Source: Nanobdellota archaeon
Lineage (GTDB): Archaea > Nanobdellota > Nanobdellia > Woesearchaeales > WJKV01
Length of the DNA stretch: 64,000 bases
Assembly (NCBI GenBank): GCA_023133595.1
Contig: JAGLWF010000006.1
Coordinates: forward strand, 10,074 to 74,073
Reading direction: 5' to 3'
The position numbers were made by a program, and so were the translations under genes. Of this stretch, positions 1-64,000 are shown in pieces (positions within the stretch are counted from its first letter, which is position 1; the number at the start of each line of letters is the position of its first letter). The notes beneath the pieces were generated by a model that saw only the letters and a list, made by a program, of their open reading frames with translations, was not told the origin of the DNA and made no database searches.

Positions 1-448
1 CTGTGACAGATAATTCATCAGCAATAATCCAGTCTGTAGTGGAAGCGATCCAGTAACCGCCAGACGAACCTACCTCCCGTATCCATGCAACAGTAGGCTT
101 TCCTTCTTTCTCCAGGTCTTTGATCGCCTGTCCGATCTCTTTTGACGCAACAACAGTACCACCAGGAGAATTTATCTCAAGAACAACACCTTTTATTGCG
201 GGATTCTTTTTTGCCTTTCTTAGTTCTTCAACAATAACAGGCGAAGCTGCGACTTTAGGGCCTCCAAAGAATGAAGTGGACTTCTCTCCTTGTATCGGCC
301 CTTTGATCTCAATGATCTGGACACTTGTAGCACCAAAACTCATGCCTGCACTTCCTTTTGGCACAGCAACAATCACCAGAGCAACCAGAAAACTCACAAC
401 TATCAAAGCAATTATGACAATAATGCCGATCAATATTCTTTTATCCAC
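1..448 (-). CDS. sppA: Signal peptide peptidase SppA (S49 family), 3' end runs off the left edge
   Basis: Not in the ORF track; translated by hand from GTG at 448 (GAGGTG RBS at 455-460): N-terminal TM, then LRKAKKNPAIKGVVLEINSPGGTVVAS and GSSAGYWIASTTDWIIAD, the S49 signature motifs. Confidence 0.85.
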   Translation of the reverse strand, partial: MDKRILIGIIVIIALIVVSFLVALVIVAVPKGSAGMSFGATSVQIIEIKGPIQGEKSTSFFGGPKVAASPVIVEELRKAKKNPAIKGVVLEINSPGGTVVASKEIGQAIKDLEKEGKPTVAWIREVGSSGGYWIASTTDWIIADELSVT

Positions 449-619
449 TCTACACACCTCTGGATAGGGCTAGAAAGTTTAGATATAAAAATGTTTGCTT
501 ATGCCATTGCTGCGTTCCGCTAGTTTGGTCTTTTGTTTTAGAAGCCGAGTCTATGTATCCAGTAGAAAAAGTCAGAAAGCTACACTTGGCAGCAATGGCT
601 ACACTTGGTGCTATACAAA

Positions 620-967
620 TCAAAGATCTTCTTCCATCTGTTTCATAAAATCAGAAATAGTGGTGAATTCATTAAGATGCCACTTGCCGAGCTTTGATTT
701 CAGGAGCTGAAGATCGCCAGTGCTTGCCAGCTGCTGCATCTCCTTGATCACAGCTTTCATCCTGTCCTTTGCATCTTCGATATTCTTGTTTGTGGAATCT
801 ATCTTTCTCTTCAGTTCATTCAACCTGTTTAACACTTCCTCTCTCTCAGCATCAAAATTGTCAGTAGAATTATCAATATCCTTCTCCATCTGCCTGCTCT
901 TTGCAGCAAGAAAATTAGTCTGGCTGTTTGTCTTCCTTACTCTCTCCATCTGATCCGGCATTTCCAT
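620..967 (-). CDS. Hypothetical coiled-coil protein
   Basis: 115-aa ORF, heptad-like E/K/R/L/I pattern, co-oriented with the upstream minus-strand genes. Confidence 0.65.
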   Translation of the reverse strand: MEMPDQMERVRKTNSQTNFLAAKSRQMEKDIDNSTDNFDAEREEVLNRLNELKRKIDSTNKNIEDAKDRMKAVIKEMQQLASTGDLQLLKSKLGKWHLNEFTTISDFMKQMEEDL

Positions 968-984
968 TGTAAAAAATAAAAAAA

Positions 985-1218
985 TTAATAGTCTGCAAAC
1001 AGAGAAGCGATCTCAAGATCAACTTCATCTATGTCCAGTTCTTTTTCAAGTTCAACCAAGTCTTCAGATGCTTGTGTCACTTCCACTTCTGTGCTCTCGA
1101 TAGCTTCGCCAACAGCAGTTGTTTTGTCTGCAGGTGCTGAAACCTTGCCGCAGCCTGACAGAATCAATAGAGCTGCAACCATCAAAGTGAAAGTTAAAGC
1201 CAAAATTATATGCCTCAT
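985..1218 (-). CDS. Small putative lipoprotein
   Basis: Basic N-terminus, hydrophobic stretch, LSGC lipobox-like motif; GGAGG RBS just upstream. Confidence 0.65.
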   Translation of the reverse strand: MRHIILALTFTLMVAALLILSGCGKVSAPADKTTAVGEAIESTEVEVTQASEDLVELEKELDIDEVDLEIASLFADY

Positions 1219-1230
1219 TTTACTGCCTCC

Positions 1231-2715
1231 TTATTCCTCTGTTTCCTCATCTGAAGTTTCTTCATTGTCTTCTTCCTGTTCCTCTTCATCGTCAGACTCT
1301 TCTTCCTCGTTGTCTGAGGTTTCTTCAGACTCTTCATCATCTTCTTCTGTCTCTTCTTCATCTTCAGATTCTTCATCATCTTCTTCTGTCTCTTCCTCGT
1401 CTTCAGATTCTTCTTCGTCTTCTTCTACGTCTTCAGGAACTGGAACATCTTCTTCTGGTTCTTCGACTATTTCAACTTCTTCTGCGTCTTCTTCGATCTC
1501 TTCACCCGCACTGTGGATACCTCTTACAACATCCATAAGAACTCTATGTGCGTTCTTCAGGGCTCGGTGTGCTTCTCGAACAAGAGCTTTTGCTTCGTTA
1601 ACATTCTCGCCAGTTGCAAACATTTCCCGTGCTTCACTGTATTTTTCACGAGCTTCGTCCACATAACTGCTGAACTGGTCAACTTTTCCGTCAAGATCTT
1701 CGACTGAAACACCAGCATTCTCCATCCGTTCTAAAGTTCGGTCCAATTTTCTTTCAAGAGCTTCGCTTCTCTTGATGATCTCGCCGACCTTTGCGTGAAT
1801 CAGACGTCCAGCATTTCTTTTAGCCTTGTTCTTGACTTTTTTCCAGGTCTTGTCGATCTTTTCAGCGACTTCACGGATATCTTCCCGTGTCTCTGCAGAA
1901 TCAACTTCTTCTGAAAGTTCTTCAAGCTCTTCCTGTGCCTCGTCAATCTGTTCTGTGATTGCTTCAGCTTCTTCATCAGAAATATCTTCTGATTCTTCTA
2001 CACGAAGTTCCAGCTGTTCAAGATGTTCGACAGCAGTTTCAATACCGTTCAGCAAGAATTCTTTTGCGTCTTCATTCGCTTCAGCCTGAAATGCAGTGCA
2101 TTCTTCAGTATCCTTGTCCTTGCATTCCTTTAATTTCTTTTTAGATTCAAGGAATTTTGCTTTCTTGTCAGAATACTTCTCCTTTGCCTTGTCAAACCGT
2201 TCTTTTGTAGCCTTCAGTTTTCCTTTGATATCCTGAAGCTTTTCACGTGCCACTGTCCTTTTCTTGTAAAGTTCAGAAGCTTTCTTTTTTGTCAGCCTAA
2301 GATTCTTCAATCTTTCCTTTAGCTGGTCTTCTCTCAGCTCAAGGAATTTCTTTGCACGAGCCCTGTCAAGACCTGCAAGCTTTGCTCTTTCTTCTTCTGT
2401 CAGCTCACTGAATCTTTCCTTTGCTTTTTCTCGTACTTTTTCTGCTCGAGCTGTTACAGCAGTTTTCATCTCTTTTCTTCTTTCTTGTGTTCTCTCTTTA
2501 ACCTCATTCGCCTTGTCCTTTACACGCTCTAGAACTTTCTGGGCTTTGCTTACCCTTTTAGGAGCTTCTTCCACATCTGCATCAACCACATCTGTAGAAT
2601 CAACCAATCCAACTGAACCCGCTTCACGGCCAGTAGTGGAAATCGCTGATACCATAGGTAGAGCAGAAACTAGAAATAGGGCAAAGACAAACAATGCAAA
2701 TAATTTTTTCACCAT
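1231..2715 (-). CDS. Exported coiled-coil protein with acidic low-complexity tail
   Basis: ATG at 2715 with GGAGGT RBS; signal peptide (MVKKLFALFVFALFLVSALPMVSA); long charged helical region; terminal Asp/Glu tract. Confidence 0.8.
   Translation of the reverse strand: MVKKLFALFVFALFLVSALPMVSAISTTGREAGSVGLVDSTDVVDADVEEAPKRVSKAQKVLERVKDKANEVKERTQERRKEMKTAVTARAEKVREKAKERFSELTEEERAKLAGLDRARAKKFLELREDQLKERLKNLRLTKKKASELYKKRTVAREKLQDIKGKLKATKERFDKAKEKYSDKKAKFLESKKKLKECKDKDTEECTAFQAEANEDAKEFLLNGIETAVEHLEQLELRVEESEDISDEEAEAITEQIDEAQEELEELSEEVDSAETREDIREVAEKIDKTWKKVKNKAKRNAGRLIHAKVGEIIKRSEALERKLDRTLERMENAGVSVEDLDGKVDQFSSYVDEAREKYSEAREMFATGENVNEAKALVREAHRALKNAHRVLMDVVRGIHSAGEEIEEDAEEVEIVEEPEEDVPVPEDVEEDEEESEDEEETEEDDEESEDEEETEEDDEESEETSDNEEEESDDEEEQEEDNEETSDEETEE
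1324..1425. repeat. Coding 39-bp tandem repeat (EETEEDDEESEDE-like units)
   Basis: About 2.5 imperfect copies inside the acidic tail of 1231-2715. Confidence 0.7.
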
Positions 2716-2776
2716 TTTATTAATACCTCCTGATTTGTTTTTCAATCCTTGCGGATATAAAAGTTTTTTGTTTTAT

Positions 2777-2893
2777 AAAGCCAAAATGACAAGTCCTGCC
2801 ATACCGCCCATGTGACGGGCAGGTATAACAGGGATTCTAGGCATTTGTTTTTTGGCTTTGTGATCAAGTATGGATTTCGGGGGTTGGCCCGAT
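2777..2893. other. GC-rich intergenic segment with nested inverted repeats (candidate structured RNA or DNA element)
   Basis: AAAGCCAAAA 2777-2786 / TTTTGGCTTT 2850-2859; CCTG/CAGG; ATACC/GGTAT; GCCC/GGGC around loop ATGTGAC; second hairpin TCGGGG/CCCCGA 2877-2893. Confidence 0.35.
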
Positions 2894-3106
2894 CAGGCTT
2901 GACCTAGAATATATATGTCCTACATTGTTTATATAGAAACTTGTTAAAGTTTCAGAAAAGAAGAGCAGATATCAGATTTAACTCTTTACAAAACTTTATT
3001 TTCCTGATTAATCCTTAAATAAGCCCAAAACAGGCTTCAATCAATGAAAAAAGAGCATATACCACAAATAACAATCTTTTTAAATATCTAGCATCTAACT
3101 ACCTAT

Positions 3107-3820
3107 ATGAACAGGGTATTGAAGCTTATAGTGATGATATTTCTATTATTAATAATGATCAATATAGCTTCAGCTGCGATATTGCATGGTGCAGTATATG
3201 ACTATTCCCTGCACAGGGTTGATAATGCCTATGTCATGATCGGAGATGAAAAGGACATTACAGAGAATGGAGAATATTCATTTGAACTAGGGCCTGGAAA
3301 CTACAACATCACTGCAAAGTTCTATGATTTTGAAGGGAATCTTCTAAGTTCTGTGCAGGAAAGCATTGAGATAAGAGAAGACAAGACATATGTCCTGGAC
3401 TTGATCTTGTTTGAATCCTTTATTGAAGATGAACTGTTATTCGCAGAATCAGAACAGATACTCTCTGATGTTAAACCTACAATGCTTGATTTCAAGGTAA
3501 AAGAAGGGGTGAACTGGTTCGGTATTGTGATCTTGTTTGTATTTCTCGCTCTTGTCTACTTCTGGATGAAAAGGATGAACAGGATAGAGGAGAAAGTGAA
3601 GGAAGTAAGGGAAGCGAAAAAAGAGGTGGTTGTCGCTGGCGAAGCAAACAAAGTTTTAGACTTTATCAAGAAACAGGAAAGGACAACACAGAAAGAGATA
3701 AGGCAGGAGTTCCCGTCTTCTGAAGCAAAAATCTCATTGATACTCACTGAACTTGAACACAAAAGAAAAATAAAAAAAATAAAGAAAGGACGCGGAAATA
3801 TCATAATATATAACGGTTAA
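3107..3820 (+). CDS. Membrane-anchored winged-helix protein (COG2512-like predicted regulator)
   Basis: Signal/TM, beta-sandwich-like exported domain (YSFELGPGNYNITA), second TM, C-terminal wHTH (TQKEIRQEFPSSEAKISLILTELEHKRKIKKIKKGRGNII). Confidence 0.7.
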   Translation: MNRVLKLIVMIFLLLIMINIASAAILHGAVYDYSLHRVDNAYVMIGDEKDITENGEYSFELGPGNYNITAKFYDFEGNLLSSVQESIEIREDKTYVLDLILFESFIEDELLFAESEQILSDVKPTMLDFKVKEGVNWFGIVILFVFLALVYFWMKRMNRIEEKVKEVREAKKEVVVAGEANKVLDFIKKQERTTQKEIRQEFPSSEAKISLILTELEHKRKIKKIKKGRGNIIIYNG

Positions 3821-6651
3821 TTGAACCTGTCTTCTTTATCTTCTGCAATACGAGTTTTCTCTTCGACTGATTTCAATGATGACTGCAACCGTTTCTGCTG
3901 TCTTGACACTGCAGCAACACCCACAACAAGCAGGATAAACAATCCTAATGCAGCTGCAAGCAGTAGTTTTGAATATTCCTGTTTAACTGGAACAGTTGGA
4001 GCTATTGCAAACCCAGTGCCGATAGATAATGTTGCTATCAACTCAGGCTTGGGCTCTTCTACTTGTATGAAAATCTTATTTTCAGTGTATGGATCAACAC
4101 CCTGGCGTGCAGCAACAATGCCTGTTGTTCCGAACTGGAAATTCACTTCTATTGATCCAGATGAAAGATCGATTGTTGTTGTTGCTTTTGGAGATCCACT
4201 CAAAACTCCTTGTGTTGTGGTTCCAGAGCCAAAGCAGCCTGTAACACCTGGAGAATCGATCGAGATTATTGTAATAGGACCTGTTCCTGGCTGGCCATCA
4301 ATCATGCTTCTGACAGGAGTCACGTAGACAGAAGTTTGTCCAGGACCAGCTTGTCCTGATTCTGCTTTTGGAACAAATGTTTTTCCAAGGATCAGACCAT
4401 CTTCACCAGCCACAGTGACACCATCCGGCCCTTTGCTGATGACAATAGGATCATTGACAGGAATATCAACTGCATCTCCAATCAGCTGTCCAAACTCGTC
4501 AATAGGGTTTATCTTGATTCCATCTGGAGTCCTGTCAATATCAATAATCGGGATAGTTCCTGGCCCTTCTGTGAACTCTGGAGGAAGATCGATTGTCTTT
4601 GTAGGTGGCGGGAAATCACCAGGCCAGATATCTGGTTCATCGACAAATCTTCTGACAATCTCAGGGTCATCTGTATCAAGCACAGCCATCAGGTTGACAC
4701 CATCTGCAGTGCGGATCAATGTTGCCTCTAATCCGATCTCCTGCATCTGTTTCTTGGTCATCCTTGCTTCAAGTTTTATTGGCACGATTAGATCTCTCAA
4801 TCCAGACATCGGAGTCTTTGGATCTATGATTAATTTGAATGCTACATGATTCCACGGAAACAAAGAGACATGAATCCTATTTCTGTCATCCTTATCAAAC
4901 ACACCGATCGCACTTCCGCTGATCGCGCCAAGCCCAAGATCTGAACCTGTAAGATCCAACCCTGGAGCTGGAACATTTGCCTGCACAGTATTTGGAGGCG
5001 GTATCTGTTTCAGATAAGCGCCGCTGCAGTCTGGAATAGGAAGCGGAGTCTCTATGATCGGTCCGCAATCAGTAGGAGCTTCAGAAACATCAAGAAGAAT
5101 TGTTGGATTATTGCTCATCCCTGGGACACCAAACTCTACTCTTACTGTTGAATAAGCTGAATCATACGGTCCAGTCATCTGGAAAGTCAACACACCATCT
5201 TCGACACTTGCATATCTTGATCCAAATTCAAAACTTCTGTCAAGGAATTTCACAGGGACGTCAGCATTGTCAATCATCCGGCTGGTATACGCATTAACAA
5301 TCTGTGTTGTGAACTGGCAATCGTCGACCACCCGAGTTCCTGGCGGCAATCCTCCTGGTCCTCCGGAAGTTCCTCCTCGAGGATCTGATGATGTTGGCGG
5401 TGAAGTTACAGTACCGATGCTCTCAAACTGCAATGGAGCGGTTGCTGCCCATTCTTCTACATAGATAATATCTGGAGGGGTACTAGGAGCAGTGCCAGTC
5501 ACATAAGAAGCGACAAATCCACCACTACCATACATGCTTCCAACAACTATAACATCTGCATACGCATCACCATTAAGATCTGTTGCTTCTGCATATTCTG
5601 GAACAACAGTCAGGTTTTGTGTTATGTTCACTGTCCTGTTTGCGAATGCGACCAAACCAACGCCTAATGTCCCATTACGCGTGTACAATGTATCGTTCTG
5701 CACATTTGCGCAGTAAATATCAGTTGTGTTCCGCGCAAGCCCCAGATTTGAAGGCGCTGGAACCCAAGCACTCACATTATCAAAGATGCCAGTCGCTGTC
5801 CACACAGTGTCTGCAGCATCATTGACACCACAGGAAGTTGCATTGTCAAGAGGATAATCCGCAATCCCTGGAATTACTTGCGTCCTGCCAAGATAGAGAA
5901 GGTTCGCACTATTCCTCGAGATATAGACATCAGAGATGTTATAATCAGTAGGATCATCCGGATTAAAGTTTGCAACAGCAATACTGTTCGCGTCAGTCGC
6001 TAGCACAGAGCCGGTCACGAGCTCAACATCTGAGAATTCATCTACACCATCTCCGTTCGTGTCACCCAGATTATAGAAATATCTTACTGTTCCGCTGTTA
6101 TTCACACCCAGAAAATCTCTTCGGCTTCTGTTGAGAATGTCCACAACCACGACCTGTTTCATATTGCTGAATGCAGTGAGGCTCGCACGTACAGTCACAT
6201 TATCATAACAGCTGCACGTTGTGTTCCACTGGAAGAAAGTGTCTCCTGCAAACAAGTCAGGATTCGAATCATTGTTGATCAGTCCTGCATAGAAACCAAC
6301 ATTGTCAGTTGCAGTGCCTCTAAGATTTGTATATGTTGTGTCATAAGTGAAATTTCCAGTTCCGTCGTTGATATACAGCCTGTTCTGGGAACTGTTCAGT
6401 ACAACATAGACATCATCGATCCCATCACTGTCAAAATCCGCAACACCTCCCTGATAAGTATTTGAGAATGTCGGAAGACCGCTGCCATTGACAAGCCTGA
6501 AAAAAGTTCCATTCACATTGATATAGAGATCTTTTGCATATATGTCTTTGTCACCATCACTATCCAGATCCCCAAAGATAGTTGCATTTACAGCGACAGA
6601 GAAGATTACAAGAAAGGATATCATGATAAAAATCTGAAATACTTTATTCAT
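3817..6651 (-). CDS. Secreted FG-GAP/VCBS-repeat protein with C-terminal membrane anchor
   Basis: Signal peptide; repeated DxDxDGxxD motifs (GDLDSDGDKDIY, ADFDSDGIDDVY, GDTNGDGVDEF, DLNGDAYADVIV); Pro/Gly-rich linker; C-terminal TM. Confidence 0.85.
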   Translation of the reverse strand: MNKVFQIFIMISFLVIFSVAVNATIFGDLDSDGDKDIYAKDLYINVNGTFFRLVNGSGLPTFSNTYQGGVADFDSDGIDDVYVVLNSSQNRLYINDGTGNFTYDTTYTNLRGTATDNVGFYAGLINNDSNPDLFAGDTFFQWNTTCSCYDNVTVRASLTAFSNMKQVVVVDILNRSRRDFLGVNNSGTVRYFYNLGDTNGDGVDEFSDVELVTGSVLATDANSIAVANFNPDDPTDYNISDVYISRNSANLLYLGRTQVIPGIADYPLDNATSCGVNDAADTVWTATGIFDNVSAWVPAPSNLGLARNTTDIYCANVQNDTLYTRNGTLGVGLVAFANRTVNITQNLTVVPEYAEATDLNGDAYADVIVVGSMYGSGGFVASYVTGTAPSTPPDIIYVEEWAATAPLQFESIGTVTSPPTSSDPRGGTSGGPGGLPPGTRVVDDCQFTTQIVNAYTSRMIDNADVPVKFLDRSFEFGSRYASVEDGVLTFQMTGPYDSAYSTVRVEFGVPGMSNNPTILLDVSEAPTDCGPIIETPLPIPDCSGAYLKQIPPPNTVQANVPAPGLDLTGSDLGLGAISGSAIGVFDKDDRNRIHVSLFPWNHVAFKLIIDPKTPMSGLRDLIVPIKLEARMTKKQMQEIGLEATLIRTADGVNLMAVLDTDDPEIVRRFVDEPDIWPGDFPPPTKTIDLPPEFTEGPGTIPIIDIDRTPDGIKINPIDEFGQLIGDAVDIPVNDPIVISKGPDGVTVAGEDGLILGKTFVPKAESGQAGPGQTSVYVTPVRSMIDGQPGTGPITIISIDSPGVTGCFGSGTTTQGVLSGSPKATTTIDLSSGSIEVNFQFGTTGIVAARQGVDPYTENKIFIQVEEPKPELIATLSIGTGFAIAPTVPVKQEYSKLLLAAALGLFILLVVGVAAVSRQQKRLQSSLKSVEEKTRIAEDKEDRFN

Positions 6652-8170
6652 TTTCTAATTCTTCATTATTTATCTCAACATTGTTCACTGCCAGGATATC
6701 GTACGATAACAGGCCATTGCGCAGTTTGTTGCCCTTGATCATATTGTTCTTGCTGTTCTCGAAATATATTCCGCTCGTCGTGTTGATGAAATTGCCAACA
6801 AGCTCATTGTTCTTGCTGTCAGCCACCACTGTTATTGCTTCGCCTGAACCAGTGATATTATTAGCTTTGATCAGGTTATTGTCTGCAAGGAACAGGCTGA
6901 TGCCATGCTTAAAATTGCCTGTCAGGACATTATCAATAACAACAGCCTCGCGCGTGTCTGCAAGCAGAATACCAGATGCTCTGTTCTCATTGATAATATT
7001 ATCTGCTATCTCATTATATCCATCTGACGAGAATAATCTTATGCCGAATAAATTATCATCAAGAAGATTCCTGCTTACCTGGCTTGAAAGGATGTTCTTC
7101 AGAAGTATTCCTGTTCCCCTGCCGTTGTGCACCTCATTATCGTGGATATATGCATTAATCGAATTCTTTAATATCATCCCGTGCTCGCGGGAATAGATCA
7201 GGCAGTTCTTGATCTCGATATTATCTCCGCTGGCAAGGATGGCATTATCTGCGTGGATCACTGCGTTCGCGCAGTCAAGGACAAAATTGTTCGCGCTTAT
7301 CCTGAAGCATGTGCCGCTGCCCTCGAATCTTCGCGCATTGCCAGTCAGTAAAACTGTTTCATTATCTGTTGTGAAATCCCGGCACGGTTCAGTGTAAGCC
7401 AAAGTATCTGGATCCAGCCCACTGTCTTCTATTGCTTCCTCTTCCAGACCCATGATATGCAGTTGTATCGAGATATCTGTTGTGTGCTTCATGTCAGACG
7501 CAAAGATCCTTATATCGTAGTCTCCTCCGCTCTCTTCGTTTGTTGTGATCCTAAGGATATGTTCATCAACAAGAACAGCATCAAACGGATTCCGTGACCG
7601 GATGAAATATGTTATGTTATCATTGTCAGCGTCACTCACAAACTCGTCAAGATCAATATCCTCTGTTGTGATTCCGTCAATAAAGAAAGATTTTCTGCCT
7701 GTCCATTTCGGAGCATTATTCTCTGAAGAGTATGAGACATATTTTGCTTCATCCAATATCAGGACACCAGAATCAACTTCGATCGCAAGTATCACATTCT
7801 CCTGTATTGTCTCAAGCTCGCAGGTCTCCGCACATACATCTTCAAAAGTATTGTTCAATGCCTCTGTGTTCAGGAGCAGGTATTTGATTCCATCATCAAT
7901 AAAATATACGCGGGCAACAGTATCATTCTCAAAAGAGCCTTTGAGTTTCAATGAAAGCGGAACCCTGTCAAGGTCAAAATTGATTGTTGATGATGATTCG
8001 AACCGAAGATTGAGTTGTTTTGTATAGTCCTGGTAGGGATCCTGGACTGCAAGCCCGGTAAATGCTGGATCAGATATATACAGATACGCACCAAGAACCA
8101 ATAGCACTGCGATTAATGGTATAAGCATTAGATAATATCTAGATATATGACTAACACCTCTTTTGCCCAT
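6644..8170 (-). CDS. Surface protein with cadherin-like module and right-handed parallel beta-helix (NosD/PbH1-like)
   Basis: N-terminal TM; NNAPKW...DLDEFVSDADNDNITY cadherin-like motif; C-terminal Asn/Ile/Gly repeats (DNNLFGIRL, NIINENRASGILL, NVLTGNFKHGISL). Confidence 0.8.
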   Translation of the reverse strand: MGKRGVSHISRYYLMLIPLIAVLLVLGAYLYISDPAFTGLAVQDPYQDYTKQLNLRFESSSTINFDLDRVPLSLKLKGSFENDTVARVYFIDDGIKYLLLNTEALNNTFEDVCAETCELETIQENVILAIEVDSGVLILDEAKYVSYSSENNAPKWTGRKSFFIDGITTEDIDLDEFVSDADNDNITYFIRSRNPFDAVLVDEHILRITTNEESGGDYDIRIFASDMKHTTDISIQLHIMGLEEEAIEDSGLDPDTLAYTEPCRDFTTDNETVLLTGNARRFEGSGTCFRISANNFVLDCANAVIHADNAILASGDNIEIKNCLIYSREHGMILKNSINAYIHDNEVHNGRGTGILLKNILSSQVSRNLLDDNLFGIRLFSSDGYNEIADNIINENRASGILLADTREAVVIDNVLTGNFKHGISLFLADNNLIKANNITGSGEAITVVADSKNNELVGNFINTTSGIYFENSKNNMIKGNKLRNGLLSYDILAVNNVEINNEELENE

Positions 8171-8281
8171 CTCGCGTCCTTCCTCTTATTTTATATAGAA
8201 AAGAGCATTATTATTTATAAATCTATCTGCAGAAGAAGATTTTTAGTAAAGTATTTAAATGTTCACGGGTTGCATAATAAG

Positions 8282-9187
8282 ATGAATTATAAGATTTTTT
8301 TGCGGGATCTGGTTGATTCTTTTAATCCAAGCAAATATCACATCCTGATCGATGACAAGTTCGGGCAAATCCTGAAATTCTTTTTTTGCGCATTGTTCCT
8401 TTTTCTTGTTGTTGCGAGCATTTTATTCATACCAAAACTTGTGATAATGCCGTTCCAGGTTGAAAAAGAATTCTCAAAGTTCACAGAGTTCAGCATTGAT
8501 GCAAAAATCACAACATCAGATGCAGTGAATCTTGGTTTCATCACAATCGATACTGGAATGGAAGAGATCCCAAACACAAAAGGATTATTTATCAACAATG
8601 ATACACTGCAGGTCAACCTGTTGCCGTTCGGGCTGGGAAAGAATCAAGCCAAGCTCGATGATCTCAAGGACCTGTCCCGGAACAGGAAGACAGTGAAAAT
8701 TAATCTTCTATTAGGAATGATATTATTATTACCATATATCTTCATACTGATCTATGTATATTCTGCAATAAAATTCCTTTTGCTTGCCTTGATTGTAGGT
8801 TCATTTGTCGTGGTCGCGACGCGGACATTGAAAGGTGTGGTGAAAGCAAGGGTCGTGCTCAAGACAGCATTATACGCAACACCGATCCTCATGCTTGAAC
8901 TGTTGTTCCAGGTATTTGCGCAGAGCTGGTATATCAATACATTATTGCCATTCATCCTATACCTGATGTTTGTCATAATCATCACAGTAATTCTTGGAAA
9001 GGAGCACAGGGTGAGATCCCACCATAGAAAACACAAACCAAGAAAGTATGAAGAGGAAGAAGAAGAGGAGATAGACCCTGATCTGTTTGCAAACACCAGG
9101 TTCGGCAAGCAGGGAAGCTCTGGAAATGCCGGTTCTGTGGATATGAGCACTCTACAGCGTGATTTAGAGAAGAACAGGATCAGGTAA
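8282..9187 (+). CDS. Multi-pass membrane protein (DUF1189-like topology)
   Basis: ATG 8282 preferred over the track start, which overlaps the divergent gene; one N-terminal TM, a soluble loop, about 4 C-terminal TMs and a charged tail. Confidence 0.6.
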   Translation: MNYKIFLRDLVDSFNPSKYHILIDDKFGQILKFFFCALFLFLVVASILFIPKLVIMPFQVEKEFSKFTEFSIDAKITTSDAVNLGFITIDTGMEEIPNTKGLFINNDTLQVNLLPFGLGKNQAKLDDLKDLSRNRKTVKINLLLGMILLLPYIFILIYVYSAIKFLLLALIVGSFVVVATRTLKGVVKARVVLKTALYATPILMLELLFQVFAQSWYINTLLPFILYLMFVIIITVILGKEHRVRSHHRKHKPRKYEEEEEEEIDPDLFANTRFGKQGSSGNAGSVDMSTLQRDLEKNRIR

Positions 9188-9281
9188 TTCTTTATAAATA
9201 AGCATAACTACTTCTATGTCATAAAACCAAGAGAACCTTTAAATACTTAATCTGCTTACCTAAACTGCAAACCCACGAAAA

Positions 9282-9770
9282 ATGACCAATGAAAAGCATG
9301 AGGATTATGTAAATGCTACAAAAGAGATGGTGCGGGCGGATCATCTCATATATGTGAGCTTGAAATATTCACGTACAGTGGATGTCATCAAGAGTGTTGT
9401 GAGCCGGCTCATCGAAGCCTTCGAGTTTGCGATGAAGGCTGTCCTGAAGACCGAGCTGAGTGAAGACGATCTCAAGGAAGCGCTCCACGGACCAAAAACA
9501 ATGTGCGACTGGCTTGCCAAACAGCACCAAGAGTTCAAAGATGACATCGACTTCTACAAATTCATGAGAAAACTTAATAAAGCGCCTGTAAAAGAAAGGC
9601 TTAACGAATTCCGAAGGCATGTCACACTGGTCACAGAGGTTGAAGGTGAGCCTGTGAATGTCAAGATCGAGACAGTTGAAGAGTATAATGTGAAAGTCAG
9701 AGAGTTCATACAAAAGATTCACGAGACATTATACAAAAGCAGGGATTTAACATTTGAAGGAAAGAATTGA
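9282..9770 (+). CDS. Hypothetical protein immediately upstream of the dnaG-like gene
   Basis: 162-aa helical ORF whose stop at 9768-9770 lies 2 nt before the dnaG-like ATG. Confidence 0.7.
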   Translation: MTNEKHEDYVNATKEMVRADHLIYVSLKYSRTVDVIKSVVSRLIEAFEFAMKAVLKTELSEDDLKEALHGPKTMCDWLAKQHQEFKDDIDFYKFMRKLNKAPVKERLNEFRRHVTLVTEVEGEPVNVKIETVEEYNVKVREFIQKIHETLYKSRDLTFEGKN

Positions 9771-9772
9771 AA

Positions 9773-11029
9773 ATGCAGCCAGAACCACAAAACATAATCA
9801 AGATTGAGATCAAGGTAATGGGCAGAGTGAACCAGTCTGACATAATCGGTGCTGTGTTCGGCCAGACAGAGGATGTTCTTGGAGAGACTTTAGAATTACG
9901 GAAATTACAGAAAGAGAATAAGATTGGCAGAATAGAAGTTGAAACAGAGTACACACCAGAAGGTACAACAAGCTTGATCACAATTCCATCCTATATGGAC
10001 CAGACTCATACTGTCATCATTGCTGCTGCACTAGAGACTATCAAGAAGATCGGTCCGTGCAAGGCAGAGGCAAGAGTCAAGAAATTAGAGAATATCAAGG
10101 AGATAAAACTAAAGAAACTTATTGAGCACGCGAAAAAAGTCCTGGAGAAATTCATGTCAGTCTCTATCGATTCACAGGAATTGGTTGATGAGGTGACTTA
10201 TGCTGTGCGACAGGACCAAGTCGAAGAGTATGGAGAGGAAAAAGTTCCATCCGGACCAGGAATCGAGACTTATGATGATATTATTTTTGTCGAGACTGTT
10301 GATGATCTTAAGAATTTATTAAAATACGGAATAAAGAATGTTATTGCATTCGAGGATCTGAGCAAGAGAGATGCTTTGAAAGAACTGGGAGACAAGCATG
10401 AAGTCATAGTTCTTGTCAACAGAGGAAAAGAATACCTAGTGAAACAGCTGATGGAGTTTGCAGATATTGACAAGATGGCAAAACCAGATCCTGGCAAACG
10501 TGTCAACCAGTTGATATCAAAAGAACTGTACAAGACAATACGTTCAGCAGTGTCAGCAGAACAATTGCTCGCAGCTTCTGCACCAGTGCACAGAGCACCA
10601 GAGAGAAAGTTCGAGAGAAGAGAATACAAACCACCACAGAAACAGGAACGAGTGCCACAAAGACAGGAATACAGAAGGCCAGAACAAAGACAGGAACGAG
10701 CGCCACAGAGACAGGAATACAAAAGACCAGAACAAAGACAAGTGTCTCTTGATCCAAGATTATCTGCTCTGTTCAAAGAGAAACTTGCAGAAGTCAAAGG
10801 AAAAGATCTGGCATGCATCATTGACAAGAATCTTAATGTCCTGGGCATGATCCCTCTAGACGGTCTTGTCGATACAATCAAAAGCCTGAAGAATGTTCAT
10901 TCCATTGTTGTTGACGGCAAGATCAGCCGTGACCTGGTAAGCATTGCAGAAAGAATCAGGTGCAGATACCTGATTGGTTCGGAATCAGAGAGAACTTCAA
11001 GAATGGTAAAGATTATCACAAATCTTTAA
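9773..11029 (+). CDS. dnaG: Archaeal DnaG homologue with degenerate TOPRIM active site
   Basis: Archaeal DnaG N-domain (DIIGAVFGQTEDVLG, LRKLQKENKIGRIEV, AAALETIKKIGPC); TOPRIM region reads FVETVDDL and VLVNRGKE instead of the usual VEGRADV and FLDGDRGG; typical C-terminal VDGKISRDLVSIA. Confidence 0.85.
   Translation: MQPEPQNIIKIEIKVMGRVNQSDIIGAVFGQTEDVLGETLELRKLQKENKIGRIEVETEYTPEGTTSLITIPSYMDQTHTVIIAAALETIKKIGPCKAEARVKKLENIKEIKLKKLIEHAKKVLEKFMSVSIDSQELVDEVTYAVRQDQVEEYGEEKVPSGPGIETYDDIIFVETVDDLKNLLKYGIKNVIAFEDLSKRDALKELGDKHEVIVLVNRGKEYLVKQLMEFADIDKMAKPDPGKRVNQLISKELYKTIRSAVSAEQLLAASAPVHRAPERKFERREYKPPQKQERVPQRQEYRRPEQRQERAPQRQEYKRPEQRQVSLDPRLSALFKEKLAEVKGKDLACIIDKNLNVLGMIPLDGLVDTIKSLKNVHSIVVDGKISRDLVSIAERIRCRYLIGSESERTSRMVKIITNL
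10643..10738. repeat. Coding 48-bp tandem repeat x2 (QERVPQRQEYRRPEQR / QERAPQRQEYKRPEQR)
   Basis: Two adjacent 16-codon units in the DnaG linker. Confidence 0.85.
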
Positions 11030-11083
11030 TTCTTAAAAAAAAGAATGGAAAGGTTAGAAAGAATCTGAAATATAGCCGATGTT

Positions 11084-11416
11084 TTAAAAAACATCTTTTG
11101 TATTTAGACTCTTTGCAGAAAAATAAGCCAATAAACGAAACCCATATTCTACTTTTCCTTGAATAGCTTGTCTCTTTTGAGCGTCATCGGCTTTTTCAAA
11201 AGAATAAGGGTCCACAAAATGCCCCGGACACTGTTCCCAGTGAACCAAGACCAATTCGTTCTCTTTCTCTTCTAAATAAGCTTTGATCCGTGCAACTAAG
11301 CCATGATCCCCTCCCCAATGCATGTTCCAACAAAGCTTTCCAATTAATTCTTTTTCAATTTCATTTCGTGCTTCTGTTGGAATTCTTAAGATTTGTTTAT
11401 CTTGATTAGGAATCAT
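11084..11416 (-). CDS. Hypothetical protein
   Basis: 110-aa ORF with plausible composition and a TATA-like sequence upstream; no recognised motif. Confidence 0.55.
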   Translation of the reverse strand: MIPNQDKQILRIPTEARNEIEKELIGKLCWNMHWGGDHGLVARIKAYLEEKENELVLVHWEQCPGHFVDPYSFEKADDAQKRQAIQGKVEYGFRLLAYFSAKSLNTKDVF

Positions 11417-11511
11417 AATTAATACATAGATTTAGTAATATAAATATGTTTGCATGTGAAATATGATAAGAAAATATCAGATTATTAAAAAAAAAGAGAA
11501 ATAAAAAGAAA

Positions 11512-12918
11512 TTATCTTCTTACAACGTTTGAGGTGTCTTGTATTCTGTTGTTAGCGTTCCAATCGCCAGTTATACCAGCACCCTGATCTTCAACTTTGA
11601 TCTGTGCACCGTCTGGGTTTGTGTATGTTGCAACAAGCGCTCCGTCAACAGTTGCGAATGTCAGTGGCTGTGCACCATTCTGGTCTGTCATTGTGTGGTT
11701 AGGCGGTGTTGCTGTGTCCCGTGAATAGATAACTAGTCTTGGCACACCAAGCGCGATTTTTGTGAAAGTATATCCGCTATTCTGCACAATTGTTGATTCG
11801 TCTGAGACTCTTGGTGCTGTTATGTTTGTGTTATTCACTGCAAGATCTCTTCCTTGTTCAACCAGACCGCTTCCATCAAGATCAACAAAGATATAACCTT
11901 GAGTTGTATTCAGCATGATTATGTGGTCCAGATTATTCACATCTTTCAATGTTCCTTGTCCTGAAATATCGTAGGGTACTACAACAGTCAGGCCGTTAGG
12001 ATCAACGAATTCAAGATCATTTGTTCCATCTAGAGCAAGTGTGTTTATTTTCTTTAATCTGTATGCTAATGGAAACTGAGTTGGATTTGCAACATCACCA
12101 ATGTACATTAAATGTCCTTCTCGGATCTCTACCTGTTCTTCTGTGATGAATGGCTGTCCTTCAAGAGGATCCATACCTTTGTCACCGTCTGCATTCAGGT
12201 CAACGTATAATCGCGGACCATCTGGAGTGTCAACAACACTGAACGGATGCTGTCCTTCGTATGTTATGATCAGGCCAGTTGCAAGATCGAACTCTGTAAG
12301 AGCGTCACTGTCATCCTTGACAACAATCGCGGATTTGTCAGCGCTCAATCCCACAAATGTATAGACAATCGGGAATGGCACTTCGCTTCTTTCAAAGTAT
12401 GTTGTTAGGTCTGTTCTTGGCTGTAACTGGAATGAACCGTTCAATGGCACTGCGATACCTTCGATTGTGATGTGATTATCCAATGAATCTGCTGTGATAT
12501 CTCCATCCTTGTTGATATCTCCCTGTAAAGTTCCTGCAGTTGCATTGACTCTATAGCTTGCAGTGATGTAATTGCCAAGGTCAAAGACACCGACTCCAGT
12601 GTTTGGATTGTAATCAGAAGTTTTCTCGACAACAGCTACGTTGTTCTCTCTGACTTCGTATTTTACTTTGCTGTTAGCAGTATCAATCTCTGTAACAAAG
12701 ACAACTCTGGTGTTCTTGTTTGTTCCAGGTTTTATAGCTAGAAATTCCAGTGGACTCACTGGTGTATTTTCCGATGTTACTATGTTCCTTGCAGTAGGCG
12801 TGTACGGTGTTGGTGGTATTGGTGCTTCTTCGTCTTCTTTAGGGCAACCGCTACCAAACAATAGTATGCCTGCCAATCCAAGGGTTGTTCCGATAAATCC
12901 GAATGTTCTTCTTATCAT
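11512..12918 (-). CDS. Putative surface lipoprotein, beta-rich
   Basis: GGAGG RBS; hydrophobic leader ending GSGC; Thr/Asp/Gly-rich; DINKDG, DLNADG and DLDGSG Ca-binding-like motifs. Confidence 0.75.
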   Translation of the reverse strand: MIRRTFGFIGTTLGLAGILLFGSGCPKEDEEAPIPPTPYTPTARNIVTSENTPVSPLEFLAIKPGTNKNTRVVFVTEIDTANSKVKYEVRENNVAVVEKTSDYNPNTGVGVFDLGNYITASYRVNATAGTLQGDINKDGDITADSLDNHITIEGIAVPLNGSFQLQPRTDLTTYFERSEVPFPIVYTFVGLSADKSAIVVKDDSDALTEFDLATGLIITYEGQHPFSVVDTPDGPRLYVDLNADGDKGMDPLEGQPFITEEQVEIREGHLMYIGDVANPTQFPLAYRLKKINTLALDGTNDLEFVDPNGLTVVVPYDISGQGTLKDVNNLDHIIMLNTTQGYIFVDLDGSGLVEQGRDLAVNNTNITAPRVSDESTIVQNSGYTFTKIALGVPRLVIYSRDTATPPNHTMTDQNGAQPLTFATVDGALVATYTNPDGAQIKVEDQGAGITGDWNANNRIQDTSNVVRR

Positions 12919-12941
12919 TTTATATTCCTCCTAAAAGTGAT

Positions 12942-15900
12942 TTACCTTCCCCCGAATCCTTTTCTGCCTTCCTGTTGTCTTTTTTTGAATTCTTCCCATT
13001 GTTTCCTACGGAAATCAGTATAATTTTGTTCTCTTTCTTTCTGCATCTGCATCATCCTTCGTCTTCGTTCTGCTTCTGCATGTTGTCTCATATCTTTCTG
13101 ATACTTCTTCCATGCGTTCTTCTTGTCTCTCTGTGCTCGAGCCTGCGGATTGTTTCCTGCGAACATGTAGACCAGCATGATAACAACCAGTAAAGCTCCA
13201 ATGATGATCAGCATGACCAATACAGACTTTGTATTGCTGTCAACATCTTTCTCTGTTGTGATCATCGGCTGTTTTCCAGAGTCAATGATCTGCACATCAA
13301 CTGGTGACGGCTGTGCAACAGGTGCTCCTGTGTATGTCTGGTATGACTTGTCCTCACAATCCTGTACACTTAACTGTACTGATCGTGATTCACTTAGCCG
13401 TACTCTGTCGTAGTATGTGCTGACTATAATATCATAAACTTTTGGTTCTGCATCTTCTGGAATGTTCAGTATGAAATTCTTTCGGATGTCAAAGTCTTCA
13501 TCGTACGGATCACTGTCCAGATCGAATGTGTACGATTCATCGATACCAAGCTCTTCGTTCACAACTGTGACTTTTGCATTGTCCTCGTCATCTTCTCCCA
13601 AGTTTGTCATTTCCAGTTCAAGGTTTGTCACGCGTGTGCATGAAACTCTGCTTGGTCTCAGGTTAAGTTCTGTAAGCTTGATATTGTGCTTGTCCTTCTC
13701 GATCTCCAGGAATGCACGTGTTGTGACTCTGTGCCTGAAACCGTGCTCGTCAATACCATCCACTTCGATCAGGATCTCGTACTCTTCTCCATCCTCAACT
13801 TCGTACGGCACTCTGAAGTCAAGACGTACATCTTCCTCATCGTCAGGATCAAGATCAAAGTCTCTGTCAGAATCAAAGTTCAGGTCATCGCCATCGTCAA
13901 TATCAAAGATTGTGACTTCCACTTCAATACCCTCAATCTCAAGACCGTTCCGTCTTGGGAAAGTGTTCTTGACCTCCATCTCAATCTCGATTCGGTCTCC
14001 TGGCTTGATACGCCTGACCTTATCTCTGCCATTAGGATCTATCCTTACCCTGTCACCTGCAATCTCAAGGTCGTCAATCTCTAATCTTGGGCCCATCTCA
14101 ACAGTGTTTCCAACATTGTATGTTGAGAAACCTGATACAGTGAATACAACTGTTCCGTGCGCTGTTGGTGCTGGTGAATAACTTACCAGTGTCGCTGATG
14201 CATAAGGTGCATTTACTTGCGAACGATCTGTTGTGAACGCAGTAGTATAATTGATAATTGGTGTCTCGTCATACGAGATTCCATAGAGTGTGATTGTCGC
14301 TGGAAGGTTCAGTGCTGAGAATTGTGTTGTGTCAATACCAGCAATGTTTGTATCTAGCACGACAAAACTGTCCAGATCAATCACATTTGTCAGGTCTACT
14401 GTTGCCGGACCAAAGTCGATCTTTGCGACATTAGGCACTTCGATTGTGACATTTGTCGCGTGTGATAATTCTGAATCCGGAACACTGATTATTGTCCCTC
14501 TGATTCTTCCGCTTCGTGAGGTTGGCCTGTTTGCTGTCTGTACTGTCCATGAGTATGTCACAACATTGCCCTGGTCGTTTCTTGCTTCGTATGAAACTGT
14601 GAAAGGACCGTTTCCTCTGTCAGCAGTATTAAGTGTGAATGTGTCTGCCTGGGATTCCTCGTTGCCATTTACAAACCATTTGTATGTGGTTGGAAGGTGT
14701 GTAGGATTGTTCAGTATGACACTGAATGTCTGGCTTGCTCCCTGTCTGATCAGGATATTGTTTGAGCTAGGCTGTGTTGACTGCAGTGAAAACTGAGGCT
14801 GTACATCAATGACATTCACTGTGATTGTCTGTGATGCATACTGGCCGCTGTTTGTGTCAGTCACTTTGAATGACAATGATTTTGTGCCGGCATCATTAAA
14901 GCCAGGCGAGTAAGTATAATTCTGGTCTGTTGATACTACTGTGCCATCCAGTGTCCACTGGTATTCTAGTGGATCATTGTCAAGATCACGCACAGTTGGT
15001 GTGAATGTCTGATTTTGTCCTTCATTGACATCAACAGTTGTACCTGCTGGTGTGAATGCTGTTATTTCTGGTGCAAAGTTAGGCGCGTCTGTCCTGAACG
15101 AGAATGTTGCAGACTTGTTTGTTGTGTGCACACCATCTGTTGCAATAACATACCAGTAGTATGTAGTATCATCTGTCAAGTTAACAGTAAGATTACTGTT
15201 TGTAGTATCAATATAATGTGGCGGATTCTGGTCTGTTCCAAAGTACACACTGTATGTTAATGGTGTATTGTCTGGATCATATGAACTCCACTGCAAGTTT
15301 ACCTGCATTGACTGGTCGCTGACAACTGCTGCGTCTGCAGGGGATATCAGTGTTGGGATCACAGGCGGATCATTGTCTGTGTTCAGTACTTCGATGCTCA
15401 TGTTTCGAGTATCTGTTGAAGTTCCGTCACTCACTGTGAATGCCAGTGTCTCATTACCAGCAAAGTTCTGTTTTGTGGTGATATTGATCATGTGTGTTGT
15501 TGGATTGATGGATACAAAGACATTTGGATTTGGTGATACATACCATGTCATTGCTGATGCCTGTGTATCATTATCAGAAACATAGTTATCCAGATCGATT
15601 GTGCTGTTGTATGAATCTTCGTTCATTACAACATTTGGGAATGCTGTGATGACAGGCGGATTATTGTAAGGCAGTGCCTGTACATAAAAACTGTTTGATA
15701 TTGCAGTTTCATTGATGCCGTCTGTTGCATTGATTGTCAGGTTGCTGATCCCACTGTATCCTGCTGCAGCTGAGATTGTAGCTGTCTGCGCAGCTGAATT
15801 AAAACTAACTGTGATGTTAGCATCTTTCTGCGGTGTGTCGTAGATCAGTGTTGTCAGATTATCTTCATCAATAAAGTATGTTGATAGGTCAATAACCTTG

Positions 15901-18470
15901 CTCTGTCCTGAAAAGAAAAATTGTGTTGGAATTGTTCCATTGAACAGGATTGGATCATTGATTGAAATTACATTAACTGTCAGTATACCTGTACCAATTC
16001 CACCGTTCTTATCCTCTACTGTGAATGTAACGTTTCTTTGTCCGTGCCAGTTATGGTCTGGCTTGAACAGGACGATTGCTTCTGTTGCATTATGGTTTGT
16101 CAGGTTGATCTCCATGTTCGGTACTTGTGTGATATTGATTGTCAGGTTCTCAAATAGGGTCTCATTATCACTGATGTACGGGAAGATATCAAGAGTTGTG
16201 TTTACATCCTCATTGAATGTCAGTGTTCCATTCAGTGGTGATTGTGAAAAGTTTACTTGCGGGATATCATTCTGTCCAGATACATTGATATCCAGATAAT
16301 CTACTGCTGTCCCACCCATTGTGTCAGATACATTGAATGTGACATTGAACATTCCATGGACATTTGGATCTGGTGCAATATATACCATCTTTGATGTCTG
16401 GTTGATTAATACATTAAGTCCTGTTGCTGGTGTCATCGATGTAACTGTGTAATTCAAGTTAGCATCAGGATCCTCAACATCAGATGCGTATGTGCTTAGA
16501 TTGATAGTTGTATTACCATCCTCAAAGATGTGCACACTATTATTGATAGGTGCGAATGAGAATAATGGGAAATCATTCACCTGTGTAACATTAATATTTA
16601 CTGTTCCATTGCCAACTCCACTGTTCAGGTCTGTTGCTGTCCAGTTGATATGCGCAAGACCTGTGAAGTTTGCATCAGGTGTGATTGTCGCATTAAATGT
16701 AGTGTGATTGTAAACTACAGTGATGCCTGGTGATGCTGTGTGTGCAATTGTAAGGTTTGCATCAGCGTCTCGATCATCTGTTACAGCGCTGCCTACGTCA
16801 AGAGTATAATTAGTATCTTCTGCAAATGTGACATTTGTGAAGCTGAATACAGGCGGATTGTTTGTATTGTTGACATTGACTGTCAATACACCATTGCCTG
16901 TCGCATTCTGTGTGTCCATTGCACTGAATGTTACATTTCTTTGTCCTGTGAAGTTTGCATCAGGCACGAAAGTTGCTACTTTTGTTGTCTGATTGATTGT
17001 TATATTGATATTAGCGACTGGTGTGAAACTTAATGTCAGGTTTGCCAGTGCTTCTTCCAGATCAGTTACATAGTTTCCTAAGTTCAATGTGCCATTTGTA
17101 TTTTCATTGAAAATTAATGTGTTGTTGATAGCACTGAAATTCCATCTAGGCGCGTCATTGACAGCAGAAACATTCAAAGTTATAGTATCAACACCAGTAC
17201 CACTATTAGAATCCTGAGCAATGAATGTTAGTACTCTTTGACCATTCCAATCAGCATCTGGTGTGATTGTTGCTGTGTCTGTTGCCTGATTGATTGTGAT
17301 TGTGACATTCGCTATATTTCCTGAAGTATAAGTTAGTGAAGAAGCTGCCTGTTCTACATCTGTTGTATATGTGCTTAGCACTATATTTGCGCTTCCATCT
17401 TCATTTATGTTAATAGGATTGATTGCAGATAAGTTCATGACAGGAACATCATTGACAGATGTTACATTCACTGTAATAGCTGCTGTACCGACAGCTGAGT
17501 TTGTGTCTGTGACTGTGAATATAACTGTCTGTGAACCAAACCAGTTAGCATTCGGTGTGATTGTAACTATGTCAGTAGTTTGATTGATTCCGACTGTGAT
17601 GCCGGTTGGAGTTCCCTGCACTCCGAATGTAAGATTTGCCACTGCGTCTTCAACGTCAGAAGCATAAGCTCCAATGTTGAATGTTGCAACAGTATCTTCA
17701 TTTGTTGTCAGGGTCGCATTGTTCATTGGTGTGAAGTTCAATGCAGGAGCGTCATTCACAGGATTGACAGTGACTGACAGTGTGCTTGAAGCGATTCCAC
17801 CGTTTGTATCAATACAGAAAAAGATGATATTTCTTGTGCCGAACCAGTCAGCATCAGGTGCGATTGTAGCAACCTTTGTGTTCTGGTTGATTGAAATAGT
17901 CAGATTGCTGGCAGGACTTGCTGAGTATGTTAGATTTACATTGGCATCTTCTGGATCTGATGCGTAAAGCCCTAGATTGATTGTTCCGTTTGTATCCTCA
18001 TTGAATGTTAAGGTTGTTGTGATTGAGAATGTAGGATTATTATTGTTCTGTGCACTTGGAGTTGGATTGTTGATTGTATTAACAGTTCCAGTTCCATCAG
18101 GAATTCTTCCAGCTGAGTTTGAAGGTGTAAGGCCTGTGTATGTAAAAGTGTTTGTTGGATTTCCAGATGTTGTGTTCACCAGTGTCAGGGTGTCTGCATT
18201 AACCAGATTGTAACCTAATTGCGCTTCTGTGAAAGTAGCGTATCTGCTGGTTGTGCTTAAAGTGCCTGATAGTGCGCTTCCCAGGTTTGTTGAAGAATTT
18301 ACTCTAAAATTTGCCAATGAAACAGAACTGGTTCCATTGTAGAAAAGTTCAACATAATCATTTGCAGAATTTGCAGTTACCTCATTAACAAAAACCTGTG
18401 CTGTTGCAGGCACTGCCAGTGCAACAATCAATACAATTAATAATAATATCTTCGCGAATGAATTCCCCAT
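12942..18470 (-). CDS. Giant cell-surface adhesin-like protein (lamin-tail-like domain, tandem cadherin/Ig-like repeats, C-terminal TM)
   Basis: ATG 18470 gives a signal peptide; VFVNEV...DYVELF LTD-like start; about 10 repeats delimited by VNDAP/NNPP motifs; PKD/Ig-like (LEYQWTLDG, YKWFVNG) and CARDB-like modules; TM then charged tail. Confidence 0.9.
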   Translation of the reverse strand: MGNSFAKILLLIVLIVALAVPATAQVFVNEVTANSANDYVELFYNGTSSVSLANFRVNSSTNLGSALSGTLSTTSRYATFTEAQLGYNLVNADTLTLVNTTSGNPTNTFTYTGLTPSNSAGRIPDGTGTVNTINNPTPSAQNNNNPTFSITTTLTFNEDTNGTINLGLYASDPEDANVNLTYSASPASNLTISINQNTKVATIAPDADWFGTRNIIFFCIDTNGGIASSTLSVTVNPVNDAPALNFTPMNNATLTTNEDTVATFNIGAYASDVEDAVANLTFGVQGTPTGITVGINQTTDIVTITPNANWFGSQTVIFTVTDTNSAVGTAAITVNVTSVNDVPVMNLSAINPININEDGSANIVLSTYTTDVEQAASSLTYTSGNIANVTITINQATDTATITPDADWNGQRVLTFIAQDSNSGTGVDTITLNVSAVNDAPRWNFSAINNTLIFNENTNGTLNLGNYVTDLEEALANLTLSFTPVANINITINQTTKVATFVPDANFTGQRNVTFSAMDTQNATGNGVLTVNVNNTNNPPVFSFTNVTFAEDTNYTLDVGSAVTDDRDADANLTIAHTASPGITVVYNHTTFNATITPDANFTGLAHINWTATDLNSGVGNGTVNINVTQVNDFPLFSFAPINNSVHIFEDGNTTINLSTYASDVEDPDANLNYTVTSMTPATGLNVLINQTSKMVYIAPDPNVHGMFNVTFNVSDTMGGTAVDYLDINVSGQNDIPQVNFSQSPLNGTLTFNEDVNTTLDIFPYISDNETLFENLTINITQVPNMEINLTNHNATEAIVLFKPDHNWHGQRNVTFTVEDKNGGIGTGILTVNVISINDPILFNGTIPTQFFFSGQSKVIDLSTYFIDEDNLTTLIYDTPQKDANITVSFNSAAQTATISAAAGYSGISNLTINATDGINETAISNSFYVQALPYNNPPVITAFPNVVMNEDSYNSTIDLDNYVSDNDTQASAMTWYVSPNPNVFVSINPTTHMINITTKQNFAGNETLAFTVSDGTSTDTRNMSIEVLNTDNDPPVIPTLISPADAAVVSDQSMQVNLQWSSYDPDNTPLTYSVYFGTDQNPPHYIDTTNSNLTVNLTDDTTYYWYVIATDGVHTTNKSATFSFRTDAPNFAPEITAFTPAGTTVDVNEGQNQTFTPTVRDLDNDPLEYQWTLDGTVVSTDQNYTYSPGFNDAGTKSLSFKVTDTNSGQYASQTITVNVIDVQPQFSLQSTQPSSNNILIRQGASQTFSVILNNPTHLPTTYKWFVNGNEESQADTFTLNTADRGNGPFTVSYEARNDQGNVVTYSWTVQTANRPTSRSGRIRGTIISVPDSELSHATNVTIEVPNVAKIDFGPATVDLTNVIDLDSFVVLDTNIAGIDTTQFSALNLPATITLYGISYDETPIINYTTAFTTDRSQVNAPYASATLVSYSPAPTAHGTVVFTVSGFSTYNVGNTVEMGPRLEIDDLEIAGDRVRIDPNGRDKVRRIKPGDRIEIEMEVKNTFPRRNGLEIEGIEVEVTIFDIDDGDDLNFDSDRDFDLDPDDEEDVRLDFRVPYEVEDGEEYEILIEVDGIDEHGFRHRVTTRAFLEIEKDKHNIKLTELNLRPSRVSCTRVTNLELEMTNLGEDDEDNAKVTVVNEELGIDESYTFDLDSDPYDEDFDIRKNFILNIPEDAEPKVYDIIVSTYYDRVRLSESRSVQLSVQDCEDKSYQTYTGAPVAQPSPVDVQIIDSGKQPMITTEKDVDSNTKSVLVMLIIIGALLVVIMLVYMFAGNNPQARAQRDKKNAWKKYQKDMRQHAEAERRRRMMQMQKEREQNYTDFRRKQWEEFKKRQQEGRKGFGGR

Positions 18471-18733
18471 TTTGTACGAAAACCTCCGTGTATACCCCTG
18501 ACTGGTTTCCAAAACCTATGATCATCATTCACCTAGAACCCCTTTTACCCTTTTTTGTATACAAAACGACCAGTTTATTTAAAGGTTTCGGTCATTCACC
18601 ATTGTGAGGTAATGATAACTGGAATGCCGGGTTCTTTATAAAGGTTTGGCAGAAATCGCCCTGGGTCAGTGATTACTATTATAATAGAGAGATATTAAAT
18701 ATTACCGATATATTCCTTTATTTCCGATCCGAC

Positions 18734-20026
18734 ATGAAAACATTGAAATTTCTAACATCATTATTCGCGCTAGGAGTCATGTTTGGGTGTGGTAACTCAG
18801 ATAGTGTCCTTCCTGAACCAATTCCAAAAGTCGCAAAACAACTTTCTCCAGAAGAGCAGAAGAAAAAAGAGGAAGAGGAAAGGAAGAAAGGAATCGAAGC
18901 AAAAATACGTGAAGTTGAAAAGGCAATAAATGATAAAGATTTGCTAGCTTGCTTCAAATATTCTACTGATAAAAAAAGACCTTCGTTTAGGGATATAGAA
19001 AAGATAGCTGAAAAATATGGAAGAAGCATAGACCAAAGATACCATCCAGATGACGAGTGGAATTCTATTCCTGATCTGGTGTTTATCGGGGATTTTCATG
19101 CAGTCTATGAAGACTCATCAGTAAACATTGTTTCTGATATGACAGAAAACGGAGATGTCTTCCTAGTGGAAGGCAATGATTGTGAAAATCTGCAGTTCAG
19201 GCTGGTTGATATTCTAAAAAAGGAATTGGCTGGGGAGAGAGAGATAACACCCTTTGAAATGTATTATGGAATTATTAACTCTGGAAATTATTATGTCCAT
19301 ATCAGAGGGATGGACGGGCCAGAAGAAAAATTCAATGAGATCCTGAAAGCTGCATATGCATATACAATAGCAACACGCTGCCTTAGAATGTCAATACCAG
19401 AGAATCCGACAGAAGATCAAACACGAAAGATTAAATTGTTAAAAGTGATCCTTCCTGAGTTCAAAAGAAAAGCAGAGCAACTTCAATATCTGCGTGAAAC
19501 AGATTATTTTGTGCCTAAGATTATAACAGCTGTTAAAAAAAAAAAGAAAAATCAAATAGTATTCGCTTGTGTAGGTTTTCTGCATCAAAAGAACAGGTCG
19601 ATACTTAGAAGATTAGAGGAAAATGAGGTCTCGTACATCTCTTTTGATATCCCCAGAAAAGAATATATTGAGAAAACAGCAGAGATGAAGGAGAGAGCAA
19701 TGAACTCGTTAAGCCAAAAACATGAAAATTCTAATGGAGAAGAGAAAAAGAGAATGGATAAAACCAGAAACCAGATCAGACAATTTTCTCCTCAAGAATT
19801 CAATGAAATTAATTATGTAATATGGAACTACAAAAATACTTTTGGGAATCTTGAACTCGATTATACAATCACACTTAGAGAGAAAGTGCCGAAAAGAGGA
19901 ACAAGAATCTCTTCTATCTTTGGAGGAAGACACTATGAGACAAAAGAAAGAAAGATCCGATTTCAGCTAAAACAAAAAGGAAAACATCCGACAGATCTCA
20001 AGATTCATGTGGATGAAATCAGATAA
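18734..20026 (+). CDS. Putative lipoprotein, possible ChaN/EreA/TraB-like fold
   Basis: FGCG lipobox-like leader; motifs VFIGDFH, FLVEG and VGFLH in the order typical of that superfamily (inference). Confidence 0.6.
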   Translation: MKTLKFLTSLFALGVMFGCGNSDSVLPEPIPKVAKQLSPEEQKKKEEEERKKGIEAKIREVEKAINDKDLLACFKYSTDKKRPSFRDIEKIAEKYGRSIDQRYHPDDEWNSIPDLVFIGDFHAVYEDSSVNIVSDMTENGDVFLVEGNDCENLQFRLVDILKKELAGEREITPFEMYYGIINSGNYYVHIRGMDGPEEKFNEILKAAYAYTIATRCLRMSIPENPTEDQTRKIKLLKVILPEFKRKAEQLQYLRETDYFVPKIITAVKKKKKNQIVFACVGFLHQKNRSILRRLEENEVSYISFDIPRKEYIEKTAEMKERAMNSLSQKHENSNGEEKKRMDKTRNQIRQFSPQEFNEINYVIWNYKNTFGNLELDYTITLREKVPKRGTRISSIFGGRHYETKERKIRFQLKQKGKHPTDLKIHVDEIR

Positions 20027-20077
20027 GTTTATATATCATATATTTCTTGTTTTGTAATAGAAAAAGAGGTGTTTGGA

Positions 20078-21073
20078 ATGATAAGAGTGGCTATCAATGG
20101 TTTTGGCCGTATAGGCAGGCAGATTCTAAGTGCAGGCATCAATGACAGGAGATTGAAATTTGTTGCTATCAATGATCGGTCTGATGCAAAAACACTGGCG
20201 CATATACTGAAGTATGATACTACACACGGCAAGTTTCCAGGAACAGTCGAAGTTGATGATGATTTTCTTGTTGTGAACGGAAAAAGGATGTATGTCTTCT
20301 CTGAAAAAGATCCAGTGAAACTTCCATGGAAAGATCTGAAGATAGATGTTGTTGCAGAATGCACTGGCATGTTTAGGCATAAAGAGGATTGCAACCGGCA
20401 TATTTTAGCTGGAGCAAAAAAAGTCCTGTTATCATCACCGCCAAAGGATCATTCTGATTATATGGTTATTTTTGGCGTGAATGAGAAAGGGTACGATAAA
20501 AGGAAGCATCATATTGTATCTAATGCTTCGTGCACAACAAACTGTGTTGTCCCGATCGCAAAAGTTTTAGATGAAAAATTCGGATTGGAGAAAGCGTTTC
20601 TGACAACAGTGCACGCATACACAAATTCACAACGATTGCTGGACGGGTCTGACAAGGATCTTCGACGGGCAAGAGCTGCGGGTGTGAACATAATACCAAC
20701 AACAACAGGCGCTGCAAAACAGATGGGGGAAGTGATCAAGACATTGAAGGGAAAGAGCGATGGAATCTCGATGCGCGTTCCTGTGATCGACGGCAGTGTC
20801 ATTGACCTGGTCTGCGTCACTAAAAGACCTGTCACTAAATCTGAACTGGACAAGGCTTTCAAAGATGCGAGCAGGAAAAGCATGCGGGGCATCATTGAAT
20901 ATTCAGAAGAACCTCTTGTCTCATCTGACATTATCCACAATCCGCATTCTGCGATCTACGATGCAAAAGCAACAATGGTATTGGACCAGAAATTCATCAA
21001 AGTGATTGCATGGTATGACAATGAATGGGGATTCTCGTGCAGAATGGTAGATATGCTGAAGATGATGTTCTAG
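20078..21073 (+). CDS. gap: Type I (bacterial-type) glyceraldehyde-3-phosphate dehydrogenase
   Basis: INGFGRIGR, catalytic SNASCTTNC, SMRVPVIDGS, WYDNEWGFS; GAGGTG RBS before ATG 20078. Confidence 0.97.
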   Translation: MIRVAINGFGRIGRQILSAGINDRRLKFVAINDRSDAKTLAHILKYDTTHGKFPGTVEVDDDFLVVNGKRMYVFSEKDPVKLPWKDLKIDVVAECTGMFRHKEDCNRHILAGAKKVLLSSPPKDHSDYMVIFGVNEKGYDKRKHHIVSNASCTTNCVVPIAKVLDEKFGLEKAFLTTVHAYTNSQRLLDGSDKDLRRARAAGVNIIPTTTGAAKQMGEVIKTLKGKSDGISMRVPVIDGSVIDLVCVTKRPVTKSELDKAFKDASRKSMRGIIEYSEEPLVSSDIIHNPHSAIYDAKATMVLDQKFIKVIAWYDNEWGFSCRMVDMLKMMF

Positions 21074-23532
21074 TCAGAGCCAAGCTCGAACTGGTCGCCA
21101 GACTCTAGTTCTGATAATCCTTCCATTGCGTCTATATCTAATTTTGCATTCACGACTTTCTTGAAGTCTGCAAGATCAGCAGATGTCGGATTTTTCTTAT
21201 AGAAAGTTCTGTAGATGTCAGCATAAAGCCCTTTCCCAGTGTATGTCACTGTCACGCTTTTTCCTTTTAGTAATGCGTCAACACGACTGTCCATCCCAGC
21301 AAGATGTTTTGCTACCCCTTCCATCCGCTTCTGGACATAATCTGATAGATCTTTCAGTACACGGAATTCTGTTCTTCCTGTCGCTGTGATTATCTTCAGG
21401 AATTTGGCATCTTTGCGGGTGACTGTGAACATCCTGTACTGTGTTCCGTATGCAACTTCCAGCTCACGTGCAAAACCTTTGTCAAAATGAGCAGCTACTT
21501 GTTTTGTGCTCAATCCTGTTCTCAGGTAAGGACCGTAATCATCAACAGGGCTGTTGAAGACAGCAAGTGCTTCATCACGTGCATTCTCGATCTGCGCGAT
21601 CTTTGCTTCGATCTCTTCATCCTTCTCTCTTCGCAGATCCTCCATCTTTGTCTCATAGTCTGCTGTGATTCTTGCTTTGTATTTTGCAAAACTTTCTCCA
21701 GCTTCTGCATTTTGTAGTTTCTCTTCAAGCTTTATGATCTCGAGCTGGGTAAGCTTATATTCTGCAGCCGCACTAACGAGCGCTTTTCCAGAGAGAATTA
21801 GTTCCTTTTGAGCATCTTTAATTGTCTTTTGTGCTATACTAAGAAGTTTATAATGATCTTTTTTCTCGGTTTCAAGTTTTTCTCTTAATTGATTTCGCTC
21901 TTTGATAGCTTTAACATAAATCTCGTGTTCTTTTTCTGTAATATATCTTCCTTTCTCTTTGTATCTCTTGATCTGTTCTTCTTTCTTCTCCAGATCAAGT
22001 TCTGTGTTTTCAAGCTGAGTCTTAGAATCTTTCAATTGTCCTTCCAGACCTGTGACCTTTGTTTTATATTCTTTGTTCTGGGCAAGATATTCAGCAGTTT
22101 TTGCCTCTGCTTTTGCAATATTTGTCCGTACAATTCTTACTACTCCATCCCGGGTATTAAGCTTGCTCTCCAGTTTTCGAATCTCTTCGGCAGTCTCTTC
22201 ATCAGGCTTTATGTTTGCAAGATCTTCCTTAAGCTTTGTTATCTCTCTCAAAGCGCTTTGGTAATCAATATTTCTTGCATTGAAATTTTTCTTTGCTTCT
22301 TCAAGATCTTTTAATACCTCTTTGTACTTTACATCATCAACATCAGCAACTGGTTTTACAGGCTGTGTCATTGCAAGATGAGCCAGACCAAGATCGTCAA
22401 GAACTTCTATTTCTGGAGCAATGTCTCCAGCATCTGTGAATATTCCAACAGCACCAACTGCAAGACCTAACAAGGTTGTTATTCCAAAGAACCATGTTCT
22501 TTTTCTTCCTGCTGTTTTCACAGCACGATATTTCTCATTCTCAAGCTGTTCGCAGTGTATCAATGCACGCTCCAGCTCGTTATTGACCTGTAAGTCTCCT
22601 TCTCTTAATTTTCCTTTGTGTAACTTATTCTTTCTGGTTCTCCAAATATTATTATCTGCCAAATACAGCATAACATACGATGCGTATTCAACAGACCTGG
22701 ATGTGTCTCTTTGATTACCAGGTTCTGTAAAGATCATAGGACCTGCATGTGTAGTTGGTATTGTTCCGTCAGGATAGCCCATCCCTCCTTTCTCAATAGA
22801 AAGTCTGTCTCGTCCGCCAGAGGAATAAGCTGGATCAACAACCAATTTCACTCTGTGTATAAGTCTGTCGTTCACAAACTCTTTCTGTTGTCTTGCCTCA
22901 GTAGGATGTTTGCCAGTAGAAGCGAATTTTACTTCATGTCTTTTTAGTATTCGAGGATTGGAGTTTTCTGGAATATCTTCATAAGTTATTCCAGGTTCAT
23001 CGTCAGCCAGGAAATCGCAGACAAGAACAGAAGCCGGCATTCTAGTGTGTACTATCTCTTGAGCAATCTGATAGAGATATTTTTCCCTGTCAGCACCGAC
23101 AGCAACAGCAATATCAGTTTTTTCAGTGCTCCCTATTGCTCTTGAGCCAATGTATAGTAAACGTGAAGGATTCCATTCTTTTCTCATATCAGAATTATCA
23201 AAGACAAGATGTACAGCATATTTTCTGCTGTGAAGTTCTGCCAGTCTTTGCACTTTTTCTCTTGCGGCTATAAGCTCTTTTCTTAGCTTTCTTTTTTCCC
23301 ACCACGAGGCCCTGCCAGCTTTTACACGATAGAAATCTTCTGCACGGTCAGGATGAAGAAAATTTGGACCGCACTCTGCAAGGATCAATGCGTCAAGTTT
23401 AGGTTGGGTTCTTTCAAGAGTTTCAAACAACTCTTCGATCGCACCAGTCATAGAAACAGCGATATATAATCTGCCAATAATATCTTGTCTTGCAGTGTTT
23501 CCCTTCAACCCGTTTCCATCTGGAAAATCCAT
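21070..23532 (-). CDS. Membrane-anchored coiled-coil protein, paralogue C of a tandem trio
   Basis: N-terminal alpha/beta domain, single TM (WFFGITTLLGLAVGAVGIF), long coiled coil, shared C-terminal domain ending ELESGDQFELG. Confidence 0.8.
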   Translation of the reverse strand: MDFPDGNGLKGNTARQDIIGRLYIAVSMTGAIEELFETLERTQPKLDALILAECGPNFLHPDRAEDFYRVKAGRASWWEKRKLRKELIAAREKVQRLAELHSRKYAVHLVFDNSDMRKEWNPSRLLYIGSRAIGSTEKTDIAVAVGADREKYLYQIAQEIVHTRMPASVLVCDFLADDEPGITYEDIPENSNPRILKRHEVKFASTGKHPTEARQQKEFVNDRLIHRVKLVVDPAYSSGGRDRLSIEKGGMGYPDGTIPTTHAGPMIFTEPGNQRDTSRSVEYASYVMLYLADNNIWRTRKNKLHKGKLREGDLQVNNELERALIHCEQLENEKYRAVKTAGRKRTWFFGITTLLGLAVGAVGIFTDAGDIAPEIEVLDDLGLAHLAMTQPVKPVADVDDVKYKEVLKDLEEAKKNFNARNIDYQSALREITKLKEDLANIKPDEETAEEIRKLESKLNTRDGVVRIVRTNIAKAEAKTAEYLAQNKEYKTKVTGLEGQLKDSKTQLENTELDLEKKEEQIKRYKEKGRYITEKEHEIYVKAIKERNQLREKLETEKKDHYKLLSIAQKTIKDAQKELILSGKALVSAAAEYKLTQLEIIKLEEKLQNAEAGESFAKYKARITADYETKMEDLRREKDEEIEAKIAQIENARDEALAVFNSPVDDYGPYLRTGLSTKQVAAHFDKGFARELEVAYGTQYRMFTVTRKDAKFLKIITATGRTEFRVLKDLSDYVQKRMEGVAKHLAGMDSRVDALLKGKSVTVTYTGKGLYADIYRTFYKKNPTSADLADFKKVVNAKLDIDAMEGLSELESGDQFELGSD

Positions 23533-23603
23533 ATTATAATACCCCCACATATACTACGATGTAGTGGTTAGAAGTAGCCAATATTTAAAGCTTTTGTGCT
23601 TAC

Positions 23604-24725
23604 TTAGTCTAATTCAAGTGTAAACTCATCTCCTGGCTCAAGATCGTAGACAAGTTCTTTCACTTGGTCTGGAGTCATCTTCTCATTCATGACTCTACGC
23701 ATGTCTGCAGCCTGCTCCTTTGTTGGACTCTTGTCATAAACAGATCTGTAAATATCAGCATAAAAATCAAGACCTGTGAACCTTATTGTCAAACCATTGT
23801 TTGCTTTGACATGCCCATCTAATTTCTTGTTCATTGCAAGATAATATTCTCTTGCTTTCTTCAATCCAGCTTCAAATGTTTCTGGAGGCACTGTGAGATG
23901 TACATAACCTGTTCTTGTTACTATTTTCAAAGCCTCTCCGATATGATAAATTGGCGGCTTGGGTTTTTTTGGCGGACCTTCTTCAGCAGGCATAACAACA
24001 AGACGGCAGTATGCTGAAGATGTATAGACAGTATAATCCACAGACGGTTCTATCAGCAATTCTAGCAATTCTGCATTTATCCGTTTTTTTGTTTCTGCAC
24101 CAAAGAATCTTTCAATATCTTCTTTAGCAATACCATTCCTGAAATACGGTCCAAGATTAGTAAAATTTCTTAGTCTCTCAAATTGGTCACTATTATAATC
24201 CATTCCAGTACAAATCCCTTTGAACATTTTCAGCAATTCTTCTAGAGATTTTACATCTTTTGAAAATTCGAATATCTCCCTGATTCTTGCAAGTGCTTCT
24301 TCTGAGATTGGTTTCTGGCTCCTTTTCCAATCTCTTAATTCTTTTTCTGCTTTTTTTCTGTCTTCTATTGCTTCCTGCTTGGCCATTGCGTCGTACAAAG
24401 CACAATAAAAGAAACTATGAGGATCTGCATCTTTTGGAATATGAGCTCTTATATCTCTAAGTTCACGTACTTCACCCTCTCTCCATCTTCGATAAGTTCC
24501 GTCTGGATCTCTTGTAAAACCATCATTAACTTCTACAAGTTCATAACCATCTTCACGATGCTCTCCCCTGTTTGTATGGAAATGCATTGTGCCAGTAACA
24601 GTGAGAAGAACAGCAAAGCCTGCTGTGACCGCGAGTGTGCCTCCGACTCCCCACAGGACATGTCTGGTTATATCATCGAAAATCGGTTCTTTCTCAGGCT
24701 TTTTTTCACGAAAATCATTCAACAT
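23604..24725 (-). CDS. Membrane-anchored protein, paralogue B of the trio
   Basis: ATG 24725 with AGGTGA RBS; TM near the N-terminus; C-terminal domain ending DLEPGDEFTLELD. Confidence 0.8.
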   Translation of the reverse strand: MLNDFREKKPEKEPIFDDITRHVLWGVGGTLAVTAGFAVLLTVTGTMHFHTNRGEHREDGYELVEVNDGFTRDPDGTYRRWREGEVRELRDIRAHIPKDADPHSFFYCALYDAMAKQEAIEDRKKAEKELRDWKRSQKPISEEALARIREIFEFSKDVKSLEELLKMFKGICTGMDYNSDQFERLRNFTNLGPYFRNGIAKEDIERFFGAETKKRINAELLELLIEPSVDYTVYTSSAYCRLVVMPAEEGPPKKPKPPIYHIGEALKIVTRTGYVHLTVPPETFEAGLKKAREYYLAMNKKLDGHVKANNGLTIRFTGLDFYADIYRSVYDKSPTKEQAADMRRVMNEKMTPDQVKELVYDLEPGDEFTLELD

Positions 24726-24741
24726 ATTCACCTTTCTCACT

Positions 24742-27243
24742 TTATTCCAACTCAAGTGTAAACTCATCTCCTGGTTCAAGATCATAGACAAGTTCTTTCA
24801 CTTGGTCTGGAGTCATCTTTTCATTCATGACTCTTCGCATGTCTGCTGCTTGCTCTTTATTCGGACTTTTTGCATACACAGCTTTGTAGACATCAGCATA
24901 GAAATCAAGACCTGTGAATCTCATTGTCAAGCCTTTGTTCTTCTTGACATGGTCATCTAATTTCTTGTCCATTGCAAGAAGATGCGCTCTTGCTTTCTGC
25001 ACAGCTTCTTTGAAAAGATTTGGAGTTTCTAGGACATATAATTCTCCGTTTGTTGTGACAAGCCTTATCCTATCTCCTTTAACAGTCTGGAAAACTCTAT
25101 AATCCATAGATGCATAGTGCCGAAGTGCCACTTCAACATCTGCCTCGCAGAACCTGTAAAGCATGTCTTTGCTTATACCGTTCTTGAAGTATGCTCCCAG
25201 ATCAGATGTAGACGAGATATTTGCTGCCAGGTTCTGCAATGCTTTTTCTGCTTTCTTCTGGGCTTTTTCATATTCACTCATTGCCTTTCTTCTAGCGTCC
25301 AAAGTTCCATCCATGATATCAATTGCAGTTATTGCATTCTCTATTGTTCCAAGTTCAGCAGTTAGATTAGCTCCAGAATAATCTTCGATCTTTCTGAAAA
25401 GAGTTTGCTTCTGTCCTTCCAGTTTCTCGATCCTTGCTTCAAGAGCTTTGTAATCTTCTGGTTGCAATTCTCTTGCTGTTTTAATATCATTCTTTGCGTT
25501 GTTCAAATCTTCTTTAGCACTCTGCAACTTAGTCTCTAAGTTTTTGTAATCAACAAGAAGTTTGTTCATCCTATCAAAAGCATCTGTGATGAATTTCACA
25601 GCTTCTTCTCTAGGTAGATCTGTTACTGGAATTAAAACTTTTAATTTATAATGCGGCTCACCAAGACCTGGAAGGAATATTGTACTTTCAATATTTCCAT
25701 CCTTGCCTTTTTTATAAGCAACTCTTACTTCTCCATCAAATGATTCTGTAGATTCTGTATCTGGCGCAAGACCAGCCAGAGGACCTAAATTCACTAAGAG
25801 GGCAACCAGTCCACCGCCGATAAGAGCTCCTGCAATTACACCGATACCCCCAGATGTTAGACGTATTCTCCCCTTTTTTGCAGAAAGATAATCTGAAGAA
25901 CCGGATTCATCCGATGACGCTCGCAGTGTTGAGATTGTTGTTGATCTTCTTTTACGACGTGGAGGTTCGTCTCCATCAAACATTGGCTCGTCCCTTGTTT
26001 GTGCTTCTTCATCAGCAGGCCCAGGTCCAAATTCTTTATCCAATGCTTTGTCAAAAGCTTCACCAGCTTCATCAAGTCCACTTTCATCAACAGTATCATC
26101 GCCTGCTTCTGCTTCAAAATCACCTTCAGTCTCAGCTTCACTTTTACCTTTTAAAGCACTGCCTCTTTCTGTTGCCTGAGCAAAAATATCAAACGGTTTT
26201 TCAGAAGGTTTACTTTTTTCTTCCGTTATCGCTCCAACTTTTCTTCCAACTGATTCTTCTGGAGTGCCTGCTGGAGCTGGTTCTGTAATCTCTGTCTGTT
26301 CTGTTGGTGGTGGAGGTGGTGCTTCTCCACTTTCTTCACCAAGATCTTCACTATCATCACCAAGATCAGCTAACCCTTTTGAAGCAGATTCTTCTTGAGT
26401 CACATCTTCTGATGGTGCTTTTTTTGTAGCAGGTTCTGGCCATGCAAGCGGTGGTGGTGCTTCTTCTGGCAAAGGCTCCACTGCTGGAATTTCTTCCTCT
26501 CCTGGTTCTCCTTCTCTCTGGTCTGCAGGTGACCTTCCAAATGGTAGAGTTCCACCTTTTTCTGTTCCAGGTTCTCCTTTTACTGATGGAAAATAATCAG
26601 AATCACTCAGAGGATCTCTTGGCGGACCATCAACTTCTTCTGATTCTCCTTCAACTCTAGTTCGCTTTGCTTCTTCTTCTGTATCACCTGCACCTTCTTC
26701 TCGACGTTGTGGACTAATATCAAAATCTTTCTCTGTAAGAACTGGAAGCGATGGACCAACTTCTGTCGGGCCTGTCAATGGTGGTGGAGTTTCTTGTTGC
26801 GGAGGAGCGTCTAATATTATCTCTGCGCTGGTATCTTCACTTGGTGGTTGAACTATTGGTAATGGATGATGTTGATGCCCTGCACCCTCACCGCCAGAAG
26901 TAAAATGTTTCTTTTTTGTTGTTTGGTCTCGTGGTAAATCTTCGAAACGGTCAGTTGCTCCTGGAGGTTTTGGTGGTTTGCCTTCTTCAAGAGCTCTAAT
27001 CTGATCAGGTGTTTCTGCTCTTTTACCTAGTGTTATTTTTGATGCGTCAGCACCAGGAAACATCCCTTCCAATGCCTCTATATCCTCAGTTCTAGGTTTT
27101 TCCTCATCTACAGCTTCTGGAACAGGAGTTTCTGGACCTGCGGATCTGTCCCATTCCTCGCTTAGAAGTCCGCCTGGTTCATCTGCTGGTTTTGCTTCTT
27201 TCTTTTTTTTAGGACCGTCTGCTGGTTTTTTTGGATCTGTCAT
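24742..27243 (-). CDS. Membrane-anchored protein with long acidic/Pro-rich N-terminus, paralogue A of the trio
   Basis: About 450-aa low-complexity E/P/G/A region, TM, coiled coil, C-terminal domain ending DLEPGDEFTLELE. Confidence 0.8.
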   Translation of the reverse strand: MTDPKKPADGPKKKKEAKPADEPGGLLSEEWDRSAGPETPVPEAVDEEKPRTEDIEALEGMFPGADASKITLGKRAETPDQIRALEEGKPPKPPGATDRFEDLPRDQTTKKKHFTSGGEGAGHQHHPLPIVQPPSEDTSAEIILDAPPQQETPPPLTGPTEVGPSLPVLTEKDFDISPQRREEGAGDTEEEAKRTRVEGESEEVDGPPRDPLSDSDYFPSVKGEPGTEKGGTLPFGRSPADQREGEPGEEEIPAVEPLPEEAPPPLAWPEPATKKAPSEDVTQEESASKGLADLGDDSEDLGEESGEAPPPPPTEQTEITEPAPAGTPEESVGRKVGAITEEKSKPSEKPFDIFAQATERGSALKGKSEAETEGDFEAEAGDDTVDESGLDEAGEAFDKALDKEFGPGPADEEAQTRDEPMFDGDEPPRRKRRSTTISTLRASSDESGSSDYLSAKKGRIRLTSGGIGVIAGALIGGGLVALLVNLGPLAGLAPDTESTESFDGEVRVAYKKGKDGNIESTIFLPGLGEPHYKLKVLIPVTDLPREEAVKFITDAFDRMNKLLVDYKNLETKLQSAKEDLNNAKNDIKTARELQPEDYKALEARIEKLEGQKQTLFRKIEDYSGANLTAELGTIENAITAIDIMDGTLDARRKAMSEYEKAQKKAEKALQNLAANISSTSDLGAYFKNGISKDMLYRFCEADVEVALRHYASMDYRVFQTVKGDRIRLVTTNGELYVLETPNLFKEAVQKARAHLLAMDKKLDDHVKKNKGLTMRFTGLDFYADVYKAVYAKSPNKEQAADMRRVMNEKMTPDQVKELVYDLEPGDEFTLELE

Positions 27244-27320
27244 ATTTATTACCCCCGAATTGATTTATAACTATTACAATAAGCTCATGAATAGGATTTA
27301 ATATATAAAAGTTTTGTTAT

Positions 27321-27752
27321 TCAGTAGTGAAGAAATTTGCCCCTATTTGCACAGTTCTTTATAAACACGCCTTTTTTATTAACAACCTTTCCAAGGCCCA
27401 GATTCTCGTCATGCCTGTTCTGGACCAGTACAAAACCTTCTTTCACACTGCATTTTTTTACAGATTCTTTGAAGACATCTCTTCCGCATAGAAACAGCCA
27501 CTCTGTCTTGTCGTCGACAAATGCTTTTCTGTCAGAATATTCAGATAATAGTTCCAGCAGGGCAAATGATGGGGTGAAATCCTTCTTCTCAATGCCTAAA
27601 AAAACACCAGCACCTTCTGGTTCCAGGTTCATATTCCTCTTGATCTTATCCCTTAATTCCAGTAAGCTCTTGTCAGCGAGGTAATGGTTCCTTCTTATCT
27701 TTACAGTATCAAATTTCTTATCGCAAAATTGAGAAATGAATTCTTGGATCAT
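27321..27752 (-). CDS. NIP7-like ribosome biogenesis protein (PUA-associated)
   Basis: GAGVFLG, FTPSFALLELL, EWLFLCGRDVF and VLVQNRHDENLGLG match the archaeal NIP7/UPF0113-like pattern as I recall it. Confidence 0.7.
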   Translation of the reverse strand: MIQEFISQFCDKKFDTVKIRRNHYLADKSLLELRDKIKRNMNLEPEGAGVFLGIEKKDFTPSFALLELLSEYSDRKAFVDDKTEWLFLCGRDVFKESVKKCSVKEGFVLVQNRHDENLGLGKVVNKKGVFIKNCANRGKFLHY

Positions 27753-27753
27753 C

Positions 27754-29034
27754 TTACACCTGCACTGTCTTTTCAATGTTCAGTTCTTGAGGCTTTATTT
27801 TGATTTTCAAATGGATGTAAAGCAATGATTTCACTTTATCTGTCACACCATTGACCAAATGCTCGATATCAGTGTCTAATTCAGTTATTTTCTTGATATC
27901 TGTGTCAATTGTTCCATTCAGCCTGTTGATATTGTTCTGGATAGCGTCCAGATCCATCTCTAACTGTGTCAGTTCCTCGATTATTCTGTATTCGTCTAAT
28001 TTTTCCTGCGTATCTGAGACTAATGCTCTTAATTTAGAATAAAGATCGTACAGTTCCTGCAATTTTTCTTTTGTTATTGCTGCCAGCTTGTCTGAGATTT
28101 TCTTTTTCTCTTTCTTCTCAAAGCCTAGCTTGTCAATATTGTTTTCTACACCGCCTATTGCAGAGATTATCCTTAATCTTGAATCGCCCATAAGACCCTT
28201 TATCGGATCATCCAGGTATTTTTCTATCAATTTCTCGTGGTCGACAGTGATTCTCTTGTACTTCCTGAAAGCACGCGCCAATGGAGCGAACATCTCTATT
28301 ATCCCTTTGTCCAGTTTCTCTGCCTGTGATTTTTGCTCTTCTGCCAATTCTTTCAATATCATGAGATCTGCATAAGCCTTGCTCTCTTTTCTTTTTGCTA
28401 TCCTCTCTTTTGTCTTTGTGTATTCTTTTTGTTTTGCGTTTATTTCGTTCTGGGTGTCGTTTATCTTGTTTTTCAGTGATTCCTGCTCCTTCTGTTTCTC
28501 GTGGATCTTTGCAATGTCCATGTTTATGTTCTCTATCTCCATTAAATCTTCCTTCAGTGTAGTTCCAACAATCTGTCTTGACAGCCTGTCTAAAGCACCG
28601 ACTGTCTGTGCAAGATCTTTTGTCTCATTCGCAAAGAATTCCTGCAATATGACATAACTTTTCTGGGTCTTCTTTGCAAAATCTTCAAGAACTTTCTGGA
28701 ACTTGTCTGGAAAATCTTTTCCAAACTTTGGTATGTTGTCAATAAGCATTCTTACTTGCTTTATGTAATTGTTTCTGTTGCCGACCATGTAGGCAAGCAT
28801 CCTTGGCGGCAAATTTTTATTGTGCAGTTCAGCTTCTTCCAGTGCAACGATCTTATCTGCCGCTTCTTTGATCTTTGTGTCGAACTGGTCGTACAATGCA
28901 GAGATTGTCTGGTCTCTTGCAGAGAACTTGTGCTTTGTCTTGCCGTCGAACCATGATTCTAACTGTTCCAAAGGTATCTCGACTAATTCACCTTTTGCCT
29001 TAAACATCCCTTTGAGAGCATCTAAAAATCCCAT
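27754..29034 (-). CDS. Hypothetical coiled-coil protein
   Basis: 426-aa, strongly helical and charged; stop lies 1 nt from the NIP7-like start. Confidence 0.8.
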   Translation of the reverse strand: MGFLDALKGMFKAKGELVEIPLEQLESWFDGKTKHKFSARDQTISALYDQFDTKIKEAADKIVALEEAELHNKNLPPRMLAYMVGNRNNYIKQVRMLIDNIPKFGKDFPDKFQKVLEDFAKKTQKSYVILQEFFANETKDLAQTVGALDRLSRQIVGTTLKEDLMEIENINMDIAKIHEKQKEQESLKNKINDTQNEINAKQKEYTKTKERIAKRKESKAYADLMILKELAEEQKSQAEKLDKGIIEMFAPLARAFRKYKRITVDHEKLIEKYLDDPIKGLMGDSRLRIISAIGGVENNIDKLGFEKKEKKKISDKLAAITKEKLQELYDLYSKLRALVSDTQEKLDEYRIIEELTQLEMDLDAIQNNINRLNGTIDTDIKKITELDTDIEHLVNGVTDKVKSLLYIHLKIKIKPQELNIEKTVQV

Positions 29035-29085
29035 ATAGGATATATTGAGAGAATTAGTTTATATATTTATCTGAAAGAAAAAGGG

Positions 29086-29129
29086 TTCCCATAGATACTG
29101 TAATCGTAGTCACTGTATACCTATGGGAA
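29086..29129 (-). terminator. Hairpin followed by a U-rich tract downstream of the small-ORF operon
   Basis: TTCCCATAG 29086-29094 / CTATGGGAA 29121-29129 perfect 9-bp stem; minus-strand transcript continues CCCTTTTTCTTTC. Confidence 0.4.
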
Positions 29130-29159
29130 GGGGAAATTCTAAAAAATAAAATAATCCTA

Positions 29160-29555
29160 TCAGTCTTCGAATATTACCACACCATCCACAATCCTAAATT
29201 TAAATCTTGGTGATACGTACAGTGATGGTACTGGTTCTGGTACATGAAATACTGGTCTTTCTGCAATAAATACCGGTTCTGGATTTGGTATATAATGTAC
29301 TGGTCTTTCTGCAATAAACACCGGTTCTGGATTTGGTATATAATGTACTGGTCTTTCTGCAATAAATACTGGTTCTGGAACTGGCAGAAACGGTTTTGTT
29401 GTTTCATATCCAACATTCAGACGTTCTGGATGATGCTCCACGCATCTGTCTCTTCCAACCAAAAAATCGTTTTGATAATCTCGCATCTGCATTGGCAGAG
29501 ATGTTTGCCCCATGATGTCATTTGCCATATTATGTCCGCTGAAAAAATTGTTCAT
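29160..29555 (-). CDS. Small orphan protein with Pro-rich tandem repeat
   Basis: GGAGGT RBS; starts MNNFFSGHNMANDIMG; three PVFIAERPV units. Confidence 0.6.
   Translation of the reverse strand: MNNFFSGHNMANDIMGQTSLPMQMRDYQNDFLVGRDRCVEHHPERLNVGYETTKPFLPVPEPVFIAERPVHYIPNPEPVFIAERPVHYIPNPEPVFIAERPVFHVPEPVPSLYVSPRFKFRIVDGVVIFED
29232..29380. repeat. Coding 48-bp tandem repeat x3 (PVFIAERPVHYIPNPE)
   Basis: ACTGGTCTTTCTGCAATAAA at 29251, 29299 and 29347 (period 48). Confidence 0.9.
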
Positions 29556-29561
29556 TTTTGT

Positions 29562-29960
29562 TTACCTCCGTCTTAAATGCTTGTATTCGTCACGCATTCT
29601 TTTTGCTACTTCAAAAGGGACCCCACCACATCCAGATTCAAGGAGTTCTCTTGCTAATTCTGCATCTTCATCAGAATACTTTAATTTTCTTTCTCTTCTA
29701 CTCTGTTCTGCCTGGTATTTCCACATTGCTTTTGTAGATTCATCAATAACTGGTTCCCATGCTCGGATTTCATGTGTGATCAGAGGCGCTGGTTCTACAT
29801 ATGGGATGTATACTCTTTCTTCTGCAATAAGTCCTCGATGCATTGGAAGACTGTGAGAGGGGCATGTCCTTGCCAAATAATTGTCTGTCTTGTGCAATGG
29901 GCTCATATGTCCCAACACTTCATTTGCCATGTTATGTCCACTAAAAAAGTTCATTTTCAT
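29562..29960 (-). CDS. Small orphan protein sharing its N-terminus with 29160-29555
   Basis: GAGGT RBS; starts MKMNFFSGHNMANEVLG. Confidence 0.6.
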   Translation of the reverse strand: MKMNFFSGHNMANEVLGHMSPLHKTDNYLARTCPSHSLPMHRGLIAEERVYIPYVEPAPLITHEIRAWEPVIDESTKAMWKYQAEQSRRERKLKYSDEDAELARELLESGCGGVPFEVAKRMRDEYKHLRRR

Positions 29961-29972
29961 TTACCTCTTTGT

Positions 29973-30182
29973 TCAATCAAAACGAAAAGCAACTCTGTCA
30001 TAACCTGCACGATAGAAGACTGTTCTTCGGATGAGAGGGTTGTCCACAGGTTTTTCTTCATCTGATGGTCTCATAAGATCGATCCTTCTATCTCTAGCAC
30101 CGATCATATACTCAAGTTGTTGCCATTCTCTTTCTCTTCTACAATGAATACAATTGCACATTTTTACCCCAAGAATAGCCAT
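29973..30182 (-). CDS. Small hypothetical protein with CNCIHC motif
   Basis: 69-aa ORF, first of the minus-strand three-gene run, 12 nt from the next gene. Confidence 0.45.
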   Translation of the reverse strand: MAILGVKMCNCIHCRREREWQQLEYMIGARDRRIDLMRPSDEEKPVDNPLIRRTVFYRAGYDRVAFRFD

Positions 30183-30326
30183 CTCAATATTAGGTAGCCA
30201 TTCTATTCTATAATATGTTCAAAGAAGGATATAAACCTGTGTTGTCGCAAAACAGACACCTTCAGTTTATATCCATAGATGGCCATACTTATAGGATAAG
30301 AACCTTGTAGTTTGGAGGTATACACA

Positions 30327-31031
30327 ATGTTATCAAAGACAGGATATGCAATAAGATACATGGGTGAGATGGATGGTTTTGTCAAAGGCAATGTAAAGTA
30401 CAATGTGTTTGGTGAATGTGCTCTTCAAGACAGAAGAGAGCGGATCATAAGAAGCATCAAAGAATTTTTTCCTTACAATGTAAGTGGACTTGAAAGTTTC
30501 TTTGGATGGAATTTTGTTTTCAGCAGGCCTATAAAAGGATTAAGAGAGCAGGTAGCAGATCTTGCAAAAGGAATAGCTGTTCCTGAGATTGAGGATGATA
30601 TGTTCAGCAGAGGATGCGAGGTTGATGATTGGCTGGAAGTCGCAAGCAGAAAAGGCGGAGCTGTCAACACAATCAAATATCTTGCACTGTCTGTGTACCA
30701 TGCAATCAAGGACGGATCACGAAGACCTGTTGGACGCAGAATGATTGAAGGCCTTGATAAGAAGATCGCTTTCCTTAATAATTTGGAACAGAAAGCGCAT
30801 GCATATCTTGGCTTCAATGAGAGATACGTCCCTTTTTGCGAAGAGACAATAGAGACCCTAAGCAAAACAAAAGGCTTCAAGGATCCAAACTATGATCTGA
30901 GCAGAATGTTCCTGAAAGTACGCGGGCTTAAGAGAGATGCCGACAGTCTTCAGAAACTGTTGAGAGTCATTGGTATGTGTAGAGAAGGATGCATTGAAAG
31001 AAAAACAAGAGTAGAAAAAATTATAAAATAA
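30327..31031 (+). CDS. Hypothetical protein
   Basis: GGAGGT RBS before ATG 30327; no recognised motif. Confidence 0.7.
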   Translation: MLSKTGYAIRYMGEMDGFVKGNVKYNVFGECALQDRRERIIRSIKEFFPYNVSGLESFFGWNFVFSRPIKGLREQVADLAKGIAVPEIEDDMFSRGCEVDDWLEVASRKGGAVNTIKYLALSVYHAIKDGSRRPVGRRMIEGLDKKIAFLNNLEQKAHAYLGFNERYVPFCEETIETLSKTKGFKDPNYDLSRMFLKVRGLKRDADSLQKLLRVIGMCREGCIERKTRVEKIIK

Positions 31032-31036
31032 AAAAC

Positions 31037-31675
31037 TTATTTTTTCTTCTTTGGCGGAGTTTTGCGTTTTGAAGGAGTTTTTGGCTTTGCTGGTTTCTCT
31101 GGCGCACTACCATAATCCTCAGCAGGCCTGTAATCCATTCCTGGGAATCCGTATGTCTTTGGATCCAGCTGTTCTCTTAATTTCTCAGCCTCTTTCAGGG
31201 ATGCTGCCTTAGTCTCTATTTCCTTTCCTAGTTTCTTTATTGTGCTTGAGACTTTTGCAAAAGAACTTCGATAAGTCCTGATCATTATGTCGTAAGTCGC
31301 TGATATCCTGTCCCTGAAATCACCGTTCAGTTTCTTTCTCTCTAATTCGTCCAGTTTTTTTGTCTTCTCCCGCTGGTATCTCTTCATGTTCTGGAGATAA
31401 TCTCTCTGCTGTGATTTTGCAATGTCAAGATTTATCCTCTGAAGACTGATCTCTGTCTTGTGTTTAAGTATGATCTCGTCAAGCTTGCTGACAGAATCCT
31501 TTACTTTTGCAGTGAACTGTGCTTTTACTGTCTTGTAAGCGCCAAGCTCTGTGTTATAATTGCTTGCAACTGTTGTGACATCAGGGTCAATCTCTGGACC
31601 TGACCCGCATCCTAGCAATGCTGCTGCAAAACCCCCTAATGTAAGCATGAATCCTACTGGTCTGTATAATCTCAT
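31037..31675 (-). CDS. Putative coiled-coil lipoprotein
   Basis: Hydrophobic leader ending LLGC; helical charged body; basic Pro/Lys tail. Confidence 0.7.
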   Translation of the reverse strand: MRLYRPVGFMLTLGGFAAALLGCGSGPEIDPDVTTVASNYNTELGAYKTVKAQFTAKVKDSVSKLDEIILKHKTEISLQRINLDIAKSQQRDYLQNMKRYQREKTKKLDELERKKLNGDFRDRISATYDIMIRTYRSSFAKVSSTIKKLGKEIETKAASLKEAEKLREQLDPKTYGFPGMDYRPAEDYGSAPEKPAKPKTPSKRKTPPKKKK

Positions 31676-31743
31676 TTTATTATAACCCCCCTATGTACCC
31701 TTTGTAGAGTAGTAAAAATGTGGGGAATATATAAAGGTTTGGT

Positions 31744-32295
31744 TTAGAACAAGCGTCTGAGATAGGTGACCATGTATCCAGCCACTACTGTCTGCTGGCT
31801 TGTCATGAACTGTATCACTTGTGTTATCATAGTCTCACTTTCCCTTTTAACTTCAGGATCCTTTGTCATATGTTTATATACCTTGCCTCGTGAATCAGCA
31901 AGTACTATTTCTCCAGGTTGTTCTTCATCTATCTTTTTTTCAAATCTATTTAAAGTGATAAATCTCTTTCTGACGAGGTTTCCAGGATCTCCTGCTCTCA
32001 GGACCAAGTCATTGAGAAATGTTTTTATCGGGCCTTGAAAAAGAACTGTCCTTCGACCCAGAAGAGCATCAGTTTTTATCTTTTGTATCTCAACCTGATC
32101 TCCTGTCAATCGTCTTATCTTGTATTGGTCCTGGTATTCATCGATTGTAGTAAACCCGTTACAATCACGGTTATAGCATTGAGGAACTTCCAGAGAAACT
32201 TCATCAACCCTGAACCTTCTGTCTAAAGCTGCATACACTGACAGTTGAACATCTGTCAACAGCATGCCCTGACAGGATGATATGCATTCTTCCAT
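31744..32295 (-). CDS. Cys-containing hypothetical protein, paralogue of 33208-33639
   Basis: CISSCQG near the N-terminus, second Cys pair, ends YLRRLF. Confidence 0.65.
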   Translation of the reverse strand: MEECISSCQGMLLTDVQLSVYAALDRRFRVDEVSLEVPQCYNRDCNGFTTIDEYQDQYKIRRLTGDQVEIQKIKTDALLGRRTVLFQGPIKTFLNDLVLRAGDPGNLVRKRFITLNRFEKKIDEEQPGEIVLADSRGKVYKHMTKDPEVKRESETMITQVIQFMTSQQTVVAGYMVTYLRRLF

Positions 32296-32381
32296 TTTAG
32301 AAGAATTATAGATTATTGTTTAAAAAGTTTTGTGGAAGAATGTGAAATAAACTTTATAAACTGCTTTCAAAGGATAAGTAT

Positions 32382-33221
32382 ATGCAAGGCGAGAGAGAGA
32401 TCAAACTTATAGAACGGGTATTAGGTCATAAATTCGGAGAAAAGCCCAAGATAATATTGAACACGTGGAAGAATCTTTTTCTGGAGCATACGTATGCGCG
32501 AGAATATACTCCCTGGGGATATTTCGAAGCTTTGATTGCTCTTCTCGCTTTTGAGCTGCCAGCTGCATTATATATACATCAAACAAGAACTTGCTTGATT
32601 CCTGCTTATGATAAATCTGGTTTCAGGCAGTTCGCAATACTTCACGAACTTATGCATTCTTACATTCTTCAGAGAAATCCAGAAATGAATAAAAATAAAT
32701 TCAGTGTATATCAGATGCCACTACTTTCAACATGGAAAGAGACAATGGAAGAATGGGAAGAAAAATATTTGAGAAAATATATTGCTGAAGGTATTGGAGA
32801 TTATGTCGCGATACTAGCCCAAAAGATATTAGTTGCTGAAGGTATGAGCTTGGAACATGCGTATGGAGTCGCAGAGGAATACGACCTTGCTGGATATGAA
32901 GATGTCTCAACAGAAGTTGCTCCTAAAGGCCTGCCAATGAACAATTTTTTCGCAAGGCAATTGTTGAGGGAAGCAAGCAGGATGCTGGAAAAACTGCCAG
33001 ATCCGAAACAGCATATCCATGACCCTGATCTTCGTGCAAAGTTCAGAAGAAATGAATTTAATAATTACCTGTCCATACACGCGCATAAGATCGGCTATCA
33101 TATTGTTCGTTCTTTATGTGAAAGTTCTCATCACAGTCCTGGAACTACTATCGACTGGCTGATAGCTAATCCTTATAAAAGTTTTAAAGAAGTTCAGGAG
33201 AAAGTTCCTATATTTCAATAA
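32382..33221 (+). CDS. Putative zinc metallopeptidase (gluzincin-like)
   Basis: ILHELMHS (HExxH) and a downstream AEGIGDY glutamate motif; no signal peptide. Confidence 0.75.
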   Translation: MQGEREIKLIERVLGHKFGEKPKIILNTWKNLFLEHTYAREYTPWGYFEALIALLAFELPAALYIHQTRTCLIPAYDKSGFRQFAILHELMHSYILQRNPEMNKNKFSVYQMPLLSTWKETMEEWEEKYLRKYIAEGIGDYVAILAQKILVAEGMSLEHAYGVAEEYDLAGYEDVSTEVAPKGLPMNNFFARQLLREASRMLEKLPDPKQHIHDPDLRAKFRRNEFNNYLSIHAHKIGYHIVRSLCESSHHSPGTTIDWLIANPYKSFKEVQEKVPIFQ

Positions 33222-33639
33222 ACAGTCTTCTCAGGTAATCAACAAACTCTTTAGAGGGAAGCATCCTTGAAGAATATGCTTCTTTAAGATCATGCCCGTG
33301 CTGGGATACTTCATAAGCAAGTTCACTGGTTAATTGTCTGAAGAATTGTGTTGGAGGATCCAATGTGCCTTCTTGAAATTCTGCAGTTACCTCTGCTTCT
33401 TCTAGTCTTGTCTTTCTTATCAGGAAATTATTTCTTCCTAAGTCTGCAATTTCATATGTTACAAATCTTTCTTCTATTGGAATTTCGCACCCAGGATTCA
33501 TTGCTGGATTACCGGCACATGGCATTGTCATCAGAGTTGCACTATCAACTAGTATCCCCTCCCCACTAGGATTAGATATTCTATACATGATTGTGATTAA
33601 TCCATGACAATCCTCAAGACAAGCTTTTTTCTCTGTCAT
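33208..33639 (-). CDS. Cys-containing hypothetical protein, paralogue of 31744-32295
   Basis: CLEDCHG near the N-terminus, second Cys pair, YLRRLF near the C-terminus. Confidence 0.65.
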   Translation of the reverse strand: MTEKKACLEDCHGLITIMYRISNPSGEGILVDSATLMTMPCAGNPAMNPGCEIPIEERFVTYEIADLGRNNFLIRKTRLEEAEVTAEFQEGTLDPPTQFFRQLTSELAYEVSQHGHDLKEAYSSRMLPSKEFVDYLRRLFIEI

Positions 33640-33684
33640 TTTGGTTGTTAGTTTGCTTTGTATATTTAAAATTTGTTCAAGAAC

Positions 33685-34428
33685 TTAATTTCCAGGATAA
33701 TCCGGGATGTCTTTTGGATCTATTGTTTCCATGACAGCTACACGTGCTGTTGTCTTTGTTGGCTTTGGTGTCAGGTCTACATTCTTTGCTTCTTCTATTG
33801 TTTTCTCTACAGAATATGCATAAGAGGTCTCTGGATACTTTCTTATTTTTCCATTTCTCACATCAAAGTTTCTTGATGCAAATAAAAGTTCTGCTGTAGT
33901 AGCTCCTTGTGCTTTTGCATCCTCTTCTGCAAGCTTGAATGCTTCTTTGTTTGCTTTAGCTTGGCTTTCATCTGTAAGTTCAAATTCCACTCGTACTTCT
34001 GCAAATACACCCACTATTGAATCCAAATATGTTCTTAAATTTTCCATGTCATCTACACGGGCAGACAAGAACGGAGTTGTAACAAATCTTGTTGTTTGAG
34101 TATCCCAATATGCACCTTTAAGACCTTCAATTTCAATATTTGATTCCTTTACTCCTGATTCAATGAGAAAATCTTTGACCAAATTTATTCTATTTTCAGC
34201 TCTTCTTATTGCTTGATATTCACTGTCTCCTCCTGCACCTGCTCTGACATAGATCATTGCATAATCAGGAAGTGTTAAAACTTCACCAGTGCCTGTTATT
34301 TTCGGAACTTTTATTCCTTTTGCAAACTCTCTTTCCAGTCTTGCTTTCTCTAGCTCTTCAACATCTATTTTCCCGCATCCTAAGAGTAATAATGAGATCA
34401 TTAATAACAGTATGATTTTTGTTTTCAT
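33685..34428 (-). CDS. SIMPL-domain (DUF541-like) lipoprotein
   Basis: LLLGC lipobox; ITGTGEVLTLPDYAMIYV and AFKLAEEDAKAQG pattern typical of SIMPL proteins. Confidence 0.7.
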   Translation of the reverse strand: MKTKIILLLMISLLLLGCGKIDVEELEKARLEREFAKGIKVPKITGTGEVLTLPDYAMIYVRAGAGGDSEYQAIRRAENRINLVKDFLIESGVKESNIEIEGLKGAYWDTQTTRFVTTPFLSARVDDMENLRTYLDSIVGVFAEVRVEFELTDESQAKANKEAFKLAEEDAKAQGATTAELLFASRNFDVRNGKIRKYPETSYAYSVEKTIEEAKNVDLTPKPTKTTARVAVMETIDPKDIPDYPGN

Positions 34429-34516
34429 TGTTATGTTTAGAGCGAAGAGCTATTTAAATGTTTGCGCTATATAGTAAATAAATAGGATTAAATATCTCAT
34501 TGTGATTTCTTATGTC

Positions 34517-35755
34517 ATGATAACGCCTTCTAATTGTGCGAAATGCAAAGGCCGTCTGTTCTGCGGCAGGTCTTACTGTCCTATCCTGGCCAAGTCTGCT
34601 GCTGCGTTCAAAGTGAAGCAGGGGATTCAGAAGGAAGAGTATTTTGGTTCTGCGCCAGCACCTTTTGTCGGCCGCATGGGTTATCCTAACATCAATGTGG
34701 GGATATTGTCTCCTGGGGAAGTTCGTTCTGACGCATGGGAGTATGATGCTCCGCAGTTCTGGTCGAGTGAAGATTATAATATTCCCCAGATAATTGATTT
34801 CCGGAGCCAGCTGATCAATTCTAGATTTAAATCTCTTGTTAAGAATGCGAATAATAAATTCTTAGATCTGACACAGGAAGTTGCATTAGCTAATAGACCA
34901 GTTGATGTTGAATTCAAATTAGAGAAAAAACCTTTCTATCGAGTAAATCTACAGTCACATGTCCCGCCAATGGGACCGAGCGCCTCCCTGAAGCAGGCAA
35001 TGCTGACTGAGAATCCGCACATTCCAAGGAAGGTTGACAAGATTGTCTCTGATACTGAATTATTGTCTGCTAGCGGTCTGGTGCAGTTGTATGAGAAAGG
35101 GATTGACGAGAATTACCTGACGCAGATACTGTCTGTTGGCCAGCTAGGACTTGCAGTCAACCGAAAGTTGGTTCCAACCCGATGGTCCATAACAGCAACA
35201 GATGATACAATCGGAAAACATTTGATTGGTTCTGTTAAACAGTTCAGTAAGCAGACGGATTTCCAGTGTTTTTTTGGCGGTTATATTGGCAATTATTATC
35301 TGATATTGTTTTTTCCAAATGTATGGTCGTATGAATTGTTCGAGACATATGCTGAGGTTAGTGTGTGGAATCCTGAAGGAAAGATACAGTTCATGACAGA
35401 CAATGAAGGTTATTCTGGCAGGAAAGTATATGCGCACGAGACTGCTGGAGGATATTATGCTGCCCGGTTGGGGATATTGGAGAAATTGAATAGTTTGAAA
35501 AGACAAGGCTCTGTTCTGGCACTGCGGTTTATCACTAAAGAATACGCTGTGCCTTTGGGAGTGTGGGCAGTGCGAGAGGCAACGCGGAAAGCCCTTGAAA
35601 ATAAACCAATACATTTCGCTTCAAAAGAACTTATGCTTCATTATGCCAAATTAAAAGCAAAGAAAGAGTTTAATTTTAACCTGGATCTTTTATTGCGAGA
35701 GAGTAAGTTGCTGAAGGAGATCAAAGAGCAGAAGAAACTAAGCGAATTCTCATAA
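34517..35755 (+). CDS. nreA: Archaeal DNA repair protein NreA
   Basis: CAKCKGRLFCGRSYCPI zinc motif, GRMGYPNINVG, LVPTRWSITATDD, GGYYAARL, VWAVRE; C-terminal PIP-box-like QKKLSEF. Confidence 0.9.
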   Translation: MITPSNCAKCKGRLFCGRSYCPILAKSAAAFKVKQGIQKEEYFGSAPAPFVGRMGYPNINVGILSPGEVRSDAWEYDAPQFWSSEDYNIPQIIDFRSQLINSRFKSLVKNANNKFLDLTQEVALANRPVDVEFKLEKKPFYRVNLQSHVPPMGPSASLKQAMLTENPHIPRKVDKIVSDTELLSASGLVQLYEKGIDENYLTQILSVGQLGLAVNRKLVPTRWSITATDDTIGKHLIGSVKQFSKQTDFQCFFGGYIGNYYLILFFPNVWSYELFETYAEVSVWNPEGKIQFMTDNEGYSGRKVYAHETAGGYYAARLGILEKLNSLKRQGSVLALRFITKEYAVPLGVWAVREATRKALENKPIHFASKELMLHYAKLKAKKEFNFNLDLLLRESKLLKEIKEQKKLSEFS

Positions 35756-35788
35756 TATTTCTAAACATTATACCTAAATATTTATATA

Positions 35789-35808
35789 TTACTTAGTATT
35801 ACTTAGTA
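35789..35808 (+). promoter_or_regulatory. Tandem 10-bp direct repeat between TATA box and start of the RHH gene (putative operator)
   Basis: TTACTTAGTA x2 directly after TTTATATA (35781-35788). Confidence 0.45.
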
Positions 35809-35810
35809 AT

Positions 35811-36074
35811 ATGGAAACAATCAGCCTTAAATTGGATGATGACTTTTTGGATGATATTGAGAAGATCATGAGAAAACATAGGTACACTACAAAGACAGAA
35901 TTTGTAAGAGAGGCGCTAAGAGACAAAATAAAAGATCTGGAAAAGGAAGAGATAATAAAGAAATTGGCAAAGCTGAAAGGTAGTCTCAAAGGGAAAGCAA
36001 AAATGAGCTATGAAGAGGCCAGGAAATTGGCTGGATTAGAGGTGGCAAAAAAGTTTGGTATTAAACTAGATTAA
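35811..36074 (+). CDS. Ribbon-helix-helix (CopG/NikR-like) protein, likely antitoxin
   Basis: TISLKLDD beta strand followed by YTTKTEFVREALRDKI. Confidence 0.85.
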   Translation: METISLKLDDDFLDDIEKIMRKHRYTTKTEFVREALRDKIKDLEKEEIIKKLAKLKGSLKGKAKMSYEEARKLAGLEVAKKFGIKLD

Positions 36075-36479
36075 TTCTTCTGGCTTTTTGACAGAAATAA
36101 ATGGCAATTCATAGAAATGCATATCTCGAGACACTAAAATTGTATCATTGTCTTTTGCTAGCATTGCATGCAGTGCATCTCCGAATGGAATTTTCAGTTC
36201 TTGCTTGATTTTGAATGCTTTATGCGCTTGTTGTTTAGTTGCTTTAACCATAATTATTAATTCCTTTGGGATAATTCCAAAAATCTTATTTAATTTTTCC
36301 AGATTATATTGCTTCTTGATCTCATCCAACAAATGATCACTAAGCACAAACAAAGATTCTTCTTGGATTATCTTATTGATCAGCATAAGAGCCCAATCAC
36401 CTAATGGCCTGAATTTGTCAGACCGGTTTTCAAAATAATCCATCCATATGCACGTATCCAGATAATATCTTTCTACCAT
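36066..36479 (-). CDS. PIN-domain (VapC-like) protein
   Basis: YYLDTCIW, EI, PFGDALHA and LVSRDMHF acidic motifs. Confidence 0.85.
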   Translation of the reverse strand: MVERYYLDTCIWMDYFENRSDKFRPLGDWALMLINKIIQEESLFVLSDHLLDEIKKQYNLEKLNKIFGIIPKELIIMVKATKQQAHKAFKIKQELKIPFGDALHAMLAKDNDTILVSRDMHFYELPFISVKKPEELI

Positions 36480-36584
36480 ATATCAAAACTAGAAATCAAG
36501 ATTTAAATCTTTTGTTGACTGAGTATTGGAAGCTTTATAAAAAAATTATAAAGACTTATATATTTGTACTAAATCCACAGCTAT

Positions 36585-37469
36585 ATGTTAGAACTGATAT
36601 CTTGGTCCAGAAAAGGAGAGCGCCCACATTTTAAAAGAGGATTGGATTATATTGCTGAGAGATCATTTTCTTCTGCAAGAGCATATTTCAGGAACGGCCT
36701 GACAAAGAAACCTGATAGTGTTTTTCTGATGGCAGCATATTCCGTAGCATTGGCAGGTGCTGGTGAATTTCCTAGCGCGAAAAGATTTGCAAGGATTGCC
36801 ATTGACCAGGATCCGGGATTATGGCAGTCGTATGTCTGTCTTGCTCACTGCCATAACAGGCTGGGAGAGTATGAGCAGCAACAGATGGCTGCAGAAGTAC
36901 TACTAAACATATGGCCGGATGAAGCTGGCAATCATATTATCCAGGCAGATGCATGGAATAATCTGGGAAATTATCAAAGTGCAGGTTCCCATGCAAAAGA
37001 AGCTATCAAACTGAAACCTAGCTGGCCGCACGGACATCTTCTTCGAGGATTTGCACACTTAGGGATGAAGAGTCCTAAAAATGCAGTCCAGGATTCTGAA
37101 AGATCAATTAAATACAATAGCGAGAAAAAGATGTATCCTTTATTCTTTGATTATGCGCTTGCAGGCGCAATCTATTTCAGGCTGGGAAACAGGGCAGCTG
37201 CTGACGGAAAATCAGACGAGGCAGAAGAGCACAGGAAAATTGCAGTATCAAGATTCAAATCCGGACTAGGGGATTTCGAGACAGAAGGAGCAGACAGGGA
37301 CAGAGAGATTTATAAGAAAGTATTGTTGATATATGAAGGTCTTTCCAGACTGGATGAAGGAAGACATAAACCAAAATTAGAAGCGTGGTTGAAAGAGATA
37401 AGCGCAACAAGGATGAATGGTCTTGAACGTGAAAGGGAACATATCCGGAAGTTCCTTGGTGTTGCGTAA
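36585..37469 (+). CDS. Tetratricopeptide-repeat protein
   Basis: Several 34-aa A/G/Y/L/P-periodic helical repeats (AIDQDPG, LLNIWPD, AIKLKPS). Confidence 0.75.
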   Translation: MLELISWSRKGERPHFKRGLDYIAERSFSSARAYFRNGLTKKPDSVFLMAAYSVALAGAGEFPSAKRFARIAIDQDPGLWQSYVCLAHCHNRLGEYEQQQMAAEVLLNIWPDEAGNHIIQADAWNNLGNYQSAGSHAKEAIKLKPSWPHGHLLRGFAHLGMKSPKNAVQDSERSIKYNSEKKMYPLFFDYALAGAIYFRLGNRAAADGKSDEAEEHRKIAVSRFKSGLGDFETEGADRDREIYKKVLLIYEGLSRLDEGRHKPKLEAWLKEISATRMNGLEREREHIRKFLGVA

Positions 37470-37514
37470 AGAATATAAATGATGGAATTCTTTTAGATTA
37501 CGAGGTGATATATT

Positions 37515-37715
37515 ATGGGTTATTTTAAATGGGCAAATTCCAAGATAAAAAAGTTTAAATGGCATGACATTTCACTGACAAAGCTGAGTGTCCTTTTCTT
37601 TGCATTGTTCCTGGCAAAAGTCTGGCCTGCTATTTTAGGTCTGGACTGGTACTGGTACCTGATACTTTGTATTGTTGTAGCAATACCAGTATGGATGAAA
37701 CTCTTCAAGAAATAA
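37515..37715 (+). CDS. Small two-TM membrane protein
   Basis: GAGGTGA RBS; hydrophobic Trp-rich 66 aa. Confidence 0.7.
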   Translation: MGYFKWANSKIKKFKWHDISLTKLSVLFFALFLAKVWPAILGLDWYWYLILCIVVAIPVWMKLFKK

Positions 37716-37720
37716 TTTTT

Positions 37721-38023
37721 TTATTTTCTTTCAAAATATTCTTTTACTTTCCGGTAGAATATCTCGTATCTTTCTTCTTCACCTTTAAAGAATACAGTAA
37801 TCTCTGTCATATCATCCCTGCCCTCGATAGTGAATTTTCCACCATCACAGAGCCAATACTCCAGCCGCCCTTCCTGTTGTAATCTTGGATGACCAAGATT
37901 AGATAATCTTCTATTATCATCATGAAATTCAACAATATCCAAAGATTTGCATAGGATATCAAAGATTCCCAATAATTGGTCCAATGTTATTTTCTTTGCA
38001 GAAATATCTATAGTAACTGCCAT
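37721..38023 (-). CDS. Hypothetical protein
   Basis: 100-aa ORF, no recognised motif. Confidence 0.55.
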   Translation of the reverse strand: MAVTIDISAKKITLDQLLGIFDILCKSLDIVEFHDDNRRLSNLGHPRLQQEGRLEYWLCDGGKFTIEGRDDMTEITVFFKGEEERYEIFYRKVKEYFERK

Positions 38024-38061
38024 ATATTAAAGAATTTTGATGTGTTATATTAAGTTTAGCT

Positions 38062-38655
38062 CTAATCAAACCTTTTCCTGCTCAGTTTTACATTATTTGA
38101 TTCTATTCCCATGCAGCCAGGAGCATCATTCTTTATTGTTCCTTGCATCAGGTCTGTTGTCAGCATCAGTTCCCAGAAGTTTCCGCCAACATCTGTGAAT
38201 GTGAATTTAGAACTGCTCACTGTTCCTGCTACTGGTGATGGAATCCTTGCTCCTTGATCAACCATCTGTGCGAAAGTATCACAACCCATTCCTTCGACCA
38301 GTTCCTCTATCTCAAAATTCGCAAAATCAAGAATAACATTTCCTGCAACATTATTTCCATTCTGCTGCAAGTTCATTATAATAGAAGGTGGATTCACTTT
38401 TCCTATGTACCTGCAAGCTGGATTCGCGCAATTGTTTGTGAAAGTTATCGAACCTTTCCATGTCCCTGTCAGATCTCTTGCAGGTGCTATTGTTGATGTC
38501 ATCCTTGGTTGCGGAGCTGGTTCAGGTGCGGCTTCTGGTTCCTGTGCTTGATCCTCAACAGGTTCCTGCACTGAATCTTCTATTGGTGCTTCTGGAGCAC
38601 ATGCTGTAAGAAATATAGAAAGTATTAAGATTGCAATTATCAGATAAACTTTCAT
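38062..38655 (-). CDS. Putative lipoprotein with beta-rich domain
   Basis: FLTAC lipobox, Pro/Glu linker, DLTGTWKGSI and two Cys pairs. Confidence 0.75.
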   Translation of the reverse strand: MKVYLIIAILILSIFLTACAPEAPIEDSVQEPVEDQAQEPEAAPEPAPQPRMTSTIAPARDLTGTWKGSITFTNNCANPACRYIGKVNPPSIIMNLQQNGNNVAGNVILDFANFEIEELVEGMGCDTFAQMVDQGARIPSPVAGTVSSSKFTFTDVGGNFWELMLTTDLMQGTIKNDAPGCMGIESNNVKLSRKRFD

Positions 38656-38745
38656 AGATGATTTGTGAGATATAATAATATATAAACCTTGTTGTATTCC
38701 TAGTTACAACTTAAGTTTATATTACTTTAATGCCATAATTATACT

Positions 38746-39156
38746 ATGAAACAGGAAGAAGTTGTCAAGCGGTTGGAAGAGGAGATAATATTGTTAGAAG
38801 TGTTCAAAGTAGAATCAAGGATAATTATATATGGAACTCCTGGTACAGGAAAAACACAGATATTAGAACGTATTGCAGATTATGCAGGAAAGCGTGATAT
38901 TGAAGTGCTAAGATTTCAACCAATGGATTTAGGAAGATTGTTAGAGTTAGCAGAAGAACTTGATCTAGAAAACAAGAAATTTCTCTTTATTGCCGACAAT
39001 ATGGGTTACCGCACTTATCAAAAGAAGATATATAAGTTCCTGACTTCTGTTAAGAGCAAAAGTCCAAAAGGATATCTGTTTATTGGTGCGAATCCTTATC
39101 CACAGACAGAAGATAGACTGCAGAAGTGGGGATTTGAAGCACTGTTTCTTGAATAG
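38746..39156 (+). CDS. Small stand-alone P-loop NTPase domain
   Basis: Walker A GTPGTGKT and Walker-B-like FLFIADN in only 136 aa. Confidence 0.65.
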   Translation: MKQEEVVKRLEEEIILLEVFKVESRIIIYGTPGTGKTQILERIADYAGKRDIEVLRFQPMDLGRLLELAEELDLENKKFLFIADNMGYRTYQKKIYKFLTSVKSKSPKGYLFIGANPYPQTEDRLQKWGFEALFLE

Positions 39157-39294
39157 GTATATGTAATGTCATATAGCATTTTAGTGTTAATAAATTTAAT
39201 TTTTCTCTAAACTACTTGCTGGGAAATGTATTATCTGATATAGATAAAACATCCAAACAATAAATAAATATGAGGATATGTTTTCTGGAGAACT

Positions 39295-39681
39295 ATGGTG
39301 ACACTTAATGACCTATTGCTCGATGCCAGTGTATGTCTCTATGAAGTCAGGGAGCAGTGGCATACTACTGACCACGACTATCCTTGTCTCGGAGCAATAA
39401 GAGAACATAAGTATTTTGATGAAAGAAGAGAAGTATATTCATCAAAAGAAAAAGCAGACCAGGTTGCAGAAGCCTTTTCTGCAGAAGTAAGAAAGAAAAT
39501 GCTCAGGATGGACGAGTTTGATCAGCTAAGAGAAGCTGCAAAGCATGGGATCCCACGAAACGCAGATGATTTTTCATATAGATTTGCTGTGAAAGAACAT
39601 GTGGTCCTTGTGAAAGATCTTGAAGAGAAAGACAGTAAAGTGTTCTGGAAGATCAGCAAAGGTTCAATCGAAGTCTTGTGA
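39295..39681 (+). CDS. Hypothetical protein
   Basis: GGAG RBS, 128-aa ORF. Confidence 0.6.
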   Translation: MVTLNDLLLDASVCLYEVREQWHTTDHDYPCLGAIREHKYFDERREVYSSKEKADQVAEAFSAEVRKKMLRMDEFDQLREAAKHGIPRNADDFSYRFAVKEHVVLVKDLEEKDSKVFWKISKGSIEVL

Positions 39682-40419
39682 TCATTTTAGATATTTCTTC
39701 TCTAAGTTATCCAAGTGCTTTTCTAGCTTTCTTATGAAAGCTGCCTTCAATTTCTTGTCCTTTGTTGGTTTTTTCTTTCTGTATTTCAAAGCAAGATGTA
39801 TTATATGGTTCTTGTCTTTGATAGATCTTGCTAATTTCTTCCAGGAATGAGGAGGATCATTGCCTTTTGCTCGTTCTTCGTTCTCTGTGAGCCAAAAGGT
39901 TTGTTTGACAATGTCAGAAAAACCGATTATCTTTCTCCTAAAGTCTGGCAGAAACTTAGATCTGAAAATTCCAATCATGCCTTTCAATTCTTTTAGAGGC
40001 TCTGTAATGAAGAATTTTGATTTGGTCAGATCTTTGCCATATATCAATTTGAAATACAGTACATGTCTTGCAAACCTTGATGGAGGAGTCTGGCTTGAAT
40101 ATGCTATTCTCTTTCCTGTTTTCAACTGCCAAAGAGAATATCCCCGGATCTCAAGTTTCATTGGATATTTTTTGTGATATTCTTTTTCAAGATCACGCAA
40201 TTTTTTCAGATATTTCTTGGTTTTCAAGACACAAAGGATATCAACATCACTCGTCTTTTTCAATTCTCGTCTAGGAAGACTTCCTTTGATGTAGATAGAG
40301 ATCAGTTCTTTTTTAGGGATGTTTTTCAGTACGATTCTCTTTCCTGCTTTCAGGGTCTTTATAGCTTGTTCTTCTAGTTTTGTTTTTCTCTTCCAGTCTT
40401 TCCAGAATTCATGTTTCAT
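39682..40419 (-). CDS. Pol-beta-type nucleotidyltransferase domain protein
   Basis: IYIKGSLPRRELKKTSDVDIL (GS...DxD); ATG 40419 overlaps the SET gene stop (ATGA). Confidence 0.75.
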   Translation of the reverse strand: MKHEFWKDWKRKTKLEEQAIKTLKAGKRIVLKNIPKKELISIYIKGSLPRRELKKTSDVDILCVLKTKKYLKKLRDLEKEYHKKYPMKLEIRGYSLWQLKTGKRIAYSSQTPPSRFARHVLYFKLIYGKDLTKSKFFITEPLKELKGMIGIFRSKFLPDFRRKIIGFSDIVKQTFWLTENEERAKGNDPPHSWKKLARSIKDKNHIIHLALKYRKKKPTKDKKLKAAFIRKLEKHLDNLEKKYLK

Positions 40420-40928
40420 TCTATGCGTCCCCGGTATTTTCTTTTTAGTGATTGAGGCAGATATTTGAAATATTTCTTCTGCAATTTTTTTGATAATTTG
40501 AAAAAGTTGGAATAAATGGTTTTTCTGCATTTCTTTGAACCGCAGGTGCATTTGAAGGATTCCCATCCTATCTTGTCAAAACCTTCAAGAGCATTCGCCC
40601 CATAATCATAAGTCAGTTCTTCTCCTTTCTTGATGTTTCTCATTGCATAGAACTCCATTTTCTTCATTGAAGAATGCTTTATGTATACGTTAGGGTTGCA
40701 CGAATGGTTCATGTAGGAATATAGATGATAACTGATGACAAACCTTCTATTTCCAATATAATCGCAATGATCTGATTGTAATTTCGGATCCTTCTGCATC
40801 TGTTTTAATGTGAAGCTTTTTAATCTGGATAAATCAACCTTCAGAACAAGTTCATCCTTCTTGAAGTTCTTGTTGGCATAAAGACCTTTTCCCTTTGTTT
40901 TTGTCTTCTTGATGATGTACTTTTTCAT
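40416..40928 (-). CDS. SET-domain protein-lysine methyltransferase with post-SET cysteines
   Basis: KGKGLYA, YMNHSCNPN, IKKGEELTYDYG, CTCGSKKCR. Confidence 0.92.
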   Translation of the reverse strand: MKKYIIKKTKTKGKGLYANKNFKKDELVLKVDLSRLKSFTLKQMQKDPKLQSDHCDYIGNRRFVISYHLYSYMNHSCNPNVYIKHSSMKKMEFYAMRNIKKGEELTYDYGANALEGFDKIGWESFKCTCGSKKCRKTIYSNFFKLSKKLQKKYFKYLPQSLKRKYRGRIE

Positions 40929-41017
40929 GCAATAGAATCAGCGCTTAATTGTATTTAAGTGTTATGGTGAATAGATTTAAATAATCCTGATTTCTGGATA
41001 TCATTAGAGGTATCAAA

Positions 41018-41407
41018 ATGAAGGAGAAAAACGTAATTTTCGTGATGGCTATTCTCATTATTGCAGTCATTCTAATTGCAATGTTCGGACTGCCTGTGTA
41101 TCGTGTATGGCAGAAAGAGAAACGAGGAGAAGCAAACCTGCGTGAAGCTGAGTGGAGCAAGAAGATTGCTATCGAAGAAGCTAAAGCTATCAAAGAGAGT
41201 GCAAAGTACAGGGCAGAAGCAGAAGTCGAGAGAGCTAAGGGAGTTGCAGAAGCCAATAAGATCATTGGTGCAAGCCTGCGGGAGAATGAACAGTATCTTC
41301 GATACTTATGGATACTAGGATTACAGGACGGAAACTCTGAAGTGATCTATGTTCCAACAGAAGCAAATCTTCCTCTCTTAGAAGCGACACGCGGATTGCA
41401 GAAATAG
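41018..41407 (+). CDS. Small membrane-anchored SPFH/prohibitin C-terminal-like protein
   Basis: N-terminal TM then EAKA...AEAEVERAKGVAEANKII...YLRYLWI...IYVPTEANLP. Confidence 0.7.
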   Translation: MKEKNVIFVMAILIIAVILIAMFGLPVYRVWQKEKRGEANLREAEWSKKIAIEEAKAIKESAKYRAEAEVERAKGVAEANKIIGASLRENEQYLRYLWILGLQDGNSEVIYVPTEANLPLLEATRGLQK

Positions 41408-41433
41408 ATTTCTTTTTTTTATTTTTTCTTATT

Positions 41434-41748
41434 TTAGATCTGAAAAACTTCTCCAGTCTCAGGATCTATAGCGTGAGTACTGGAAAAATCATCCCAGAAT
41501 CTTTCTAGGGAATAGAATTCATAGCACTTGCCGCCATTAATTTCTCCTCCATCAACCATGCGGATACTATCATCTGTTCCATTATTAGCGCAGAACGAGG
41601 GGCCCTCTTCTCCATAAACTTTGTATGGACACCAAAAGCAATCTGTCCTATATTCAAAACCATCATCTCCGTGCTCTCTTGTGATTCTTCTTGCGCCTGG
41701 AAATGCTTCTCTGAGAACAGCTGCCATTGCCTCTTCATATTTTCCCAT
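41434..41748 (-). CDS. Hypothetical protein, Cys-containing
   Basis: 104-aa ORF with CFWC and two further Cys. Confidence 0.55.
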   Translation of the reverse strand: MGKYEEAMAAVLREAFPGARRITREHGDDGFEYRTDCFWCPYKVYGEEGPSFCANNGTDDSIRMVDGGEINGGKCYEFYSLERFWDDFSSTHAIDPETGEVFQI

Positions 41749-41775
41749 TTTAATATCTTAAATAGAAGGAATATA

Positions 41776-42093
41776 TTAAATTTGTTCTTGTAGCTGGTCG
41801 TTTGTTTCATTCCCATTTCTGTTTGGAAAACCTCTAACAGCTGCAACAGCTGAGAGGATAGCAGCTAATCCAGTTACACCGACAAGTGCTCCACCTGCCA
41901 ATACTTCTGAACCTGCTTGCACAGCTTCCTGAACATTCTGTGAATAAAGAAGATCACTGCCTGCCCGAAATGTTTCTTGAACAAAATAAGCCTCCCAAGG
42001 TATAGACACAGCAGTTACAATACCCAGGTAAAGTCTTGTAATGGTTTCTCTTTTTTCGAATGCAAAATCCCAGGTACGTCTCATATAATCCAT
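41776..42093 (-). CDS. Small two-TM membrane protein
   Basis: ATG 42093 avoids overlap with the upstream gene; two hydrophobic segments. Confidence 0.5.
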   Translation of the reverse strand: MDYMRRTWDFAFEKRETITRLYLGIVTAVSIPWEAYFVQETFRAGSDLLYSQNVQEAVQAGSEVLAGGALVGVTGLAAILSAVAAVRGFPNRNGNETNDQLQEQI

Positions 42094-42119
42094 GATAAAA
42101 GAGAAGTAAATAGTATATA

Positions 42120-42572
42120 TTAACCTTGTGCTTCTCTCAAAGCTTTCATAAACGGAACACACCTGCTGTCTAAGTTAAAGTAGAATATTGTATGTGCTAC
42201 ATATGCACTAATGACCTTTGGATCTTGTGGATGCGGATGAACAGTATGGACTTTTGTTCCAAGCCTATTTTCTGTCTTAACTATTCCAATTATCCTGCAA
42301 CGAGCAGCAATACCTTTTGCATCAGCTGGCAATCCTTCCAGAGATTTTTTTCCTTCAAAGACTTCTTTGAACTTTGGAACTGGATTATATATCAAGAATA
42401 CTCTGTTTTCATAATCTCTCCAAATTTTGACATCTTCTGTTGGAAAGATCACACCTGGAGCAACTTGCGCAGTATAACGGCCGCGATCAGCTCGCCAGTA
42501 TTGCATATTCTCTCCAGTATCATCCTCAATCTCAGCCAGCTGTGTGCCGTGGTCAAATATAGCCTCTGCCAT
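42120..42572 (-). CDS. Hypothetical protein
   Basis: 150-aa ORF with a TATA/BRE-like sequence upstream. Confidence 0.65.
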   Translation of the reverse strand: MAEAIFDHGTQLAEIEDDTGENMQYWRADRGRYTAQVAPGVIFPTEDVKIWRDYENRVFLIYNPVPKFKEVFEGKKSLEGLPADAKGIAARCRIIGIVKTENRLGTKVHTVHPHPQDPKVISAYVAHTIFYFNLDSRCVPFMKALREAQG

Positions 42573-42631
42573 TATAGAGAGAATGCATTAGAAGGATATA
42601 AGTGTTTTGGTGCTGTGTTGAGAGATTATTT

Positions 42632-43060
42632 TTAGTGTCTTATACCTCTAAACCTGCTTACATAATGTTTAAAGAAATCACCAAGGACATTACATCCTAC
42701 AAGGCTGAAAAATCGCGAAATTTCTTCAGGGCCTATACTTACGCGTCCTTTTTCTCTTAAAGTCATATAATTCTCAACTAGAGATGGACGTACTGTTGGA
42801 CAATACAAACCATCATCAGCTTCTATGACAGCTATTTCAAAAGTATGATTATTATCTAAGGTTGTAAATACTTGTTCACCATCTACAGTAATACTTGCTT
42901 TCTCAGAAATACCTGAATAAATACATAATCCTCCAGACAGGATCGTTCTACAGTCAACAGGTAGATGCATAGGATGTATACCACTAAACATAATAACTTC
43001 TCCTAGAGTAGCAGCTCTTACTTTACTCATTTGAGCTTGAATACTCTCTAGATCTCCCAT
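42632..43060 (-). CDS. Hypothetical protein
   Basis: ATG 43060 downstream of a TATA-like TTTATAAA. Confidence 0.6.
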   Translation of the reverse strand: MGDLESIQAQMSKVRAATLGEVIMFSGIHPMHLPVDCRTILSGGLCIYSGISEKASITVDGEQVFTTLDNNHTFEIAVIEADDGLYCPTVRPSLVENYMTLREKGRVSIGPEEISRFFSLVGCNVLGDFFKHYVSRFRGIRH

Positions 43061-43126
43061 GGATATAGATTTTTGTTTTGAATTTATAAAGCTTATGCGA
43101 GAATACATTTATCATATTGGGATGAT

Positions 43127-43376
43127 TCAGAGTTTTCGATATCCGTGCTTTCGCATAAATATGTCTGCTATGACTATCTCAACACCTTCTATCTTGTAAA
43201 TCACACGATACTTGCTGACATGAATCGACCAGAACGGATTTCCTTTAAGCTTCTTGCCAATCGGAGCTCTTTTTTTCTAATTCCAAGACCTTATTCCAGA
43301 TCTGCTTCTGCACTGTACTATCCTTGATCTTTGAAAAAGAATTCTCAAAATTTTCAGAAAAAATAAGAGAATACAT
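43127..43376 (-). pseudogene. relE: RelE/ParE-family toxin with a one-base frameshift in an A7 run
   Basis: Not in the ORF track. ATG 43376 reads MYSLIFSENFENSFSKIKDSTVQKQIWNKVLELEK then stops early; deleting one T of the T7 run at 43270-43276 restores RAPIGKKLKGNPFWSIHVSKYRVIYKIEGVEIVIADIFMRKHGYRKL* (82 aa). Confidence 0.8.
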
Positions 43377-43377
43377 T

Positions 43378-43563
43378 CTAGCGTAACTCAGGATGTCTTT
43401 TAAGGAATTCTGATTTTGTCAGGAATGGGCCTTTCATAGCCTCTGTTACTTTCTTCAATTCCTCATTAGTCAATTCTTCTGTCTCAACATAATGGTCGAA
43501 TAGAGCTGCTTTTTTGACCAGCTCGTCATATTCGTCTTTTGGTATGCTTACACTCATATTCAT
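43378..43563 (-). CDS. Small acidic protein, probable antitoxin of the frameshifted RelE
   Basis: GGTGA RBS before ATG 43563; stop 1 nt before the RelE start. Confidence 0.7.
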   Translation of the reverse strand: MNMSVSIPKDEYDELVKKAALFDHYVETEELTNEELKKVTEAMKGPFLTKSEFLKRHPELR

Positions 43564-43730
43564 GTCTTTCACCTATAATTATAATGGTTTATTGGATATA
43601 TAAAGTTTTCTGTTGAAAATTTGGAATATTTATCATCCGGGAGTCTACAAGATATGATTGTAGACACCTATTTCTTGTATATCTGGTTATTGTGAATACA
43701 TTTAAATATGATTTCTTGTTGATTGGTTTT

Positions 43731-44264
43731 ATGAAACTAAAACTGCTTCGTCCAGATCAGATAATCACAACAAGAGATTATCCTGTTTTTAATCTGCACA
43801 TACTTGTGATATTCTTCAGGATTTTTAATAAAGGGCAGGGCAAGATACTGCCTCCGTGTCCAGTACTGCATATCTCTTCAGGCATTCCATATGTTCGGGG
43901 AAAAGATCCCAGATCAAGAAGATACAATAATCTATTATCAAAATACCTTGAAAAAAATCCAAAAGTAAAATATTTCCTGATTGACGGAGGGCATAAGACA
44001 TCTGCTGCTGCATTTGCCCGTAAACTGATTCCTGCAATGGTCATGGAGAATGACAAGGATTTTGCAAAAGTGCGTAAACTCAAAGCTAAAGGCGAATTCT
44101 TCGGATACCACAGCCCTTCAAAAACAATCAAAGAGTCTATAAGGCAATGTGCCAGGCATCATCTTGGCACAACTAAATTCCTTACTGTTGAAGATAAGGT
44201 CAAGAAGATGATTCAGCAGAAGGATGTTCCTGAATATATGATTAAGTGTTATAGGAAGAAGTGA
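43731..44264 (+). CDS. ParB/sulfiredoxin-like domain protein
   Basis: YFLIDGGHKTSAA resembles the ParB-N DGHHR motif (inference). Confidence 0.5.
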   Translation: MKLKLLRPDQIITTRDYPVFNLHILVIFFRIFNKGQGKILPPCPVLHISSGIPYVRGKDPRSRRYNNLLSKYLEKNPKVKYFLIDGGHKTSAAAFARKLIPAMVMENDKDFAKVRKLKAKGEFFGYHSPSKTIKESIRQCARHHLGTTKFLTVEDKVKKMIQQKDVPEYMIKCYRKK

Positions 44265-44290
44265 TTATTCTTTCAGAACCACTCAATCAA

Positions 44291-44356
44291 TAGGTGACTA
44301 CAAAATGGAGATATGTAGACACCTAGAAACAAAAGATTTATATATGTAGTCACCTA
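44291..44356. promoter_or_regulatory. TGTAG(A/T)CACCTA motif cluster upstream of the first Fic gene
   Basis: TAGGTGACTACA 44291-44302, TGTAGACACCTA 44314-44325, TGTAGTCACCTA 44345-44356; further copies at 43659 and 45313. Confidence 0.55.
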
Positions 44357-44366
44357 TAATTATAGT

Positions 44367-45311
44367 ATGCACATAGAGAAAAGAGATATAAATGGGAAAA
44401 TCAAGTATTTTTTAGCGCATTCATATAGAGAAGGAAAGAAAGTCCATAAATTTAGAAAATATCTTGGATTGGATTTGAAGCCTGGAAAACTTAAAGAAAG
44501 GAAAGAGATTGCTGAAAAACTGATTCTCGAAGAGATTCATAAGTATAACATTATCAAAAACCCACTTGATGTGGAATTGACAGAGAAAGAAATTAGATAT
44601 ATTGAGAAAATAGAGAAGAATTTGCCACTAAAAATTAAACATCTTTCAGAGAAAGACTGGACGAAATTTTCAGAATTATTCACATATAACACAAATGCAA
44701 TAGAAGGAAGCAGATTAGACAAAAAGGAGGTTAAAGATCTTCTTGAAAAAGATAAATGGCCGGATAAATCTAAAGAAGATATTGCTGAAGCGTTTGGAGT
44801 TGATGAAGCAATACGTTTCATTAGAACTACAAAAGAGCATGTTTCGATTGGCTTGATCAAGGAAATCCACAAAATTGTGTTCAAGAATTCAAAACTATTT
44901 GCAGGAAAATTGAGAAAAAAGGGAGAAGAAGTGGTTGTGATGGGGAGTGGAGGGGATATAGTTCATGAAGGTGCGCCACAATCCAGAATAAACCACCTTC
45001 TAAAAGAACTTATTAAATGGTATGGCAAACACAAGAATAAATATCCTGGATTGATTCTGGCTGCTGTGGTGCATAATCAATTTGAAAACATACATCCTTT
45101 TGCAGATGGAAATGGAAGGGTTGGTAGAATATTACTTAATAATATCTTGATAAAGCATAACCTGCCTCCAATGAACATTAATTTTAAGAATAGAATTGAA
45201 TATTATCAAACCTTACAAGAATATGAGAAAAATCAGAATCTTAAACCAACAATAGACTTATTCTTGAAAGAATATAGGACACTTAAGAAGATTCTGAGCA
45301 AAAAGAAGTAA
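44367..45311 (+). CDS. Fic-domain protein
   Basis: HPFADGNGRVGR catalytic motif; TNAIEG inhibitory-helix motif N-terminal to it. Confidence 0.92.
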   Translation: MHIEKRDINGKIKYFLAHSYREGKKVHKFRKYLGLDLKPGKLKERKEIAEKLILEEIHKYNIIKNPLDVELTEKEIRYIEKIEKNLPLKIKHLSEKDWTKFSELFTYNTNAIEGSRLDKKEVKDLLEKDKWPDKSKEDIAEAFGVDEAIRFIRTTKEHVSIGLIKEIHKIVFKNSKLFAGKLRKKGEEVVVMGSGGDIVHEGAPQSRINHLLKELIKWYGKHKNKYPGLILAAVVHNQFENIHPFADGNGRVGRILLNNILIKHNLPPMNINFKNRIEYYQTLQEYEKNQNLKPTIDLFLKEYRTLKKILSKKK

Positions 45312-45344
45312 TTGTAGACACTTAACTGGCCAACGCTTCTTTGG

Positions 45345-45809
45345 CTAGAAAACCACCAAGAATTTATGTTTGGTGCTAGAGGTCATAGGAATTCCTGCTT
45401 GCTCCCCTAATTCCTGTATTTTAGGATCATTCATATTTGATTTTCTAATGAAAAAGACCTCAACATCATATTTGTTTCCAACAAAGTTCTTTTGCCTGTA
45501 TGCAAGGTTCAATTCATCATCTGGAAAGGGTTTTCCTGTAGGTTCTCTATCAAGCCATTCAGGGATCTCATAATCATCCTCTACAAATACTATAAAATCA
45601 AAATCAGAAAATAAACTGCCCCTAAATCCAGGAGATTCATACTCCCCGAATATATCTTTAACAGCAGAACCTATTAGAAGGATTTTTATGATCTTATCAT
45701 CAGGCAATAATTTTGATCTAATCTTTTCAATAGCCTTAGTTCTAAGTTGTTCAATTTCTTCTATTTTGAAAACTGTTTTTTTAGGTCTATTGTTGGTATG
45801 TTCTTCCAT
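45345..45809 (-). CDS. Minimal nucleotidyltransferase-like protein
   Basis: LLIGSAVK...SDFDFIVFV and a third acidic YDVEVF. Confidence 0.75.
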   Translation of the reverse strand: MEEHTNNRPKKTVFKIEEIEQLRTKAIEKIRSKLLPDDKIIKILLIGSAVKDIFGEYESPGFRGSLFSDFDFIVFVEDDYEIPEWLDREPTGKPFPDDELNLAYRQKNFVGNKYDVEVFFIRKSNMNDPKIQELGEQAGIPMTSSTKHKFLVVF

Positions 45810-45874
45810 AAATAGATACGAGTATAGAAGGGATATAAAGGTTTTGGTTGGAAAGATTTTATATATTCCTATTT

Positions 45875-46211
45875 ATTTAATACAATAATGGATATCAGAA
45901 GGATCGCACTGCAATATTATACACCCGGAGTTGAAGCAGAGGGTTTAGAGCGAGTGAGTGATCCTGGGAGTCTTAATAAAGAAACAGTGCTGTTCGTGCC
46001 AAACGGAAATGATTTTCAAATACTTGAAGATATTGCAGTCAAAGGTCCAAGAATAACAGGTCTGAGAACACATGAGGGGGATTATAATCCTAACAGAAGA
46101 GGATACCCAGTGCCAATGGTTTCTCTGACAAGATTTGAGAATGCAGAACTTGTTGAAGTGAGTCTTACTGATGAAGTGTTCTTGATCATCTAGCATAGTG
46201 TATTGGTGCCT
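45875..46211 (+). repeat. 337-bp direct repeat, copy 1
   Basis: Matches 47392-47728 with about 18 substitutions by hand count. Confidence 0.95.
45888..46193 (+). CDS. Hypothetical protein, duplicated copy 1
   Basis: 101 aa, 96 identical to 47405-47710. Confidence 0.75.
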   Translation: MDIRRIALQYYTPGVEAEGLERVSDPGSLNKETVLFVPNGNDFQILEDIAVKGPRITGLRTHEGDYNPNRRGYPVPMVSLTRFENAELVEVSLTDEVFLII

Positions 46212-46226
46212 GCGAACGAAGTGAGC
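46209..46226. repeat. CCTGCGAACGAAGTGAGC dispersed repeat, short copy
   Basis: Identical 18-mer at 48290 and 53141. Confidence 0.85.
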
Positions 46227-46243
46227 TGTTGAGATAGGGGGAA

Positions 46244-46702
46244 TTATTTTATTTTGTTTCTTATGTCCTGTGTTTTGTCCAAAGTTAATGAATTTATGCT
46301 TTTTTTGACTTGCAGTACGAATTCTGTCAGTTCTGAAAAGTTTAGTTTCACTTCAATATTTTTAAGGTAATACTGATTATCTATTCTTAATTGTTTGTCT
46401 TTTTCAAGTTTTATGTGCGTATTCTTTGGAAGAAGATCCTCTTTTTCCAGTAATTTACATAGTTCTATTGTACAATCATGAATTTCTGATTTTATTCCTA
46501 ATCTCATCAGTAATGCATAGACTGTGAAGTATTCGCAGTAGTATTTTGTTGTTGCAAGCCACATGTTTGATTTTCCTTTTAGATCTTGCAGTATGCTCAA
46601 GGTCTCTTCTGCATTGATGATGTACTCTTTGCATAGGTTTTCATTTGGTTCTGTCAGTTTTATGCCTTTCTTTTGTTTTTTGCACCAGTTCAGAGCAACC
46701 AT
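46244..46702 (-). CDS. HEPN-domain protein
   Basis: WLATTKYYCEYFTVYALL, GIKSEIHDC and RIDNQYY (Rx4Y variant); overlaps the stop of the upstream MNT gene. Confidence 0.75.
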   Translation of the reverse strand: MVALNWCKKQKKGIKLTEPNENLCKEYIINAEETLSILQDLKGKSNMWLATTKYYCEYFTVYALLMRLGIKSEIHDCTIELCKLLEKEDLLPKNTHIKLEKDKQLRIDNQYYLKNIEVKLNFSELTEFVLQVKKSINSLTLDKTQDIRNKIK

Positions 46703-47253
46703 GCTGCTATCTCCTCGCTTCCTTGTATTATCAGGTGTTTTTTGGATATTTCCATCCTAAGGCTTTGGGTTATTGTTTTCAGGTTTTTCGTGTTAATCAA
46801 GTGTATTTTTTTATTGAATTTTTTTTCAAATTGCTTTATCCTGTCTTTAAAATTGATTTTTCCAGTGATTAACAAATCAACATCATTCGCCTTCTTCGAG
46901 TCTGTTGCTGCCGAGCCAAAAATTAAGGCTTTGTTGTCCTCTTGCAGATGTTGATGTAGGAAAGAAATTAATTCATTGAGAAGCAAATCCTTTCTGCAGG
47001 CGTTTAACAGTTTCTCTTTCTCTGCCAAGACAAGATATTCCACTAGAAGAGGCGCAGAAAGATTTATCCTGTAAAGTGTCAGCCTTCCTTTTATGCTTTT
47101 TATCAGTATCCCTTGTTTTTCAAAATTGTTCAGGTGCTTTCTTGCTGTTGTATGCTGTTTTTTTAGTTTTTTGGATATATCTGCAAGATGCAAGGATTCC
47201 TGGGAATATAAGAATGGTTCTAAATATGACCATATTGTTAGCTTTTTAACCAT
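46690..47253 (-). CDS. wHTH-nucleotidyltransferase (MNT) protein, HEPN/MNT antitoxin-like
   Basis: N-terminal HTH (LHLADISKKLKKQHTTARKHLNNFEKQG), then LIFGSAA...DVDLLI. Confidence 0.8.
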   Translation of the reverse strand: MVKKLTIWSYLEPFLYSQESLHLADISKKLKKQHTTARKHLNNFEKQGILIKSIKGRLTLYRINLSAPLLVEYLVLAEKEKLLNACRKDLLLNELISFLHQHLQEDNKALIFGSAATDSKKANDVDLLITGKINFKDRIKQFEKKFNKKIHLINTKNLKTITQSLRMEISKKHLIIQGSEEIAAWLL

Positions 47254-47391
47254 ATTGTCATAAAAAGAACAGTTACTATATAAAACTTTCGGTGCTGGCA
47301 GATACAAGTATGCTCTAAGGGGTCTACAGGACATGGATGTAAACATCTATACCAGGGATATTGGTGAAAAAAATTTTATATATTCATACTG

Positions 47392-47728
47392 ATTTAATAC
47401 AATAATGGATATCAGAAGGATCGCACTGCAATATTATACACCCGGAGTTGAAGCAGAGGGTTTGGAACGAGTGAGTGATCCTGAGATTCTTAATAAAGAA
47501 ACAGTGCTGTTCGTGCCAAACGGAAATGATTTTCAAATACTTGAAGATATTGCAGTCAAAGGTCCAAGAATAACAGGTCTGAGAACACATGAAGGGGATT
47601 ATAATCCGCGGAGAAAAGGATATCCAGTGCCAATGGTTTCATTAACTAAATTTGAGAATGCAGAACTTGTTGAAGTGAGTCTTACTGATGAAGTATTCTT
47701 GATCATCTAGCATAGTGTTTTGGTGCCT
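47392..47728 (+). repeat. 337-bp direct repeat, copy 2
   Basis: Offset 1517 bp from copy 1. Confidence 0.95.
47405..47710 (+). CDS. Hypothetical protein, duplicated copy 2
   Basis: Near-identical to 45888-46193. Confidence 0.75.
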   Translation: MDIRRIALQYYTPGVEAEGLERVSDPEILNKETVLFVPNGNDFQILEDIAVKGPRITGLRTHEGDYNPRRKGYPVPMVSLTKFENAELVEVSLTDEVFLII

Positions 47729-47818
47729 TTTCTACTGGTAGAGTGAGCCTTAGAAGAGAGAGAGGGGGTTGGTTTTGGCCGCGTAAGATTTAAATACTAC
47801 CAAGACATAATATCTATT

Positions 47819-48031
47819 ATGGTAACACTTACAGCAGTTATACTAAAAGAAGAAAATATGTATGTTGCGACTTGTTCTGAAGTCGGTACGGTTAGCCAAG
47901 GCACCACTATTGAAGAAGCTCTTGCAAACTTAAAAGAAGCCACTGAATTATACCTCGAAGAATTTCCATTGGAAAATAAAAAGCATCCAATTTTAGCAAC
48001 ATTTGAGGTGGCTAAAACTGTCCCAGCTTAA
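47819..48031 (+). CDS. hicB: HicB-family antitoxin (short form)
   Basis: YVATCSEVGTVSQGTTIEEALANLKEATELYLE. Confidence 0.9.
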   Translation: MVTLTAVILKEENMYVATCSEVGTVSQGTTIEEALANLKEATELYLEEFPLENKKHPILATFEVAKTVPA

Positions 48032-48248
48032 AAAAATATCAGGACAAGATTGTGTTAAAATTCTTTGTAATAAATTTGGATTTAAAGCAAAACGACAAAA
48101 AGGAAGTCATATTATCTTGATTAAAGAGATTTCTAAAGGAAAAGTTGGCACAGTGGTCCCTTTACATAAAGAACTTAAAATGCCAACACTCAAAAATGTG
48201 CTCAAACTTGCTAAAATAGATGAAGGAGAATTCTCAAAATACCAATAG
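48003..48248 (+). CDS. hicA: HicA-family toxin; start codon uncertain (no in-frame ATG near the start)
   Basis: ISGQDCVKIL...GF...RQKGSHIIL...VVPLHKELKMPTLKNVLK. Confidence 0.85.
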   Translation: MRWLKLSQLKKISGQDCVKILCNKFGFKAKRQKGSHIILIKEISKGKVGTVVPLHKELKMPTLKNVLKLAKIDEGEFSKYQ

Positions 48249-48265
48249 CAGCCAAACCCAATTTT

Positions 48266-48339
48266 GTCTAACCACTTTAAACGAACATTCCTGCGAACGA
48301 AGTGAGCCTTCCAGACAGGATGTTATGGGTGAGTTGGTG
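48266..48339. repeat. Full-length copy of the GCGAACGAAGTGAGC element, imperfect hairpin
   Basis: AACATTCCTG/CAGGATGTT stem with one bulged base around CGAACGAAGTGAGCCTTCCAGA; outer CTAACCAC/GTGAGTTGG pairing. Confidence 0.75.
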
Positions 48340-48457
48340 AAATGAGGCGTGAACTGCATAATTCCTATTAGACCCCCGATCCACAGGTGTGTGGGGAGGG
48401 AAGTTAAGGCCCTGGCAAGGCAAATTATTTAAATAAAAGCATAATATTTATATATAT

Positions 48458-48787
48458 ATGAATTATAAGGATATACTAAAGGAGAAACTTCCCAAATATA
48501 AAAAAAAGGATATAATCATTACTTATCACGCAGAGAAACAAGCAAAATTCAGATGTGTTGATTTAGATGAAGTTAAGGAAAATATTATAAATCCGAAAAG
48601 ATTAGCCTTTGCTGAGAAGCAAAAAGCAGAAAGGGAGAGAGAAGAAAAATACAATTGCTATTTTGGCTATAGCAAAACTCAATGTCATAGATATATTTTA
48701 GTGATTAATGCTAAATGTATTGTGTGTACAATTATAAAAATAAACAGAAGATGGCAACATACAGCTGAAAAAAATGCAAAAATTTAA
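48458..48787 (+). CDS. DUF4258-like putative toxin
   Basis: IIITYHAEKQAKFRCVDLDEVKENIINP pattern; overlaps the downstream DUF2283-like gene. Confidence 0.6.
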   Translation: MNYKDILKEKLPKYKKKDIIITYHAEKQAKFRCVDLDEVKENIINPKRLAFAEKQKAEREREEKYNCYFGYSKTQCHRYILVINAKCIVCTIIKINRRWQHTAEKNAKI

Positions 48788-49133
48788 TTTTAGTTATGAT
48801 AAAGAAAATGATGATTTATTTTTATTTAGTCCTAAATCTAAATCAAAAGGAAGTGTGGAACTAGGAAATATTATTTTTGATTATAATCATAAGAAGGAGC
48901 TTGTTGGAATTCAGATTATGAAGGCTTCAAAGTTGATGAAAGATATGGCTAATGTGAGTACCAATGTTATCAAAGACGTTTTAAATGATCTAAAGGACTG
49001 TAAGGTAGATGCTAAACTAAAAAATAATCTATTAATTGTGAAGATATACTTATTTAGTAAATCAAAGAAAGTTTCTTCTGTAATCTCTATTCCAAGGATT
49101 GTAGAGTCTAGTCCGGCTTTAGCATATGCTTAA
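48774..49133 (+). CDS. DUF2283-like putative antitoxin
   Basis: FSYDKENDDLFL...IIFDYNHKKELVGIQIMKASK. Confidence 0.75.
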   Translation: MQKFNFSYDKENDDLFLFSPKSKSKGSVELGNIIFDYNHKKELVGIQIMKASKLMKDMANVSTNVIKDVLNDLKDCKVDAKLKNNLLIVKIYLFSKSKKVSSVISIPRIVESSPALAYA

Positions 49134-49411
49134 TTCTAAATTTGCCTTGCCCCAAGCATTAATTGTGCCTAACTAATATTAAACGAACATTCCTTATAAT
49201 CCAAAAAGGGTATTCTTACTGCTAGCAGAGTGGACTTGTGGGAAAGCTTTTACATCCTATTATCATTGTGAATATCTGTAGGTTAATAGGGGTGTGAAAG
49301 GAAACCCAAAATAGACAAAAAAGAATGTTTTAAAATAATAAATCTTAAATACCTATGATTCTTTTAGTATATATAGGTGCAAATAAATTTTTATTTATTG
49401 CAACACTTAAA

Positions 49412-51097
49412 ATGAGACGACTGTTTGTTTTGCTGATCATATTTCTTTTATCTAGTTGTATTTGTGCTTATGGCTGGACTGCTGCAACTAGAATAATAGA
49501 GCCTGATACAATATCAAGGACAGATTATAAGGAAGACACACCGCTCGTGTCTTATTCTGAAGAAAGGGAAGATGATTATTCTGCTGGAAAAGATACTGAT
49601 ATTGAATATGATGATGATCAGCTCACGAAGTACAGGGAAGTATCTCGCAGGGCTATTGGAACAGAACAGTATGAAATAGATACTGAATATGATGCTGGAT
49701 ACAAGGAGAGAGACCTTGACTTTGTTCAAAGGCTGCCTGGGCAAAGAGCAGAAGATTCAAAAATTGATGTTAATGAGATGACTGCAGAAAAGCTTAATGA
49801 TTATCTGACTGATAAGATTACAGATATGGTTGATGAAGTACACCTTGGTCTGTTAAAATTGGCTAATGTTGTGACATCAGCTGCAGAAACTGTGGATGTG
49901 GAAGGTATAGATCTTAATGATATGATTGACAGAACAGGAAAAATAAAACATTCTGATATTGCTCTTTATAATAATATTGCTACGGAGAATGGATATGCTA
50001 GTTGGAATGAGATGGCAGACGAGTTCAATAAATTAAGTATGGTGAAATATTTCGGAGATATATTGAATAAAGCTGTTTATGACCATGAGAAGGGAAGATG
50101 GATAGATATTGAGGCACTGCAGGAGGTGCTTGAAGACATGGATGATGTTGAAATTAAAGACTGGTTTGATTCCCTGGATGAAGATTCTCAAAAAATAATC
50201 TTTGATGCAGATATAGGCAAAGAGGCAAGGACAAAACTAAAAAATGGAGTATATGACAAAGAAGGAAGACAAAAAGAAGCGCGTGCAATAACAGCAAAGG
50301 GTGGCACTCCAACAGAATCATGGCAGTACAACAAGTCTTATTATGAGAAAGAGACATTCTTTGGCAAGATGAAGCGCTGGATGGGACTTGGGGAGAAAGA
50401 AGCTGAATTTGTACAAAAGCTGGTTAAGACAGATATTCTTGACAAAGCAACTGAAACAGAGAAAATCAGTTTTTATGATGCTGACAGACAGGCAATAGGC
50501 ATTGCAAAGATATTGGTCGACAAATCATCCAAAGGTAAGGTTCATAGATACACACATTACATCTCATATAATCATATGGGAGATATTGACACTGAAATCA
50601 TCATTGATAATGAAAAAGGAACAGTGACAGATGCTGATGCCCTGAAAGAGCTTGTTGCAGATGATGATTCAGAATTCTTTGACTGGCTCGAGAACAATAC
50701 AGGCCTTTCTGTTGATGAGCTGGTGTTAAAAGCCTCAGGACAAAAGAAACAACCTTATGATATCCATGAAAAGGCACAATACGAAAAGACAGAAACATAT
50801 GAAAAAGAGCCAGAAGAAGAGATAAAGGTCACTTATTTAAGCAATAAGACATTATTCAAAGTGGAAAGAAAGCAAAAAGTCAAGCTCTTTGGCCTTATTC
50901 CCCTAAAAATCAAAAGCACCACCATCATAGACCCAAGTGAAAGCAAGACAGTAACAAAGATAAAACCCTGGTGGAGCATTATTTTTACAACAAGCAAAAA
51001 AACAACCTGCGGCAACAATGTCTGCGATCACAAAGAAACCTCTACTAATTGTCCTGAAGATTGTATTCTAGCTGAGAATCCCACTGGCCAGACCTGA
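49412..51097 (+). CDS. Secreted acidic protein with C-terminal KLFGLIP...PWW motif and Cys-rich repeat
   Basis: Signal peptide from ATG 49412; ends KLFGLIP...KPWWSII...CGNNVCDHKETSTNCPEDC. Confidence 0.75.
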   Translation: MRRLFVLLIIFLLSSCICAYGWTAATRIIEPDTISRTDYKEDTPLVSYSEEREDDYSAGKDTDIEYDDDQLTKYREVSRRAIGTEQYEIDTEYDAGYKERDLDFVQRLPGQRAEDSKIDVNEMTAEKLNDYLTDKITDMVDEVHLGLLKLANVVTSAAETVDVEGIDLNDMIDRTGKIKHSDIALYNNIATENGYASWNEMADEFNKLSMVKYFGDILNKAVYDHEKGRWIDIEALQEVLEDMDDVEIKDWFDSLDEDSQKIIFDADIGKEARTKLKNGVYDKEGRQKEARAITAKGGTPTESWQYNKSYYEKETFFGKMKRWMGLGEKEAEFVQKLVKTDILDKATETEKISFYDADRQAIGIAKILVDKSSKGKVHRYTHYISYNHMGDIDTEIIIDNEKGTVTDADALKELVADDDSEFFDWLENNTGLSVDELVLKASGQKKQPYDIHEKAQYEKTETYEKEPEEEIKVTYLSNKTLFKVERKQKVKLFGLIPLKIKSTTIIDPSESKTVTKIKPWWSIIFTTSKKTTCGNNVCDHKETSTNCPEDCILAENPTGQT

Positions 51098-51111
51098 AGA
51101 AAAGCTTACAG

Positions 51112-51152
51112 AGGAAAGATTTATATCCTATTATTATATTGTAAACATTATG
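51112..51152 (+). repeat. 41-bp promoter-containing direct repeat, copy 1
   Basis: AGGAAAGATTTATATCCTATTATTATATTGTAAACATTATG; 40/41 identical to 51749-51789. Confidence 0.9.
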
Positions 51153-51272
51153 ATTGAAGTGGATCTTAGAGAATATGTCTGGTAATAAAATCTATACTCC
51201 TTCTGAACAAAATGCTATTTTTACAATTTAATAGCCAAAAGCTTTATATACTATAGCCACCTATAGTATACT

Positions 51273-51491
51273 ATGGCAACAACAATACAGATAAGCGAAG
51301 AGCTCCAGAAAGAGCTCAACAAGAAGAAGATGTTTGACAGGGAGACCTACGAAGAGGTGATCCGGGACCTGATGGAAGATACTATGGAACTGAGCGAGGA
51401 GACAAAAAGGAATATTAAGCAGGCTGAAAAAGATTTCAAAGAAGGCAAATATAAGACTCTTGAAGAAGTTGAAAAAGAACTAGGTTTATAG
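51273..51491 (+). CDS. Antitoxin of a RelE pair
   Basis: TTIQISEEL...ETYEEVIRDLME...KYKTLEEVEKELGL; directly upstream of RelE. Confidence 0.8.
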   Translation: MATTIQISEELQKELNKKKMFDRETYEEVIRDLMEDTMELSEETKRNIKQAEKDFKEGKYKTLEEVEKELGL

Positions 51492-51501
51492 AGGTGTTTA
51501 A

Positions 51502-51750
51502 GTGTATTCTATACTATTATCAAGAATTGCAGAAAAACAGCTAAAGAAATTTGATAAAAACAAACAAACAAGAATAATATCCGCCATAAAAAGATGCAGG
51601 ATAAGACCATACGTGCATGTGAAAAGACTCGTAGAAAGCCCGTATTTTAGATTAAGGGTCGGAAATTATAGAATAATTATGAATATTAAAGAAAATAAAC
51701 TTAGAATACTTGTCATAGAAATCAAACACAGGAAAAAGGTGTACAAGTAG
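51502..51750 (+). CDS. relE: RelE/ParE-family toxin
   Basis: GTG start with GAGGTG RBS; AEKQLKKFD...KRL...YFRLRVGNYRII...IKHRKKVY. Confidence 0.9.
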   Translation: MYSILLSRIAEKQLKKFDKNKQTRIISAIKRCRIRPYVHVKRLVESPYFRLRVGNYRIIMNIKENKLRILVIEIKHRKKVYK

Positions 51751-51789
51751 GAAAGATTTATATCCTATTATTATATTGTAAATATTATG
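51749..51789 (+). repeat. 41-bp promoter-containing direct repeat, copy 2
   Basis: Begins in the RelE stop codon and ends in the ATG of 51787-52167. Confidence 0.9.
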
Positions 51790-52167
51790 GATTATGAAAA
51801 GCTATTAAGAAGAATATCTTATTATGGCTATGGTTTGCTTATTGCATGGATTCTTTATCTAGTTATAGTATTGATTTATGTGATAGCAGACGTAGATGCT
51901 CCTATAACTGCGTTTTTTCTAGTTGCGTTCATATCTTTGGTAGGTTTTTTCGGAGCATTTTCATTACGTTTCCCTGATTTCTTGATTGGATTATTATCTA
52001 TACTTTTCTGGATCTCATTTATCCTGATCATAACATGCTTTGTTATCTGCAAGAGAAATCCAAAGTATTCAATGTTCAAGAAAAGATTTAGATCATTATT
52101 ATATTATTTTTTGATAGTCATTATTGCCACGATTATCTGTGCGTTTATGTTTGCTAGTTATACTTAG
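51787..52167 (+). CDS. Multi-pass membrane protein
   Basis: About four hydrophobic segments in 126 aa. Confidence 0.65.
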   Translation: MDYEKLLRRISYYGYGLLIAWILYLVIVLIYVIADVDAPITAFFLVAFISLVGFFGAFSLRFPDFLIGLLSILFWISFILIITCFVICKRNPKYSMFKKRFRSLLYYFLIVIIATIICAFMFASYT

Positions 52168-52177
52168 AGGAGATATT

Positions 52178-52657
52178 ATGAACAAACAAGCTTTGTTAGG
52201 ATTTATCTTGAAAGCGCATCAAAATACCTATGCTGCTCCTAAAGATATTAAGAAAAAATATAAGTGTCGGAAGTCTATATTACCAGGGCATAAAGATTAT
52301 GATTTTGTCTCTGGCGATTGGAGATATCATGATTCCTATACTGGAAGTGAATGGGCACCTGGAAGAGAAGTTGTCTTCTTTAAAGGAAAGCCTGTCTGGT
52401 GCATGTCCTACCAAGGACAAACTGTTTCTGGACTTTCTGAAGCTTTTGTCGAAGAAACTTTCGAGTTTTTGAAGAAAGCTTTGCGGACAATTACAATAGA
52501 CCTCCCATTCCGAGGACCTAAAAGATTCAAATCTGGAGATTTTGTGTATACGTTTAAAATGAAAGGTGATTATAAGTACTTTGTTGGTCGGGAGAGTGTT
52601 ACACATAAAGGAAAAGAAGTGTTCTTCCAGGATGTTATGGGAACACTGATAAAATAA
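52178..52657 (+). CDS. DUF5680-like protein
   Basis: AGGAG RBS; WRYHDSYTG...GREVVFFKGKPVWCMSYQG...LPFRGP pattern as recalled for that family. Confidence 0.7.
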   Translation: MNKQALLGFILKAHQNTYAAPKDIKKKYKCRKSILPGHKDYDFVSGDWRYHDSYTGSEWAPGREVVFFKGKPVWCMSYQGQTVSGLSEAFVEETFEFLKKALRTITIDLPFRGPKRFKSGDFVYTFKMKGDYKYFVGRESVTHKGKEVFFQDVMGTLIK

Positions 52658-52659
52658 TC

Positions 52660-53094
52660 TTAACCAAATTTTCCTATCAAACTCTCAAAGAATTCTTTAT
52701 CTTTTTTTGTTGCTTTCCTGCATAGATGCTTGTAATCATCCACTTTAAGCTCTTGCATCTCTATTGGTTTTACTTCTTTCAGATTAATCCATTGATGCGA
52801 TCCTTTTGGTGCTTCTGTGAATCCTCTGCTGCTTAATTTGTAGAGATAAAAAGTTTTTCCTTTTCTTATGTTTCCATTGATAAGAACCATCTGCACTGGC
52901 TTCTTGCTGTAATCGGCATATTTCTTATATCTCCTGTCAACCAAACCAAACTCGATTGCCAATGCCTTTATGTCTGTTGCATAAACAGCTTTCTTATTAC
53001 TCGCAGGATGACCAGAAAGATCAACAGCTTTAGAAGGCTTTATTGTGTTCATCTTCCTTATAGACCCATGCCACAGATATTTTGGTTTAGCCAT
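52660..53094 (-). CDS. Putative ADP-ribosyltransferase-fold protein (Arr-like)
   Basis: YLWHGS...IKP...AVYAT...AIEFG...YLYKL order of motifs (inference). Confidence 0.5.
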   Translation of the reverse strand: MAKPKYLWHGSIRKMNTIKPSKAVDLSGHPASNKKAVYATDIKALAIEFGLVDRRYKKYADYSKKPVQMVLINGNIRKGKTFYLYKLSSRGFTEAPKGSHQWINLKEVKPIEMQELKVDDYKHLCRKATKKDKEFFESLIGKFG

Positions 53095-53140
53095 GAATAG
53101 ATATGTGTATAGAAGAGATATAAAGGTTTTGGTGCCTTTC

Positions 53141-53182
53141 CCTGCGAACGAAGTGAGCCTTCAGGGCAGGATGTTATGGGTG
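53141..53182. repeat. GCGAACGAAGTGAGC element, third copy
   Basis: Shares CCTGCGAACGAAGTGAGCCTTC and CAGGATGTTATGGGTG with 48290-48331. Confidence 0.85.
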
Positions 53183-53218
53183 GGATGGTAAAGTAGAAAA
53201 GATAATTTTATAAATAGA

Positions 53219-53965
53219 TTATTTGACTAAATGAATTTGACCAATTCTCAATCGATATTCTTTCGCAACTTTTTTTATTGAATTATGACAGTTTTTATCA
53301 CATGTAAAAAAATTCAGAGTCCTAACTTCCTCATTATAACTCAAGAATTCAGCGGATAATTTCATATCTTCATAATCTTGTTTATTATCAAAGATATTTT
53401 CTTTACTATTTTTTATATTTTGAAACCATTTTTGATAATTATCATATTCCTCGATACGTTTAGTCCCAAATTTTTGAAAGAATTTTAAAAACTTATTTAA
53501 AACATCTTCTGCGATTTGTTCAGAATTAGTAGTATATTTCTCTCGAAATTCTCCAAACGCATCATCATCTTCGTACAATTTAGGAATGGAATATTCAGAT
53601 AATAGTAAATTAACAAAATCTTTAACCGCTTTAGCATTATAATTCATAAATCTTGCATTTTCTTGAATAATTAAGTCATCGATAGCTTTATTTATATTTT
53701 CAGAAATGACTAATGAATTGGGTCTATATTTCTGTGACGGAGATTTACTTCTTTTCTCTTTTTCGTCTCTTATAGCTTTATCAATTATATTACAAGCAGT
53801 TTCCAAATAGTCGGTATATTTATAGATAAAAGTAGCTTTTACTTGTGCTAAAAGCAAATAAGAATTCCTTTTTTGCTTTGCCATATAAAAATATACTTTT
53901 TTATTGAACTTATGTGTCGTATCATTATATGCAAAAATCACATTTACATCTGAAGAAATTGTCAT
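53219..53965 (-). CDS. Large PIN-like protein
   Basis: N-terminal SSDVNVIF and C-terminal DYEDMKL...FFTCDKN resemble PIN acidic motifs (inference). Confidence 0.55.
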   Translation of the reverse strand: MTISSDVNVIFAYNDTTHKFNKKVYFYMAKQKRNSYLLLAQVKATFIYKYTDYLETACNIIDKAIRDEKEKRSKSPSQKYRPNSLVISENINKAIDDLIIQENARFMNYNAKAVKDFVNLLLSEYSIPKLYEDDDAFGEFREKYTTNSEQIAEDVLNKFLKFFQKFGTKRIEEYDNYQKWFQNIKNSKENIFDNKQDYEDMKLSAEFLSYNEEVRTLNFFTCDKNCHNSIKKVAKEYRLRIGQIHLVK

Positions 53966-53967
53966 TT

Positions 53968-54669
53968 TTAATTATATCTCGGTTTTGTTTTGATATTGTA
54001 TAATAACACTATCCGTTCAGTACCTAATAGTTTAGCAAAATATCCAAATTTATCATCATTTGCTTCTTGAAGATTTAATGAAATATACAATATTCTTAAC
54101 ATCAGAAACTCTAGGGGCAATATTAATTCATTAAATTTCTTAAGTCCTCCAGGAGTTAATTGTTTTTCATGATATCTCTCATAAATTTCTTTAGAAACCT
54201 CTTTTATCAGTTTAAATACTTTCATCATTTCGTTTAATAATTTTATACGGGAGAGAGATAATCCTCCAGATTTGTTATATTTTAGGGCATCATAAAATTG
54301 AGTGGCAAATTTAGAATATTCTAACATTGAACTAATTAATAATTCCCATTTAAATTTACTCATATCTTTTTTGTGTAATGGCTCTACGCTATATTGTAGA
54401 ATATCTTCATCAGAAACTCCAAATATTTCACTTAATTTCTCTATATTATCCACAAATATTTTTAGATTCCATTCTCCATCTGGCAAGGTGTCCATAAATT
54501 CTTGAATTTTTTTAAGGTCGATCTCTCTCTTTTTTATTTCATTAAGAACTATCGTTACATTAAGTTTAGAAGTTTTTTGAATAAATAATTTATCAAGAAC
54601 AAAATTAAAGATAGACATAAATCCATTTACTTTACTAGAGATATATTGTTCTGCGTTTCCAACTTCCAT
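53968..54669 (-). CDS. Hypothetical helical protein upstream of the PIN-like gene
   Basis: 233 aa, very AT-rich, stop 2 nt from the next start. Confidence 0.7.
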   Translation of the reverse strand: MEVGNAEQYISSKVNGFMSIFNFVLDKLFIQKTSKLNVTIVLNEIKKREIDLKKIQEFMDTLPDGEWNLKIFVDNIEKLSEIFGVSDEDILQYSVEPLHKKDMSKFKWELLISSMLEYSKFATQFYDALKYNKSGGLSLSRIKLLNEMMKVFKLIKEVSKEIYERYHEKQLTPGGLKKFNELILPLEFLMLRILYISLNLQEANDDKFGYFAKLLGTERIVLLYNIKTKPRYN

Positions 54670-54860
54670 TTATCCACCAATTAGACCAAGTGAAGGCAGT
54701 ATTTAAAAGTTACTATCTTTAAACAGCAAGAACCTACACCTATCCTCTTTGTTATTCTGTTTAGAATAGAAGAATTTGCCATATTTAAGCGTTTTGGTGT
54801 AAGGATTATGCATATTATATAACAAGGTAGGTTCATTTATAAAGAACTAGATATTAAAAG

Positions 54861-54945
54861 CTACTAATTTTAAGGAAATTAGTAGGTTTCAATATATTTT
54901 ATTCAAGTTATAATACCTACTAATTTTAACTAATTTAGTAGGTTT
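54861..54945. promoter_or_regulatory. Two palindromic operator-like sites upstream of the second Fic gene
   Basis: CTACTAATTT-taagg-AAATTAGTAG 54861-54885 and ACCTACTAA-n11-TTAGTAGGT 54915-54943, period 56 bp. Confidence 0.6.
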
Positions 54946-54983
54946 TAGTAAGTTTTATATACTTGTTATATCTTCTTAAATAC

Positions 54984-56324
54984 ATGAGAATTCCAGAACC
55001 TCCCCCAGACATTAAAAATATATTTGAAAAAGAAAAAGAAGAATTATTTAATTATTTGCGTAGAGAAGATATTCAAAATTTTATTAAGCGAATCAATAAT
55101 CAATACTTATCTTGGGATGAATTTAAATATAGAAAATCTCCAAGAGGGACAAAAAATGAATTATTATGGGCTTTAGTAAAATTGATTAGAAACTCAGACA
55201 TGAAGAATCTGAAAATAAGCAAAATTAAATCTTTTAATTTTAAGTATAAATTAATAAATAAAGTACAGCAAAAACTACATGAATTTGATCTGAATCTTGG
55301 GGGTTCCTTAGGTACTAATTCTATAGTTCCTGAAGAAGAAAGAGAGAAATTCCTAATTAGTTCTATAATGGAAGAAGCTATAGCGTCAAGTCAACTTGAA
55401 GGCGCCGCTACTACAAGAAAAGTTGCTAAGGAGATGCTTAAAACTTCTAGAAAACCTAAGAATAAGTCTGAGAAAATGATCTTGAATAATTACTTAACTA
55501 TCAAAAAAATTTTAGAACTAAAAGATAAAAAATTAACAAAAGATACTATCCTTGAAATTCATAAAAGCATGACAAGAGATGCCTTGGATAATAAAGAGGA
55601 TGAAGGAAAATTCAGGGTAACTAATGATATCCATGTAATTGACAATATAACAGGAAAAATTTTCTATAGCCCTCCAGATTTCAAACACATCCCTCAATTG
55701 ATAGATGGTTTTTGTAATTTTGCTAACAAAAATGGAGCAGAAGAATTTATGCATCCAATAGTAAAAGCTATAATCTTACACTTTCTCATGGGATACATAC
55801 ATCCATTCGCAGATGGAAATGGAAGAACTGCAAGAGCAATATTTTATTGGTATCTTTTGGTTCATGGTTATTGGTTATTCGAATTTATGAGTATATCAAG
55901 AACAATTATAAAATCTCCTTCCCAATACGCAAGAGCATACTTATATACCGAAGGAGACGAAAATGACCTTACTTATTTCATAAATTATCAAGTCAGGACA
56001 ATAGACTTAGCGTTAAAAGACTTAGGAGAATATATTGCAAGTCAAATTAAAGAAAAAGAAAAATTGTATGAATTCCTACGAATAGAGGGATTAAATATAA
56101 GACAGATCCATATTCTTAAAAAATTCTCCGAAAATCCTAAAAAGGTAATGACAATTAAGGAAGTAGAAAATGTTTTTGATGTTGTTTATCAAACTGCAAG
56201 AAATGATTTATTAAAACTTGAGGATCTTGGCTTTTTAATAAAGAAAAAATTAGGAAAACAAAAATTCTTATTTTTGAGAGCTGAAAATTTTAAAGATAAA
56301 ATAAAGAAGCATTTAAAAAAATAA
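54984..56324 (+). CDS. Fic-domain protein with C-terminal wHTH
   Basis: HPFADGNGRTAR; SSQLEG inhibitory motif; C-terminal MTIKEVENVFDVVYQTARNDLLKLEDLG. Confidence 0.92.
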   Translation: MRIPEPPPDIKNIFEKEKEELFNYLRREDIQNFIKRINNQYLSWDEFKYRKSPRGTKNELLWALVKLIRNSDMKNLKISKIKSFNFKYKLINKVQQKLHEFDLNLGGSLGTNSIVPEEEREKFLISSIMEEAIASSQLEGAATTRKVAKEMLKTSRKPKNKSEKMILNNYLTIKKILELKDKKLTKDTILEIHKSMTRDALDNKEDEGKFRVTNDIHVIDNITGKIFYSPPDFKHIPQLIDGFCNFANKNGAEEFMHPIVKAIILHFLMGYIHPFADGNGRTARAIFYWYLLVHGYWLFEFMSISRTIIKSPSQYARAYLYTEGDENDLTYFINYQVRTIDLALKDLGEYIASQIKEKEKLYEFLRIEGLNIRQIHILKKFSENPKKVMTIKEVENVFDVVYQTARNDLLKLEDLGFLIKKKLGKQKFLFLRAENFKDKIKKHLKK

Positions 56325-56378
56325 GCAGAGACGAACATTAAATCCCTTATACTCTTTCCCAAAACACACCTAACCTTT

Positions 56379-56891
56379 TCACAATTTCTTCTCAGCTTTT
56401 TCAAAAGTTTTCAAAACCTTTACCCAAGCAGGATTCTGTCTCATGAAATCCACGAGCATCTGATAAGATTCTTCTTTGAACAAGCCAGAATCTATCTTTG
56501 GCCATTTCCTGACATAGAATGAAGTGAGATGTTTTGGGTCAAGGTGTGCTGCGCCTCCATGCGGGTCAGGGCATGCAACTACAATCCTGCTGATCCGATT
56601 AAGCACAGCAGTGCCCATGCACATCAGGCATGGTTCGAGAGTCGTATACAATTCAACTTTAGAATTATTTTTTCTTTTTTCTCTTATGATATTAGCATTA
56701 GCATTCAATAATCTCAACTCTGCATGAGATACCCAGTTCTTATTAGAATAGAGAGCATTCCTTCCACTGTCAACAAATTTACCATCTATGACTAATACAG
56801 CTCCCACAGGATAATCTCCATTAGAGTAAGCTTTCCTAGCCTCTTCTAGAGCAAGCTTCATGAATTTTTTATCATCAGCTGTGAATGCCAT
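56379..56891 (-). CDS. Zinc-dependent nucleoside deaminase, TadA-like
   Basis: PVGAVLV, HAE, LYTTLEPCLMC, DPHGGA. Confidence 0.88.
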   Translation of the reverse strand: MAFTADDKKFMKLALEEARKAYSNGDYPVGAVLVIDGKFVDSGRNALYSNKNWVSHAELRLLNANANIIREKRKNNSKVELYTTLEPCLMCMGTAVLNRISRIVVACPDPHGGAAHLDPKHLTSFYVRKWPKIDSGLFKEESYQMLVDFMRQNPAWVKVLKTFEKAEKKL

Positions 56892-56978
56892 AAATACAAT
56901 CAGAAAGAAGGTGTTTATATTGCTTTGCCAGTGTTTAACAGAGCAAAGTTTATATCTAAGCAGCCCTATATCTACCTT

Positions 56979-57299
56979 ATGAATGTCTTATTCGTATGCA
57001 ATCAGAACCAGAACAGGAGCAGGACTGCTGAAGATCTCTTCAAAGACAGGTTCAACACCAGATCTGCAGGATTGTATAATGACAAACCTATAACTGAAGA
57101 CCAGGTTTCCTGGGCTGACATGATAATAGTGATGGAAGAAGTACAGCGCAGTGAGATAGCAAAGAGATTTCCACAGCAATACATGACCAAACGCATCCTC
57201 TCTCTTGGAGTCCCGGATGTTTACAATTATAATCAACCAGAGCTTATAGAAACTTTAAATTCTAAAACAGAAGAATTATTTGAGCCACTCCTCAAATAG
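56979..57299 (+). CDS. Low-molecular-weight protein tyrosine phosphatase-like protein
   Basis: VLFVCNQNQNRSRTAE (Cx5R), WADMIIVME, LGVPDVY. Confidence 0.85.
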   Translation: MNVLFVCNQNQNRSRTAEDLFKDRFNTRSAGLYNDKPITEDQVSWADMIIVMEEVQRSEIAKRFPQQYMTKRILSLGVPDVYNYNQPELIETLNSKTEELFEPLLK

Positions 57300-57449
57300 C
57301 TTCCTGGCCTCTTCTTTTGTCGCAACAATCTTTGTCTCAGCCACCAATAATTCTGGCAATCTCCGTGTAACTTTATACTTTTTACCGAAAGGATACTGCA
57401 ATTCCATGATGCTTATCTCCCATTTCTTGACAGGATGTCTCTCTTCCAT
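57276..57449 (-). CDS. Small hypothetical protein (57 aa)
   Basis: Below the track cutoff; hand translation MEERHPVKKWEISIMELQYPFGKKYKVTRRLPELLVAETKIVATKEEARKLFEEWLK. Confidence 0.55.
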   Translation of the reverse strand: MEERHPVKKWEISIMELQYPFGKKYKVTRRLPELLVAETKIVATKEEARKLFEEWLK

Positions 57450-57615
57450 GGATATTTCTACGTAATATGGATTTAATTGCTATTCCAAGGGATTTTTAGA
57501 AAAAATGCATGAATATTGCAGATAATGTTGGATCATTTGTATTACCTGCACATGCGCTTTGACAATTTGAAATATTTACATAACCTTTAAAACCTGCAAA
57601 CACATATATTTCTAT

Positions 57616-58092
57616 ATGAACATCGATGAGATCATACAAATAATCAAGCAAAAACCGCCCTACAGTAATCTCAGCAGTTACATCCATGGGAAAAGTCATG
57701 CTGAAAGGGTTTTGTTATTCGCTACAAAACTCGCAGAGAAATTAAATGAAAAAATAGATATGAAAGCTGTGACTATTGCTGCATTATTACATGATGTTGG
57801 AAGAGTGGATGATGGATTGGATCCAAATCATGGAAACAGATCAGCGATATTAGCAGAAGATTTTTTGAAAAAAAACAATATCGAATGCAATATTGAATTG
57901 ATAAAAAGAATCATAAGAAGACATTGTGAAGATGATTTTAGTGAGGCACCAGTAGAATGCCTTATAGTAGGAGATGCAGATAAATTAGACCGGTTCAGGT
58001 TAAGAGGGGATCCGTTAAGAGAGGAATATTTAGAATTAGCAGAATCACTGGAATTAGTAGATTTTGCAAGGAAGATGGACAATAACCTTTAA
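57616..58092 (+). CDS. HD-domain metal-dependent phosphohydrolase
   Basis: HGKSHAERV, AALLHDVGR, H, GDADKLDR. Confidence 0.88.
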   Translation: MNIDEIIQIIKQKPPYSNLSSYIHGKSHAERVLLFATKLAEKLNEKIDMKAVTIAALLHDVGRVDDGLDPNHGNRSAILAEDFLKKNNIECNIELIKRIIRRHCEDDFSEAPVECLIVGDADKLDRFRLRGDPLREEYLELAESLELVDFARKMDNNL

Positions 58093-58117
58093 TAATTCAG
58101 ATAACTTTATCCTTCTA

Positions 58118-58438
58118 ATGGATGTGAACAAGGCATACGAAACTTTGGAAAGATATTTCTCGAATGAGTTCATAGAAGGCAGGCAAACAAGATATGTCAT
58201 AGAGTCAGCAGAAGAGAGCTGGATGATGCCATTGGCCTGGCTATATGCAGCAACAGCATGCGCAAGGGATGGTGACAAGAAAAAGTTCAAGAACTGCTTG
58301 AATGAAGCAAAAAGGATGTATGGAGAGTTCACATCAAGAAGAGATGCGTCAGATAAAGTAATAGAAGAGGAAGATGCAGCACACACATTATGCAACAATA
58401 TTGATAAAGCTTTTGAACTGGTCAAGAAGAACCTTTGA
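58118..58438 (+). CDS. Hypothetical helical protein
   Basis: ATG 58118 preferred; follows the HD gene. Confidence 0.55.
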   Translation: MDVNKAYETLERYFSNEFIEGRQTRYVIESAEESWMMPLAWLYAATACARDGDKKKFKNCLNEAKRMYGEFTSRRDASDKVIEEEDAAHTLCNNIDKAFELVKKNL

Positions 58439-58874
58439 TCTTTCTGCAGAATTCTTCTATTCTCTCTTTATCATCAAGTCTCTTAGCTTTCAGCCCTAAT
58501 ACAGCCAATGGTCTTTTGCAGATCTTCTCCATGTCCTTGAAGGTCTTTCCTGCCTGCCTCCTGAATGTGCAGAAGAAAGCCACCTTCTTAAAATCATTTT
58601 TTTGAAGATACGCCCTGACACCAGGCGCAGCAATCCCTGCCCAGACAGGTGTTCCGACAACAACAATATCATATTCCTTAGGATCCTTTGCAAAAGATAT
58701 TTCTGTGGATTTTTTCCAGAACGCATCTTTTCCAGCAGCAAGCAATCCCAGCACACCTTTCCTGCTTTTCTTGTCAACAATATGGTCAAGGTCAGCTTTC
58801 AATGATCCTGCAAGCTCTTTTGCCAGCAGTCCTGTGTTTCCTGTGCGTGTATAGTATGTGACCAGTATATTCAT
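58422..58874 (-). CDS. Flavodoxin
   Basis: YYTRTGNT FMN-binding loop; YDIVVVGTPVWAG; VAFFCT. Confidence 0.88.
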   Translation of the reverse strand: MNILVTYYTRTGNTGLLAKELAGSLKADLDHIVDKKSRKGVLGLLAAGKDAFWKKSTEISFAKDPKEYDIVVVGTPVWAGIAAPGVRAYLQKNDFKKVAFFCTFRRQAGKTFKDMEKICKRPLAVLGLKAKRLDDKERIEEFCRKIKGSS

Positions 58875-59000
58875 AAAGAACCAAGGCGCAAAGCAGGTAT
58901 ATAATTTTTTCTATTTATCTTTCTCTTTCTGCCTCAAAAACCACAAAATATACCACATGTATTCCGTTATCTACTCTGTCTGGATTTTTTACAAAATCTT

Positions 59001-59441
59001 TTAGAACATAAACAATTGACCTTTTCTTCTTTCTCTTAATCTTTGCACCCATTCCTGGACTTCTCGCAGGCCGGTAGATTTGATGTCGTGGATTCGCCAT
59101 CGTAAATAAGTCATTGTGAATCCGTTCTGATCGTACAACCTTTGGCTCAGGTCTTCGATCTCTCTCTCGGTCCGGCATTCTCCGCAGTTCTCAAAAAGGT
59201 CACAGATAAAACAGCCGGAACATGGACCTCCAGTTCTGAAATTGTGAAGATGCCCGAATTCGTGGAGTATTGTGACAAATTCTCCTTCATAGGAAAGATC
59301 GGGTCGGATAGCGATAAAAAGTCCAGGATTGGTTGGAAGCTTGGATCTATATAAGCCTCCATCACCCGGCCGGACATCTATAGTTCGGACTACCTCTCTT
59401 CCAGACTTAAAATAATCATCCATAGTCAGGATCATTGACAT
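59001..59441 (-). CDS. HExxH metallopeptidase-like protein (ImmA/IrrE-like) with Cys cluster
   Basis: TILHEFGHLH followed by CSGCFICDLFENCGEC and EREIE. Confidence 0.65.
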   Translation of the reverse strand: MSMILTMDDYFKSGREVVRTIDVRPGDGGLYRSKLPTNPGLFIAIRPDLSYEGEFVTILHEFGHLHNFRTGGPCSGCFICDLFENCGECRTEREIEDLSQRLYDQNGFTMTYLRWRIHDIKSTGLREVQEWVQRLRERRKGQLFMF

Positions 59442-59523
59442 GATCAGAGTATTTTAGGATGGAATATTTATATTTTTGGATTAAAGAAAACATTTTAATA
59501 CTCCCTATCTCTCCCTAAATCAT

Positions 59524-60273
59524 ATGACAGAAGACACTTTCAGGCACACAGAAGATGATGAAGAGAGAGTTGTCTATCACGCAGGAAAAATAGATGAACC
59601 TATAAAATCAGTTCTTATACATACCAGAGGGGGATGGGTCTCTTTAGACAAATTATTGAACGGTCTTAGGGTCAAGCCTGAAGACATTGATGGTGAAGAA
59701 TTAGAAGGCATTGTTGATGAGGAATTGTTAGAAAATAACATCCCTCCAGGAGATCAGATATACAGGGAGTATGACAAGATAAAAAGTTATGCAGCTGCAG
59801 CAGTTATGCTTGCAGAAGCTATTCTGACAGCAGAAGAGCAAGGCTACTTTTTCCGCTTTCTTCCAGAAGAAGAGGTTTCAGCTGCACAACTGGAAATAGA
59901 GGATTTTCCTTCTTATCTAGGATTGATAAAGAAGAGACAGGAATCTCAGAAAACAGTATTTGATGAACTTAGAAGTCAGAAATTAAGTCTAACACAGAAA
60001 GCAGTATTAGACAGGACTAAAATCATAGTAACCACACAAATTCCAATAGCGGTTTTTGAGATGAATGATATAGCAGGAGCGACCGAAGAAGACAACAGAG
60101 AAAGAAGAAATAAAACAAAACATTATCTCTGCATTGTGAATGACGGAAAACATCCGCCATACTTCCAGTTGTTCTCAAGAGAAAAGACAATAAGCATAAA
60201 TGAATCGTATTATTTCAATCCGATGATGGCTGAAGATGAACTTATGGTGTACGAGCATTTCAGGCCTGATTAA
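59524..60273 (+). CDS. Hypothetical acidic protein
   Basis: 249-aa ORF with a TATA-like sequence upstream; no recognised motif. Confidence 0.7.
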   Translation: MTEDTFRHTEDDEERVVYHAGKIDEPIKSVLIHTRGGWVSLDKLLNGLRVKPEDIDGEELEGIVDEELLENNIPPGDQIYREYDKIKSYAAAAVMLAEAILTAEEQGYFFRFLPEEEVSAAQLEIEDFPSYLGLIKKRQESQKTVFDELRSQKLSLTQKAVLDRTKIIVTTQIPIAVFEMNDIAGATEEDNRERRNKTKHYLCIVNDGKHPPYFQLFSREKTISINESYYFNPMMAEDELMVYEHFRPD

Positions 60274-60293
60274 TGTCTATAGATGCTATCATC

Positions 60294-60812
60294 TTAATCT
60301 ATATTCTTATAAAATTCTTTTCTAGGCATATGCTTCTGTTTCATTATCTTTTTCATCTTCTTAATGAATTCTGACCTCAATTCAGGTTCATCATCGTTAT
60401 CTAAAGTTTTCCTCAAGAATTCAAGAAGCTCGATTGTAGAATAGATTTTTACCTTATTCTGCTCTTTTAATTTTTTATCATTGGACCAGATATCGCATCC
60501 TAGTTTCAATGCCAGGGCAAAATACATGAAATCATCCTTATCAGGAGATATTTTTCTTGCTTCTTCTAGAAAATCAGAAAATTCTCCTTTTGGGACTGTG
60601 ACAATAACTTCTTTCAATATATGCACGAGTTCGATATATTCACCTACAGAACGATGGGTCTTCTCCAAAATCATTTTTTCATATCGCATGAACTCTTTGA
60701 TCATGAATTCAGGAGCATATAGTTCTAAATCTTCCCTGAACAATAATCCAGAAGTAAGACTGTCTTTGATCAGCGCAGAAAACAATATATTTGCATCTAA
60801 TACTAATTTCAT
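60294..60812 (-). CDS. PIN-domain (VapC-like) toxin with C-terminal extension
   Basis: LVLDANILFS, PDKDDFMYFALA, IWSNDKKL; about 35 extra residues after the usual end. Confidence 0.88.
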   Translation of the reverse strand: MKLVLDANILFSALIKDSLTSGLLFREDLELYAPEFMIKEFMRYEKMILEKTHRSVGEYIELVHILKEVIVTVPKGEFSDFLEEARKISPDKDDFMYFALALKLGCDIWSNDKKLKEQNKVKIYSTIELLEFLRKTLDNDDEPELRSEFIKKMKKIMKQKHMPRKEFYKNID

Positions 60813-61027
60813 CTATATTTTTTTGCAAGCTTCCTCTTGAGTTTCCGTCCCATTTTCAGCGCTTCTTTATCAGTCATCTCACTAGTTTTGGTAAATTTTC
60901 TGAATTTCTCCAGCATAACCAATTTTTTCTTGATAGCTTCTCTTGCTACCGCGCTCCAATTGATCTCTGGAAAATTCTCCATTTCCTCTCTCAATTCTTC
61001 TGGGACTGCCAATGTCATGCTAACCAT
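60809..61027 (-). CDS. RHH-type antitoxin (VapB-like)
   Basis: MTLAVPEELREEMENFPEINWSAVAREAI; ATGA overlap with the PIN gene. Confidence 0.85.
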   Translation of the reverse strand: MVSMTLAVPEELREEMENFPEINWSAVAREAIKKKLVMLEKFRKFTKTSEMTDKEALKMGRKLKRKLAKKYR

Positions 61028-61038
61028 TTCGTATACCT

Positions 61039-61073
61039 CATGTATATTACGTATAATATGTATAATACGTATA
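61039..61073. promoter_or_regulatory. Four 9-bp-period direct repeats upstream of the RHH antitoxin (putative operator array)
   Basis: CATGTATA 61039, TACGTATA 61048, TATGTATA 61057, TACGTATA 61066. Confidence 0.55.
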
Positions 61074-61177
61074 TGAGATATATAAAGCTTTTGCTCCTCC
61101 TATAGATTTATTTATTTTTATTCTTTAAATGTTTTTCTCAGCTAAAATTAGAAGGATCATAAAAAAAGAAAAAAAAT

Positions 61178-62344
61178 TTATACGCACATCTCTCTGATTA
61201 GCGCAGAAACTTTTTCATCTAGCTTAACAACCTTGTCTTCTGTGGAAAATTCACGCGCGCCATACACCGCACGAGCATAACCCCGTCCCAACGGATTGAT
61301 AGAGATGCCAACGACGGGGGAGCCGTCGAATGTACTGGGTTTATCGCTAAGATTCACAGTCCGGACTTCAACAAAATTACCATTAACACCTATCTTCTCG
61401 AGAGTTGCAGGTTGTGGCTGGATAACATGACACTTACCATAACCGCGCTGGAGTATTGTTTGAGCATAAGATTCTGCAACATCATCAAGAAATATCGCTT
61501 TAATCAAATCATTCTGACCAAACTCAGACTTTCCATCGACTGCCTTGGTTCTTAACATAAGTTCAAAGTTTGGGCTACTTCTTTCAGTCTGCCTTATATC
61601 GTTATGAGTGTCTATGTAATGATAACAATCTTGATAATCATTACTTTTTATTATTAATTTATTGGCTTGTATAAATTCATTAACTCTGCTTATAGATTTA
61701 TTAAGTCTTCTTGTAAATTTATTAACTCTTTCATAATCATTACGAATATCATCAACTTCAACAATTCTGCCAGACTTTTCTGCTCTTAACAAAGCATTCT
61801 TAACCACACTATGACTAATATACAAAAGAAACTTCCCATCTTGCTCATACATCTTCAAACCTAGCCGCGAACAAGCCATAACAATGTTATCATCAGGATT
61901 TATTGTGTCATCAATAGCAGCATAAAACTTGTCGCCTACCTTAAAATAAAGAACAACAGTACGAGTTGATTGAAGCAAAGAAGCACCATAAGTCCAATTT
62001 TTCCAATCCGAATGTGTCGAATTTTGTGCTTCAATTTCAAAAGCACCATGTTCTCTAGCACTCTGCAAAATCCCGCCTGATGGAGTTATAAAGTAGTCCA
62101 TAATATTTGGTGAAGTAGCGGGAAAATGACTAAAACGAAAATCACTAAATTTTGAACAAGGGTAAGAAGGAAAAGACAGATCACCACTAAACAAATCACT
62201 AAACTCTACATCCTTAAAAGCAGGGTTTTCAATAGTATATTTTCTGATAAATTCTTTTCTCTCTTCTGCTGGTTCCTCATCGCTATATCTTGGGATGAAT
62301 TTTGTGATAAATTCTGCTTTATATTTGCTTTCCTTGATTACCAT
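61178..62344 (-). CDS. DGR-target-like variable protein, copy 3 (last in array, with insertions)
   Basis: Paralogue of the next two genes (ILQSAREHGAFEIEA, KSEFGQND, GVNGNFVEVR); variable block followed by GAREFSTEDKVVKLDEKVSALIREMC. Confidence 0.8.
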   Translation of the reverse strand: MVIKESKYKAEFITKFIPRYSDEEPAEERKEFIRKYTIENPAFKDVEFSDLFSGDLSFPSYPCSKFSDFRFSHFPATSPNIMDYFITPSGGILQSAREHGAFEIEAQNSTHSDWKNWTYGASLLQSTRTVVLYFKVGDKFYAAIDDTINPDDNIVMACSRLGLKMYEQDGKFLLYISHSVVKNALLRAEKSGRIVEVDDIRNDYERVNKFTRRLNKSISRVNEFIQANKLIIKSNDYQDCYHYIDTHNDIRQTERSSPNFELMLRTKAVDGKSEFGQNDLIKAIFLDDVAESYAQTILQRGYGKCHVIQPQPATLEKIGVNGNFVEVRTVNLSDKPSTFDGSPVVGISINPLGRGYARAVYGAREFSTEDKVVKLDEKVSALIREMCV

Positions 62345-62517
62345 TTGTTTTACCTCCGGGTTTTGTGTTCCTATCCGTAGTAAGCGTCATACTCTATATC
62401 ATCATAATCTAGCTATGGTATATTTTCTACTCCACACATCTCTCTGATTAGCGCAGAAACTTTTTCATCTAGATTAACAACCTTGTCTTCTGTGGAAAAT
62501 TCACGCGCGCCATACAC
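62331..62517. repeat. Near-identical junction repeat (gene 3' end + intergenic + RBS + next start)
   Basis: Matches 63269-63450 (offset 938) with few substitutions; the coding part also matches 61185-61267 (82/83 to 62435-62517). Confidence 0.95.
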
Positions 62518-63282
62518 TGCGCAAGAACGGCTAGCGCCGAAACAATCGTAGGCATAGACGCCGTTGAGGGAGTAGTAGTTGCCGCCAAGGCCCACAGGCC
62601 GGACTTCGATAAAGTTACCATCAACACCTATTTCTTTAAGTCTTTCAGGAGTTAAAGACCAAACACGACCAATTTCATAACTTAGTTGGTTAAGCGTTCT
62701 GTAATACTCTATAATACCATCACCTCGTTGGCTAAGCATTCTTGCATAAGGCTCTGCAACATCAAGCAAGATGGCCTTGTTCCAGTCATTCTGGCCAAAC
62801 TCTGATTTTCCATTAACTGCCTTGGTCTTAAGCTTAAGAGGACTCTCAGTTGCCTCAACAATTCTGCCAGTCTTTTCTGCTCTTGACAAAGCAGGTTTAA
62901 CAAGGGAATCATTAACAGGCAAAAGATACTTTCGCTCATTTGAATGAGATTTATATCCTTCTTGTGCACGAGCAATAACTATATTTTGCTCTGGATCAGC
63001 TATATCATCAATAGCACAATAGAACTTACCGCCCATCTTAAAATAAAGCGCGACATTACGAGTTGCTTGATATACATCAGCATCATGCTCGCCATTTGCT
63101 TCAATTCTAAAAGCTCCAGCTTCTCTAGCACTTTGCAAAATAGCACCATCACCTTGCTCAGTTGCGAATCGCACAGTTTTTGGCCAATTAAGCCATTCAT
63201 TAGAATGTCCAGTAAATTCAACACCCTTAAAAGAAGGGTTTTTCAGTTCATATTTTATAATACGTGTTTCCTTGATTATCAT
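62413..63282 (-). CDS. DGR-target-like variable protein, copy 2
   Basis: C-terminal EVRPVGLGGNYYSLNGVYAYDCFGASRSCAVYGAREF; 25 of 26 codons of the variable block end in C/T. Confidence 0.85.
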   Translation of the reverse strand: MIIKETRIIKYELKNPSFKGVEFTGHSNEWLNWPKTVRFATEQGDGAILQSAREAGAFRIEANGEHDADVYQATRNVALYFKMGGKFYCAIDDIADPEQNIVIARAQEGYKSHSNERKYLLPVNDSLVKPALSRAEKTGRIVEATESPLKLKTKAVNGKSEFGQNDWNKAILLDVAEPYARMLSQRGDGIIEYYRTLNQLSYEIGRVWSLTPERLKEIGVDGNFIEVRPVGLGGNYYSLNGVYAYDCFGASRSCAVYGAREFSTEDKVVNLDEKVSALIREMCGVENIP

Positions 63283-63350
63283 TTGTTTTACCTCCGGGTT
63301 TTGTGTTCCTATCCATAGTAAGCGTCATACTCTATATCATCATAATCTAT

Positions 63351-64000
63351 CTATGGTATATTTTCTACTCCGCACATCTCTCTGATTAGCGCGGAAACTT
63401 TTTCATCTAGATTAACAACCTTGTCTTCTGTGGAAAATTCACGTGCGCCACGCACCCCGCGAACCCAAGCATAAAGATTAAATTGGATGTTAGCAGCCAC
63501 AGTATTATCGTAGATGTAGTAGTTATCATCATAGCAGCGGCCACCGGGGAAGATTTTAGTTTTGGCGAAGGGATTGAGATGCACACATCGAACTTCAACA
63601 AAATTACCATCAACACCCATCCTCTCAAGACTTTCAGGTTCTAAAAACCACATATAGCCATAATTATAACCGCGCAGATGGCTCAGCATTTGAGCATAAG
63701 GCTCTGCAACATCAAGCAAAATAGCTTTATTCCCGTCATCCTGACCAAACTCAGACTTTCCATTAACTGCCTTGGTCTTAAGCCTATTAACACCTTTAGT
63801 AGCTTCAAAAATTCTGCCTGTTTTTTCTGCTCTTAACAAAGCACCCTTAACAAGGGGGTCTGTTATAGGCAGAAGATACTTGCCATTGAGAAAATGAGAT
63901 TCATCACCTTCCTGTGCACGGGCAATAACAAGATTTTGTTCAGGATTTATTGTATCATCAATAGCATGATAAAATTTGTCGTCAATCTTAATTCCAATAT
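63351..64000 (-). CDS. DGR-target-like variable protein, copy 1 (5' end beyond the window)
   Basis: Frame is open to the window edge (IGIKIDDKFYHAIDDTINPEQNLVIARAQEG...); variable block then GAREFSTEDKVVNLDEKVSALIREMCGVENIP. Confidence 0.85.
   Translation of the reverse strand, partial: IGIKIDDKFYHAIDDTINPEQNLVIARAQEGDESHFLNGKYLLPITDPLVKGALLRAEKTGRIFEATKGVNRLKTKAVNGKSEFGQDDGNKAILLDVAEPYAQMLSHLRGYNYGYMWFLEPESLERMGVDGNFVEVRCVHLNPFAKTKIFPGGRCYDDNYYIYDNTVAANIQFNLYAWVRGVRGAREFSTEDKVVNLDEKVSALIREMCGVENIP

Follow-up and report, generated by a model that had tools for sequence, protein, structure and literature searches.

Three tandem genes for single-pass membrane proteins

Three genes, here termed A, B and C, lie in that order on the minus strand of the window, the 64,000-nucleotide stretch of DNA analyzed here, which derives from an uncultured DPANN archaeon of a cold seep. 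The coordinates of the genes were found to be correct when their open reading frames were checked, and are collected in Table 1 together with those of the features within them. Each of the three products contains exactly one hydrophobic segment, in line with the original prediction of three tandem proteins with one transmembrane (TM) segment each.

Table 1. Genes and protein features at the locus
Feature	Position	Strand	Details
Gene A	24742-27243	(-)	833 aa; ORF; identical to P0001, the top match of the profile search
A residues 1-461	25861..27243	(-)	Low-complexity, E/D/P/G-rich; predicted cytoplasmic
A TM segment, residues 462-494	25762..25860	(-)	Uncharged stretch; Kyte-Doolittle maximum 2.33
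A stalk, residues 495-676 (182 aa)	25216..25761	(-)	Heptad pattern at 546-682
A head, residues 677-833 (157 aa)	24745..25215	(-)	Undescribed alpha/beta domain; alignments and AF2
Gene B	23604..24725	(-)	373 aa from ATG 24725, GGTGA 6 nt upstream; ORF 23604-24791
B TM segment, residues 22-52 of 373-aa form	24570..24662	(-)
B head, residues 186-373	23607..24170	(-)	Residues -38 to -2 identical to A
Gene C	21070..23532	(-)	820 aa from ATG 23532; alternative ATG 23550 gives 826 aa
C residues 1-345	22498..23532	(-)	Conserved domain, predicted cytoplasmic
C TM segment, residues 346-366	22435..22497	(-)	N-flank 6 K/R; C-flank 0 K/R and 6 D/E
C stalk, residues 367-660	21553..22434	(-)	Heptad segments 445-523 and 551-625
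C head, residues 661-820	21073..21552	(-)	Alignments and profile search
Upstream neighbors	27321..29034	(-)	Same strand as A; context, possibly co-transcribed
Nip7-like UPF0113/PUA gene	27321-27776	(-)	Pfam UPF0113
426-aa coiled-coil protein	27754-29034	(-)	Overlaps the Nip7-like gene

The product of gene A begins with a long acidic, Pro-rich region that lacks a signal peptide, yielded no match in a Pfam search of residues 1-461 and ends in KKGRIR directly before the sole TM segment, which is flanked by four K/R residues on the N-side and by one K/R and five D/E residues on the C-side. A coiled-coil stalk follows, residues 547-678 of which gave coiled-coil-type noise matches to TPR_MLP1_2, Laminin_I and SMC, and the protein terminates in a conserved head. 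The product of gene B, for which an alternative GTG start at 24740 (378 aa) is present just after the A stop codon, is far more compact, and consists of a 21-aa N-terminal tail, one TM segment, a 133-aa linker that is not heptad-patterned, and a head bearing a 24-aa insertion. The product of gene C comprises a conserved globular domain of ~ 345 aa, one TM segment, a stalk of ~ 294 aa and the head. Its N-terminal domain is common to the orthologues P0007, P0011 and P0012, is 34% identical to those of P0007 and P0011 on alignment, carries the motifs ECGPN, ILISDFLFG and NAGP, and matched nothing in Pfam or the PDB. The C stalk has a juxtamembrane LAPE..LD.LGL motif and, between its two heptad segments, a KG-x-Y-I-T break that is conserved in mid-stalk in C-type proteins.

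No significant similarity was detected among the N-terminal regions of A, B and C, and the stalks of the family fall into two length classes, of 133-182 aa (A-type) and 294-324 aa (C-type). The original prediction of a modular family with unrelated N-terminal modules is borne out. That the stalks would be helical and of different length was upheld in part: the lengths do differ, and a home-made simple heptad score detected a heptad-patterned stalk in A and C, and none in B, for which the term 'helical stalk' is at best tentative. The same score also detected a heptad pattern in a long helix within the head (A 745-775; C 720-756).

The locus was present in a single DNA run, from a cold seep. 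Since Nip7 and GAPDH, between which the genes are kept in relatives (see below), are unrelated housekeeping genes, the neighborhood offers no functional hint. Other predicted surface proteins are encoded nearby, namely a 1856-aa Big_9/cadherin protein, an FG-GAP protein and a beta-helix protein.

The shared C-terminal head

The C-terminal regions of the three proteins were aligned in pairs, giving 44% identity over 228 aa for A and B (E 1.7e-51), 27% over 280 aa for A and C (E 1.2e-20), and 34% over 111 aa for B and C (E 5.9e-15). Judged by these alignments, the C-terminal homology is far beyond chance. The homologous terminal domain, originally given as ~ 150 aa, spans ~ 157 aa, and the motif string first proposed for it agrees with the alignment; the family consensus reads F-T-G-x-D-x-Y-A-D-I-Y-R ... 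D-M-R-R-V-V ... L-E-P-G-D-E.

The extreme C termini of A and B, of which the last 35 residues had been reported to be identical, indeed share 37 consecutive residues, after which A ends in E and B in D. The DNA had been said to differ mainly at synonymous sites, and all nine differences within these 37 codons proved to be synonymous. Over the last 38 codons the Nei-Gojobori method gave a dS of 0.60 and a dN of 0.011 (omega about 0.02), as against a dS of 0.90 and a dN of 0.43 for the remaining head codons. The combination of high dS and very low dN in the terminal codons points to selection and not to recent gene conversion.

Searches of Pfam-A, NCBIfam and PHROGs returned no match to the head, with sub-threshold coiled-coil noise confined to the stalks, and a sequence search of the PDB was likewise without a match, so that the domain is, as originally suggested, an unrecognized one. 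The AF2 model of the head reached a pLDDT of 90.1 and a pTM of 0.83 from only eight sequences, and all five models scored at least 87. On the evidence of these models, the head is a real domain with a confidently predicted fold. Its terminal part is predicted to form a beta-alpha-alpha-alpha-beta sub-domain of ~ 59 residues (strand 96-99, helices 105-114, 120-133 and 136-144, strand 151-154). It is embedded in a larger alpha/beta domain, to which a three-stranded meander and a 26-residue helix also belong.

A Foldseek comparison of the model with 350,542 PDB chains produced nothing significant. The best match was 6n45, the cryptic polo box of Plk4 (E 0.39, probability 0.38, TM 0.22, 62 columns), where the likeness to polo-box modules consists of an antiparallel meander of three strands with a helix after it, at about head residues 39-93. 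The match falls short of significance, however, and takes in less than half of the head, and we read it as a chance resemblance between sub-structures of the predicted model and 6n45. A comparison with the viral structures of BFVD was also without a significant match (best E 0.07). Within the scope of Pfam, NCBIfam, PHROGs, the PDB (sequence and fold) and BFVD (fold), the head is an undescribed domain family.

Distribution and evolution of the family

A profile search with the C-terminal domain, run on 1.84 billion representatives, revealed a very narrow family of eight proteins at E<=1e-3, three of which are those of the present window. All members come from metagenome genomes annotated by name as Woesearchaeota or Nanoarchaeota, in keeping with an earlier guess that relatives would be found in DPANN. 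The C-type gene occurs in only one of 185,579 GTDB species genomes, and no relatives were found in JGI metagenomes and IMG/VR with the patterns used. One further member, P0004, comes from the same metagenome as the window, with a GC content of 0.382 in both and a tetranucleotide correlation of 0.964, and is probably a fourth paralogue elsewhere in the same genome. The head is common to three to four paralogues per genome.

In distant relatives (loci L002 and L005), an A-type and C-type pair is kept between Nip7 and GAPDH, without B, and the A-type orthologue P0005 occupies the same syntenic position after Nip7. The locus is syntenic across lineages as divergent as GC 0.38 and 0.47-0.51. Ancestrally, the interval between Nip7 and GAPDH contained an A-type gene and, after it, a C-type gene. 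Because B is absent from the A-type to C-type interval in L002 and L005, it is a shortened copy of A that arose by duplication and is confined to the present lineage.

L005 has the genes for the 426-aa protein and Nip7 in the identical arrangement, the former with 67% and the latter with 73% identity. Cross-lineage identity amounted to 32% for A and 34% for C, against 79% for GAPDH and the values just given for Nip7 and the 426-aa protein. By this measure of sequence identity, A and C evolve far faster than their housekeeping neighbors, as is typical of exposed interaction proteins.

Topology and proposed role

All family members have one TM segment and are without a cleavable signal peptide. 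K/R residues were counted in flanks of 15 residues on the N-side and C-side of the TM segment (4/1, 4/2, 6/0, 4/0, 5/1, 4/1, 2/1 and 6/2), and the N-flank was the more positive in all eight members. This pattern suggests a type II, N-in/C-out, single-pass topology, an assignment that is a flank-charge heuristic with the positive-inside rule as its sole basis, and the head would then probably be displayed outside the cell, where the original prediction had also placed it. N-terminal regions of 220-530 aa without a signal peptide are not known to be translocated by Sec/YidC insertion.

One interpretation of these data, to which we would give about an even chance of being correct, is that A, B and C belong as paralogues to a small, Woesearchaeota-restricted family of type II surface proteins that carry an undescribed head on stalks and bind an external partner. 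Its firm ground is the homology, the single TM segment, the confident fold prediction and the narrow distribution. The N-terminal modules, that is the 460-aa acidic disordered tail of A, the 21 residues of B and the 345-aa globular domain of C, would be cytoplasmic, and an oligomeric stalk, a coiled coil in A and C, would hold the head outside the cell. There the heads of all paralogues may bind the same external partner, which could belong to the envelope of the cell itself or to the surface of another cell, a host or a partner, and this binding could be linked across the membrane to the cytoplasmic modules, which differ among the paralogues. Contact would most likely be made by the terminal beta-3-helix-beta part, given that this part has stayed frozen between A and B whereas the remaining head has diverged.

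The same anatomy would suit a structural role in the envelope, comparable in function to that of SlaB or tetrabrachion stalks: as spacers or anchors, the proteins would fix the distance of an S-layer or outer sheath, and the head would dock into the lattice. The two conserved stalk length classes are suggestive of a ruler, and the heptads in the long head helix mean that the head could continue the oligomer. However, abundance and better conservation are the rule for structural anchors, and A and C have diverged more rapidly than the genes around them; no S-layer gene was identified within the window, and the orientation is opposite to that of SlaB. Such a role is, in our view, unlikely. It overlaps with the partner-binding interpretation, the sole difference being the kind of partner that is bound.

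It could also be that stalk and head are cytoplasmic, the proteins being coiled-coil scaffolds fixed to the membrane in the way of EzrA-like or SMC-like tethers, with the head as a protein-interaction module. The stalks resemble cytoplasmic coiled coils in being rich in K and E, the predicted ectodomains are very rich in charged residues and contain only 0-2 N-glycosylation sequons, which would also fit a cytoplasmic coiled coil, and the neighboring Nip7, GAPDH and 426-aa coiled-coil proteins are cytoplasmic. The stalk matches to SMC, Rad50 and ASRP models are weak, however, at 16-26 bits against curated cut-offs of 300-567, and reflect composition only. Moreover, the positive-inside bias is opposite in all eight members, and in this arrangement A, P0004, P0005 and C would each have an N-terminal region, 220-530 aa long, outside the cell without a signal peptide, which is mechanistically implausible. 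We consider a cytoplasmic location improbable.

The original prediction went further in regarding the end of the head as LysM-like, that is, as a glycan-binding module for peptidoglycan, pseudomurein, chitin or S-layer glycans. There are superficial grounds for this. The predicted order of strand, helices and strand, in a small module with terminal strands flanking helices, proposed to lie outside at the end of a modular protein, is reminiscent of LysM; L-E-P-G-D-x-F-x-L recalls L-x-x-G-Q-x-L-x-I-P, with a hydrophobic last strand after a Gly-containing turn; the conserved aromatics Y9, F/Y100, Y106, Y110 and Y114 could stack on sugars; and an outside location is plausible. The tests nevertheless came out against a relationship to LysM. 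The Pfam LysM model (PF01476) matched neither the three full proteins (hmmscan, E<=1) nor any of the eight head domains (E<=10). When the family profile was compared by hhalign with five LysM repeats (PDB 8i2e and 4uz2), the probability was 0.2% (E 0.33), and the 12 columns aligned lay in the N-terminal part of the head and not in the terminal segment. In the structural comparison envisaged at the outset, made with the pLDDT-90 model, LysM chains were absent from the best 50 of the 769 weak Foldseek PDB matches. LysM is a free-standing beta-alpha-alpha-beta module of ~ 45 residues, in contrast to the larger three-helix part of the 157-aa head, and its hallmarks (G-D-T/S-L near strand 1, Asn after helix 2 and G-Q-x-L in strand 2) are absent from the head consensus, where likeness is limited to a Gly-Asp and the terminal hydrophobic strand. 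Homology to LysM is thus largely refuted, a LysM-like module is very improbable, and the label should not be propagated to the head domain.

An origin from a virus or mobile element, for example with the proteins serving an integrated element in attachment or fusion, is extremely improbable: the type II arrangement with coiled-coil stalk and C-terminal head does resemble some viral attachment proteins and there are weak PHROG matches, but these are coiled-coil noise (E 5e-5 to 9e-3) in the stalks only, IMG/VR holds no relative and BFVD no structural match, and the locus keeps its place between housekeeping genes across lineages of differing GC content.

Several known systems show architectural parallels. 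Type II membrane receptors in which a coiled-coil neck carries a C-terminal head include C-type lectin receptors such as langerin/DC-SIGN, SUN-domain proteins and paramyxovirus attachment proteins. They share with the architecture proposed for the present family the order of cytoplasmic N-module, signal-anchor helix, oligomeric stalk and globular head, as well as paralogues with the same head and different stalk lengths and cytoplasmic tails. This is an analogy of architecture only, as no part is homologous, the woesearchaeal head has a different, undescribed fold, and the organism is an archaeon. SlaB of the Sulfolobales and tetrabrachion of Staphylothermus are an archaeal case of coiled-coil stalks that are anchored in the membrane and extend tens of nanometres beyond it. 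Their anchor is C-terminal and their entry is via an N-terminal signal peptide, whereas the woesearchaeal anchor is N-proximal, after large modules predicted to be cytoplasmic, and sequence similarity was not detected. The bacterial bitopic divisome proteins FtsN, DamX and DedD combine a variable cytoplasmic N terminus, one TM segment, a linker and a small C-terminal alpha/beta domain outside, in their case the wall-binding SPOR domain. The SPOR order beta-alpha-beta-beta-alpha-beta is unlike that predicted for the head, however, a Pfam search gave no SPOR match, and we know of no murein in the present organism.

A life in attachment to other cells is generally assumed for DPANN archaea. To our knowledge, few molecules that make or sense DPANN cell contact have been described, and most predicted DPANN surface proteins are unannotated. 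A bolder proposal, and a distinctly unlikely one, is that the A-type and C-type proteins form a two-component Woesearchaeota surface apparatus, in which the new-fold head would sense a host, a partner or an envelope polymer, the C stalk would fold back at a KGxYIT hinge so that the heads meet, and the event would be relayed to the 345-aa domain of C and the acidic tail of A, making the pair a novel type of archaeal cell-contact receptor with a part in DPANN episymbiosis.

Should the head not prove to be a binder of host or envelope, it would be one among many lineage-specific hypothetical families. If it is such a binder, it would represent a new domain family and give a handle on woesearchaeal cell-cell contact, and the compact, foldable head of ~ 157 aa, with its 37-residue segment frozen by selection, is a concrete target for structural and binding work.

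Paralogous proteins A, B and C and the constant A/B tail

The genes for A, B and C are three long minus-strand ORFs within 21070-27243, transcribed in that order (see table). The TTG codon that opens the B ORF is unlikely to be the real start, as B would then overlap the 3' end of A. Translation from the ATG at 24725, which is preceded by GGTGA at a distance of six bases, yields a protein of 373 aa, as in public gene calls, and an alternative GTG at 24740 would give 378 aa. For C, the public gene call uses the second ATG, at 23532, giving 820 aa. The locus was present in one public run, labelled cold seep metagenome, and in none of the RNA-seq runs searched. Neither tRNA nor Rfam elements were detected in the window.

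The original prediction of three membrane proteins with a common C-terminal domain behind unrelated N-termini was borne out. The C-termini of A and B share 44% identity over 228 residues (E 1.7e-51), those of A and C 27% over 280 residues (E 1.2e-20), and those of B and C 34% over 111 residues (E 5.9e-15), while significant similarity was absent from the N-terminal parts. Exactly one hydrophobic segment was found in each protein, and the motif string proposed for the shared domain is consistent with the alignment. The last 35 residues of A and B had been described as identical, with the DNA differing mainly at synonymous sites. In fact 37 consecutive residues (-38 to -2) are identical and the very last one differs, and the nine differences within the 37 identical codons are all synonymous. 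Nei-Gojobori estimates gave dS 0.60 and dN 0.011 for the last 38 codons, and dS 0.90 and dN 0.43 for the remainder of the head, indicating that purifying selection preserves the tail (omega about 0.02). A recent gene conversion is ruled out by the tail dS. It could be that an older conversion, followed by purifying selection, produced the identity, which would fit the somewhat lower dS of the head's 3' half.

Features of the window discussed in the text
Feature	Position	Strand	Remarks
FG-GAP protein	3817-6651		944 aa
NosD/beta-helix protein	6644-8170		508 aa
1856-aa protein	12942-18512		nine Big_9 and six cadherin-like domains, PKD, LTD
430-aa protein	18734-20026	+	lipoprotein-like N-terminus MKTLKFLTSLFALGVMFGC...; no family match
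GAPDH	20069-21073	+	bacterial/eukaryotic-type class I (Gp_dh_N + Gp_dh_C); L002 copy 79% identical
Gene C ORF	21070-23550	-
Gene B ORF	23604-24791	-	TTG start
Gene A	24742-27243	-	833 aa
Nip7-like UPF0113/PUA gene	27321-27776	-	start overlapped 23 nt by 426-aa gene
426-aa coiled-coil protein	27754-29034	-	no Pfam family
Small ORF	29160-29555	-	paralogous to next; common N-terminus NFFSGHNMAN
Small ORF	29562-29960	-	adjacent to previous
Fic/DOC-domain protein	44367-45311	+
Fic/DOC-domain protein	54963-56324	+	DeoR-type HTH

Family distribution, gene order and divergence

An exhaustive HMMER search of 1.84 billion cluster representatives, with the three heads as query, returned eight proteins at E<=1e-3, all of them at E<=1e-19 and three being A, B and C themselves. 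Those relatives that carry a name are hypothetical proteins from metagenome-assembled genomes of Candidatus Woesearchaeota or Nanoarchaeota, in keeping with the earlier expectation of a DPANN family. Genomes of DPANN archaea commonly encode hypothetical membrane proteins that are specific to a lineage. Archaeal genes in the window include the Nip7-like gene and Nre. Degenerate-pattern scans, which overlook members with different motifs, yielded a single C-type gene (longer stalk, conserved N-terminal domain) among 185,579 GTDB species genomes, in Woesearchaeota isolate FT6_98, and no relatives in JGI metagenomes and IMG/VR. The genome of the relative P0008 was recovered by C-type N-terminal patterns only, and A-type head patterns (from the shorter-stalked type) gave no confirmed relatives in the GTDB genomes, JGI metagenomes or IMG/VR. 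A literature search found no paper on the family, which appears to be either very narrow or evolving too fast to trace further.

In two loci of a divergent relative (L002 and L005; GC 0.47-0.51 vs 0.38 in the window), the 426-aa coiled-coil protein and the Nip7-like gene are followed first by an A-type gene (P0005, 584 aa) and then by one of the C type (P0007, 822 aa), after which come GAPDH, encoded on the other strand, and a 428-aa protein. The window has the same order except for B, which is missing from both loci. Since it is shared by the window and these loci, the pair of A-type and C-type genes is ancestral. B is a copy of the 3' part of A that is confined to this lineage, and both the acidic tail and the heptad stalk have been lost from it. 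Both types are also present in the Woesearchaeota genome KY335 (P0008 and P0011). One more paralogue, the fourth, is P0004 (846 aa, MCK4670680.1, Nanoarchaeota archaeon); it was found at 10001-12541 of locus L003 on scaffold_55 of the same metagenome, where it stands by itself, flanked by aIF5B and Trm1 genes. Its N-terminal module differs again from the others, and the protein has a D/E/G-rich tract. This scaffold and the window probably derive from the same genome, because their GC is identical (0.382) and their tetranucleotide correlation is 0.964, higher than that of one half of the window with the other (0.857).

Identity between the two lineages is 79% for GAPDH, 73% for Nip7 and 67% for the 426-aa protein, vs 32% for A, 34% for C and 40% for the heads of A and C. 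Fast divergence beside slow housekeeping genes is the usual pattern of exposed interaction proteins, and the divergence of A and C would fit it.

Several observations were made on the neighbouring genes. The 426-aa and Nip7-like genes keep their order in L005, where conservation of the 426-aa protein is far above that of A or C; this protein gave weak sub-threshold NCBIfam matches to models of alpha-helical toxins of the alpha-xenorhabdolysin/MakE type (E 9e-4 and 0.14). The 3' end of GAPDH overlaps the convergent 3' end of C by 4 nt, and the 430-aa protein is syntenic beside GAPDH in L002 (43% identity). Neither small ORF has a family match; in the first, a 48-bp tandem repeat (29250-29379, 2.7 copies, 96% matches) encodes PEPVFIAERPVHYIPN repeats. 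Large predicted surface proteins, candidate adhesins of the same cell, cluster at 3817-18512, and these FG-GAP, beta-helix and Big_9/cadherin proteins would fit an envelope-related neighbourhood. The stretch around 52-56 kb (52000-56000) is a possible foreign or defence-type island, as its GC dips to 0.28-0.32 from 0.38 for the whole window.

Modules, stalks and membrane topology

The N-terminal module of A is a low-complexity E/D/P/G-rich region of 461 residues, and that of B comprises 21 residues. C carries a conserved domain of ~345 residues with the motifs ECGPN, ILISDFLFG and NAGP, common to the relatives P0007, P0011 and P0012, the last being a closer orthologue fragment; it has no relative in Pfam and PDB. 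The coding region of the acidic tail of A contains a 21-bp tandem repeat (26324-26367, 2.1 copies), consistent with repeat-driven expansion. The modular reading in the original prediction, with one head shared and the N-terminal modules differing, is sound. Its helical stalks of different length held in part: stalks form two length classes, 133-182 residues for the A type, with which B and P0004 are grouped, vs 294-324 for the C type, and heptad patterns were detected in A (546-682) and C (445-523 and 551-625) and not in B. Weak NCBIfam/Pfam matches to SMC, Rad50, ASRP, TPR_MLP1_2 and laminin, far under cut-offs, reflect coiled-coil composition. Two features recur among C-type stalks, a LAPE..LD.LGL motif next to the membrane and a conserved K-G-x-Y-I-T break midway along the stalk; these stalks could be either fully extended (about 40 nm) or folded back at this break. 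The combination of type II anchor, coiled-coil neck and C-terminal head is a familiar architecture; that such proteins serve as a structural spacer or anchor is possible, if unlikely.

Positive charge is biased to the N-terminal side of the transmembrane segment in all eight members (K/R within 15-residue flanks, N-side/C-side: 4/1, 4/2, 6/0, 4/0, 5/1, 4/1, 2/1 and 6/2), and the C-side flank is acidic in the members examined. A, C, P0004, P0005 and P0008 have 220-530 residues ahead of this segment and no signal peptide, and long N-terminal regions of this kind remain cytoplasmic. The charge bias and these long regions together argue for an N-in/C-out topology, with stalk and head outside the cell. 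The inverted topology, in which the proteins would form a cytoplasmic scaffold, runs counter to both and is improbable.

The head domain and its possible role

The head was confidently modelled with AlphaFold2 from an eight-sequence alignment (mean pLDDT 90.1, pTM 0.83, all five models at least 87), replacing an earlier three-sequence model that had a pLDDT of 70 and was uninformative in Foldseek. The model begins with a short hairpin and a pair of short helices (16-30), followed by a meander of three strands (39-63) and a long helix of 26 residues (68-93); a strand at 96-99 then leads into three helices (105-144) and a closing strand (151-154). Since a heptad pattern also runs along the long helix in A and C, this helix may extend the stalk oligomer. 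G7, Y9, G13, G57, G102, D108, V129 and L142 are invariant, and the most conserved motif is F/Y-T/S-G-x-D-x-Y-A-D-I-Y-R-x-V-Y. Foldseek gave nothing significant against PDB (best E 0.39, TM 0.22 over 62 columns, a polo-box sub-structure) and a best E of 0.068 with TM below 0.3 against BFVD. Sequence profiles found no relative in PDB, Pfam, NCBIfam or PHROGs; PDB profile matches to OtDUB on the long helix (E 0.007-0.017) and to MICU1 (E 0.18-0.6) were at chance level. The head is therefore an undescribed family with no relative among the structures compared, the solved ones of PDB and those of BFVD, and both it and the N-terminal domain of C lie outside every described family.

The ending of the head had been likened to LysM, and the impression is understandable since the terminal segment runs strand-helices-strand and closes with a Gly-turn and a hydrophobic strand. 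However, it contains three helices, exceeds the length of LysM by about 15 residues, shows none of the LysM motifs and is embedded in a larger domain. No member matched PF01476 at E<=10, and hhalign of the family profile against five genuine LysM repeats (PDB chains 8i2e and 4uz2) gave a probability of 0.2%, the sole aligned stretch lying in the head's N-terminal part. LysM structures were also absent from the 50 best PDB matches in Foldseek. The LysM label is wrong, and LysM-like glycan binding is very improbable. A viral or mobile origin of the family would be more surprising still.

A, B and C thus belong to a paralogous, Woesearchaeota-restricted family with a single transmembrane segment per member and a conserved A-type and C-type pair, in which selection is strong on the terminal part of the head and overall divergence is fast. 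One interpretation, to which we give about an even chance, is that they are type II surface proteins whose oligomeric stalks would present the head outside the cell. There it would bind a partner that the paralogues all have in common, be it a component of the cell's own envelope or a partner cell's surface, and this partner would thereby be linked to different cytoplasmic modules. It is conceivable, though distinctly doubtful, that the A/C pair is a cell-contact receptor of an episymbiont.
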